Below are positions 1 through 33,355 of a stretch of DNA of 33,355 nt, piece by piece. The stretch is from a virus (Duplodnaviria; Heunggongvirae; Uroviricota; Caudoviricetes). A program made the translations under genes and the position numbers. The first letter of the stretch is position 1. Each line of letters opens with the position of its first letter. The DNA is taken from the IMG/VR virus record IMGVR_UViG_3300050187_000003, positions 139,576 to 172,930 of that record. One strand, given 5' to 3'. The notes beneath the pieces were generated by a model. That model did not search any database, was not told the DNA's origin, and saw only the letters and a list, made by a program, of their open reading frames with translations.

Positions 1-2
1 CT

Positions 3-638
3 CTATGCGCGGCGGGCGTCGAAGAGAATTGGGTGCACAACCGGCCACGGCGGCGCGAGCGGCGTATCAAACAAAGCCGGAAACCGGTCGGGGTCCTGCG
101 CGAACACAAACATGTTCGCCTTGTACCAGTTTTCGACCCGGGTGTCGTTCCACATCTGCCACCGCAGCGCACCGGACACGGCATAGCCGTGTCCGGCGAA
201 CAGGCCAACCCAGTAGCCGGGTGGCTGCTCGTTGACGTGCCCAACGCCCCCCTGCCCTGGGATCGCCGCCGAAAACAGCACCGTCGGGGCCAGCCCGCAC
301 AAGTCGGCGACGAACCCCTCTGCCCGCGTCGCGGGCAGATGCTCGGCCACCTCAAGACACACCGCCAAGTCGAACCGCCCTGCGAGATGCGGCGGCATCG
401 GCCGAGTCAGGTCGTGTCCGATGAACCGGTCCCCGAGCGGTGACCCCTGAACGTACTGGCCGTCGACCCCGATCACGCCGCAGCCATGGCCGGTGAACTC
501 GTGCGCCCACCAGCCCTCACCGCAGCCGACATCCACCACCAGTTTCGGGGCGATCGTGTCCATGACGAGTGGCACCACAACAGCGGCTGACGACTGCACC
601 CCTGGACGGATCGTGTCGTAGAACACCCGGTCATACAT
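3..638 (-). CDS. Class I SAM-dependent methyltransferase (glycan-associated type)
   Basis: Start re-called at ATG 638 (MYDRVFYD). Motif I VVDVGCGEG and FDLAVCLEVAEHL; SAAIPGQGGVGHVNEQ. Confidence 0.88.
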   Translation of the reverse strand: MYDRVFYDTIRPGVQSSAAVVVPLVMDTIAPKLVVDVGCGEGWWAHEFTGHGCGVIGVDGQYVQGSPLGDRFIGHDLTRPMPPHLAGRFDLAVCLEVAEHLPATRAEGFVADLCGLAPTVLFSAAIPGQGGVGHVNEQPPGYWVGLFAGHGYAVSGALRWQMWNDTRVENWYKANMFVFAQDPDRFPALFDTPLAPPWPVVHPILFDARRA

Positions 639-639
639 G

Positions 640-1326
640 TCAGTACCCGCTTCCCACCCGCTGGTCGCCGATGTGCCGCACCCACTCGCCGGAAGTGCGG
701 GCTCCCCAGTAGCCGAACCGGACTGCCTGGCTGTGGGCCTCGGGTGTGCCGTGCCGCAGCAGCCCGCCAGTGAAACTGCCCTCTGATCGGGGTCCACGCG
801 GCCAGCCGATGCCGAGCAGTGACCTGCGGTAGAGGCACGGGTTGGTGGTGAAGAACCGGCGGTGTTCCAGCCACATGTGTCCGTGTTCGTCGCCGGCGTC
901 GTGGTAGTCGCCGGGGGCTTGCTCGACGATGCCGCCGGCCGCTGTCTCGGCGGCGTTCCACGGCTGGCGACGTAGCGCCATCTGTGTCAGATACGGACGT
1001 CCGGACATCACGTCGACGAGGTTTCCCAGGTCGACGGTTCGGGTGATGGTGAAGTCCTGTTCGTGGTGCCACACCCACGGCGCGGCTGATGACCCCCGCA
1101 GGTGTGCCCAGGCGGCGCGGATCGCCCCGCCGAAACCGCGGCGCGGGCCACCGTTGATGTGTTCGAACTGGGGGTACCGTGCTGCGAGACGCGCCCGGTA
1201 CCGCCGGTCGCCGGTGTCGTCGTACATCCACCATTCGTTGACTGGGCCGCGTAGCTGTGGGAGGGACGCCACGGTGCGGGCCAGGTAGTCGTCGCGTCCG
1301 TCGGTGATGACCAGGACGGCGATCAT
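640..1326 (-). CDS. Glycosyltransferase, GT2/GT-A fold
   Basis: Start ATG 1326 (MIAVLVITDGRDDYL) in an ATGA overlap with the upstream stop. YDD motif, GFGGAIRAAW, DxD-like HHEQDF, C-terminal HIG. Confidence 0.8.
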   Translation of the reverse strand: MIAVLVITDGRDDYLARTVASLPQLRGPVNEWWMYDDTGDRRYRARLAARYPQFEHINGGPRRGFGGAIRAAWAHLRGSSAAPWVWHHEQDFTITRTVDLGNLVDVMSGRPYLTQMALRRQPWNAAETAAGGIVEQAPGDYHDAGDEHGHMWLEHRRFFTTNPCLYRRSLLGIGWPRGPRSEGSFTGGLLRHGTPEAHSQAVRFGYWGARTSGEWVRHIGDQRVGSGY

Positions 1327-1793
1327 CGGACGGCTTTCGTCGCCATCTGATATGCCGGTTCGGCAACCGGCCAGCCTGACGTTTCCAGTCGGCGGAACAG
1401 GGCTGTCATGTCGGTCAGCTCCCTTATGTGTACGTCGTCGACGCGTTCGGGCCACCGGTGTCGGAACGCCTCCACCCGGGCTGTTACGTCGGCTGGGCTG
1501 ATCCGTTGTCCGAGTTTCCGCGCGGACCGGGACACCTCGTGTGGGTCGCGGATCATCAGCACCGCCCGGGTCGGTGTAGGCAGGGCAAGATGTGGGTTGA
1601 GTATTTTCACCACGTCACCGGGCAGGGTTTGGTGGTCGGAGGTTTCGTAGAAGTGCTCCGCCAGGCTGGTTTGTTGGCGGCTGTACCACTCCGCTTGGAG
1701 GTCCCACCGGACTGTCAGTGTTGTCCACGCGGCGACCGCCTCCAGCATGGTGGTTGTCGCCGACCGGGGCGGACCGCACACCACCCACATCAC
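1323..1793 (-). CDS. Sulfotransferase-like P-loop protein
   Basis: C-terminal part of ORF 1323..2363 (GTG 1793 or ATG 1790). VVCGPPRSATT resembles the 5'-PSB loop (GxxRSGTT); VLMIRDPHEVSRS resembles the 3'-PB motif (RDP..S). Confidence 0.65.
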   Translation of the reverse strand: MMWVVCGPPRSATTTMLEAVAAWTTLTVRWDLQAEWYSRQQTSLAEHFYETSDHQTLPGDVVKILNPHLALPTPTRAVLMIRDPHEVSRSARKLGQRISPADVTARVEAFRHRWPERVDDVHIRELTDMTALFRRLETSGWPVAEPAYQMATKAVR

Positions 1794-2404
1794 GGCGCCA
1801 ACGGGACGAGTCCGTTCGCTGACGCGATCGCCCTGTGGGCGGCGTTTTTCGCGGCCGGGGTTGGGGCCCGGTTGCGGGACCGTGGGCGTACGTGCGCCTG
1901 GTAGACGGCCTGTGGGATCGCTTCGAATGTGGCTCCGGCGAGGTGACAGCGTAGCCACAGGTCCCAGTCCTCGTAGACGGGGAAGTCTCGCCATCCGCCG
2001 ACCTGTCGGACCAGTTCGGGGCGGACGGCGGCGCCTACGACCAGCCAGTTGCCCTGCGTCAGGCAGGTGTCGGCGCAGTCGTGGTGGTGTCCGGCCACTC
2101 TGGGCATGGTTGGCCGGGTGGGGTGTCCACCGGTGATGTACCGGACTGCCGGTGCCCGCACGTCGGCTGATCCGCCGGACAGCGCGGCCAGGTAGCCGGG
2201 GTCGAGTTCGTCGTCGGCGTCCAGGTGCACCACCCATTCGGTGTTCACCTGGGCCAGCCCCTGGTTGCGGGCGTTGTGGAGACTGTCCGCGTGGGTGTGC
2301 ACCACGGGCACTCCCAGTGCTCGGGCGGATGGGATGGCGCGGCGTCCCGCCAGGGTTCGCCACCAGCCGTCGCCGTAGGTGGCGACCACAATGGTCATGT
2401 CCAC
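1790..2404 (-). CDS. Glycosyltransferase family 2
   Basis: TIVVATYG, ARNQGL, VVHLDADDEL (DxD), VGGW and EDWDLWLR motifs. Confidence 0.92.
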   Translation of the reverse strand: MDMTIVVATYGDGWWRTLAGRRAIPSARALGVPVVHTHADSLHNARNQGLAQVNTEWVVHLDADDELDPGYLAALSGGSADVRAPAVRYITGGHPTRPTMPRVAGHHHDCADTCLTQGNWLVVGAAVRPELVRQVGGWRDFPVYEDWDLWLRCHLAGATFEAIPQAVYQAHVRPRSRNRAPTPAAKNAAHRAIASANGLVPLAP

Positions 2405-3066
2405 AGTCGTCTCCTGGCTTCGAACATGGGCCGGCCCTGGCGCATTCGCGCCGGCTGCTGTCGGTACAACGCGTCGACGTGGCCCTTACCCCAGTTGGGG
2501 TGCAGGTGTTCCACGTGGGAGTTCGGGGCGAACGCCCACGCCCCGCGGCGTTTCGCGGTCGCCACGAGTTCGTCGTCGACGTATTCGTGTGGGTAGCCCT
2601 CGTGGAGGATCGCCCCCGGCTGGTCGATCACTCCGTGGGTGTCGGCGTAGTCGCGGGTGATGAGACTGTGGGTGGCGTGTTCGCCTCGCATGACTCTCGG
2701 CGATCCGAGGTCGTTGGTGCCGACCACCCCAACTCCGGGGGTCAACGCGGCTGTGGCGTGCTGCCACCAGTCGGGGTGGAATCGCAGGTCGTCGGCGGCG
2801 CAGAAGATCAGCGGCGCGGTGGTGCGACGATACCCGGTGTTGATCTTTCTGGCGTAGTCGCCGACCGGGCGCCGGTCCACGACGATCCACGGCCGTCCGG
2901 CGGCGCGAACGGCGGCGAGAACCCCGCTGTCGCCGGGGGTGAGGCAGAACAACACATGCGCGTCGGGGGCGGTCGCGTCGATGGTCGCCAGGAGGGGCGC
3001 CACCCGGTTGGGGCGTCCGAGCATCGGCACCAGGATCGTGATGTCGCCGTCCGTCCAGAACGTCAC
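2395..3066 (-). CDS. Glycosyltransferase family 2
   Basis: Start GTG 3066 overlaps the tail-terminator stop. ITILVPMLGRP, KINTGY, FCAADDL (DD), YVDDEL and VEHLHP motifs. Confidence 0.85.
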   Translation of the reverse strand: MTFWTDGDITILVPMLGRPNRVAPLLATIDATAPDAHVLFCLTPGDSGVLAAVRAAGRPWIVVDRRPVGDYARKINTGYRRTTAPLIFCAADDLRFHPDWWQHATAALTPGVGVVGTNDLGSPRVMRGEHATHSLITRDYADTHGVIDQPGAILHEGYPHEYVDDELVATAKRRGAWAFAPNSHVEHLHPNWGKGHVDALYRQQPARMRQGRPMFEARRRLWT

Positions 3067-3515
3067 GAACCGCCTCCGGTGAGGGGGGCCGAGTAGAAGC
3101 TGAACTGGGCGAACGTGGTGTACACGTTGTAGTCGGGGGTGCCGGTCTGGTCGTCGCGGTCCGGCGACGGAGGTCCCGGAACGTCGGCGAGTTGGGTGAT
3201 CAGCCCGCAGCGGCGTCCGACTATCACGGGCCGGCGGCGGTGCAGTGCCACAGCGGCCCGGTCGAGGGCGGTGATTGTCTCCCGGACGTTGCGTCCGGCG
3301 GCGGTGACCTGGGTGGTGGTGGTTGACTCCCCCCCATACCCGGCCAGGGCGATCGTCGGCCGGCCGGCGGGGGGCGGCCACACGATCAGGTACGGCCACA
3401 CCAGTTCGGGGTCGGGAATGTCGGGACGGCCGAGGTAGACGCCGTAGCCGACGGCGGTGTCGAGCATGTCGTGGATGGCGGCGGCGTGCGCCCACCCGAC
3501 GTCGCTGTCAGCCAC
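3063..3515 (-). CDS. Tail terminator / tail-completion protein
   Basis: Lies after the HK97-gp10 gene; VYLG..P...WPYLIVWP and QVTAAG pattern; about 150 aa. Confidence 0.6.
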   Translation of the reverse strand: MADSDVGWAHAAAIHDMLDTAVGYGVYLGRPDIPDPELVWPYLIVWPPPAGRPTIALAGYGGESTTTTQVTAAGRNVRETITALDRAAVALHRRRPVIVGRRCGLITQLADVPGPPSPDRDDQTGTPDYNVYTTFAQFSFYSAPLTGGGS

Positions 3516-3870
3516 GGCTTCCCCGGGCGTCAAGGACGGATGCCCCGACGGCGGCGGCCCCGGCGTAGAAGGCCGGTTCTACGATGTCGGCAGCCGGCCC
3601 CATGTACGGCTGGGGCGCCATGTGTCTGGTGCCGTGCTCGACGAACCAGCCATATTCCGCCTCTGGGCCGGTTTCGCCTCGGACGGTGGTCGCCGACTCG
3701 GCGAACTCGGAGGTGATCGAGCCCTTCAGGTGTCCGGTTCGCACCGGAGCACGGCCCTTGCCGATGGCCTCACATGCCAGCGTTGACGATCTGACCAGTT
3801 CAACTGTCCGGCCGTGGAGCCGATCCGGGGCTTGTCGCAGGTCACGTTCCAGACGGTCGATGTCATCCAC
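3508..3870 (-). CDS. HK97-gp10 family phage morphogenesis protein
   Basis: APVRTGHLKGSI and YGWFVEHGTRHMAPQPYMGPA signature motifs. Confidence 0.92.
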   Translation of the reverse strand: MDDIDRLERDLRQAPDRLHGRTVELVRSSTLACEAIGKGRAPVRTGHLKGSITSEFAESATTVRGETGPEAEYGWFVEHGTRHMAPQPYMGPAADIVEPAFYAGAAAVGASVLDARGSRG

Positions 3871-3880
3871 CGCAACCCCC

Positions 3881-4336
3881 TCAGCGTGTGACAGGTGGCT
3901 GCAGGGTGCAGGCCAACACCCGTTCCCAGGTCAGCGACCCGCGCGCCACATCCCCCACTCGTAGTCGTTTGTTTTCCAGGTCGGGGTCGCCGGGGCAGCA
4001 CACGATGGTCACCATGTCGCCAACCCACAGTTCGGGGGTGCACGTCGGCACCGTCACCATGTACGGGGAGACGGTCACATCCCGGTCGCCGGCCGTCACC
4101 GGGGCGCCGCCGGGTGCGCCGGACCCGCGGCCGACCCGGCACGGCCCGGACCCGCCACCGTCCGCCGGGTAGATGCGCTGCGGGGTGGGAAACACGGACC
4201 GGCCGGCAGCGTCGTCCCATGTGGCTGCGGTGGACGGACGGTCGATGTGACACGTCGCCGGCATCACATCGGCGGACACCGGCCGGTGGTGGGCTTCCCA
4301 CCGGGCTGGCACGACACGGGTCGCCGGCAGAGGCAT
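3881..4336 (-). CDS. Head-to-tail stopper / head closure protein (DUF6093-like)
   Basis: Lies between the adaptor and gp10; MPATCHI..P, WD..G, IY..GPCRV and GD.VTI..DPDL pattern. Alternative start at 4348. Confidence 0.65.
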   Translation of the reverse strand: MPLPATRVVPARWEAHHRPVSADVMPATCHIDRPSTAATWDDAAGRSVFPTPQRIYPADGGGSGPCRVGRGSGAPGGAPVTAGDRDVTVSPYMVTVPTCTPELWVGDMVTIVCCPGDPDLENKRLRVGDVARGSLTWERVLACTLQPPVTR

Positions 4337-4341
4337 CGCTG

Positions 4342-4995
4342 TCACCACCAGGCGTCGCGGTAGGCGGCGTACGGGTCGTACTCGACGACGTCGATGCCGT
4401 AGTCGTCGGGGTCGCCGACTTCCTCGTCGGACTGCTTACGCAGTGCCGCAGCCCGGTCGCGAAGTTCTTTCGCCACAGCTGGGCCGTCGGTTGAGAGCCC
4501 GTCCGATGTGGTGATTTTCTTCGACACCAGCACTTCGGAAACGGCGATCGTCTCCAACGCCAACGCCGCGGCCCGTTTGACGTTGCCGGATTCGATCGTC
4601 AGGAACGCCCCGATCTGTGTGTCCTCGAACAGCGGGTCAACGTCGTTGAGGTCGGTGGCGAGCAGCCGCACCCGCCCAATGTCGGTGCTGGGGTCAACGG
4701 TGATCGGTGGCAGCCCCGCCGTGTCGCGGGCCACCCGGAAGGTGCCCTGCTCCTCGCCCTCGGCGGTGCCGGACGCGGTGAGAGCCCAGCCGTGCAGCCC
4801 TGCCGCGGCAGCCGTGTATCCGGCTGTGAACACGTTGCCCGACGACGTTACGGACATTGCGGTCGACCCGCCGGACGGCGGCCGCACCTCGCCGACGACG
4901 GTCGCCCCCGAGACTGGATCGCCGGCGTCGTCGACGATGGTCCACTCGACGACGAACCGTGACCCCGCCCAGTAGGTGCGCACAGGGCAGGTCAC
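4342..4995 (-). CDS. Head-to-tail adaptor with an N-terminal Ig-like extension
   Basis: C-terminal half DPSTDIGRVRLLATD...LFEDTQI...NVKRAAALALETIA is typical of actinophage adaptors; the first ~90 aa are beta-rich. Confidence 0.7.
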   Translation of the reverse strand: MTCPVRTYWAGSRFVVEWTIVDDAGDPVSGATVVGEVRPPSGGSTAMSVTSSGNVFTAGYTAAAAGLHGWALTASGTAEGEEQGTFRVARDTAGLPPITVDPSTDIGRVRLLATDLNDVDPLFEDTQIGAFLTIESGNVKRAAALALETIAVSEVLVSKKITTSDGLSTDGPAVAKELRDRAAALRKQSDEEVGDPDDYGIDVVEYDPYAAYRDAWW

Positions 4996-5954
4996 AGCAC
5001 TCTCACCCCACCCGTCGTCGATCGGATGGCGACAGGGCCGCGGGCCGCCCGCACAGGTGGTTGCCGGTCGGCGCGGCTGTCCAACCCAACCCCGGACCAG
5101 ACGTCACCCGCGGTGTGTTTGTCGGCGCCGGCCCTGCCCGCGAGCCCCAACCCGCTGCGGGTGCGGGACACAGCGCCGATCACAGCCGCCGTGTGTGCGG
5201 TGAGCGGCGTCGAACTGTGCGCCCCGACAGACACCTGTTTGGTGGATGCGATGTGCGAGTCGGCCAGCAGTGGACTCGTCCCGCCGCCGGCAGCTGCCCG
5301 CGACACGGACGCGTGGGACGCGGCGAGCAGTCCGCTGCGGGTCGGCGTCGACGCTGTTCTGGTGGCGGCGGCGGCGGATGACAGCCCAACCTCCGAGTGG
5401 GCCGCCGCCGCCACCGTTTTCGCCGCGGACCCAACGGTTGAGGACACTGCGACCAGGCTCGTCGCCGTCGTTCCGTCATCGCCGTCGTCCACCACCGGCG
5501 AGACGTGAAAGTTGGAGTCGTTGCCCGATTCGATGTTGGGGTAGTTGCCGGGGGCGACCTGCAGCCAGCCGTTGTTGGTGGTGGCCGTCAAGATGTTCTG
5601 GGTTTCTGGCCACGCGTAGGAGGTGGTCGCCACATACCGGTCGGGGGTGTATATTCCGGCCCGATACGTGGCGGTTGTCACCAACGCCGATTCGTCTCCG
5701 GGGGCGAAGTACACGCGTTGTGTGGTGCCCGCCACGGCGGTGAAGTTCGCGGAGGACAGCAGTGTTTCGGTCGCCACGTCCCACAGGACGATCGCGCATT
5801 GCCCGGACGGGGCGGTGTCCGGTACCCGCCACTGCACACCGACACAGGTGCAGTCCTGCGAGACGGTGAACTGCACGGCGAGGGTGTAGTCCTCACCCAC
5901 GTCGATCTGGTCGGGAAGTGTCGGCGCACCCCATGTGAACACCAGTTCGGACAC
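4992..5954 (-). CDS. Virion protein with DUF4082-like beta-sandwich domain and Ser/Thr/Ala-rich C-terminus
   Basis: YTLAVQFTVSQD.T..GVQW, LWD..T..LL and SNFHVSPV pattern, followed by a low-complexity S/T/A region. Confidence 0.55.
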   Translation of the reverse strand: MSELVFTWGAPTLPDQIDVGEDYTLAVQFTVSQDCTCVGVQWRVPDTAPSGQCAIVLWDVATETLLSSANFTAVAGTTQRVYFAPGDESALVTTATYRAGIYTPDRYVATTSYAWPETQNILTATTNNGWLQVAPGNYPNIESGNDSNFHVSPVVDDGDDGTTATSLVAVSSTVGSAAKTVAAAAHSEVGLSSAAAATRTASTPTRSGLLAASHASVSRAAAGGGTSPLLADSHIASTKQVSVGAHSSTPLTAHTAAVIGAVSRTRSGLGLAGRAGADKHTAGDVWSGVGLDSRADRQPPVRAARGPVAIRSTTGGVRVL

Positions 5955-5988
5955 AACCCCCCCAATTTGCCCGTTTCGGGTTGAAAAC

Positions 5989-6606
5989 TCAGAGGGTGTT
6001 GCTGGACACCACGACCTGCCCGTCGGTGAGCGTCAACGTGCCAGCCGACCCGAACGTCTCGGGCACACAGTTCGCCCAGTACACCTCGCCCTGCGCGGTG
6101 ATGTCGACAGCGGCGCCCCCCGACGTCAGGCTGACCTGGTAGGTGTCCGTGGCGGCGCCGACCACGAAGTAGACGGTGCCTTCCGTCAGCCCGGCCGGCA
6201 GGGATTCGCCGAGCACGTTGTACACGACGACCCGGTCCGCGTTGGACAGTCCGTGTCCCGCCGACTGGATTGCGTTGGCGGTGACCCCGGCGGTGTCAAC
6301 GGTGCCGAATCCGCGCAGGCTGTTGCCGATCAGCCCATGCCCGTAGAAGGTGCCCGCTGTGGCAGCCGACCACCAGCCGGCCGCGTAGACGGTGGTGCCA
6401 GCCGGAATGTTGATGGTGACCGCACCGTTGGATGTGGCCTGCCCGGACGCGGCCGCGTTCCAGGCGATCGTCGTGCGGGCGTAGGAGCCGCCGGAAACCT
6501 CCCCGGATCCGGTGTTGTCGGGCACGGCGGTGTGGGCGGACGCGTAGTCGATGAGTCCGGCGATGGTGTCGGCGGCGGCGTTCTGGGCTGCGGCGACGAA
6601 CGGCAT
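5989..6606 (-). CDS. Phage fibre/minor structural protein
   Basis: ATG 6606 after GGAGG. HTA.P..TGS.EVSGGSYAR..I.W and WSAATAGTF motifs are widespread in phage minor structural proteins. Confidence 0.7.
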   Translation of the reverse strand: MPFVAAAQNAAADTIAGLIDYASAHTAVPDNTGSGEVSGGSYARTTIAWNAAASGQATSNGAVTINIPAGTTVYAAGWWSAATAGTFYGHGLIGNSLRGFGTVDTAGVTANAIQSAGHGLSNADRVVVYNVLGESLPAGLTEGTVYFVVGAATDTYQVSLTSGGAAVDITAQGEVYWANCVPETFGSAGTLTLTDGQVVVSSNTL

Positions 6607-6835
6607 GTGGTCCTCCACAAGAAGTCGCAGCCGGACAACGGCGGCGGGTATGTCGGGTACGGATATGCGGGTGGCCACCCGCATGGCGAGCAGTCAGTGT
6701 TTGCCGGAGCCCGTCGGTAGGCTGGTCGGGGTCGTTGCCGGGCGCCGCGTCGAGCAGCAACGCCGCCACCGCGTCCCGTTGACGTGCCCGACCGACCCCG
6801 ACGTCCAGGCGGTGCTGCCAGCCGTCACCTGCCGG

Positions 6836-7279
6836 TCAGGGTGCGATCACCCCGGCTGCGACGCAGGCCGCGACGATGTCGTCGCGGCGTCCCTCTGCCG
6901 GGTAGGCAACCCCGACCTGGTCGGCCCACTGCCGCCACACGTCCAGTCCGGACCCGCGCCCCGCACGCGGCGGCGAGTCCGGACGTCCCCCACCTGCCGT
7001 TGGCACTGCGGCAGGGTCCGATCCCGGATTCGGAGCCGGCTCCTCCGGTGGTGGTGTCGGCGGCGGAGCCGGCTCGTGAACCTCCACCTGACGGGCAGGT
7101 GGCGGGGATGCGGGCTGGGGCTCCCGCACCTCCCGCCACGACCGCTCCGACGCGGCGTCGTGGACCGCTGCGGGCAGACAGGACAGCACCTGCCGCAGCA
7201 GCACGGTCTGCTCGGCGAGCAGATGACACTGCTGCCAGGCATACCTTTCAGCCCGGTTGATCGGCGGCGGCAACTCCAC
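6836..7279 (-). CDS. Hypothetical virion-operon protein (Pro-rich linker, C-terminal HeH/Rho-N-like helical domain)
   Basis: Starts 3 nt after the capsid stop; C-terminal RAGRGSGLDVWRQWA...RRDDIVAAC motif. Confidence 0.6.
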   Translation of the reverse strand: MELPPPINRAERYAWQQCHLLAEQTVLLRQVLSCLPAAVHDAASERSWREVREPQPASPPPARQVEVHEPAPPPTPPPEEPAPNPGSDPAAVPTAGGGRPDSPPRAGRGSGLDVWRQWADQVGVAYPAEGRRDDIVAACVAAGVIAP

Positions 7280-7282
7280 CGG

Positions 7283-8452
7283 TCAGGAACCCTCAACGTC
7301 GGTGCCGGTCGACGCCCACGTCATCTTCGGATCGACGAAGGAGCCTCCGAAGATGTGCCGAATCTTCTTCTCGGCGGCTTCGGTTTCGAACGAGAACGGC
7401 TCCTCCGGTCCGCCGCCGATCCGCCGCATGTTCGGCACCTTCTCGTACAGGGCCGGCTGCTCGTATCCGCGCAGGCGCCCGAACTCCAGAGCGGGACGGG
7501 CAGTGGTGGTCGGGTTCGCGAACAGCCACCAGGACGTGTCCGCGTTGGCGGTGGACACCACCGACGGAATCCAAAAGTTCGTCGACACTGTCAGGTTCGC
7601 GCCGATGCCGTTGCCGCGGATGATGGTGACGTTGCCGGCGGTGTCAACGGCCCGGTACTCGATCGCGTTGATGATTTCCTGCGCCTGTAGTGCCAGTCCG
7701 GGGCCGACGACCAACTCTACAGCGGTCACCTGGATCGGGTTGCCCCGTTCGTCGACCCGCTTCATCAGCGTTGTGAGCGCGGATTGCAGGGCATCACGGT
7801 CGAGGGCCGCGGTGCCGACGTTGTTGTTGCCGGCCGTGTAGTGGCTGGCGTGCGGGCCGTTCGCGTCGGCGAACAGGGTGGTGACAAACCGCTCTTCTGA
7901 GTCGCGGGCCGAGTCGGCGAGGTCCTGCGGAAGCCGCATGAACGCGTTCAAATCGTCGTTGATCATCGCTTCGAAGGAGACGGCGAACCCGGCCTCGTAC
8001 TTGCCGACCGCATAGCTGTACTGGGTTTCCGTCTGCGCGCGTCGTTCGAACTCGGCGAGCTCGTTGACCGGCTGCAAAATGCCGCGGATCCCCGAGGTCG
8101 CGAACCTCTTCACCGCGCGGAAGTCGTTCACCGTCGCCGCGCGGGCGTACCGCTGCCACGTCGGGGTAATCGCCTCGTAGGCGCCGTACAGCTGCCGGTC
8201 CAGGCTGTCGGCGAAGATCAGCGGAAAGTCGGCGGTGGACATGGCCTCGGAGAAGTGGTGCAGCGGACGGCGTGCGTACCGGATGTCGTCGACCAGCTGC
8301 TCGGCTGCGGCGACGCGCCGCAGCCAGGTCGGGTCGTTGCGTTGGGCGTGCGCGGCGCGGTTCGACAGGCGCGTCTGGCCGCCGAAAGCCTCGTGGATAG
8401 ACAGGGTTTCGGCGTCGACGGTGGCGACCGACGCCGTGAACAGGTCGGACAT
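7283..8452 (-). CDS. Major capsid protein (Mu gpT-like, HK97 fold)
   Basis: EAMSTADFPLI, VNDFR, V.ELAEF, SFEAMINDDL.AF..LP and LVVGPGL motifs; 389 aa; RBS GAGGAG. Confidence 0.9.
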   Translation of the reverse strand: MSDLFTASVATVDAETLSIHEAFGGQTRLSNRAAHAQRNDPTWLRRVAAAEQLVDDIRYARRPLHHFSEAMSTADFPLIFADSLDRQLYGAYEAITPTWQRYARAATVNDFRAVKRFATSGIRGILQPVNELAEFERRAQTETQYSYAVGKYEAGFAVSFEAMINDDLNAFMRLPQDLADSARDSEERFVTTLFADANGPHASHYTAGNNNVGTAALDRDALQSALTTLMKRVDERGNPIQVTAVELVVGPGLALQAQEIINAIEYRAVDTAGNVTIIRGNGIGANLTVSTNFWIPSVVSTANADTSWWLFANPTTTARPALEFGRLRGYEQPALYEKVPNMRRIGGGPEEPFSFETEAAEKKIRHIFGGSFVDPKMTWASTGTDVEGS

Positions 8453-8616
8453 CAGAAGATGGCTCCTCTTGTGGTGTCCGCCGGGCGTCAGACGTCAGGG
8501 TGCGGCCTTGTTCCGGCCGCCCCCGTTTCGCCTTTCGTCGCGGCGATGCGTGGGCCAGCCGGGCTGGCAGGATTCGTTGCGGAAAGTGGAGACGGACAGG
8601 GGCGTCCGCCGGTAGG

Positions 8617-8961
8617 TCAGTAGCCGATGTCGACGGTGATCGCTGCGGTCGCGGCGTTGTCGATCGCCTCGGACGCGTAGCCGAAGCGGACATTGCCCGA
8701 CGCCGAGTTGTTGAGCTGCGCGTCGGCGGCGTCGTAGTAGAGAATGTCGCCGGGGGTGATCGCCCCGCCCTCCGCTTCGACGGTGAGGGTCGCAGAGCCG
8801 TTGAACTTGACGGTCGCGTAGCCGGTGGAGTCCTCGTCGGTGAGGGCCACCCCGGGACGCTGCCCGCACAACACCGGGTCGCTGGACGAAGCCCCGGCGG
8901 TGGGGGCGGTGATCAGCCGGTACAGTTGCCAGCCGTCTTCGTGGACGATGTTCGTTGCCAT
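8617..8961 (-). CDS. Head decoration / capsid cement protein (DUF2190-like)
   Basis: MATNIV..G...DPV..G...GVALTD...AI.PGD.LYYD...FGYA pattern; 114 aa; between protease and capsid. Confidence 0.8.
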   Translation of the reverse strand: MATNIVHEDGWQLYRLITAPTAGASSSDPVLCGQRPGVALTDEDSTGYATVKFNGSATLTVEAEGGAITPGDILYYDAADAQLNNSASGNVRFGYASEAIDNAATAAITVDIGY

Positions 8962-8982
8962 TCTGGTGGGGGTCCTTTCAGG

Positions 8983-10794
8983 TCAGATGGGGCGGCCGGC
9001 GGCGGCCAGCTTCGCGGCCTTCTCGGACATGCCGCGGGCTAGGTACGACTCGGCCATGGCCTTCCGGTCGGTTTCGGCCCGGCCCGGGTCCACCGTGGTG
9101 GCGGCGCCGACGCCAACCACGCGACCTGCCCCGGCGGTGTCCGCGTCCACGGCGAGGGCTTCGACAACCGCGTTGACGCGGGCCTGCAACGTGCTTGTGA
9201 ACGTCGCCTCGTCGAAGCCGAGAGCGTCGGTGAGTGGCGGATCCACAACAGCCTCCCGGGCGAGGAGGGCACGCATACCAGCCGGAAGGCTGTCGGCGGT
9301 GTCGAGGATCCGTTGCGTCGCGGCGCGGGCCTGCTCGACAGCCTCGTAGCGGGCAGCCTGCTGGCGGGCTTCGTCCCGTTCACGTGCGGCGGTAGCTGCG
9401 GCTGCCTGCGCTTCGGTGATCTGCCGACGCAGGTCGGCAGTCGGGTCGGGCTGCTGCTCGACGGCAGCAGCCGGGGTGGTCGTTTCGGTGTCGGGCACGA
9501 CGCCCTCCTCCTTCTCGGTGTGGTCGGGCAGGTTGCCCTCCGGGGTGTTGCTGGGCGAAGCCGGTTCGCCGGCGGGGGTGGCTGCGGCGACGGCTTCGCC
9601 CAGCGGTTCGGCGTTGGGCGGCAAAACGGGTTCGGGGTTCGGGGCGGACTCAGCTGCGGCAGAGGTGACCGGCTCCCACACGGTGCGGGCAACCACCTCG
9701 GTCGGGTCGCCGTCGGCCAGCCGCAGCCCGCCGTCGTCTGCCATGTACCGGTGCCGCCACGACCGCGATCCATCACGGTCGTGGACGGTGAACCACACCG
9801 TCTGCTCGGCAGGGTCGAAGTCGACGACCACCGGCATCTTGTCGTCGCCACCGAACCTGTCTCGCAGGGCACGATCCAGGCGGGCGCTCATCTGAGACAC
9901 CGGGGTCTCCGACACCGGGGCGGACTCCGACACGGCGTCGCCGTCGGGGTCGTCCCACAGGTCCCGCCGGTACAGCTGCGGGGCGTCCGCTTCGACCCGC
10001 ACCGTGTACGCACGCAGGGCGTCGCCGATCGCAGACGACAGCACGATCCGCTCTTCGCGGGTGAGCCGCCCGTTGCCGTACATGTCGTCACCCAGTTGGG
10101 TGAGGGCCAGGTGGAGCCGGGATTCAAGCCAGGCACCGATGTTGCGGGCTTCTCCGACAGGCCGGGTCGACTCCAGCACGGCAAGGACCCGGCCGCCGGC
10201 CGCAGGGCGGGTGACGAAGTCAACGGACCTGCCGGCGTTGATCTCCTCGACGACGAGCCCGTCGCGGCCTTCGGCCTCACCATGGTTGGCAGTCACCCAC
10301 GCCCGAATGGACAGGCCGATCGCCCCCGATCGGGCCCAGTCGTCGACTGCTTCGCGCCACAGCGCGTACGTCTGCACCTCGGCGACGAGTGCTTGGCGGG
10401 TTTCGTCCCAGCGGGCGTCGCTGGTCTGCCAGGCGGCCAGGTTTTTGAGTGATCCGACCGGGAAACGCTGGTCGTCGTCGTCGGGGGCGTGGTCGACGAA
10501 CAGGTGTGTGCCCTGCGGCCACGCCTGCGCGCCGTCGCGTTTGAGCACGGCGGCCGGGTAGTAGACGCCGTTGTCGGACCAGCCTGCGCGGATCAGCTGG
10601 ACCAGCAGCCGGCCCGGTTTGCGGTCGGCGGTGGCCTCAGCGAACGCGGAGTGCACCACAGCGCGTCGGGCACTACCCGCAGCGGTTTCAGCCGCCTGCG
10701 CAGGCGGGTCGAGCACGGCGGTGGGGGACTGTTCGGCAACCCGCCGGCGGTGGCGGACCCCAGACGGCAGCGTCTTTCTCCGTGAGTGGGACAT
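8983..10794 (-). CDS. Capsid maturation protease / scaffold fusion
   Basis: LIRAGWSDNGVYYP, FVDH, IGLSI and SVDFVTRPAAGGRV protease motifs, followed by an acidic Pro-rich linker and a coiled-coil scaffold-like C-terminus. Confidence 0.85.
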   Translation of the reverse strand: MSHSRRKTLPSGVRHRRRVAEQSPTAVLDPPAQAAETAAGSARRAVVHSAFAEATADRKPGRLLVQLIRAGWSDNGVYYPAAVLKRDGAQAWPQGTHLFVDHAPDDDDQRFPVGSLKNLAAWQTSDARWDETRQALVAEVQTYALWREAVDDWARSGAIGLSIRAWVTANHGEAEGRDGLVVEEINAGRSVDFVTRPAAGGRVLAVLESTRPVGEARNIGAWLESRLHLALTQLGDDMYGNGRLTREERIVLSSAIGDALRAYTVRVEADAPQLYRRDLWDDPDGDAVSESAPVSETPVSQMSARLDRALRDRFGGDDKMPVVVDFDPAEQTVWFTVHDRDGSRSWRHRYMADDGGLRLADGDPTEVVARTVWEPVTSAAAESAPNPEPVLPPNAEPLGEAVAAATPAGEPASPSNTPEGNLPDHTEKEEGVVPDTETTTPAAAVEQQPDPTADLRRQITEAQAAAATAARERDEARQQAARYEAVEQARAATQRILDTADSLPAGMRALLAREAVVDPPLTDALGFDEATFTSTLQARVNAVVEALAVDADTAGAGRVVGVGAATTVDPGRAETDRKAMAESYLARGMSEKAAKLAAAGRPI

Positions 10795-10889
10795 GTTGGT
10801 GCTCCCGTCATGAGTTGCCCGGCCGCGGCGGCTGCTCCTGAACAGTGATCAGGAGCGGGGCGGGCGAAGTTGGTCAGGCAGAAGGGCCG

Positions 10890-11966
10890 CTACTGTCGAC
10901 GTGCTGCTGTGCGACGCAGTACCCGCACCGGGGTCGGCTGGTACGAGTCCCGCCAGCCTCGATGTCCGCGTCGGTACGCCAACTCGTCCCAGCGGATGAG
11001 TCCGGCGTCGAGCAGCGCCAGGCGGGCACGGCCGGCAACATGCAGTTGCTGGGCGCGGGGCAGCGAGGCGAACCGCTGCTCGGCGTCGACGATCACGTCG
11101 GCGGGTTCGGTGGCGTTGATGCCCAACTCCCGCCACGGACGCAGCCGTGGCACACGACTACACCTGCCTTGGGGGTGGTCCAGCGGACCCGGCTCCGTGA
11201 GGTCAAAGAGGCGTCCGTGCATCGACCAGCAGGCGATGCAGGTGCGTCCGCGTCGCAGTTCGGAATGCCACACCCAGCCGGCCAACACGCTGCTGTTGAC
11301 GCGGTGGCAGTAGTGGGAGGCGGTGCGGTAGGCGTCCAGCACTTCGGTGCGGGCGATCACCGTCGCCCTGGTCAGTCCGCCGGTGAACACCCCCCCGATT
11401 TGGGCGACCATACGGCGGGCGGTGTCGTTCGGGTTCTCCCCGGCGCGGATTCCGGCGATGAGTGCGCGGCGGACGGATTCCATCGCCTCGGCGGACAGCG
11501 GCCCTGTGAGCGCGGTGGTCTGTTCGGCGGAGCGGCGGACGATCTCGTCGAGGGCTGTCGGAAGAATCCTGGACGCGAACTGTGCGGTGATGTGCGTGGC
11601 GAGATCGGCTGGGGCCTGGCTGGCTGCCAACGCTGGCTCCGCCGCTGCTGTTGCCGCCACGGCAGCCGTGGCTGCCTGGGTGGTAGTGACCTGTGATTGG
11701 GCTGCGAGGGTGGTCAACGCCGTTTCGGTGCGGGTGGTGACGTCGGCGATGGTTTGGATGCGGGCGAGCTGCCACGGCGGCGGCCACGTCCCGGTCCGGT
11801 CTACGTGGGTGAGTAGGTCGACGAGGGCGGCACGCCAATGCGGGTCGAGTTGCTGCCGCGCCCGCAGCCAGTAGCCGGACAGCGCCCGGACGGTGTCGTC
11901 GGCGTGGCCTCCGACAGTGTTCATCAACTGCCGGATGCGGCGGAGGGTGTCAGCGGTGACCGCCAC
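10890..11966 (-). CDS. MuF-like minor head protein
   Basis: GTG 11966 after GAGGAG; RA.VIARTE, W.W....RTC.ACWSMHG and HPQGRC motifs. Confidence 0.88.
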   Translation of the reverse strand: MAVTADTLRRIRQLMNTVGGHADDTVRALSGYWLRARQQLDPHWRAALVDLLTHVDRTGTWPPPWQLARIQTIADVTTRTETALTTLAAQSQVTTTQAATAAVAATAAAEPALAASQAPADLATHITAQFASRILPTALDEIVRRSAEQTTALTGPLSAEAMESVRRALIAGIRAGENPNDTARRMVAQIGGVFTGGLTRATVIARTEVLDAYRTASHYCHRVNSSVLAGWVWHSELRRGRTCIACWSMHGRLFDLTEPGPLDHPQGRCSRVPRLRPWRELGINATEPADVIVDAEQRFASLPRAQQLHVAGRARLALLDAGLIRWDELAYRRGHRGWRDSYQPTPVRVLRRTAARRQ

Positions 11967-11968
11967 CG

Positions 11969-12097
11969 CTACTCCTCGTGCAGGGGGCAGTCGGCGATGA
12001 GCGTCTTGATGCGGGCTGTCAACTCGGGGCCGCCGGTGGCGGGGTAGATGGGCGGCACCGCCGCTGACAGTGCCAGCATGTGAAGGTCGTGCGTCAC
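11969..12097 (-). CDS. Small hypothetical protein (42 aa)
   Basis: GTG start after a GGGGTGG purine run; fills the gap between the lipoprotein and MuF genes. Confidence 0.3.
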   Translation of the reverse strand: MTHDLHMLALSAAVPPIYPATGGPELTARIKTLIADCPLHEE

Positions 12098-12122
12098 CCA
12101 TCCACCCCGTTCCCTGGTCAGG

Positions 12123-12569
12123 TCAGGTGCACACCTCGGAGTTGAACCGTGCATAGGCGGAGTGGATGTCCACGACCCCGTTGAGTACCTTGTCGACGGT
12201 GTCATCGGTGGGGGTCATACCAACCCCGACGGGGATCGCCGCCAGCGACACGGCGACATTGTACTCGGCGACCGCCACGGCCAGCGTCTTGGATGGCTGG
12301 TCGTCGTATCCGGTGACCGCTTCGAGTAGCCGGTCTCCGTCACGTTTCCACAGGCCGACGGTGACCTCGTTGATGGTGCGGACGTCGTCGGGGGTTTCCG
12401 GGAGACGATCCGCCGAGGACCAGGCGGTGTAGGCGCGGCGGATGTTGACGCACTCGACGGTGGTCTCAGCAGGCAGGGCCGGCGTTGTTGGGGTTTCGCT
12501 GCTGCCGGTGCAGGCTGCGGTGAGTAGTGCGGCGGACAACAGGACGGTGGTGGTGCGGGTCGGAGTCAT
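12123..12569 (-). CDS. Putative lipoprotein
   Basis: MTPTRTTTVLLSAALLTAA-C lipobox signal followed by a T/P-rich linker. Confidence 0.7.
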   Translation of the reverse strand: MTPTRTTTVLLSAALLTAACTGSSETPTTPALPAETTVECVNIRRAYTAWSSADRLPETPDDVRTINEVTVGLWKRDGDRLLEAVTGYDDQPSKTLAVAVAEYNVAVSLAAIPVGVGMTPTDDTVDKVLNGVVDIHSAYARFNSEVCT

Positions 12570-12639
12570 CGCGGCAGGATGGCCGTCGACCCGCACCACC
12601 GTCGACTGTCAGTCGCCTATGCGACAGGTGGTGTGGCTG

Positions 12640-14646
12640 TCAGGACCGGTTCCGTCGGTCACCCGGCCAGAAACCGACAGCCCGGCGGTGGTAGACAGCG
12701 CACAAACCTTCCGGGTCCCGCACGTGCTTGCGTAGGTGGCGGACACATCTGGTGAAGTCCCCCTTGGTGCCCCACCTGATGCGGGCGCCGCCCTTTCCAG
12801 ATGGCCCCCAGTAAGCCCGGAGTTTCGCATCCGAGCGGGCCTCACGCAGATCGAACAGCACGTTCGGCACCGTGATGCCGGACTCAGCCATCTCCGCTTC
12901 GATGGCAGCCTGCTCGGCCTCGTCGACATCTTCGTCGTCTGCCCCAGCATCGCCGTCGCCGTCCGGGGCCATGCGACCCGGCCCGGCGTCCGCCGGGTCA
13001 CCCCCAGCCGGCACAGCACCACCTGGCGGCCCGGTCGGCCACAGGAACTCGCCGTCGTCGCCGACCATCTCCCGCAGAATCGAATCCGGATCCCGCACCC
13101 CCAACGCTTGTAGCAGCAGCCGCAGCAGCACCTCCGGCGGGATCAACCCCGTCGACGCGGCCTGAACCGCGGACTGCACCTGCTTCAGCTGGTCCGGGTC
13201 GTCCAGATCTGGCCAGGTGACGTCCACCGTCTGATCGGTGTCGCCGACCAGGGTGACGATCTCCCGGTCGGTGTCCCGATCCCAACGAACCGTGCCTTGC
13301 AGCGGGCCGTGGGGGGCTTTCACCGCCGAGTAGATGACGTGACGCACCAGCCGCAGGATCACGCCGGTCCACATGCCGCGGCGTCCCTGCATCTCCAACT
13401 CGGTCGGCTGGTCCAGGGTTTCAGCCGTGGCGCGGGCGCCGGTCTGCCCGGGGTCGGACAGCAGCATCGTCACCGGAATACCCAGTGCTGCCGCCACCAT
13501 CATCGCCAATGGCCGACCCGATTCGGAGTCTATCGTCGCCCCCGACTTCGGGATGGCCTCCAACACGGTGTCCATCGGGGTGATCGCCGTGGCCCCAACA
13601 TCCTGGGCGGCGCCGGTGTTCGGGTCGCGCGGCGGGGCCTGCCCCAGCCGCTGCTTCGCTTGCCCGCGTTGGGATCCTTTCGCGGTCAGGCGCCACGCGA
13701 ACCGCGCCAAACTCTTCATGAGCGTCGCCCACTGCTCCAGGAACTCCTTGTACGCCCTGGCCCAGTTGATGGCCGCGTACGAGTCGGGGACACCGTGCTG
13801 CCAGCCTTCCGGACGGTTCACGTCCACATGCAGCATCGGCGAATCCCACGCGATGTCCACCCCGCCGATACGCCGCAACCTGGTGCGTGGCCGATAGCCG
13901 AGCGCCGGGTACAGCCGTTTCCGGAACACACTGGTCTGTGTGCCGTCCGCAGCGGTGGTGATCTCATACCACTCGCGGCGGTAGTACCAGGGTTCGGTAC
14001 GGTCCTCCGGATTGCAGATGATATCTGCGATTTCGTCGGTGAGGATCACCCGGGTCTGCACCCATCCGGACAGGGGTCGGGTGAACGCGGCGATGAAAAA
14101 CTCGCCGTCCGTGCCCAGGCAGCGTTCGAGCCGATCCAAGGCGGACGGCCCCGTCAGGGCGCGCTGGTTCGCGTCGTCCGCCCACCAGTCGGAGACCACT
14201 TTCCGGACGTCCTGCTCGCCGTCCTCCACCCGTGCCCCGTCTGCTCGGGCCACCACCTGAACGCCTTGTCCGTGCACGTACGCACTTCGCAGCGCAAGTC
14301 CGCGTTTGATCAGCGGCGAGGCGAGGGCCATGAGCCGGCACACGGCCCGCATCTGCTGCCGGCCGTCCGGGGTGAACTCCTGCGCGGTCAGGGTGGCGAA
14401 CCGCTGCCACCCAGGGTCGTGCAGGACCCGTTCCAGGTCGGCGACGGATTCGCCGACGGCGTAACCGTCGCCGGTGGCGTCGATCAGCCGCTGCTCGGCG
14501 AGCTCCGTGTTGGAGCGGGCGACAGCGAGGGCGTTCAGCAGCGACGGCACATCAGCGGACTGCACAGCGGTGGGAACAGCTACACGGGCGCGGGTGGTGT
14601 TGCGGTGGCGGGAACGGCCCACAAAACCCGCCCCCTCCCATGTCAC
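12640..14646 (-). CDS. Portal protein with a C-terminal extension domain
   Basis: Follows terL with a GTGA overlap; portal-like motifs (DGEFFI, WARAYKEFLE, A.ALGIPVTML.SDPG.TGARATAETLD.PT). Confidence 0.85.
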   Translation of the reverse strand: MTWEGAGFVGRSRHRNTTRARVAVPTAVQSADVPSLLNALAVARSNTELAEQRLIDATGDGYAVGESVADLERVLHDPGWQRFATLTAQEFTPDGRQQMRAVCRLMALASPLIKRGLALRSAYVHGQGVQVVARADGARVEDGEQDVRKVVSDWWADDANQRALTGPSALDRLERCLGTDGEFFIAAFTRPLSGWVQTRVILTDEIADIICNPEDRTEPWYYRREWYEITTAADGTQTSVFRKRLYPALGYRPRTRLRRIGGVDIAWDSPMLHVDVNRPEGWQHGVPDSYAAINWARAYKEFLEQWATLMKSLARFAWRLTAKGSQRGQAKQRLGQAPPRDPNTGAAQDVGATAITPMDTVLEAIPKSGATIDSESGRPLAMMVAAALGIPVTMLLSDPGQTGARATAETLDQPTELEMQGRRGMWTGVILRLVRHVIYSAVKAPHGPLQGTVRWDRDTDREIVTLVGDTDQTVDVTWPDLDDPDQLKQVQSAVQAASTGLIPPEVLLRLLLQALGVRDPDSILREMVGDDGEFLWPTGPPGGAVPAGGDPADAGPGRMAPDGDGDAGADDEDVDEAEQAAIEAEMAESGITVPNVLFDLREARSDAKLRAYWGPSGKGGARIRWGTKGDFTRCVRHLRKHVRDPEGLCAVYHRRAVGFWPGDRRNRS

Positions 14647-16154
14647 CAGGGGGAGATGGAACCCTCCGGTTCCATGTCCTCCGGGTCCTCCACCACCTGA
14701 TCGGTAACCGGAGTCGCCACCGCAGTCAACATCAGCGCATCCGCCCGGTCCGGTGACGGCAACCCACGCTTCTTCATGTCTGCCTTGGCCTCGATTTGGA
14801 TCTGCTGCCGCGCCGTGTACTTGTACTTCATCGCCCCCAACTGGGCGGCAAGGTCGTCGTCGTCCGGGTCAATGTCGATGTCGCCGGTTTCGAACCGCTC
14901 CCGCAACGCCCAAAACCATTCGGCGCGGGCGTTCAGGAAGTGCTCCGAATCGGCTGCCGCCGCCCCGGCCTGCATGTCCAGCACGTCGTGGCCGAGCTGC
15001 AGCAGTTGGTCGACGACCCCGCCACCAACGCCGACACCATCCACGCGGATCTCGTCCACACTGTGCTCGCCCTTGGCTGCGATCACCTTCGACGTGGTGG
15101 CGGTGGTCGCGAGCATCCCCCAGTTGCCGACGATCCGGGCGACCGGGCCGCGACGGAGACAGAAGATGGTGCGGTCCGCCCCGTACCGGGCCACGTCCAC
15201 CCCGAGGATCGCCCACGGGCTCGGCGCGCACTCACGGTCCTGCGCGGCCGAAATCCACGCCGGATGGATCAGCACATCCTCACCGATGTTCGGGAACTCG
15301 CCCAACACTTTCGACACGAACCGCGGCGACTCGACACCCCAGCGGGGGATCTTGTCCGCCGCCCACTCGGGGTCGAGCATCAGCGGACGCAAACCGTCCG
15401 GCACGAACTCCGTCGTCGGGGACAGGCCGAGCCGGTCGAACAGGGCCGCCAACTCGGGATGCTCGGCGACCCGGTCCGCCGTCATGTTCGGCGTTTCGAG
15501 CCCGTTGATGCGGATCACGTTCCAACCGGACCCCGGCTTGCACACCTCGTTGAACTCAGTCGACGGATCGTCGGGGTTACCGATGGCGAGGATCCGGCAG
15601 TCCGCGTTGGTGGTGATCGCCTCGACGGCGGTCCACAGCTGGGCGGGGATGCCGCACGCCTCGTCGAGAATGACAAGGACGTAGCGGCGGTGGATGCCCT
15701 GAAAACCGTGCTCGTCGGTATCCGCTGGTTTACGGCCGAACCCGATGAGGGTGCCGTCGTCGAGTTTCCACTCGTCGGACTGCAACACCCGGCCGGGCAG
15801 CGGGTTGCCGCGGCTGGCGGCTTTCTTCGCGGCGCCCCGGATCTCTTCCCACAGGATCGCGTGGACCTGCTTGTAAGTGGGTGCGGTGGAAACAACGATC
15901 GCCTCGCCGGGTGGGTGGGTGTCAAACCACCAGGCCGCTATCCGAGAAGCAATCCACGACTTCCCGGCGTTGTGACACGATTTGACTGCTGTGCGCCGGT
16001 TGTCCCGGACCGATTCGGCGATCGCCCGCTGTTTCGACCACAGGTGCTCACCGAGGCGTTCCTGGCACCAGCCGACCGGATCGTTCAGGTGCGGGTGCAC
16101 CGGGGCAGGCTCGAATATGCGGGCTGCCGCTTCCCAGGGGGAAAGCAACGCCAT
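14643..16154 (-). CDS. terL: Terminase large subunit
   Basis: Walker A AVKSCHNAGKS, Walker B VILDEACG, IGNP, nuclease ILGVDVARYGAD and SPDRADAL. Alternative start at 16214. Confidence 0.95.
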   Translation of the reverse strand: MALLSPWEAAARIFEPAPVHPHLNDPVGWCQERLGEHLWSKQRAIAESVRDNRRTAVKSCHNAGKSWIASRIAAWWFDTHPPGEAIVVSTAPTYKQVHAILWEEIRGAAKKAASRGNPLPGRVLQSDEWKLDDGTLIGFGRKPADTDEHGFQGIHRRYVLVILDEACGIPAQLWTAVEAITTNADCRILAIGNPDDPSTEFNEVCKPGSGWNVIRINGLETPNMTADRVAEHPELAALFDRLGLSPTTEFVPDGLRPLMLDPEWAADKIPRWGVESPRFVSKVLGEFPNIGEDVLIHPAWISAAQDRECAPSPWAILGVDVARYGADRTIFCLRRGPVARIVGNWGMLATTATTSKVIAAKGEHSVDEIRVDGVGVGGGVVDQLLQLGHDVLDMQAGAAAADSEHFLNARAEWFWALRERFETGDIDIDPDDDDLAAQLGAMKYKYTARQQIQIEAKADMKKRGLPSPDRADALMLTAVATPVTDQVVEDPEDMEPEGSISPW

Positions 16155-16233
16155 CACGCCCCACCCCCGGCCGTTCGGGGGAGTAGTGGTGGCACTTCCG
16201 GCCCGTGCCGACACTCAGCCTTTCGGGCAGCGG

Positions 16234-16872
16234 TCAGGCCGCGATCGCAGCAACCTCTCGCAGCCGCAACGGCACTGCCCGATCTGCAACTGTCTGCTGA
16301 TCCGGCGACAAGTCCAGGTCACCGAGGATTGCCTTGATCGCCCCGGCAAGCAGCGAACCCTGCTGCTCGGCCAGCCGGACGCGGCGTTCCTCAACGCCGG
16401 CATCGAGGGCCAGTTTCACGACCTTCACCAGATGGGTGCGTTCCTCCCGCCACAACTGCACCCACACATGAACTGCGGCCTTGTGGGTAACATCGGTGCC
16501 GGGAAACTCGCCGGACTGCTTGTCGACCTCTTCGGCCTTGCCCCAGATGACCTCTTCGGCTTGCAGCGCCTGGACTTTCTGGTGCAGCCAGTCAACGGCT
16601 CCGGCGGTGCGGTACACCTCTTCGAGAAGGGCTTCTCGGAGGTCTACCTCGCGGGGCAGACCGAACGTGGCCACAGCCTTCTCCGCAAGCGCCCGCTGGC
16701 CTGCCTGACGATGCGAGGGTGTACCGCCTCCGTGCAGTTTGCAGCGTCCCGCGCCGACGTGATCTGTTCCCCAGCCGGCTGGGCGGGTGCAGGTTTTCCC
16801 TGTTCCTTCGCCGCGCCGCTTGCCGCCACATAGAGGCTTGTCACGTTCGGGGCTGTTTCCGGCTGTTGTCAT
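16234..16872 (-). CDS. terS: Terminase small subunit (HGG-motif type)
   Basis: C..PAGWGT.H.G.GRCKLHGG motif plus a helical C-terminus (LWREER.HL); immediately upstream of terL. Confidence 0.8.
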   Translation of the reverse strand: MTTAGNSPERDKPLCGGKRRGEGTGKTCTRPAGWGTDHVGAGRCKLHGGGTPSHRQAGQRALAEKAVATFGLPREVDLREALLEEVYRTAGAVDWLHQKVQALQAEEVIWGKAEEVDKQSGEFPGTDVTHKAAVHVWVQLWREERTHLVKVVKLALDAGVEERRVRLAEQQGSLLAGAIKAILGDLDLSPDQQTVADRAVPLRLREVAAIAA

Positions 16873-16874
16873 GA

Positions 16875-17120
16875 TCAGTCAGAAACGGCGTTCTCGGGAG
16901 TCTGAGTCTCGCCGAGGATGGCGTGGATGGCTTCTGCGGTAACGCCGTCGAGTTCGACTTCGGTTGGCATCAGGGTGATGGTGGCGATGGGGCGGCCTTG
17001 CCGCCAGGTGAGGGTGAGTCCTTCGGCTGCGACGGCTAGGGAGATGTCGATGCCGTTGAGGAGGAGTTGCCAGTCGCCGTGGTGTTGGCTGGGCCGGAGT
17101 GTGAGGGTGCAGGGGTTCAT
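16875..17120 (-). CDS. Hypothetical protein (81 aa)
   Basis: ATG 17120 (MNPCTLTLRP); protein-like composition; ends 2 nt before terS. Confidence 0.6.
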   Translation of the reverse strand: MNPCTLTLRPSQHHGDWQLLLNGIDISLAVAAEGLTLTWRQGRPIATITLMPTEVELDGVTAEAIHAILGETQTPENAVSD

Positions 17121-17218
17121 GGGGTGTCCGCAGTGGTGGTGGGCCGGGTTGCCTGCTCGTGGTTGACGGTGGCGACGCTGGGCCGAATCGGGCCGAAGAG
17201 ACACTTCGGCTTGTGCCG

Positions 17219-17249
17219 AAGGTAGCACGGGACCACCTGTCAAGGTCAA
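17219..17249 (-). promoter_or_regulatory. Candidate late-operon promoter
   Basis: Minus strand TTGACC-TTGACA...TGCTACCTT (extended -10, TGnTAnnnT) upstream of the packaging operon. The -35 spacing (19 or 13 nt) is non-optimal. Confidence 0.3.
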
Positions 17250-17656
17250 CCGCTGCCGGTTTTGTGGAGCCGGGTGCGGCGGGTGGTGGTGGCGATGTGT
17301 TCGACGTCGGAGGCTTTGAACATGGGCCAGCCGCGGTCGGAGATGCCCCGGGTTTGGAGGTATTCGCGGGTGCCGGCGGCCGACTTGTAGCCGCGTTTGC
17401 GCCATTGGCGGATGGTTTCGATGTCGACGCCTGCGAGTTCGGCGGCTTCGGCGGTGGTGAGGAGTTGGTCTTCGGGGACGGTGAGGGTGCCGCCGCAGAC
17501 CCAGTCTTCGCCGTAGGCGCGGGCGGTGTCGTCGAGGGCGTCGCAGAGTTGGGGGTTGGCGGTGTGGAGGTGTTGCCGGTAGGCGATGGCGATGCGGCGG
17601 GCGCGTTGGAGGAGGGTGTCTCCGGGGTGGGGCCATTGCTGGCGGGCGGGTTTCAT
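17246..17656 (-). CDS. Helix-turn-helix (MerR/Xis-like) DNA-binding protein
   Basis: ATG 17656 in an ATGA overlap; LLTTAEAAELAGVDIETIRQWRKRG. Confidence 0.8.
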   Translation of the reverse strand: MKPARQQWPHPGDTLLQRARRIAIAYRQHLHTANPQLCDALDDTARAYGEDWVCGGTLTVPEDQLLTTAEAAELAGVDIETIRQWRKRGYKSAAGTREYLQTRGISDRGWPMFKASDVEHIATTTRRTRLHKTGSG

Positions 17657-18483
17657 GCGGCGGGCTGGGGTGTGAGGATGTCGACGACCCACGTTTCGTA
17701 GTGGTTGTGGTCGATTTGCCAGCCGCAGTGGCGGGTGCAGTAGACGGGGGTGGGGTCGTCTGCGCGGCGGGGGGTGTCTTGTTGGATGGGGGCGTGGCAT
17801 TGGGGGCAGGTGCCGGGGAGTCGTCGGGTGGGGCGGGTCCAGCCGAGCAAGCTGCGGGCGCGGCGGCGGAGGTGTTGGAGGTGGTGTACGGCTTGCCAGC
17901 CGGTGACGTCTTGGGGGGGGTCTTCGCAGCCGGTGGGGTAGACGGCGGTGGCTGGTGTTCGGGCGAGGGTTGAGGTGTGGTGGGCGAGGAGTGCGGTTGC
18001 GCGTTGGACTTCGCGGCCTGGTCGGGCGGGTGCAGGTTCGGGTTGTCCGATCCGGGTGCAGGTGATGTCCGCCCAGGTGGTGGTGGTGTGCCGGATTTCG
18101 GCCATGAGGGTGTCGGCGGCGGCGTTGAGCGGCATCGGCGGGGTGGGGTCGCCGTGTGGCTGTGGGTCAAGTGCCTGTGACATGGCTGGATTGTGGAGTT
18201 GCTCCAGGTCAACCCAGTCGTACAGCAGGTGTGCGATGTCCCGGGATGCCGCGGTGAGGCAGGCGTCGCAGAGGGGGTGGGCTGGGGTCGCCGGGTTGGG
18301 CTGGTCAAGGCTGGGGGTGTAGCCGGGGCAGCGTGTGCCGGTGCGGCACAGGGTGTCGGGGATGTGGTTGGCGCCGGGTTGGGGGCAGCCTCGGGTGGCG
18401 CAGGTTTTGCCGCGCCCGCCGGCGCATGGGGTGTAGGGGCCGTGGTGGCAGGGGCAGACGGCCGGACATGAGGTGTCGTGCAT
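17653..18483 (-). CDS. Conserved actinophage Cys-rich protein (possible late regulator partner)
   Basis: LCDAC...PPMPLN...GTCPQC...YCTRHC motifs; coupled to the HTH gene just upstream of the terminases. Confidence 0.65.
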   Translation of the reverse strand: MHDTSCPAVCPCHHGPYTPCAGGRGKTCATRGCPQPGANHIPDTLCRTGTRCPGYTPSLDQPNPATPAHPLCDACLTAASRDIAHLLYDWVDLEQLHNPAMSQALDPQPHGDPTPPMPLNAAADTLMAEIRHTTTTWADITCTRIGQPEPAPARPGREVQRATALLAHHTSTLARTPATAVYPTGCEDPPQDVTGWQAVHHLQHLRRRARSLLGWTRPTRRLPGTCPQCHAPIQQDTPRRADDPTPVYCTRHCGWQIDHNHYETWVVDILTPQPAA

Positions 18484-18658
18484 GTGGGTGATCTCCGTCC
18501 GCGCAGTGTGGGGGTAGGGTCGGGCGCGGTTGGTTGATCACCTGCTGGTGGCAGGTTGTGTGGTGGTGGTGGTGGTGTTGGTGTCGTCCGGTCGGGGAGG
18601 GTCGGACGGCACCAGCCGGGGGGCAGCGGGTGCGCCAGATGTTTGGGCCGGGTACCAC

Positions 18659-18835
18659 TTACTCAAAGAGCAACAGTTGGCAACCCCTAGGGTGTCTTTG
18701 TCGACCAGCTACACGGCGGCGGGTTCCCTCATTCGGCACCGCTACCGTCAGCCCGAACATTCCGTACTCGGTGCGCCAGCGGCGGGTGTACCGCCAACCG
18801 GTGACGTCCAACTCCCGATGCGGCTTCGCCTTCAC
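18659..18835 (-). CDS. Small hypothetical protein (58 aa, below the ORF-track cutoff)
   Basis: GTG 18835 in a GTGA overlap; MKAKPHRELDVTGWRYTRRWRTEYGMFG...QLLLFE*. Confidence 0.35.
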   Translation of the reverse strand: MKAKPHRELDVTGWRYTRRWRTEYGMFGLTVAVPNEGTRRRVAGRQRHPRGCQLLLFE

Positions 18836-19287
18836 TGCCCGTCCGTCTGGGTGATGCGGTCGGCCCGCTCCCGCAGCAATGCCGAAAACGCCGATGGGGA
18901 AAGCGGGGCCGAGCCGCCCCGGTCGATGCAGTCGGCGACTACCCGCAGTGCAGCGGCGACTCCGGCGGCGAAGGTGGCGTCGCGGTGGAGGGTGCCGAGG
19001 TCGCGGCCGATCCGTCGGACGGCTGCGTCTTCGATGGCTTCTGCTGCGGCCGTGACTGCCGGGTCAACGGTCACGGGTTCCTCCGGGTCGGATGTAGACG
19101 AGTCGCCACCAGCGGCCCGGTAGCGTTTGACGTCCGCGTTGTAGTCGGCGGACTGCCGTTCGGTGGCGAACCCGGCCGGTGGAGGTGGTGGCGGTGGAGG
19201 TGAGCCGACCGGGCCTGGCACTTCGACAGTCGAGCTGAGCCGCTGGACTCCAGATCCGGGCAGCGGCGGGTGACGGTCAGACCTCAT
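18832..19287 (-). CDS. Hypothetical protein
   Basis: C-terminal 151 aa of ORF 18832..19749; ATG 19287 overlaps the previous gene's end; helical C-terminus. Confidence 0.5.
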   Translation of the reverse strand: MRSDRHPPLPGSGVQRLSSTVEVPGPVGSPPPPPPPPAGFATERQSADYNADVKRYRAAGGDSSTSDPEEPVTVDPAVTAAAEAIEDAAVRRIGRDLGTLHRDATFAAGVAAALRVVADCIDRGGSAPLSPSAFSALLRERADRITQTDGQ

Positions 19288-19525
19288 CGCTGCCTGTCGC
19301 CTGCCGCAGTGTCCGCTCGGCCCGCCGGAAGCAGTCGGCTTCGTCGGCCTGTGCGGCGTACCGCCACGGTTCTGGTCCGTCGCCTTCCAACGACCATCCG
19401 GACACCTGGCCGGCGTCATCCACGTAGAGGGCGAGGGCGTGTCCGCGTGGATGGAACATGACCCGGTTGATGAGCCACAGGAGGCCGGAGTCTCGGAGTT
19501 CGTTGATCGGACGCGGGTCAGCCAT
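19277..19525 (-). CDS. Conserved phage hypothetical protein
   Basis: GLLWLINRVMFHPRGHALAL motif recognised from small phage proteins. Confidence 0.7.
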   Translation of the reverse strand: MADPRPINELRDSGLLWLINRVMFHPRGHALALYVDDAGQVSGWSLEGDGPEPWRYAAQADEADCFRRAERTLRQATGSDEV

Positions 19526-19535
19526 GCTGGGTTGC

Positions 19536-19838
19536 TCATTCGTGTTGGGCGCGTTCTGGCAGGGTGGAGAACAGGTCCTCCGGGTCGTGGTCTGGAACTG
19601 TCGGCGCGGGCGTGGCCCCGGAAACGTGAATCATTGTGCGCGTTTTGCGGTGGTGTCGGTACAGTCGGCCCTCCCGGATCAGCCGGTTGACGGCGGATCC
19701 GCATTCGTCGACGCGTAACCCGTTTACCTCGGCCCGAAGTACAGTCCACATCGTGGACTCGTTGATCCCGCCCCGCCCCCAGCGGCGTGTCAGTGCCACG
19801 ATCCGCGCGTCCAGGCCGGCGACGTCAGTCGGGGTCAA
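19536..19838 (-). CDS. Hypothetical protein, possibly winged-helix (100 aa)
   Basis: TTG 19838 lies 7 nt after GGAGG; LDARIVAL...CGSAVNRLIREGRLYRH. Confidence 0.55.
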   Translation of the reverse strand: MTPTDVAGLDARIVALTRRWGRGGINESTMWTVLRAEVNGLRVDECGSAVNRLIREGRLYRHHRKTRTMIHVSGATPAPTVPDHDPEDLFSTLPERAQHE

Positions 19839-20313
19839 GATCCGCCTCCCATGTTTGTTGGTAGTCCGGGTGCTGGGCGTATGCCGCAGCGAGCGCGAAC
19901 AGCGTCCGCCCGGACATGCTGACGTCGCCGTGTTCGGCGCAGTCGTCCACGATCCGCCGTTTGGCAGCAACGTCGGCGAGGACGTGGGCCGTGTCGTGGT
20001 GTGCGATGTGAAAGGCCGCGGCAGAACTCGTCTCGGCCTGACCTCGGATCACCAGATGCGGAATCGTTGCTCCCCATGTGGTGGGGTACTCCTCAACGCT
20101 GCGCAACCCGACGGAGGATCTGTCCACCCCTTGGACGTACGCGTCAAGCACCGGATCGATCCTGATTGGGGTGCCCGTTGCTTCGCACTCCCACCGCCAG
20201 TGTTCCCCTGCCGGGGTGTAGCGGTCTCCGTCGCGAGATGCCTCGTGTGCCCACATCTCCTCTTCGCCGTACCGGGCGCGCAGAAATGCGATCAGCGTGG
20301 AGGTTTCGCTCAT
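19825..20313 (-). CDS. DUF6221-like phage protein
   Basis: LIAFLRAR..EEE..A, HIA.HD..HVLADVAAKRRIV and LA.AYA.HPDY motifs. Confidence 0.8.
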   Translation of the reverse strand: MSETSTLIAFLRARYGEEEMWAHEASRDGDRYTPAGEHWRWECEATGTPIRIDPVLDAYVQGVDRSSVGLRSVEEYPTTWGATIPHLVIRGQAETSSAAAFHIAHHDTAHVLADVAAKRRIVDDCAEHGDVSMSGRTLFALAAAYAQHPDYQQTWEADLDPD

Positions 20314-20489
20314 GGACGCCAGCCCTTCTTCCAGTGCCGGGCCGCGTATGTCAGCAGGATGCGCACCATTTCCGACCGGTTCGGACGTCCGTCGGCTGTC
20401 GTCACGCCCTCGTCGGCGGCGAGTTGGTCGATCCGATCGACCGCACTCCACGAGACGCGGGCGTTGAGGTGTCTCCGTCCGGTGTGCAC
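20310..20489 (-). CDS. Ribbon-helix-helix (CopG/Arc-like) regulator, 59 aa, absent from the ORF track
   Basis: GGAGG then GTG; MHTGRRHLNARVSWSAVDRIDQLAADEGVTTADGRPNRSEMVRILLTYAARHWKKGWRP*; ATGA overlap with the next gene. Confidence 0.7.
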   Translation of the reverse strand: MHTGRRHLNARVSWSAVDRIDQLAADEGVTTADGRPNRSEMVRILLTYAARHWKKGWRP

Positions 20490-20507
20490 ACCACACCTCC
20501 GTCCAAC

Positions 20508-20516
20508 ATTTTAGCA
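20508..20516 (-). promoter_or_regulatory. Extended -10 promoter element (TGCTAAAAT) upstream of the RHH gene
   Basis: TGnTAAAAT in a rare AT-rich patch, 18 nt upstream of the GTG. Confidence 0.5.
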
Positions 20517-20627
20517 GATCAGGATGTGTGACAGTCTTTGACCCAGCCGAACCCGGCGCCGGTCTGCTGTTCGACTCCGACGCACCACAACGCGCGCAGC
20601 AACGCCACGATCCGGACGTCCAGGTCG

Positions 20628-21287
20628 TCAGTCGGGGTCGAGGTCGGCCTCCCACGCCTCCGAGAACTCCCGGTCTGCGAACAGTTCCGCCATCCCGGAC
20701 ACCTGCCGCAGGCGACGCACCTCGTCCAGGTCCATGCCCAGCTCCTTGGCGATCCACTGTTCGTCCTTGCCGTTGCGGTGCAACTCCAACACGATGTCCG
20801 ACATGGCGTCGACCTTGTGTTCGCCGCGGGCACGGTTGTGGCGGATGGTCGCGGCGACGCGGTCTTCCCGGCCGGTGCGTTCCGGGTTGATGACGGCGAT
20901 CGGTAGGCGTCCTCGGACGCGTTTGCGGACGGCGCCGACTTCCCGGCCGACACGGTTGCGGTGGAATCCGTCGACCACTTCGTAGCCGATGTCGGTGGGC
21001 CAGGCAACGATGGGCTGGGTGTACCCGTCCTGCATGATGGACAGCTTGAGGAGGTCCATCTCCGGTGGCGCCACCACGTTCGGGTTGTAGTTGTTAGCCT
21101 GAATTTGGTCTGCTTCGACCCACAGCACGCAATCGACCGGCTCGTCCTTCATCGGCGAGTGGTCGCGCAGAGCCAGGCGGATCTCGTTCACCGCGTCGAC
21201 CCGGGCCGCGTCCGGAAGGTCGGCGAGCCTCGCGAACAGCGTCCGAGCCTGTTCGACCAGCGCCTGCCCCATCAGGTCAAGCGGCAC
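20628..21287 (-). CDS. ibrB: IbrB-like ParB/Sulfiredoxin-domain protein
   Basis: EPVDCVLWV, ANNYNPNVVAPPEM.LL..SI..DGYTQPIV, VVDGFHR, ATIRHNRARG and a C-terminal HTH. Confidence 0.9.
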   Translation of the reverse strand: MPLDLMGQALVEQARTLFARLADLPDAARVDAVNEIRLALRDHSPMKDEPVDCVLWVEADQIQANNYNPNVVAPPEMDLLKLSIMQDGYTQPIVAWPTDIGYEVVDGFHRNRVGREVGAVRKRVRGRLPIAVINPERTGREDRVAATIRHNRARGEHKVDAMSDIVLELHRNGKDEQWIAKELGMDLDEVRRLRQVSGMAELFADREFSEAWEADLDPD

Positions 21288-21682
21288 GCCGCACCTCCAT
21301 GAACGAACCCTTCGGCTGGTGAACCTCGACCCCGTTGGCGAGCAGCACCGGCAGAACGACCTCCCCGCACACCGACGTAAAGGACCGGCCCTCGAAGTCG
21401 GCGAGGCGGGCCAGCAGCAGCATCCGCATACACACCCCGGCGACGATAGTCGGGCAGCGTGTATGCGGACTGGAACGTCACCCGGGCGCTGCCGTCACGG
21501 GCCGCGGCGAACCCGGCCACCTTCCGGCCTTCCACGGCGACGTACCAGCGTTTGTTGTCGTCGTCCCAGATGTGACCGCCGACCTCCTTCGCGATCTCCC
21601 GGCGGGCCAGGAACGGCCCCATGGTGGGGTAGAACGACCGGTCCAGGTTTGTCAGTTTGCGGAGAATCAGATCACCTGCCAT
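21277..21682 (-). pseudogene. GNAT-family acetyltransferase with a 1-nt insertion (frameshift near 21427)
   Basis: MAGDLILR...VAGFAA...SAYTLPDYRRRGVY (acetyl-CoA motif A). Removing one base restores YRMLLLARLADFEGRSFTSVCGEVVLPVLLANG...RRAA* (134 aa), ending over the ibrB start. Confidence 0.75.
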
Positions 21683-22887
21683 TCCTCTCGCCTCCTTCTC
21701 ATGCGCTCGCGGTAGCGGACGTACGCCTCCCCGGTCTTCGTCGGGGCGAACGACAGCGTCTTGCAGTGATAGTCGTACTTGAGCAGGGTCTTGCAGATTC
21801 GCGTCCACGACGGCTTGCCCTTCGTCGATGCCGGCCCTTCGTCGGGGATGCCGTTCGCGTACAGGCCCGGGGTCTTGACTGCGTACCAGCGTAGGAACAC
21901 GGCGATCTTGTCGCGGAAGTGGTCTGCCGTAGCCGGGGGCATCGACTCCAGGAGCCGGAACGCGAACTCCCGCCACGTGATCCCGTCCGGTTTCGTGACC
22001 TTGATCCGGCCCAGCACGTTGCCGGACTCACGGGCGTAGATCGCCCCGAAGTTCGCCCCGCTCACCCGGGCGACGACCCGCGCCCACGTCTCCGGCTCGA
22101 TGACCTGGTATAGCCACAGGCCACGCCGCTGGTCGTCGCCGTACGGCTGGCAGATCCGCGCCTGGTGGATCGACAGGCCAGCCTGATGCATGCGGTCGTA
22201 CAGCAGGTTGTACGGCACCCGCTCGCGGGCGCAGTACGTCCAGATGTCCTCGGTTGCCCAGTCGTAAATGGGATACGCGTTGTAGAGGGCTTCCCCGACC
22301 CATGTGGTCCACTGCATTCCGTCGTGGGTCTGCTTGCGGGGGGACGCGATCGTCCGCCACCGGTTTAGTGATTCGGCGGTGCGGATGCCCACGAAGCAGG
22401 CGGTCAGCTTGCCCTGCCCGTACCAGTGCCCGAACGCGGGGGTGAATTCCTCGAACTCCATCCGCCGCTTGAAGAACGGAAAGTAGCCCTCGTCGGTGAT
22501 GGCGTCCTTCGGCGGCTGCCGCACCCAGTCCTGCTCGCGGCCGGGTTCCCAGCACATCCACTGCGGCTCAAACTGGGACACCGCGTTGCGGAGGTTCAGC
22601 GGCAGCGACACCCAGTAGGGGTCGATGACGTCGGCGTGCCGGTCCAGCATGAGCCGGATGTAGTCGATCGTCAGCGTGTACTGGGCTTCGAGGTCAATAA
22701 ACATGACCCCGATGCGTCGACCGCGGCTGCGGGCCTCGTCGCAGACCAGCTCCATCATGACCCCGCTGTCCTTGCCTCCGGAGAAGGAGACGTAGATGCG
22801 GGGGAAGTCGTCGAAGACACGGGCGATGCGCTGTCGGGCGGCGGTCAGGACGTCGACGCCGAGGGGTTTCTTGAGTCGGCTAGCCAC
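21667..22887 (-). CDS. ibrA: IbrA-like PAPS-reductase (CysH) family / DUF3440 protein
   Basis: PP-loop YVSFSGGKDS, FIDLE, VGIRTAESLNR, YPIYDW..EDIW, RICQPYG, RVSGANFGAIY and PSW.RIC..LLK.D..CK.LSF. Confidence 0.92.
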   Translation of the reverse strand: MASRLKKPLGVDVLTAARQRIARVFDDFPRIYVSFSGGKDSGVMMELVCDEARSRGRRIGVMFIDLEAQYTLTIDYIRLMLDRHADVIDPYWVSLPLNLRNAVSQFEPQWMCWEPGREQDWVRQPPKDAITDEGYFPFFKRRMEFEEFTPAFGHWYGQGKLTACFVGIRTAESLNRWRTIASPRKQTHDGMQWTTWVGEALYNAYPIYDWATEDIWTYCARERVPYNLLYDRMHQAGLSIHQARICQPYGDDQRRGLWLYQVIEPETWARVVARVSGANFGAIYARESGNVLGRIKVTKPDGITWREFAFRLLESMPPATADHFRDKIAVFLRWYAVKTPGLYANGIPDEGPASTKGKPSWTRICKTLLKYDYHCKTLSFAPTKTGEAYVRYRERMRRRREEWQVI

Positions 22888-23204
22888 TGGTCCACCTCCT
22901 CTGCGGTCAGGTCGTGCACGTCTCCGTCATCGGTGACGGTCAGCCACCTCGTGGTCCAGCCGGAACGCCGGCCGGTTAGGTGGCGGGACTGGTAGACGCG
23001 CCCGGATTCCAACGTCCACCACAGCCACACCCCGTCTCCTTGTGCGCCTCGGGCTGCGGGGGTGTCTCGTTTCGCGGGCAGGAACCGCCGCTGGTAGCCG
23101 TAGGCCGGGTCCCGTCCGGTGATCTCCGCAACCCACGGTTTCGGTGCCCGGGTGGCTCGGTCGGGTGTCCACCCCCAGGCGCGGGCCGAGTAGGCGGCCT
23201 TCAC
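22845..23204 (-). CDS. Conserved hypothetical protein coupled to ibrA
   Basis: WVAEITG.DP.Y...R.FL...GV..WW.LESG.VY; overlaps both neighbours. Confidence 0.7.
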   Translation of the reverse strand: MKAAYSARAWGWTPDRATRAPKPWVAEITGRDPAYGYQRRFLPAKRDTPAARGAQGDGVWLWWTLESGRVYQSRHLTGRRSGWTTRWLTVTDDGDVHDLTAEEVDQWLADSRNPSASTS

Positions 23205-23551
23205 CGGTCAGCCTTAAGGTCTGTGCGTGCGCCTCGCCCGGGGCGGCGGCTGGCGCGTTCGCGGATGGGGGCCGGGTCGTAGAGGTTCTGCCCCGACCGG
23301 CCGGGCTGGCGGCCGGTCGGGGCGATGCCCCACGCGGAGAGTTGGGCGCGCGCTGAGGCGCGGGTGCCGAGGTTGAGAAACCGGGCCACGTCGTCGGTGG
23401 TCCATCGCGCCTCGGAGGGTTCAAGGTAAGCGCGGATGTCCGCGATCGCCTTCGCCCGGTCGTCGAGGGTGCAGTCGTTCAGGTCGGCGAGTGCCGCCGT
23501 GACGAGGTCGACGATGGGTTGGGGGTCGTGGCCGTGCGTGCTGTCCTCCAC
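23201..23551 (-). CDS. DNA-binding HTH protein with an N-terminal IbrB-like helical segment
   Basis: GTG 23551; C-terminal WTTDDVARFLNL...ARAQLSAWGI...LYDP...RPGRGARTDL; N-terminus aligns to the IbrB N-terminus. Confidence 0.65.
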   Translation of the reverse strand: MEDSTHGHDPQPIVDLVTAALADLNDCTLDDRAKAIADIRAYLEPSEARWTTDDVARFLNLGTRASARAQLSAWGIAPTGRQPGRSGQNLYDPAPIRERASRRPGRGARTDLKADR

Positions 23552-23582
23552 GCACGTAGCATTACTGCACTGCGTAGGAAAA

Positions 23583-24308
23583 TCAAGCGGGCTGGCACGG
23601 CATCCGACGCGATTCGTGGTGATACGGGGCGCGCACCGTCCCCGGCACCCCGCCCACCTGAGGAAACCACCGATCCTGCCACCGAACGGCAGCCTCCGGG
23701 TCCTCCACCACATCCAACGACAGAACCTGTCCCCACCCGTGCCGGGCCAGCCGACCCACATGCGTCAACCGGGACAGCAACTCCCGCAACCGGCCCGGAT
23801 CCGCCAACGCCCACCACGACATCCCATCCACCCACACCGCCTGATGCTGCATGTTCGCCGCCCGCCGCGGACCCAACGCCGGGTGATACCGCTCCGCCGC
23901 CGTCCACCGCACCATCTCGTCCACCGGTGGCCGTCTACGCACCTGCGCCACCGCATGCCGCACCACCCGGTACGAGGCGGCCGAACACGCCCACCCCCAC
24001 ACGGACACCCCATCGGCGCCCAGCAGCCGAGGATCCGGGTCGTCCCGGGTACACGCGGCAGTCCACGTCGCGAACGGTTGGACGAAGTCATGCGCCCACG
24101 ATCCCATCGGAGGAAGCCGCAGCGTCTCCCGATCAGCCGCGTCCAAAGCATCGAGGTACGCCGCCCACGACAGCGGCCCATCCAGGTGCATCGGATCCCG
24201 AGGCAGGCCAACAACCGGTTGGGCGAGACGCGCATCGACCCGCACCGGCGTCCACCGCCCATCCCCCGTGGTGTCGCCCACCGTGCCGGGACTTACCAGT
24301 CGGCTCAC
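23583..24308 (-). CDS. csf3: Type IV CRISPR-associated Csf3 (Cas5-like RAMP)
   Basis: P.RV.ARL..PV...P.HLDG.LSWA, WACS, LL..LTHVGRLARHGWGQV (G-rich loop) and RAPY; GTGA-coupled to csf2. Confidence 0.85.
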   Translation of the reverse strand: MSRLVSPGTVGDTTGDGRWTPVRVDARLAQPVVGLPRDPMHLDGPLSWAAYLDALDAADRETLRLPPMGSWAHDFVQPFATWTAACTRDDPDPRLLGADGVSVWGWACSAASYRVVRHAVAQVRRRPPVDEMVRWTAAERYHPALGPRRAANMQHQAVWVDGMSWWALADPGRLRELLSRLTHVGRLARHGWGQVLSLDVVEDPEAAVRWQDRWFPQVGGVPGTVRAPYHHESRRMPCQPA

Positions 24309-25186
24309 CGGCCGGCCGCCGCGGCGAGCATCGCCATCACCTCGCCCGCGTTGGCGGCCAACATCTCCGCGAGAGTCCCGTCACCGGCTGGCACCGCCGA
24401 CCAGTCGGCGTCGACCCGGCACAGGCCGTACCCCTGTGCCCGCTTCGCCCCCAGGTGCAGGGTGCCGGCGGCCGTCAGCCATCCCCACGCCGCCCGCAGC
24501 GCCTGAACGTGCGGAACGGTCGCGCAGGCCAACCGGAGGGTGCCGTACAAGGTGGCGCCGGCTTTCACCACCTGCCAGTCGTAGATCATCTGCGTGGTGC
24601 GGTCCTTCTCCGGTGTCCCCATCCACAGGTCGGCGTCAACCCACCTATCCACCGGCGCGCCCATCACGTCGTGACGGGTGCCGAACTCCTCATCCCGCAA
24701 CGCCGCGGCGGGCAGCACGGCGTGGGGATGAGTGCGCACCCCGGCCGGCAGCCGCCACGCGTTTTCCGCGCACACCAACCCGAGATGATCCACGTAGAGG
24801 GTGCCGGCCCAGATCTGTCCCCGACCCGAGTAGCCGAGCAGTCCCGCCGGCGGCCACGTCGCGTCGAGGCGCCGGTGTGCCGCCAGGTCGATCTGCGCGG
24901 ACTCGGCGGACGTCAACGCACCACCCGAGTACAAAAGGTCAACCGTCTGCTTGTTCAACGTCCCTGGGGTGGCGGCTACCGCGTCGAGGGTGAGTTCGGC
25001 GCACGCGTTACGGATGGCGTGCCGGAGGCTGTTCCCGGACACGAACGGCACCACTGCCGACGACCCGTCTGGTAGGACAACCTCCTGGGTGCGGAGGAGT
25101 TGGGAGTTGCCGGACGTTCCGGCACCGTGGTGCAGCGGCGACAGCAGGGTCAGGGTGAGTGGGATGGTGGCGGTGATCCGGGTCAT
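24305..25186 (-). CDS. csf2: Type IV CRISPR-associated Csf2 (Cas7-like RAMP backbone)
   Basis: ATG 25186; LTLLSPLHHG, VPFVSGNSLRHAIR, LLYSGGAL, GLLG, QMIY..Q....GA.L and LGAKRAQGYG. Confidence 0.92.
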   Translation of the reverse strand: MTRITATIPLTLTLLSPLHHGAGTSGNSQLLRTQEVVLPDGSSAVVPFVSGNSLRHAIRNACAELTLDAVAATPGTLNKQTVDLLYSGGALTSAESAQIDLAAHRRLDATWPPAGLLGYSGRGQIWAGTLYVDHLGLVCAENAWRLPAGVRTHPHAVLPAAALRDEEFGTRHDVMGAPVDRWVDADLWMGTPEKDRTTQMIYDWQVVKAGATLYGTLRLACATVPHVQALRAAWGWLTAAGTLHLGAKRAQGYGLCRVDADWSAVPAGDGTLAEMLAANAGEVMAMLAAAAGR

Positions 25187-25578
25187 CGGGCGTCCTCGGC
25201 AGGAGTTGGCTTGGCGCGGCGGGCGGTGCGCTGGTGGCGGACCAGTGCGGTGATGGTGAGGGCGTCGCGGGTGGCGAGGGTCCGCCAGCGAGCGAACACC
25301 TGCGGGTCGTCCAGGATGGTTGACAGGTCGGCGATGGTGGCCGACGACGACGCACTGAACGCGTCGACCTCCATCTTCTTCCCGGCCCGAGCGACGCACT
25401 GCCGCCATGACGTTGATGAGGCGGCGGCGGTTTCCAGGGCGGTCTTGGCTCGCTCCCACCAGCGGGCGACACCAATCCGGTTCACGTCGGCGGAGTCCAG
25501 CAGGGCGTAGAGGAAGCGTTCGGCGGCGCGGTGCAGGTCGAGGTCAGTCGGTGGGGTAGGTGCCGACGTAGTGGTCAA
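25183..25578 (-). CDS. cas11: Type IV-B small subunit (Cas11-like, all-helical)
   Basis: 131-aa helical protein (RWWERAKTALETAA...W..CV....KKM) between csf1 and csf2, the canonical IV-B position. Confidence 0.7.
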   Translation of the reverse strand: MTTTSAPTPPTDLDLHRAAERFLYALLDSADVNRIGVARWWERAKTALETAAASSTSWRQCVARAGKKMEVDAFSASSSATIADLSTILDDPQVFARWRTLATRDALTITALVRHQRTARRAKPTPAEDAR

Positions 25579-26275
25579 CGGTCTCCTTTGTGATCATCAG
25601 GTTGGCCAGATGCAGTAGCGGTGTTCCGAAGTGCGGCGCCAACTCGGCGGCGTGGGTCAGCCACACCGACAGCCGGTCGGGGGTGAGGGTGCCGACGGGC
25701 GGCTGCCCGGATTCGATGTGTTCGGCGCGGAACCCGGCCGCCCGCAGCGCCGCGGTGCGGGCCAACGCGGGCCGCCACTCGCTCGGGTCGGATGTGATGT
25801 CGCAGCCGTCGAGCTGCACCGACCAGCGTCGGTTGCCGTGGTTGACCGCGGTGAACGGGGCGGTGTGCTTCTGTCCGGTCTCGGCGACCGCCACCAGCCA
25901 CGCGGATCCGTCCCCGGGCGGGTCGGCGAGGGTGGCTGCGACCCAGCGCAGGTCCCGCCGGTTCGTCAGGTGCAGATGTTTCCCGGTGACGTAGGCGCCC
26001 GGCCGTGACGGCAGGGCGGGGACGTCAGTTCGGGCAACCACCGACCACATGCGGACCGTGTTCGGCGGCCGTCCGCCGAGGGTCCACGAACACGCCTGGC
26101 ACATGCGAGTGCCGTCGATACGTAACAGTTTGCGGTAGTCGGTGAAGTTCGGGCCGATGGTGGCGTGCAGCGGACCCTCGGCGCCGCACAGAGCGCACGG
26201 CCCGACGCCCTTCGCCGAGTCGGTCGGCGGCGGGCCGCCGGCGAGTTCCCAGATCAGGTGGCAGGCGTGGATCAC
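25544..26275 (-). CDS. csf1: Type IV large subunit Csf1 (Cas8-like)
   Basis: GTG 26275; Zn-finger CALCG...NFTD...MCQAC, L.DPP...W.V.VAETGQKH..PF..VN; first gene of the csf block. Confidence 0.82.
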   Translation of the reverse strand: MIHACHLIWELAGGPPPTDSAKGVGPCALCGAEGPLHATIGPNFTDYRKLLRIDGTRMCQACSWTLGGRPPNTVRMWSVVARTDVPALPSRPGAYVTGKHLHLTNRRDLRWVAATLADPPGDGSAWLVAVAETGQKHTAPFTAVNHGNRRWSVQLDGCDITSDPSEWRPALARTAALRAAGFRAEHIESGQPPVGTLTPDRLSVWLTHAAELAPHFGTPLLHLANLMITKETVDHYVGTYPTD

Positions 26276-26900
26276 GCGGCTTCCCAGATGGTCAGCCCGC
26301 AGCCCCACGTCTTGTCGATGCCGACCCCGGAGTGGAGCCGGTCCCGCATCGCCGCCGGGTCAACAACCTGCCACAGCGCCCGAACGACGACCCGACGGAC
26401 GGTGATGGTGCGGCCGGTGCGATGCCGTCCCTTGACCGTTTCTGCGCGGCTAGCGGTGAAGTCGAGCAGGTTCGCGCCATCGATGCGCCGTTCCAGCCAC
26501 GCCGCCTGCTCAACCGGGGTGGTGTACAGGGTCGGCGGGGCGTTCAACCGCTTCCGGTCCGGTTGGGCCGCGGTGGGTCCGCCGGTGGTGCCGTGCCTGG
26601 CCGGGTAACGACCGCGACCATCCGCCACACACCGGCCCGGTCCGGGACGTGCCATGGGCGGGACGCGATGACGCTGGCGTAGCCGCGGGGAAGCCGCGCT
26701 GCGGTGATCGGTTCGGGGGCGCGGATAACGAGCGCGTACCGCTGCGGCTGCGCCCACAAGACCCGGGCATCGTGGTCAGGCATGCCGACGGTGGCGTCGA
26801 TGATCCACCCATGCATGCGGCACAGGTCAGCGGTTTCGGCGCGAACCTCCGGATGGTCGCCGTTCAGGGTCAACGAGGTGAGTACCGGCTCCGCAGTCAC
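26272..26900 (-). pseudogene. cas6e: Cas6e (Cse3/CasE)-like endoribonuclease split by a 1-nt deletion near 26606
   Basis: N-half in ORF 26544..27194 (LTSLTLN..HP.VR....D...MH...RVLW) and C-half in ORF 26272..26757 (EQ.AWLERR, V.DP......L.SGVGIDKTWGCGL). Inserting one A gives RMVAVVNP (the ANP motif) and a 209-aa protein. Confidence 0.8.
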
Positions 26901-27003
26901 CGGCACCACCAGCCCGGGATAGGCCGAGACAGGGCGCGGCGGCGGTGGATGCGGCGGACCTTCGCGACTACGGCGGCGTGCCGAACCCAGCGTTCCAGAT
27001 CGC

Positions 27004-27279
27004 TCACCGCACCCACCGATCCGGGTCACCGTTCGGCAGTCCACGGCGGATCCCGCCACGCTGGTCTGCCTGGTCGTCGTACCGGCGTGGGATGGCGTGG
27101 ATGTGCAGGTGATGAACGGCGCGCCCGGCGGCGGTGCCGTCGTTGATGCCGATGTTCCAGCCGTCCGCGTCCGGAACGCTGCGGCGGACCGCATGGAGCA
27201 GGTCCCACATGTCGGCCCGCTCGGCGGCGGTGGCGTCGAAAATGCTCAGGACGTGAAGGCGGCAGGCGGTGTCGGTCAC
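27004..27279 (-). CDS. HIT-family nucleotide hydrolase, apparently N-terminally deleted
   Basis: WNIGINDGTAAGRAVHHLHIHAIPR histidine triad; lacks the usual N-terminal CxxC...GH segment. Confidence 0.8.
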   Translation of the reverse strand: MTDTACRLHVLSIFDATAAERADMWDLLHAVRRSVPDADGWNIGINDGTAAGRAVHHLHIHAIPRRYDDQADQRGGIRRGLPNGDPDRWVR

Positions 27280-27614
27280 CGCGCAGCCCTTCCGCTACGA
27301 AGCCGTTCGGTCGCGTCGTCTGGCATCGGCGAGCGCCACACCTCGTCGTCGCGTTTCACCATCCCGAACAGGGTCGGGTCGACGCACCGACCGTTGTCGC
27401 GGTGGCGGTCGAAGTTCGTCACCCCACCGAAGGTCATGTGGCAGACCGAGTAGTGCGCCTGCGATGGGGTTAGTGTCCGGCAGTCGGGTCCGCAGCGTGA
27501 CCCGAGCCGTCGTTCCGCGTTACACCGCAGACTACTGACGCCCGTTTGGCATTCAATGGTGGCAACGGTCGGAGTGGTGGGGTTCGTCGCTGCAGATTCG
27601 CTCTGAGGATTCAT
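27276..27614 (-). CDS. FDXHR-type phage zinc-binding protein
   Basis: AHYSVCHMTFGGVTNFDRHR...RCVDP; the usual first Cys of HCxxCH is Tyr here. Confidence 0.7.
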   Translation of the reverse strand: MNPQSESAATNPTTPTVATIECQTGVSSLRCNAERRLGSRCGPDCRTLTPSQAHYSVCHMTFGGVTNFDRHRDNGRCVDPTLFGMVKRDDEVWRSPMPDDATERLRSGRAAR

Positions 27615-27972
27615 CGGGATCTCCTTCGTCGTCGAGTAGGTCGAACAGGTTCAGTCCGTTGTCGGGTGGCGGTAGTCCGGGTGCCCGGATTCGGGGCCGC
27701 GGCGTTGGGGTCAGCCCGGCGCGGCGTGCGCATGTGATCCCCCTGCCCTGGATTACCGGCCCGGTTCGGATCCACCGGCGGCAGCACGCGCAGCGCACGG
27801 GTAGGATCGGGCCGGGGATCAGGGCGTTCGTCGCCGGTCCCGCGTGCGCTGCCGCGGTGTGGCCCGGGCTGTGCGATGGGGTGTGGCGGTGCGTGGTCTG
27901 GTCGGCGAGCATCGCCTTCACGGTCCGGTCATGATCGCGCATGGCGCGGTCGTCGGGACGGTCACGCCGCAC
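27553..27972 (-). CDS. Zn-finger hypothetical protein (DUF6011-like)
   Basis: RCACCRRWI.......G.G.TCARRAG. Confidence 0.45.
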   Translation of the reverse strand: MRRDRPDDRAMRDHDRTVKAMLADQTTHRHTPSHSPGHTAAAHAGPATNALIPGPILPVRCACCRRWIRTGPVIQGRGITCARRAGLTPTPRPRIRAPGLPPPDNGLNLFDLLDDEGDPDESSERICSDEPHHSDRCHH

Positions 27973-29272
27973 CGCCGAATATGGGCAGCGCGCCCTGGAT
28001 CGGCTTCCGCAGCCGGGCTGCGATCAGCGGCAGGTAGTCAGGGTTGCTTTCCATGCCGACAAACCGGAAGCCCTCGACCATGCACGCCTCTGCGGTCGTC
28101 CCCGACCCGAGGAACGGATCCACGACCAGGCCGCCGGGCTGAGTGACGAGCCGGACTAACCATCGCATCAACCCGAGCGGCTTCACGCTCACGTGCTGCT
28201 CACCGTTGGCGCCGCGGGGCCGCTCTCCGCTGGCGGCTTTGGCCTCAAATCGGAAGACGGGGAAGAACCGCGACGCGCCGCCGTGGTCGTTGTACTCGGC
28301 GCCGGTTACGGTAGTGCGCCACCCGTTGCCGGGTTTGCCGGTGCGCGGCTCTCCCGCGCTGCTGGTTGACGCGCCGCTCTGCGCGTCCATTTCGGCAACT
28401 GGGCATCCCGTGACGCATCCGTTGGCGCACCCGTCGCCCGTATCACCGGACTTCGGGGCGTGGGACAGGACCACGTTCGTCGGCCACCGCCCGGGAATAC
28501 GGCAGCCGTCCACGTTCAGCGCCCCGGTGCCGTGCAAGAGCACGTTCTGCGCGACGGTTCCCGCGGGTATCTTCCTGGCGGACACGATGACCTCGTGCGC
28601 CGGCTTGAGGGCGGTCCCCCATCCTGACCACTTCAAAGCCGCCGCGGTCGCTGGCCGGGTGATCGGGTACGCCTCCGGTGTCAAGTTGGTCAGGTTCGGC
28701 CGGTAGCCGGACGCAACTCGCCTGACACGTTCCAGGCTTGACGCGCCAGCGCGTCCGGTGCCGATCACCTCGCGTTCGGCGCCTGCCTGTCTGTCGATGG
28801 CCGCCGACACGTCATGGCTTTTCGGCATTCCCTGCGCGTAGATCCATTTGATGCTGTCGCGGATTTCGAACCCGGACAGCCGGATCGACATGGTCATCAG
28901 GTCCGCTGTCCGGGACGCGGCGAACGCCAGCAGATGACCGCCCGGCTTCAACACCCGCCAGCACTCATCCCACACCGCTGGCGGCGGCACGAACCGATCC
29001 CACCGTCGGCCCATGAACCCCTTTCCGTCCGGGACGTGCTCGCGGTCTCCGGACAGCCACGCCCGCAACGCGGCCTCGATCACGCGCGGGTGGTGGTCGG
29101 AAAGCCCGTACGGCGGATCCGTCACAATGGCGTCGACCGACTCGGCGGGCATCCGACGTAGCGCGTCGAGGCAGTCCTCGCCGTAGACAACGGCCGCCCC
29201 GTCTGCATAGTACATGACGGGGCCTGCCGTCCCGGGGTCCGAACGGCGGGCGTGGAGGTTGTGGGGGTGCAT
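27962..29272 (-). CDS. DNA N6-adenine/N4-cytosine methyltransferase (beta class)
   Basis: IVTDPPY, RVLKPGG, H..VKP..LMRWLVRL and VVDPFLGSGTT. May start at ATG 29216 (MYYADG). Confidence 0.95.
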   Translation of the reverse strand: MHPHNLHARRSDPGTAGPVMYYADGAAVVYGEDCLDALRRMPAESVDAIVTDPPYGLSDHHPRVIEAALRAWLSGDREHVPDGKGFMGRRWDRFVPPPAVWDECWRVLKPGGHLLAFAASRTADLMTMSIRLSGFEIRDSIKWIYAQGMPKSHDVSAAIDRQAGAEREVIGTGRAGASSLERVRRVASGYRPNLTNLTPEAYPITRPATAAALKWSGWGTALKPAHEVIVSARKIPAGTVAQNVLLHGTGALNVDGCRIPGRWPTNVVLSHAPKSGDTGDGCANGCVTGCPVAEMDAQSGASTSSAGEPRTGKPGNGWRTTVTGAEYNDHGGASRFFPVFRFEAKAASGERPRGANGEQHVSVKPLGLMRWLVRLVTQPGGLVVDPFLGSGTTAEACMVEGFRFVGMESNPDYLPLIAARLRKPIQGALPIFGGAA

Positions 29273-29292
29273 GGCGGCTCCCGGGGGTTGGG

Positions 29293-29319
29293 GCCGGCCG
29301 CCCCGGGTGGGCGGCCGGC
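29293..29319. terminator. Perfect 11-bp GC stem-loop (possible terminator or RNA-processing site)
   Basis: GCCGGCCGCCC-CGGGT-GGGCGGCCGGC in the intergenic gap; no U-tract. Confidence 0.4.
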
Positions 29320-29337
29320 GCGATGGCGGTCAGGTGG

Positions 29338-29454
29338 TTAGCCGGCCCACAGCCAGGTGAGGCCGGCGGCGAGGGTGAGGGTGAGGGTGGCGGTGGCGAG
29401 GAGTTCGCCGCAGCCACGGGTGTGCGGTGTGGGACCACGCTCCGAGCTGCTCAT
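29338..29454 (-). CDS. Small membrane peptide (38 aa)
   Basis: ATGA-coupled to the C5-MTase stop; MSSSERGPTPHTRGCGELLATATLTLTLAAGLTWLWAG* has a hydrophobic C-terminal helix. Confidence 0.45.
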   Translation of the reverse strand: MSSSERGPTPHTRGCGELLATATLTLTLAAGLTWLWAG

Positions 29455-30632
29455 GGTGTGTCCGCTGCCAGCAGACGCAGAGCGGTAGGCCATGTTGGCA
29501 GCGTCGGCAACGCGAGCATGACCTGCTGACCGACCACACCGTTTCCCGCGATCCGGATCACGTCACCACGCGGCACCACATCGGTGATCCAACCCGAACG
29601 CAGGCCCATCATCCACTCGCAGAACGAGGCCGTCAGCCGCGGCCTGCCCAGCCGGCCGGGCTCCGTCGGGTCCGGTGCGGCGAACCCGAAAACGAGCTCC
29701 TGCTGTCGGACGGCGGCGGCGTACCGGCCGAAACGGGACGGCAGCATCAGGTCACCGGATGAACCCCGCTGATTCGGGCCGCCCTTGTTCGCGTCCGATG
29801 ACCGCGGTGTCGGCAACAGCGCAGCCACCTCGGACAGCGGACGCCCGGGGCGCTCACCCCACCCCGACCCGCGACTCGCGTCTCGCGCTGTCGGAGTCGG
29901 CAGCGGCTGCCACGACGGTGGTGCCTCGTCCCACGACCGCAACTCGCGCGGCAGGTCACCCCGGTCAGCGCCGCACGTCTCCACCGGCAACGGCCACACC
30001 AGCCCGGCACGGGACACCCCCGACGCAGGCCACCTCACCGCCTCGACATCACCGAACAGCACATCCTGGACCGGCGCCCAGGCGCCGCCGTGGCGCGACG
30101 CGACCGGCTCCGCCGGCGGCACCGCCACCGCATCCGACCGGACCGCCAGCACGAACAGGCGGTGCCGGTGATGGCAGGCACCGACCCGGCACGCCCCGAC
30201 CGTCGTCCACGCCGTCGAATAGCCCAACATGTCCAGATCTGCGAGGATGCGCGCGAACACCGCTCCCCGTCCGACCGTCAGCAGTCCGGGCACGTTTTCC
30301 AACACGGCGACCGCCGGCATCAGTGCCTCAACCGCGGGCAGGACCCCGGTTGGCCAGAGGTGCCGCTCGTCGCCGGCTCCCCCTTGTTTGCCGGCGTTGG
30401 AGAATGGCTGGCAGGGGAAACCGGCGCCGAGCACGTCGACCGGCTGGATGGTCGGCCAGTCCACGGCGGCAACGTCGCCCAGGTTCGGCACGTCGGGCCA
30501 GTGCCGAACCAGCACCCGCGACGCCGCATCGTCCAACTCGGCCTGCCATGCGGTGTTCGCGCCGAACAGGCACTCCAGGGCGCTGTCCAGCATCCCGGCG
30601 CCGCTGCACAGTGACCCGATTCGGATGGTCAT
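29451..30632 (-). CDS. DNA (cytosine-5)-methyltransferase
   Basis: ATG 30632; IGSLCSGAG, GFPCQPFS.AG (catalytic PC), LENV.GL, H.RHRLF, LPTP repeats and GNGVV. Confidence 0.95.
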   Translation of the reverse strand: MTIRIGSLCSGAGMLDSALECLFGANTAWQAELDDAASRVLVRHWPDVPNLGDVAAVDWPTIQPVDVLGAGFPCQPFSNAGKQGGAGDERHLWPTGVLPAVEALMPAVAVLENVPGLLTVGRGAVFARILADLDMLGYSTAWTTVGACRVGACHHRHRLFVLAVRSDAVAVPPAEPVASRHGGAWAPVQDVLFGDVEAVRWPASGVSRAGLVWPLPVETCGADRGDLPRELRSWDEAPPSWQPLPTPTARDASRGSGWGERPGRPLSEVAALLPTPRSSDANKGGPNQRGSSGDLMLPSRFGRYAAAVRQQELVFGFAAPDPTEPGRLGRPRLTASFCEWMMGLRSGWITDVVPRGDVIRIAGNGVVGQQVMLALPTLPTWPTALRLLAADTP

Positions 30633-31420
30633 GACGCCCAGCCGTCCTGGGCGTTGCTGGGGTCCGGTCCGACGGTCACCCACCCGTCGGCATGGGGGGT
30701 GGGGGTTTCGTCGCCCAGGGGGCCGCTGGGCGGGCTGGCGGCCCCCTGGGCGCGCGGCGACGGAACCGGGGTCTCGGCGGTGGAGGAGGTGGGGAGTGTT
30801 TCCTCCGGGGCTGGCGGAGGTAATGCGGGTTCCGGCCGGTCGCCGATTTCCAGGCGGTCGCCGAGGTCGCCGATGGTGATCGGGCAGCCGAGGGCGGCGG
30901 CGAACCCGACCCGGTAGCCCTGCCGGGCGGCGTCGCGGACTGCCTCGCTCTCCCATGCCGCGATGCCGTAGGTGGCGTTGGCGTGAATGGCGGCGAGCTG
31001 GTCGCCGGGGATGTCCTGGCCCTGCGACGGCTGCGGGCGGAGGAGGCGGACGAGGGCGGCGGCGATCGGGTCGTGTGGGGCGGTGACCGGACTGTCGTGC
31101 CAGGAGTCGTACCAGGCGTCGAGCAGCATCGAGATGGCCTCGGCCCGTTCGTCGTCGTCGCGGGCGCCTGCCAGGGCGTGGCGGGTGTTGGCGAGGAGGT
31201 TTTCGGCGGTGGCGCGGGCGTCGTCGTCGAGGTTCTCCACGCAACGCGGCTGCACGGTGTCGGACTGGGCGTACCGGGCGCAGAGTTGGGCGCGGAGGTC
31301 GGTGTTCTCGGCGGTGAGTCGGTCTCGTTCGGCTTCGGCGGTGTTGATGCGGTCGAGGAGGTCGTTGGCGAGGGTGGTGCCGGTGGGCGTCTCGGTGGGC
31401 TGGTCGTGGTCGTCGGTCAT
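30629..31420 (-). CDS. Hypothetical coiled-coil protein, paralog of 33043..33249
   Basis: ATG 31420 after GAGGA; NDLLDRINTAE.ERD.L and DRLEIGDRP are shared with the 68-aa ORF. Confidence 0.65.
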   Translation of the reverse strand: MTDDHDQPTETPTGTTLANDLLDRINTAEAERDRLTAENTDLRAQLCARYAQSDTVQPRCVENLDDDARATAENLLANTRHALAGARDDDERAEAISMLLDAWYDSWHDSPVTAPHDPIAAALVRLLRPQPSQGQDIPGDQLAAIHANATYGIAAWESEAVRDAARQGYRVGFAAALGCPITIGDLGDRLEIGDRPEPALPPPAPEETLPTSSTAETPVPSPRAQGAASPPSGPLGDETPTPHADGWVTVGPDPSNAQDGWAS

Positions 31421-31448
31421 GGGGTGGTCCTCTCGGTGTTGATGGCGG
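31412..31448. repeat. 37-bp perfect direct repeat, copy 1 (copy 2 at 33241-33277)
   Basis: GTCGGTCATGGGGTGGTCCTCTCGGTGTTGATGGCGG occurs at both positions. Confidence 0.95.
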
Positions 31449-31482
31449 TGCGGATTTGGGCGGTGCGGGTCATCGGAGCCGA

Positions 31483-32766
31483 TCATGCCCCGCCTCGGTC
31501 ATCCAGCCCCCCGCCAGACCAAGTCACGATCACGCGGTCCGCGTCAAACGCGCGCCCGACGACCCCTCGCCGAACGCGCAGAGAGCCCAGTTGGCTGAGC
31601 AGAATGTCGCGCCGGACGGTGTCGTCGAGAGCGGCCCGCCAGTGATCCGCGACAGTGTGGCTCCCGTGCGGCTCCTGGCCTCGCTCGGTCAACAGGCGAT
31701 CGATCAGCCATGGCTCGAATCGTCCCCGCGACAGGGTCTGCCGGCAGTGTGGGCACACCAACACAGGCTTGCCCTGGTTGGTGCTACGGCACATCCAGAC
31801 GTTGCAGGGGTCGCAGCGCGCCACCTTCGACAGCAGTGGCGACGTTCGACGTCGGTCGCCGAACGCGCGGCCCTGCGGTCCTTCGCGTGCATTGAGCATC
31901 ATCTGCAACTCCTCGAACTGCTCCCAGGTGATGACCGCGAGCGTCTCATCGATGACCGGGGCGGCGGCGTCGCCGCGGACCACGGCCAGCGGGTTAGCCG
32001 CCTTCCCGGAGCGTGCCCGACCCGGGTTGTGCGGGCGAGCGCCGGCGATAGTGGGGTTGCGCAGCAACTGCTCAACGGTCTGCCGGTGCCAGGTGTGATC
32101 CCCTGACCGGCGTGCGCTGCGCGTCGGCAGGGGTGCCCGCTGATCGGTGAGCCATCGGGCAATCTCGCCGACTGGCCGGCCGTCTTGGCCCTTGCGGACG
32201 ATCAGGGTGAGCCACTCGAACCGGTCCGGGTCGCGCACCAGGGTGCGGCCGGGACCGTCCGTCTTGGCGGCCGACGCATAGCCGTAGGGGACGGTTCCGC
32301 CGACGAACCGGTCGTTGCGGATGAGTGTCGCCCTAGCGGCCTTGATGCGTGCCCGGATGGCCTCAGCTTCCATCTCGCCGAATACGGCGAGCATGATCGC
32401 GAACGCTCGGCCCTGCGGGCTAGTCATGTCGATTGGGTCCTCGACCGCTACCAGGCCCGCGCCGCGCATCTGCAGGGTCTCATCGGCGTGGAGGAAGTCG
32501 AGGACGCGCCGTGCAAGCCGGTCCACCTTCCAGATGATCACGGCGTCGAACTCGGGGGCGCGGAGAAGCGAGCGCCAACCCTTGCGGTCTTCGGGGCGGT
32601 TAGCGGTCGCGGAGACGCCGTCGTCGATGAACTCGCCGACGATCTCCCATCCGCGTGCCTCCGCGTACCTGCGGCACGAGTTGAGTTGCCGCTCGATCGA
32701 GACGGACTCCTCCTTGGTGACACTGAGACGGGCGTAGAGGACACACCGACGCGCGCGGCTATGCAC
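31483..32766 (-). CDS. Large serine recombinase (resolvase + recombinase + Zn-ribbon), short C-terminus
   Basis: GTG 32766; VLYARLS (catalytic Ser), DDGVSA, WKVDRLAR, GG.VPYGY, LLRNP.IAG and CDPC...CPHC; 427 aa. Confidence 0.92.
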   Translation of the reverse strand: MHSRARRCVLYARLSVTKEESVSIERQLNSCRRYAEARGWEIVGEFIDDGVSATANRPEDRKGWRSLLRAPEFDAVIIWKVDRLARRVLDFLHADETLQMRGAGLVAVEDPIDMTSPQGRAFAIMLAVFGEMEAEAIRARIKAARATLIRNDRFVGGTVPYGYASAAKTDGPGRTLVRDPDRFEWLTLIVRKGQDGRPVGEIARWLTDQRAPLPTRSARRSGDHTWHRQTVEQLLRNPTIAGARPHNPGRARSGKAANPLAVVRGDAAAPVIDETLAVITWEQFEELQMMLNAREGPQGRAFGDRRRTSPLLSKVARCDPCNVWMCRSTNQGKPVLVCPHCRQTLSRGRFEPWLIDRLLTERGQEPHGSHTVADHWRAALDDTVRRDILLSQLGSLRVRRGVVGRAFDADRVIVTWSGGGLDDRGGA

Positions 32767-33046
32767 GGGCGGCCTGCCAGTGGTGACCAGCGAAGGTGAC
32801 CCCGCCTGGGGCATAGGCGCCGGCGGCGAGACCCCGGGCCATGGCGGTGAGCACTTTGGCGGACGCCTTGTGGTCGCGGCTTTCGGTGAGTGCGTCAGCG
32901 GATTCGGCGATGATGTCGGTGGCCTCGTGAGCCCATGTCTCCCGGACGGCATCTCGCCGGTCCGGGGACATGGACTCCAGTTGAAGCATGCACAGCGGCA
33001 CGAGGCCGGTGAGCGCCGTGACGATCGCCGTGTCGCGCGGTCTCAC
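32759..33046 (-). CDS. Conserved phage hypothetical protein
   Basis: VPL.ML.L...ARGLAAGAYAPGGVTFAGHHW; overlaps both neighbours. Confidence 0.7.
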   Translation of the reverse strand: MRPRDTAIVTALTGLVPLCMLQLESMSPDRRDAVRETWAHEATDIIAESADALTESRDHKASAKVLTAMARGLAAGAYAPGGVTFAGHHWQAARA

Positions 33047-33249
33047 GGCCGGTCGCCGATTTCCAGGCGGTCGCGGGCCTGGGCGAGGCGCACGCCGTCA
33101 ATCTCGGCGAGGCTGTTCAGCACCTGGTCCACCGCGCGCTGACGTTGGCGGGCATGGGCCAGTTCGGCGGCGAGGTGGTCGCGCTCTTGCTCTGCGGTGG
33201 TGATGCGGTCGAGGAGGTCGTTGATGATGGTCGGCTGGTGGTCGGTCAT
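33043..33249 (-). CDS. Small coiled-coil hypothetical protein
   Basis: ATG with the same RBS as the 31420 gene; 68 aa. Confidence 0.6.
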   Translation of the reverse strand: MTDHQPTIINDLLDRITTAEQERDHLAAELAHARQRQRAVDQVLNSLAEIDGVRLAQARDRLEIGDRP

Positions 33250-33277
33250 GGGGTGGTCCTCTCGGTGTTGATGGCGG
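33241..33277. repeat. 37-bp perfect direct repeat, copy 2
   Basis: Identical to 31412-31448. Confidence 0.95.
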
Positions 33278-33355
33278 GTGTCCTGGCATCTGCGGTGCCA
33301 GGCGGTGGGGGTGGGCGGCCAGGTGGGCCAGGGGTCGGGTTCGGGTTCGGGTGGG

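What the first reader, a model, noticed from the sequence alone, without database searches (positions are those of the whole stretch)
20628..26900. Phage-encoded, array-less type IV-B-like Cas complex with Cas6e, linked to an IbrA-GNAT-IbrB module: candidate RNA-guided modification or regulatory system
Seen: ten co-oriented genes, cas6e-csf1-cas11-csf2-csf3-HTH-hyp-ibrA-GNAT-ibrB. All overlap except for a 31-nt gap after csf3. They sit in the early region of a phage next to two DNA methyltransferases. The window has no cas1/2/3, dinG, nuclease or CRISPR array. Known: subtype IV-B typically lacks arrays and Cas6 and is linked to a CysH-like gene of unknown role. PAPS-reductase-like, ParB/Srx and GNAT proteins each occur in DNA-modification systems (e.g. 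DndC, Mu Mom). Inference: the Csf complex may act as an RNA-loaded targeting or scaffold unit for an IbrAB/GNAT enzyme that modifies DNA/RNA or switches gene expression, or it may sequester host crRNAs. It would then not be an immunity system.
Basis: partly seen in the sequence, partly recalled or inferred. Interest (0 to 1): 0.92.

Follow-up and report, generated by a model that had tools for sequence, protein, structure and literature searches.

The report
Phage type IV-B Cas with IbrAB
A temperate actinobacterial phage carries a CRISPR-array-less type IV-B Cas complex with its own Cas6e RNA-cutting enzyme, and the usual CysH-like partner gene is replaced by a four-gene phage enzyme cassette (IbrA, GNAT, IbrB and a small beta-sandwich protein); the same pairing recurs in unrelated phages, which gives a testable lead on what type IV-B systems do.

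Summary
On the minus strand, 26900 to 20628, lie cas6e, csf1, cas11, csf2, csf3, a small unclassified gene, a 119-aa gene, ibrA (PAPS_reduct + DUF3440), a GNAT and a ParB-like ibrB. They overlap except for one 31-nt gap. The context is phage, and no CRISPR array occurs in the 173-kb record. In this copy, cas6e and the GNAT each carry a 1-nt frameshift; relatives are intact.

This is a distinct actinophage clade of subtype IV-B that nearly always includes Cas6e with its catalytic His. In the sister lineage (25 of 26 records) a short CysH-like gene follows csf3. In the window's lineage (5 of 5 contigs with differing flanks) that slot holds hyp119-IbrA-GNAT-IbrB.

The cassette is common in phages without csf. 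However, 5 of the 80 best IbrA loci in IMG/VR carry other type IV csf lineages beside it, and in two of those it sits inside the csf operon. The linkage is therefore non-random.

The two sequenced hosts of related prophages both have I-E arrays, a plausible Cas6e substrate. The mechanism (an RNA-loaded Csf complex working with a PP-loop, GNAT and ParB-like enzyme set) remains inferred. This scan had already noted IV-B plus IbrAB on four other genomes. Verdict: a new variant of a known kind.

The parts
26272..26900 (-). cas6e (Cas6e/CasE-family RNase). It is split by a 1-nt deletion near 26606: frame A runs 26607-26900 and frame B runs 26272-26604.
   Evidence: Pfam CRISPR_assoc: 43.2 bits on the C-terminal half and 17.1 bits on the N-terminal half. 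PADLOC Cas6/Cas6e 1.6e-12. blastx against intact homologues of 200-225 aa places the shift. The catalytic-His column and the G-rich loop are conserved.
25544..26308 (-). csf1, the type IV large subunit, with CxxC...CxxC Zn-ribbon motifs
   Evidence: PADLOC Csf1_0_IV 1.1e-24. NCBIfam cas8u_csf1 is weak at 0.014.
25183..25578 (-). cas11, the type IV small subunit
   Evidence: PADLOC typeIV_Cas11 1.6e-12
24305..25186 (-). csf2 (type IV Cas7), protein P0001, 293 aa
   Evidence: PADLOC typeIV_Cas7 8.6e-93. The best PDB match is 7JHY Csf2 of the IV-B complex, 3.6e-8.
23583..24308 (-). csf3 (type IV Cas5)
   Evidence: NCBIfam cas5_csf3 2.3e-19; PADLOC Csf3_0_IV 1.2e-19
23201..23551 (-). Small 116-aa gene after the 31-nt gap. 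It is a possible Xis/MerR-like DNA binder and is a variable member: present in the window and L005, absent from L038 and the P0012 contig.
   Evidence: No Pfam, NCBIfam or PADLOC match. Only phrog_34233, of unknown function, at 5e-11. The HTH label is inference from sequence pattern only.
22845..23204 (-). hyp119, the conserved first gene of the IbrA cassette; a beta-sandwich with a C-terminal helix
   Evidence: Found upstream of IbrA in 62 of 80 IMG/VR IbrA loci by HMM (58 + 8 in two blastp clusters), in phage CV-1-33 and in L052-L054. The family has 420 cluster representatives. The AF2 model has pLDDT 89. No convincing PDB fold match: best Z 4.8.
21667..22887 (-). ibrA: a PP-loop ATPase of the PAPS-reductase family (SGGKDS motif) plus a C-terminal DUF3440. 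It occupies the CysH-like slot of type IV-B.
   Evidence: Pfam DUF3440 3.3e-30 and PAPS_reduct 9.8e-16. phrog_2302 7.3e-88. 28% identity, E 5e-17, to the Rhodococcus plasmid IV-B CysH-like protein. PP-loop alignment.
21277..21682 (-). GNAT-fold acyltransferase, split by a 1-nt insertion near 21427
   Evidence: Pfam Acetyltransf_1 at 20.2 bits, just under the 20.7 cut-off. Intact 134-136 aa homologues exist. It is fused to IbrB in L054.
20628..21287 (-). ibrB, a ParB/Srx-like protein with a DGFHR motif
   Evidence: Pfam ParB_N 5.7e-5, under the cut-off. phrog_2159 7.8e-71. It follows IbrA in 72-79 of 80 IMG/VR loci.

Best explanation
The locus is a subtype IV-B CRISPR-Cas effector module (Csf1, Cas11, Csf2, Csf3). 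It has no array, adaptation genes, helicase or nuclease. It belongs to a distinct lineage carried by temperate actinobacterial phages.

Two features set it apart from the canonical plasmid form:
1. It has its own Cas6e-family endoribonuclease.
2. In this sub-lineage the signature CysH-like PP-loop enzyme is replaced by a ready-made phage cassette: hyp119 (beta-sandwich), IbrA (PP-loop ATPase + DUF3440), a GNAT acyltransferase and IbrB (ParB/Srx-like).

Shown here: gene identities, architecture, absence of an array, conservation of the nine-gene block, replacement at the CysH slot, and recurrence of csf-IbrAB pairing in other lineages.

Inferred mechanism:
- Cas6e binds and cuts a repeat-type hairpin RNA, most plausibly the host's type I-E pre-crRNA.
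- The Csf proteins assemble on that RNA into a Cascade-like filament.
- The filament acts as the targeting or scaffolding part for the IbrA cassette. That cassette would use ATP (adenylation by the PP-loop) and an acyl or amino donor (GNAT) on a nucleic acid held by the ParB-like subunit. The outcome would be guided modification or silencing, not cleavage.

My odds: about 0.65 that Csf and the IbrA cassette work together; about 0.4 that host I-E crRNAs are the RNA; about 0.25 that the output is a covalent nucleic-acid modification.

In this particular copy, cas6e and the GNAT are each broken by one base. Either the assembly has two errors or this prophage's module is decaying.
For: - Gene identities.
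- Phage context. Six related IMG/VR records have direct terminal repeats.
- The clade is large and coherent. There are 219 Csf2 homologues at E<=1e-5. Thirty viral loci carry cas6e-csf1-(cas11)-csf2-csf3.
- The Cas6e catalytic-His column is kept in about 25 of 28 sequences.
- No arrays were found in any locus.
- A short CysH-like gene lies on the same strand just after csf3 in 25 of 26 sister-clade records. None of them has DUF3440.
- In the window's lineage, 5 of 5 contigs keep cas6e through ibrB, with overlapping genes and different flanks.
- That lineage is monophyletic on Csf2 (support 0.91). On IbrA support is 0.88 in the 38-sequence tree, but the 92-sequence tree places L038 apart from the rest.
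- IbrA shares the SGGKDS PP-loop and 28% identity with a plasmid CasCysH.
- An independent IbrA-centred survey found type IV csf genes of other lineages beside 5 of the 80 best IMG/VR IbrA loci, with GC from 38% to 67% and gene orders that differ. Two have the order csf2-csf1-hyp119-IbrA-IbrB-csf3, and one has both the short CysH and IbrA-IbrB. These sit in at least 4 places on the IbrA tree.
- The GNAT-IbrB fusion in L054 ties those two proteins together.
- Both sequenced hosts of related prophages have casE-cas1 and large I-E arrays.
Against: - The cassette mostly lives without csf: 75 of the 80 best IMG/VR loci, GenBank phages CV-1-33, Streptococcus and Nebkiss phages, and L052-L054 at 73-76% IbrA identity.
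- Within the window's lineage the pairing is consistent with a single capture event, so the five contigs are not independent evidence.
- In the window and L005, a 31-nt gap and an extra small gene separate csf3 from the cassette. This allows separate control.
- The published IV-B complex bound heterogeneous non-CRISPR RNA and not co-expressed I-E crRNA (PMC7937560, as summarised in PMC8175902). IV-B was also reported to correlate negatively with other CRISPR systems (PMC7038947).
- The host I-E evidence is only 2 of 2.
- cas6e and the GNAT are frameshifted here.
- No chemistry, RNA or binding data exist.
Confidence: 0.55

Rival explanations
1. The two modules are independent neighbours. The IbrA cassette is a self-sufficient phage module (DNA modification, or activation of phage gene expression as reported for E. 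coli IbrAB). It landed once beside a csf operon that had lost its CysH-like gene and was then inherited with it.
For: - The cassette is abundant without csf.
- The window's lineage fits a single capture.
- The window and L005 have a gap and an extra small gene between csf3 and the cassette.
- The core cassette's only conserved neighbours are its own genes.
Against: - The pairing recurs in at least 4 other places on the IbrA tree, with other csf lineages and other gene orders. In L082 and L114 the cassette lies between csf1 and csf3.
- The cassette sits exactly where 25 of 26 sister records keep CysH.
- Genes overlap from csf3 through ibrB in L038 and the P0012 contig.
- csf genes are very rare: 0 of 400 other actinobacterial genomes. 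Finding them at 5 of 80 IbrA loci is a large enrichment.
Confidence: 0.2
2. The module is an anti-CRISPR crRNA sponge or hijacker. The phage Cas6e and the Csf proteins capture the host's I-E crRNAs. They either disarm host immunity or reuse host spacers against competing elements. The PP-loop enzyme is secondary or regulatory.
For: - Cas6e with its catalytic His is conserved across an array-less phage clade.
- Both sequenced hosts carry I-E arrays with standard 28-nt repeats.
- The idea is already in the literature for IV-B (PMC7038947, PMC8175902).
Against: - It does not explain the near-invariant PP-loop partner, nor its replacement by IbrAB.
- Other csf-IbrAB lineages lack Cas6e.
- The JS623 complex did not take up I-E crRNA (PMC8175902).
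- Only two hosts were examined.
Confidence: 0.25
3. In this record the module is a decaying remnant. The two frameshifts are real, so Cas6e and the GNAT are not made and the operon is at best partly functional.
For: - There are two single-base indels at conserved positions. Neither lies in a long homopolymer.
- All four relatives examined have intact genes.
Against: - The other eight genes are intact with strong codon bias.
- Two indels in 6.3 kb could be assembly errors. Reads could not be obtained.
Confidence: 0.35

Closest known systems
Subtype IV-B CRISPR-Cas (Csf1-Cas11-Csf2-Csf3 plus CysH-like). Reference complex: Mycobacterium sp. JS623, PDB 7JHY. Typical carriers: Rhodococcus and Mycolicibacterium plasmids.
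   Same: It has the same four effector genes. It has no array, adaptation genes, helicase or nuclease. A PAPS-reductase-family PP-loop gene follows on the same strand. It is carried by a mobile element of Actinobacteria. The best PDB match of Csf2 is 7JHY.
   Different: - Csf2 is only 26-30% identical to the plasmid forms.
- A Cas6e gene heads the operon. The literature reports Cas6 in IV-B as 12 rare exceptions (PMC7038947).
- The carrier is a phage, not a plasmid.
- The accessory is a 406-aa IbrA with DUF3440, plus hyp119, GNAT and IbrB, rather than a roughly 280-aa CysH-like protein.
Sister actinophage IV-B clade with Cas6e and a short CysH-like gene (for example the Phytoactinopolyspora limicola and Brevibacterium otitidis prophages, L003 and L004)
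   Same: It has the same cas6e-csf1-cas11-csf2-csf3 order. Csf2 is 39-54% identical. It is array-less and in a temperate-phage context.
   Different: The sister clade has a 245-350 aa CysH-like protein with an SWGKDS loop. It has no DUF3440, hyp119, GNAT or IbrB.
IbrA/IbrB cassette of phages and prophages (named after the E. coli co-activators of prophage gene expression; phrog_2302 and phrog_2159)
   Same: IbrA is 56-76% identical to IMG/VR homologues and 61% identical to phage CV-1-33. The order hyp119-IbrA-(GNAT)-IbrB is the same.
   Different: Here the cassette is joined to a csf operon. Most cassettes are not: 75 of the 80 best IMG/VR loci lack csf.
DndB/DndC and other pairs of a ParB-like protein with a PAPS-reductase-like protein in DNA modification systems
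   Same: A PP-loop PAPS-reductase-family enzyme is paired with a ParB-like protein. Weak DndC matches were found (PADLOC 4.9e-8; NCBIfam 1.7e-5).
   Different: There are no DndA, DndD or DndE partners. The DndC scores are far below the family cut-offs. DUF3440 and the GNAT are not Dnd features. This is a resemblance only.

Membership tests
Subtype IV-B CRISPR-Cas | Csf2 (type IV Cas7) present | tested here: met
   PADLOC typeIV_Cas7 8.6e-93; PDB 7JHY Csf2 3.6e-8
Subtype IV-B CRISPR-Cas | Csf1, Csf3 and a Cas11-like small subunit present | tested here: met
   PADLOC 1.1e-24, 1.2e-19 and 1.6e-12; NCBIfam cas5_csf3 2.3e-19
Subtype IV-B CRISPR-Cas | No associated CRISPR array | tested here: met
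   No array in the window, the 172,930-bp record or 37 related loci
Subtype IV-B CRISPR-Cas | No DinG or RecD helicase, no HD nuclease, no cas1 or cas2 | tested here: met
   No such family was found among the ten ORFs or the flanking ORFs
Subtype IV-B CRISPR-Cas | Adjacent cysH-like (CasCysH) accessory gene | tested here: inconclusive
   A PAPS-reductase-family PP-loop gene is present at the slot. It is 28% identical to a plasmid CasCysH. However, it is an IbrA-type paralogue with DUF3440, not the short form found in the sister clade.
Subtype IV-B CRISPR-Cas | No Cas6 | tested here: not met
   A Cas6e gene heads the operon. It is conserved in about 26 of 29 clade loci. Published IV-B has only rare exceptions (PMC7038947).
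Cas6e (CasE/Cse3) | Match to the family profile over the curated cut-off | tested here: met
   PF08798 at 43.2 bits against a cut-off of 25 on the C-terminal half. NCBIfam casE_Cse3 at 27.1 bits is below its cut-off of 45.2.
Cas6e (CasE/Cse3) | Catalytic histidine and C-terminal glycine-rich loop | tested here: met
   In an alignment with two host Cas6e proteins, the His column is kept in the window and in about 25 of 28 clade members, and the GxGxxKxxGxGL loop is kept
Cas6e (CasE/Cse3) | Intact reading frame | tested here: not met
   A 1-nt deletion near 26606 splits the gene. Whether it is a sequencing error could not be tested.
IbrA/IbrB pair | IbrA with PAPS_reduct plus DUF3440 | tested here: met
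   Pfam 9.8e-16 and 3.3e-30, both over their cut-offs; phrog_2302 7.3e-88
IbrA/IbrB pair | ParB-like IbrB encoded just downstream | tested here: met
   phrog_2159 7.8e-71. Pfam ParB_N at 23.5 bits is under its cut-off of 26.3. My IbrB HMM also hits the annotated IbrB of Streptococcus phage CHPC1230.
IbrA/IbrB pair | Activates prophage gene expression (the function that gave the name) | not testable with these tools
   Needs an experiment
GNAT acetyltransferase | Profile match over the cut-off and an intact fold | tested here: inconclusive
   Acetyltransf_1 at 20.2 bits against a cut-off of 20.7 on the N-terminal part. The gene is frameshifted here. Intact homologues carry only weak precomputed GNAT hits.
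Dnd DNA phosphorothioation (DndC) | DndC-level profile score and DndA, DndD and DndE partners | tested here: not met
   NCBIfam DNA_S_dndC at 23.9 bits against a cut-off of 290. No partner genes were found in the window.

The most novel reading that the evidence does not exclude
The phage Cas6e loads the Csf filament with host type I-E crRNAs (or another hairpin RNA). The filament then delivers the hyp119-IbrA-GNAT-IbrB enzyme set to matching DNA or RNA. There the set adenylates a base or backbone position and then acylates or aminates it. That would be an RNA-guided covalent nucleic-acid modification or silencing system, and it would also explain the CysH-like partner of all type IV-B systems.
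Probability: 0.15. Interest if true: 0.9.

Novelty: new variant of a known kind. Interest (0 to 1): 0.62.

Why it matters
Type IV-B is the one CRISPR-Cas subtype whose function is still unknown. Its near-invariant CysH-like partner is regarded as the key to that function (PMC7038947, PMC8175902).

Three observations here make the question more testable:
- The CysH slot can be filled by a whole IbrA-GNAT-IbrB cassette, and that cassette pairs repeatedly with different csf lineages. This ties two uncharacterised systems together and names candidate co-factors: a ParB-like DNA binder, an acyltransferase and a beta-sandwich protein.
- A sizeable phage clade of IV-B keeps an apparently active Cas6e without any array. 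This points to a borrowed RNA substrate, and the two known hosts have I-E arrays.
- Intact natural operons are available as starting material (L005, L007, L038).

Tried and rejected
- Megablast of the region against GenBank phages and PLSDB plasmids found no match.
- The Rfam scan of the window found no CRISPR repeat family or any other credible RNA.
- Searches for arrays, mini-arrays and I-E-like hairpins in the window, the whole record and all loci found only coding tandem repeats and terminator-like hairpins. One I-E-like hairpin at G000:79193 follows a stop codon and looks like a terminator.
- The consensus promoter scan found no sigma-70-like site in 19500-27600. The promoter-like look of the 31-nt gap is therefore unsupported.
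- Complex prediction on Csf1 plus IbrA returned no answer. It is not used as evidence either way.
- The hyp119 model had no convincing fold match: Foldseek found no hit at E<=0.001, and VIA-align gave a best Z of 4.8 among generic Ig-like sandwiches. The Atlas gave nothing usable.
- Proteins in which the hyp119 domain is fused to about 380 extra residues have no Pfam family.
- A host-statistics test failed for lack of cases: this Csf2 clade was found in 0 of 400 other actinobacterial species genomes.
- Earlier scan notes say the cassette alternates with an SNF2 helicase. blastp clustering of ORFs within 7 kb up- and downstream of 80 IbrA loci showed no such conserved neighbour. I ran no SNF2 profile, so this stays open.
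- The literature search on IbrA/IbrB was swamped by an unrelated acronym, and the search on DUF3440 gave nothing useful.

Full report
**The sequence**

The window is the last 33 kb of a single 172,930-bp virus record with about 69% G+C. Codon-position G+C shows that almost all genes lie on the minus strand.

From 26900 down to 20628 I read ten genes:
- cas6e, 26272-26900
- csf1, 25544-26308
- cas11, 25183-25578
- csf2, 24305-25186
- csf3, 23583-24308
- a 116-aa gene, 23201-23551
- a 119-aa gene (hyp119), 22845-23204
- ibrA, 21667-22887
- a GNAT, 21277-21682
- ibrB, 20628-21287

All junctions overlap except a 31-nt gap after csf3.

Profile searches confirm the names:
- PADLOC gives Csf2 8.6e-93, Csf1 1.1e-24, Csf3 1.2e-19, Cas11 1.6e-12 and Cas6/Cas6e 1.6e-12.
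- NCBIfam gives cas5_csf3 2.3e-19.
- Pfam gives DUF3440 3.3e-30 and PAPS_reduct 9.8e-16 for IbrA, and CRISPR_assoc above its cut-off for the Cas6e C-terminal half. The ParB_N and GNAT hits fall just under their cut-offs.
- PHROGs places IbrA in phrog_2302 (7.3e-88) and IbrB in phrog_2159 (7.8e-71).
- The best solved relative of Csf2 is the Csf2 of the type IV-B complex 7JHY.

The surroundings are phage: a serine integrase, C5 and N6/N4 DNA methylases, HIT, a phage Zn-binding protein, TerL, portal, MuF and capsid.

No CRISPR array, mini-array or Rfam CRISPR repeat is present in the window or the whole record. The csf and ibr genes are single-copy in the record.

**Two broken genes**

cas6e spans 629 nt, which is not a multiple of three.
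- blastx against intact homologues maps residues 2-95 to one frame and residues 96-204 to another. The switch is at about 26606, where GTT ACC CGG stands in place of GTT AAC CCG. That is a one-base deletion in the conserved NP motif.
- The GNAT switches frame at about 21427, right after RRRGVY. One extra base is present there.
- Homologues in L005, L007 and L038 are intact, at 200-225 aa and 134-136 aa.
- I could not obtain reads. Sequencing error and real decay therefore both remain possible.

**The Csf side**

Csf2 has 219 homologues at E<=1e-5 in the large protein collection, mostly metagenomic. The canonical plasmid IV-B Csf2 proteins of Rhodococcus and Mycolicibacterium are only 26-30% identical.
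- A profile-guided scan of IMG/VR returned 30 viral loci with Csf2 39-54% identical to the window's. Many are proviruses, and six have direct terminal repeats.
- By tblastn and HMM, nearly all carry csf1, csf2 and csf3 in the same order.
- About 26 of the 29 loci with enough upstream DNA carry a Cas6e gene in front.
- In an alignment that includes two host Cas6e proteins, the catalytic-His column is kept in about 25 of 28 phage sequences. The C-terminal glycine-rich loop is kept throughout.
- None of these loci has an array.

[quoted passage not shown] What I see is a coherent actinophage clade of IV-B in which Cas6e is the rule. It is rare in genomes: 0 of 400 other actinobacterial species representatives have it.

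**The CysH slot**

My first tblastn survey found IbrA, GNAT and IbrB only in the closest relatives. That looked like independent assortment.

A Pfam PAPS_reduct search of the 26 viral records changed the picture. Twenty-five of 26 have a PAPS-reductase-family gene. After coordinate conversion, it always lies on the csf strand, 0.1-1.5 kb past csf3, as an ORF that is mostly 245-350 aa long (three are longer). None of these has DUF3440. Only two records have any ParB_N match. HMMs of hyp119, GNAT and IbrB find nothing there. The sister clade is therefore classical IV-B plus Cas6e.

In the window's lineage, which spans Csf2 identity from 77% down to 59%, five contigs carry hyp119-IbrA(404-406 aa)-GNAT-IbrB at that position. 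They are the window, L005, L007, the P0012 contig and L038. No short CysH is present, and the flanking genes differ. In L038 and the P0012 contig every gene from csf3 to ibrB overlaps the next.

The lineage is monophyletic on Csf2 (support 0.91) and is sister to the short-CysH clade. The plasmid IV-B and Skermania phage SPI1 serve as outgroups, and both also have a CysH-like gene. In the 38-sequence IbrA tree the csf-linked copies form one clade (0.88), nested among csf-less actinophage cassettes; the 92-sequence tree places L038 apart from the rest.

IbrA is 28% identical (E 5e-17) to a Rhodococcus plasmid CasCysH over the PP-loop domain. Both have SGGKDS, whereas the sister clade's short proteins have SWGKDS.

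The simplest reading is one displacement of the CysH-like gene by a paralogous enzyme that arrived with its own partners.

**The cassette**

IbrA homologues are very numerous. All 8000 scored candidates reached E<=1e-20, and many are 68-83% identical.
- GenBank phages carry IbrA-IbrB with no csf genes. Examples are CV-1-33 (61% identity, with a hyp119 homologue in front), Streptococcus thermophilus phages (annotated IbrA and IbrB) and Mycobacterium phage Nebkiss.
- At 73-76% identity, a Dactylosporangium roseum prophage and two metagenomic contigs carry hyp119-IbrA-GNAT-IbrB with no csf within 7 kb.
- In one of them (L054) GNAT and IbrB are a single 363-aa protein.

The GNAT is therefore part of the actinophage form of the cassette and was not added in the csf context.

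hyp119 has 420 cluster representatives. It folds with high confidence (pLDDT 89) into a beta-sandwich with a C-terminal helix. It has no convincing structural relative.

**Recurrence**

Earlier notes of this scan report IV-B plus IbrAB on four other genomes, none similar in sequence to this Csf2. I tested that lead from the IbrA side.
- IMG/VR holds at least 564 IbrA loci, and the best 80 were fetched with 10-kb flanks.
- IbrB follows IbrA in 72-79 of the 80. A hyp119-like gene precedes it in 62 of the 80 by HMM (58 + 8 in two blastp clusters). No other neighbour is conserved.
- Five of the 80 have type IV csf genes beside the cassette. My HMMs and, independently, PADLOC confirm them (Csf2 down to 7.4e-69, Csf3 down to 2.5e-34).

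The five loci are diverse:

| Locus | G+C | Gene order |
|---|---|---|
| L073 | 67% | csf1-csf2-csf3-short CysH-IbrA-IbrB |
| L113 | 61% | csf2-csf3-IbrA-IbrB, then a second PAPS-like gene |
| L082 | 40% | csf2-csf1-hyp119-IbrA-IbrB-csf3 |
| L114 | 38% | csf2-csf1-hyp119-IbrA-IbrB-csf3 |
| L112 | 66% | csf2-csf1-hyp119-IbrA, then the contig ends |

In L082 and L114 the cassette therefore lies inside the csf operon. None of the five has a detectable Cas6e.

On the larger IbrA tree the five sit in at least four places apart from the window's lineage. Given how rare csf genes are, this recurrence, and above all the interleaved order, argues for a functional tie. I did not see the SNF2 partner that the earlier notes mention, but I ran no SNF2 profile.

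**A possible RNA source**

Two relatives are prophages in sequenced genomes, Phytoactinopolyspora limicola and Brevibacterium otitidis.
- Each host also has a strong host-type casE next to cas1.
- Each host also has a long array of 28-nt type I-E repeats with a 61-nt period.

A phage Cas6e without an array of its own would find its substrate there. This is only 2 of 2. It also runs against two published points: the reported negative correlation of IV-B with other CRISPR systems (PMC7038947), and the finding that the JS623 complex bound heterogeneous RNA rather than I-E crRNA (PMC7937560, as summarised in PMC8175902). That plasmid system has no Cas6, however.

**Mechanism and odds**

Shown: identities, architecture, absence of an array, replacement at the CysH slot, and recurrence.

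Inferred:
- Cas6e nucleates Csf assembly on a hairpin RNA.
- The filament targets or scaffolds the cassette.
- The cassette's PP-loop ATPase adenylates a substrate, the GNAT transfers an acyl group, and the ParB-like protein holds nucleic acid.

This extends the published proposal that CasCysH modifies nucleic acid bound by the IV-B complex (PMC8175902).

I put about 0.65 on functional coupling, 0.4 on host crRNA as the RNA, and 0.25 on covalent modification as the output.

The rival explanations are mere neighbourhood, a crRNA sponge, and decay of this copy. They are weighed in their own sections. A Csf1-IbrA complex prediction returned no answer and counts for nothing.

**Verdict**

The locus is a new variant of a known kind, and this scan has already seen csf-IbrAB pairing on other DNA.

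Noticed in passing
window 19823-19851 and 20626-20654: A 29-nt direct repeat (90% identical) covers the stop regions of ibrB and of the DUF6221 gene. Both proteins end in WEADLDPD. This suggests a duplicated gene junction.
   Followed up: partly
window 30833-30861 / 33046-33074, 31407-31448 / 33236-33277, 31308-31375 / 33164-33231: Perfect or near-perfect repeats bracket the serine integrase. They belong to paralogous genes on either side of it. A third paralogue lies at G000:35213-36343, 56-92% identical.
   Followed up: no
L009 (Skermania phage SPI1, KR011061) 5792-9425: Orf40-44, all annotated as hypothetical, look like an unannotated type IV-B set. Orf42 matches Csf2 at 30% identity, and the last ORF has an SGGKDS PP-loop. 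No Cas6e was detected.
   Followed up: partly
L073 8761-11826: This 110-kb viral contig has both the short SWGKDS CysH-like gene and IbrA-IbrB directly after csf3. It may be an intermediate between the two architectures.
   Followed up: partly
L054 8191-9282: GNAT and IbrB are fused into one 363-aa protein in a csf-less cassette.
   Followed up: yes
L005 14948-15553 (-): A 201-aa ORF with a precomputed Cas_Csd1 (PF09709) hit lies just downstream of ibrB in the closest relative.
   Followed up: no
G000:41112-41230 (outside the window): A cluster of palindromic repeats (TAGTCCGCCAGGCGGACTA) lies next to an A+T-rich stretch. It looks iteron- or origin-like.
   Followed up: no
window 17001-19000: There is a strong positive GC skew (0.38 and 0.25) and weak coding signal between the DUF6221 gene and the terminase. 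The ORFs overlap in different frames.
   Followed up: no
proteins P0270, P0275, P0288 and others (alignment A3): In about a dozen cluster representatives the hyp119 domain is the C-terminus of proteins of roughly 480 aa. Their N-terminal part holds three N-R-x-x-G-x-C-x-x-C Zn-ribbon-like repeats and matches no Pfam family.
   Followed up: partly
L029 13385-13490: Two copies of a hairpin-forming 22-nt repeat (CGAATGGGGAATGAGACCCCAT), 79 nt apart, lie just downstream of the CysH-like gene of a sister-clade locus.
   Followed up: no

Follow-up and report, generated by a model that had tools for sequence, protein, structure and literature searches.

The window, by which we mean the whole stretch of 33,355 nucleotides analysed here, carries on its minus strand a phage-borne operon in the order cas6e-csf1-cas11-csf2-csf3, followed by two small ORFs and then by cysH/IbrA-like, GNAT and ParB/IbrB-like genes (Table 1). 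A cysH-like gene is the accessory gene that marks subtype IV-B. Its PAPS_reduct counterpart is present in the related loci L003, L019, L020 and L032 and in the P0155 contig, and tblastn detected no cysH-like gene within 7 kb in L005-L009. The csf1 gene of the window has no Pfam match, even at E <= 1, and no NCBIfam match, and the cas11-like gene matches nothing in Pfam or NCBIfam. Genes of the right size are conserved at both positions in all relatives, where the L032 orthologue provides the sole recorded profile hit, a 'faint' PF27781. The block 20628-27279 has no DinG/RecD helicase, Cas10-HD or adaptation gene among its annotated genes. We found no CRISPR array in the whole 172,930-bp record by k-mer scan, at 20000-29500 of the window by repeat search, or in the relatives' loci. 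Together with the csf2, csf3 and cysH-like matches, these scans agree with the preliminary description of the locus, which had placed a Cas6e-type gene at the head of an array-less IV-B operon.

Table 1 Features of the cas6e-csf locus and of the conserved block downstream of it, in window coordinates.
Feature	Position	Strand	Size and evidence
cas6e-like N-terminal segment	26607..26900	-	98 codons, GTG start at 26900; translation, PF08798 positions 3-74
Incomplete Asn codon in the invariant N-P motif	26605..26606	-	2 of 3 bases present; alignments to orthologues
Premature TGA in the N-terminal frame	26544..26546	-	20 codons beyond the break; ORF 26544..27194
cas6e-like C-terminal segment	26272..26604	-	110 codons (26604-26275) plus TGA (26274-26272); translation, PF08798 positions 130-218
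csf1 (Cas8-like large subunit)	25544..26275	-	243 aa; position and size; 75-76% identity to the gene after cas6e in L003 and L004
cas11-like small subunit	25183..25578	-	68-74% identity to the L003 and L004 genes of 107-127 aa that lie between csf1 and csf2
csf2 (type IV Cas7)	24305..25189	-	TIGR03115 E 1.5e-6 (score below the curated equivalog cut-off); family profile versus 7JHY Csf2 E 1.4e-18
csf3 (type IV Cas5)	23583..24308	-	TIGR03116 E 2.3e-19 (score below the curated equivalog cut-off); PF27782 on orthologues
cysH-like/IbrA-like (PAPS-reductase domain plus DUF3440)	21667..22887	-	PF01507 E 1e-15, PF11922 E 3e-30; 83% identity to the L003 orthologue
GNAT acetyltransferase gene, frameshifted	21286..21682	-	tblastn of the L003 orthologue, three-frame translation, frame scan
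ParB/IbrB-like protein, end of the conserved block	20628..21287	-	81% identity to the L003 orthologue; ParB_N on the orthologue

The first gene of the operon is recorded in two pieces. The preliminary description had read two overlapping frames as the N- and C-terminal halves of one Cas6e-family protein, parted where the NP motif lacks one base near 26606, a base whose restoration yields 209 aa, with a stop codon overlapping the csf1 start; the translations, the profile matches to both halves and the orthologue alignments bear out each of these points. In ungapped BLASTP alignments with the intact orthologue P0002, the N segment pairs with residues 5-97 at 56% identity and the C segment with residues 99-205 at 66% identity, and residue 98, the Asn of N-P, is the sole residue left unaligned between them. 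From this single unaligned residue it follows that the sequence GTT-A.C-CCG is short of one base beside 26606. The codon with the missing base is codon 99 of the window's cas6e, and downstream of it the reading passes into the -1 frame. With the base restored the protein has 209 aa; as recorded, the gene can yield no more than an N-terminal fragment of 118 residues and possibly a C-terminal one of 127 residues, so that its frame is interrupted where an uninterrupted one is expected of a Cas6e. Apart from the break, both halves keep all invariant residues and contain no second lesion. The csf1 start codon (GTG, 26275-26273) overlaps the cas6e stop in a GTGA arrangement at 26275-26272, and cas6e opens the type IV-B effector operon of the phage, translationally coupled to csf1.

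We then have to ask what family the two halves belong to. PF08798 (Cas6e/CasE) matches the N half with E 1.1e-3 (19.7 bits) and the C half with E 3.9e-11 (44 bits, against a cut-off of 25), and a profile built from the phage clade gives a full-length match to T. thermophilus Cse3 (2y8w) with E 1.6e-15. The stricter NCBIfam equivalog TIGR01907 scores 20.1 bits on the intact orthologue P0003 of L004, below its cut-off of 45.2. An AlphaFold2 model of P0003, not of the broken window protein, has a pLDDT of 86.8 and predicts two ferredoxin-like (RRM) domains with Cse3 topology. With this model as the query, the best 10 Foldseek matches were all Cse3 chains (TM 0.73-0.78, top E 8e-17), and E. coli CasE was matched with a TM of 0.71. 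The Cas6e identity proposed earlier, which hinged on a profile or structure match, thus finds support from the Pfam family, the comparison with 2y8w and the structure search alike.

The catalytic histidine of Cas6e lies in helix 1, being His26 in Thermus and His20 in E. coli. His30 of the window protein, within the motif DLCRMH of the N segment, aligns with Thermus His26 and is the putative catalytic residue. This histidine and the glycine-rich loop, which reads GVGIDKTWGCGL in the C segment, are invariant in an alignment of 18 diverse family members. Tyr23 of Thermus Cse3 is replaced by Cys in the phage Cas6e family, a change with which catalysis of the phage enzymes may differ from that of Thermus Cse3. 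Judged by family membership, the phage gene is a genuine Cas6e-family endoribonuclease gene.

Since both halves are otherwise unblemished, the lesion should be either very recent or an assembly error. If the frameshift arose in sequencing or assembly, both the 209-aa Cas6e and the GNAT would be intact in the real phage, no decay would have taken place, and GTTAACCCGG would be expected at 26600-26610. This reading fits the gap-free alignment of both halves to intact orthologues with every invariant residue kept and no second lesion, and also the C half, which lies out of frame and is if anything the better conserved of the two. The record is, moreover, a metagenome-derived viral contig, and a conserved neighbour is affected as well: the GNAT gene has one extra base at ~21427, between the codons for ...GVY and RML..., 5 kb downstream of cas6e, and the intact 135-aa GNAT orthologue of L003 splits into two frames on the window in tblastn. 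A GC3 Viterbi frame scan of the 173 kb, which is blind to shifts close to the end of a gene or where the coding signal is weak, left these two as the only clear frameshifts, both in the same locus; its first criteria had given 22 and then 10 switches, and on inspection all except cas6e and GNAT looked like ordinary gene boundaries. This second indel speaks against an error as well, in that the other ~166 kb contain no further clear frameshift and the assembly is not generally indel-prone, while two random errors within one 6-kb locus are improbable (once the first has occurred, ~4% for the second). No long homopolymer surrounds either indel. Because the only other clear frameshift falls in the same locus and neither indel sits in such a run, we lean towards a real and recent mutation, and regard an error as having slightly less than an even chance. 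Decay towards the canonical Cas6-less IV-B state is mentioned here only as a possibility. Other copies of this phage were sought across the break by exact-pattern scans, with 1-4 bases allowed at the lesion, and none was found in the metagenome or viral contigs; GenBank phages gave no megablast match to 21000-29500, and viral contigs gave none to the back-translated C-half peptide.

We also considered whether ribosomal -1 frameshifting or transcriptional slippage could yield the full-length protein from the sequence as recorded. The passage from the N frame to the C frame does require a -1 shift, the usual direction of programmed frameshifting. However, the site reads GTC-GTT-ACC-CGG, with neither an X-XXY-YYZ slippery heptamer nor a homopolymer, and in each of the 18 aligned orthologues one unbroken ORF runs through this site, where it encodes N-P. 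Lacking a slippery site, programmed frameshifting was rejected as very improbable.

Intact homologues, which the preliminary description had suggested looking for, were found as uninterrupted orthologues in the csf loci of related phages. They are 188-238 aa long, mostly ~200, and lie within csf1-cas11-csf2-csf3 plus cysH-like loci. The related loci with both cas6e and csf genes are L003, L004, L005/L007, L006, L008, L009, L019/L020, L024, L032, the P0155 contig and G347. The adjacency to csf operons that the Cas6 proposal depended on is present throughout: cas6e is inside the csf locus in 11/11 and stands at the operon head, directly upstream of csf1, in ten of these. The overlap of the cas6e stop with the csf1 start recurs in L003, L004, L019, L024 and L032. 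Across lineages cas6e is kept within csf loci down to 43% Csf2 identity, even where the gene order has changed, and the family comprises 508 clusters at 50% identity with E <= 1e-10 to the clade profile. On these sequence comparisons, Cas6e-bearing IV-B is a conserved, widespread variant in actinomycete phages and prophages rather than a one-off. We are highly confident of the gene identity, the break and the conserved operon membership taken jointly.

Subtype IV-B is usually described as having no Cas6 or other crRNA-processing enzyme, and its definition excludes arrays as well. The neighbours of this Cas6e are csf1-cas11-csf2-csf3, and not the type I-E cas genes with a cognate array that accompany a canonical Cas6e. 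Since Cas6e comes first in the window's operon and is part of the locus in all the relatives examined, the system should be filed as a variant of IV-B.

With no array at hand, the RNA partner of this Cas6e could be sought within the phage or in the host. The spacer at 26901-27003 had been referred to as a leader, which our results do not favour: it folds no better than shuffled sequence (z = +1.37), and Rfam gave no match, this spacer included. The intergenic region before cas6e is not conserved, as L004 cas6e overlaps its upstream gene and L003 has a different upstream gene, and no non-coding element beside the operon proved to be conserved. Elsewhere, at phage genome position 67,976 and inside a 720-nt non-coding stretch, we noticed a solitary I-E-repeat-like hairpin, GTGCCCCGC-TCGCTA-GCGGGGCAAAC, which occupies 67,973-67,998 and folds better than shuffled sequence (z = -3.3). 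Cas6e might thus act on a non-CRISPR hairpin RNA of phage or host, for example this one, as a fixed scaffold or guide for Csf, with host I-E crRNAs uninvolved. The missing array in every locus is in keeping with such a role, as is the Mycobacterium sp. JS623 complex, which binds heterogeneous non-CRISPR RNA. Yet the hairpin is a single case in a genome where ~3 bare CCCCGC..GCGGGG stems are expected by chance. Comparable stems in the relatives G003 and G004 were rejected as repeat units, being inside long ORFs (one within a methyltransferase gene), and the relative G005 has none. These observations, the unremarkable surroundings of the operon and the co-occurrence with host I-E systems described below, which this reading leaves unexplained, make it unlikely in our view.

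The hosts themselves offer another source of hairpins. Type I-E arrays, which the earlier description had proposed to look for in the host, are present in the genomes that carry members of the clade, and the host I-E repeat is GTGCTCCCCGCGGACGCGGGGATGATCC. A canonical I-E Cas6e (198-225 bits) is present in addition to the IV-B Cas6e in 3/3 bacterial genomes that carry the clade (G001, G002 and G347), against a background of 43/401 genomes (10.7%) in a class sample; this co-occurrence rests on three genomes, all hosts of related prophages. In P. limicola HAJB-30, whose prophage Cas6e lies at L005:5343-5870 and whose I-E cas operon consists of full-length ORFs, 5/38 spacers agree in 32-33 of 33 bases with its own IV-B prophage, with AA just upstream of each match, and two of these self-matches were confirmed within the same assembly. 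In B. otitidis, 1/11 spacers matches the resident prophage (33 of 35 bases). None of the six recoverable spacers of G347, whose masked array extends to the end of the contig, matches its own prophage, and among the P. limicola and B. otitidis spacers none matches the phage of the window.

On this basis, the leading idea for the intact relatives is that the phage Cas6e captures host I-E pre-crRNA, an explanation we hold tentatively and somewhat short of even odds. Phage Cas6e would bind the CCCCGC...GCGGGG repeat hairpins of the host pre-crRNA and would probably cleave them through the conserved histidine. It would then stay on the 3' hairpin and nucleate a Csf complex on host guides, which would be withdrawn from host Cascade and/or redirected to the phage's own use; the cysH/IbrA-like, GNAT and ParB-like enzymes might take part in that use. 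The RNA substrate, the assembly with Csf and the biological outcome are the parts we infer. The earlier suggestion that host I-E crRNA is used has circumstantial backing, through the I-E systems in all three hosts and the self-targeting in two of them, and is opposed by published work: the Cas6-less IV-B complex of Mycobacterium sp. JS623 showed no enrichment of I-E crRNA despite a co-expressed I-E Cas6 and array (PMC7937560), and IV-B overall correlates negatively with I-E (PMC7038947). Tolerance of self-targeted prophages can, in addition, come from ordinary Acr proteins. A predicted complex of Cas6e with Csf2 scored 0.45, with one control at 0.28, and was counted neither way.

Cas6e could alternatively serve as a stand-alone counter-defence decoy that sequesters or mis-processes host I-E pre-crRNA outside the Csf complex, its place in the operon reflecting co-regulation only. 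Host I-E arrays do target the resident prophage, and PMC10651486 describes phages that attack crRNA biogenesis with repeat mimics. However, cas6e is translationally coupled to csf1 here and in the five loci with the same overlap, and its persistence in csf loci to such low Csf2 identity, despite changed gene order, is more than co-regulation requires. We consider a decoy quite improbable. The explanation that we prefer as a whole, namely a Cas6e of a IV-B operon, its break in the window and the capture of host I-E guides, we put at a probability of about 0.4.

The capture of host guides also has a more far-reaching form ('guide piracy'), which we regard as rather doubtful, in which phage Cas6e seizes host I-E pre-crRNA by its repeat hairpin, loads the guides into the phage Csf complex and disarms host Cascade. 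If true, it would explain how lysogens tolerate I-E spacers against their own prophage, and the host's spacer memory might be turned on competing phages or towards nucleic-acid modification by cysH/IbrA-GNAT-ParB; the broken copy in the window would then belong to a lineage that has ceased to encounter hosts with I-E.

The RNA partner and role of type IV-B are a long-standing question, and the only solved complex bound random RNA. A catalytically plausible Cas6e that heads the operon, in a clade whose hosts carry I-E arrays, some of them aimed at the prophage, lays this question open to direct experiment, because Cas6e has a defined hairpin substrate for binding, cleavage and RNA co-purification. 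The window's copy is either a natural loss of function or a point in the assembly that needs checking, and a neighbouring accessory gene is broken too. Its value is tempered in two ways, as the literature already contains a brief mention of the variant, and the window has a broken copy of it.

The closest known proteins are the Cas6e (CasE/Cse3) subunits of type I-E Cascade, such as Thermus Cse3 (2Y8W, 2Y9H, 1WJ9) and E. coli CasE (4DZD, 4TVX). The phage clade has in common with them PF08798, the double ferredoxin-like fold (TM 0.78), the position of the catalytic His, the N-P motif and the C-terminal G-x-G-x-x-K-x-x-G-x-G-L loop. It differs from them in its ~25% identity, in missing the TIGR01907 cut-off, in the Tyr23 to Cys replacement and in its shorter proteins (188-238 aa). 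In addition, the phage gene sits with csf genes rather than with cas3-cse1-cse2-cas7-cas5-cas1-cas2 and an array, and the window copy is broken. Even to the canonical Cas6e of a host carrying a related prophage, phage-clade Cas6e shows only 41% identity over 44 residues.

Among type IV systems, the IV-B locus of the Mycobacterium sp. JS623 megaplasmid (7JHY; PMC7937560) shares csf1-cas11-csf2-csf3 and a cysH-like gene, and likewise has no array, adaptation genes, helicase or nuclease. In contrast, it is plasmid-borne and has no Cas6, whereas the phage and prophage clade has its own Cas6e as the first gene, and the cysH-like gene of the clade is of the IbrA type (DUF3440), with GNAT and ParB/IbrB-like genes next in order. 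Type IV-A3 offers a parallel of a different kind, a type IV effector with a recruited Cas6e-related RNase; its occurrence shows a positive correlation with host type I-E systems, and the repeats it uses are I-E-like (PMC7038947, PMC8175902). It differs in having DinG and its own CRISPR array, in having no Cas11 or cysH, and in residing on proteobacterial conjugative plasmids. The nearest precedent is a set of 12 'rare exceptions', IV-B loci with cas6 that were noted in a single clause with no description or analysis (Pinilla-Redondo et al. 2019, PMC7038947). Likened to the phage clade by their description, as largely from Actinobacteria and sometimes in prophages, these loci are probably the same phenomenon, and our searches indicate that in phage metagenomes the Cas6e-bearing IV-B variant is not rare but common.

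The record is linear, 172,930 bp long, 68.5% G+C and 99% complete by CheckV, with the window as its right end (139,576-172,930). The minus strand carries every gene of the cas6e neighbourhood. The preliminary description had read two overlapping frames as the halves of one Cas6e, and this reading holds: the Pfam model PF08798 (Cas6e/CasE) matches frame A over profile positions 3-74 and frame B over positions 130-218, and a six-frame search of the whole genome with the same model returned these two pieces and no others. A search for intact homologues yielded six relatives of 208-238 aa, which share 46-66% identity with the C-terminal portion of the window Cas6e. In the alignment the two frames abut with a single column absent, the Asn of an N-P motif that every member of the clade alignment shares, and BLASTP aligns residues 5-97 and 99-205 of the intact orthologue P0002 ungapped to frames A and B, respectively. 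Since only the Asn column is absent and its flanks are ungapped, GTT-A.C-CCG is one base short next to 26606, exactly to the base as described, and the repaired Cas6e would be 209 aa long. The cas6e stop overlaps the GTG start of csf1 (GTGA), again as described.

Genes of the cas6e neighbourhood in window coordinates
Feature	Position	Strand	Remarks
DNA methyltransferase		-	first in neighbourhood order
Phage zinc-binding protein		-	between DNA methyltransferase and HIT-domain ORF
HIT-domain ORF, short	27004-27279	-	directly upstream of cas6e
Cas6e-like gene, frame A	26900 (GTG) to 26607	-	98 residues, end ...VWRMVAVV
Cas6e-like gene, frame B	26604 to TGA at 26274-26272	-	PARHGTTGGPT... to ...GVGIDKTWGCGLTIWEAA
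csf1	25544-26275	-	
cas11-like	25183-25578	-	
csf2	24305-25189	-	
csf3	23583-24308	-	
Two small ORFs		-	between csf3 and cysH/IbrA-like gene
cysH/IbrA-like	21667-22887	-	PAPS-reductase + DUF3440 domains
GNAT acetyltransferase, frameshifted	21286-21682, break ~21427	-	between cysH/IbrA-like and ParB/IbrB-like genes
ParB/IbrB-like	20628-21287	-	

The 91-aa HIT-domain ORF keeps HxHxH and covers only profile positions 36-96 of 98; its N-terminal third is either absent or covered by the zinc-binding-protein gene that precedes it, and the ORF may be truncated.

The window gene encodes a divergent Cas6e-family protein. The preliminary description had staked this identity on a Cas6 profile and structure match, and both were found. 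The clade profile matches Thermus thermophilus Cse3 (2y8w) over its full length with an E-value of 1.6e-15; its match to E. coli CasE is weaker. The His shared by the whole clade aligns to the catalytic His26 of Thermus Cse3, while the Tyr23 position is Cys. The ten best PDB matches of an AlphaFold2 model of the intact orthologue P0003 (pLDDT 86.8, pTM 0.83) are all Cse3 chains (TM 0.73-0.78, E down to 8e-17), with other Cas6 families far below. Across 18 diverse members no substitution affects this His or four of the glycines in the C-terminal loop, and the window copy keeps them all. Because the Cas6e score is under the NCBIfam equivalog cut-off, and likeness to the canonical Cas6e of a host with a related prophage is confined to the Gly-rich loop region (41% identity, 44 residues), the phage Cas6e is not a recent capture from the host.

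We then consider how the frame was broken. Programmed frameshifting could make a full-length Cas6e, yet the slippery site is absent and the orthologues are all single ORFs, so this explanation is unlikely. No second copy of the phage was found in the collections searched (GenBank phages, metagenome contigs and viral contigs). A codon-position (GC3) Viterbi tracker run over the whole record, with switches inspected manually, placed the cas6e frame switch at 26607/26608 and found only one other clear within-gene switch in 173 kb, which also falls in this locus, within the GNAT gene at ~21446. By tblastn, residues 1-102 and 86-132 of the intact 135-aa GNAT of L003, a contig with an intact cas6e-csf operon, match the window in different frames, owing to one extra base between the ...GVY and RML... 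codons. With only two clear frameshifts in 173 kb, the assembly is not generally indel-prone; that both fall in one locus, neither within a long homopolymer, points to relaxed selection on the locus in this lineage. The same observations argue against a mis-assembled copy, which is favoured by the limited sensitivity of the scan and by the pristine state of both genes apart from the single indel. On balance, a genuine mutation of very recent date is slightly favoured over an assembly error, at about 55:45.

The association of cas6e with csf genes is real, being seen in 11/11 loci; the adjacency to related csf operons on which the preliminary description also depended is thus borne out. Intact cas6e-csf1-cas11-csf2-csf3 operons occur in L003, a JGI contig of 102.9 kb that encodes holin and lysin, where the operon runs on into cysH-GNAT-ParB, and in L004, a 34.5-kb contig with WhiB that ends within a cysH-like gene. 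Among more distant Csf2 relatives (43-53% identity), located in a prophage of Phytoactinopolyspora limicola HAJB-30 (L005 and L007, which are one locus) and in the viral records L008 and L009, a Cas6e-like ORF lies directly upstream of csf1. The Brevibacterium otitidis locus has a Cas6e-like gene detected by the Pfam model alone, and the arrangement recurs in a third bacterial genome, G347. When 1.84 billion cluster representatives were searched exhaustively with the HMM, 3,567 scored E <= 1e-3, of which 508 reached E <= 1e-10 and 25 reached E <= 1e-30. All four hits sampled for context as having enough flanking sequence (P0014, P0090, P0120 and P0155) lie in csf loci in a phage-like context, three with a PAPS-reductase gene. 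One of them places cas6e at the operon end, not its head: the P0155 contig (Logan SRR19603264) has the rearranged order csf1-like, cas11-like, csf2-like, PAPS-reductase, Csf3, a 239-aa gene and cas6e, so that Cas6e stays with the csf genes despite changed gene order. Csf2 matches its counterpart in 7JHY, the solved IV-B complex (E 1.4e-18), and the most fitting description of the system is a subtype IV-B variant with its own Cas6e, widespread among phages of actinomycetes.

A Cas6e depends on a repeat-like hairpin. No CRISPR array emerged when the whole record was scanned for k-mers recurring at 45-90 bp spacing (10-mers present three or more times, 12-mers two or more times); the only repeats picked up were a 24-bp tandem repeat within coding sequence and, far outside the window, clusters of a 21-bp palindrome. 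Neither a repeat search of window 20000-29500 nor the same kind of scan in six relatives' loci revealed an array, in line with the array-less operon first described. The suggested leader did not hold up: the spacer of 103 nt ahead of cas6e shows no folding beyond that of shuffled sequence, has no Rfam match and is not conserved in relatives.

Three further elements lie in the phage's own genome (G000) outside the window. A solitary hairpin at G000:C1:67973-67998 (L033:574-599), GTGCCCCGC-TCGCTA-GCGGGGCAAAC, resembles actinomycete I-E repeats (cf. GTGCTCCCCGCGGACGCGGGGATGATCC in P. limicola). It lies ~80 nt upstream of a gene on the minus strand, in a non-coding stretch of 720 nt with lower GC. 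Its predicted fold is better than that of shuffled sequence (z = -3.3), and relatives yielded no counterpart. The hairpin could represent a Cas6e substrate, a solitary repeat resembling an RNA anti-CRISPR, or a chance occurrence. The 21-bp palindrome TTAGTCCGCC-W-GGCGGACTAA clusters at G000:C1:41110-41320 and 94470-94545 (L034, L035), one cluster comprising six copies within AT-rich intergenic DNA and the other three copies spaced 32 bp apart; both resemble protein-binding sites of the operator or centromere type, and their only Rfam hits, to miRNAs, are spurious. The 24-bp tandem repeat at G000:C1:6320-6640 (GACGCTGGCCGAGCCGAACGCCTC and variants, ~13 copies) lies inside a minus-strand coding region, probably that of a repetitive structural protein, and is not a CRISPR array.

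The proposed link to host type I-E was tested on the relatives with known hosts, P. limicola, B. otitidis and G347. In addition to the IV-B Cas6e, all three encode a canonical one (198-225 bits), which is present in only 43/401 genomes of a same-class sample (n=3, uncorrected for phylogeny), and all three have the I-E arrays that the preliminary description proposed to look for, with repeat stems CCCCGC-N4-GCGGGG. The P. limicola I-E operon, cas3-cse1-cse2-cas7-cas5-cas6e-cas1-cas2, has full-length ORFs. Five of its 38 spacers (array L014, G001:C40:11070-13660) match its own IV-B prophage (G001:C1:~62-85 kb) at 32-33 of 33 positions, four perfectly and one with a single mismatch; AA lies directly upstream of all five targets, as expected of an AAG-type PAM, and two of the five were confirmed within the same assembly. 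In B. otitidis, one spacer out of 11 matches the resident prophage (33/35; L015 vs G002:C46:106525-106557), ~1.6 kb from cas6e; in G347, none of six recoverable spacers matches its prophage. That lysogens tolerate PAM-flanked self-targets implies that the prophage blocks I-E interference. The phage Cas6e might do so by capturing host I-E pre-crRNA for the Csf complex, although an ordinary Acr protein would block it equally. Against capture, the Cas6-less JS623 complex took up no I-E crRNAs (PMC7937560), and across IV-B as a whole the correlation with I-E is negative (PMC7038947), neither result concerning the Cas6e-bearing form. The preliminary interpretation is supported in part: the proposed use of host I-E crRNA gains circumstantial support from the I-E co-occurrence and the self-targeting, and the upstream leader is lost.

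According to reviews and the 2025 classification, IV-B has neither Cas6 nor arrays (PMC8175902, PMC12669027). Pinilla-Redondo et al. 2019 note 12 IV-B loci that, as rare exceptions, carry a Cas6 (PMC7038947), and our literature search found no paper combining Cas6e, type IV, prophage and Actinobacteria. The window copy is a freshly broken or mis-assembled member of the Cas6e-bearing type IV-B, and the interest lies in this clade rather than in that copy. IV-A3 systems also employ a Cas6e-like enzyme and show a correlation with I-E, but differ in having DinG and arrays of their own.
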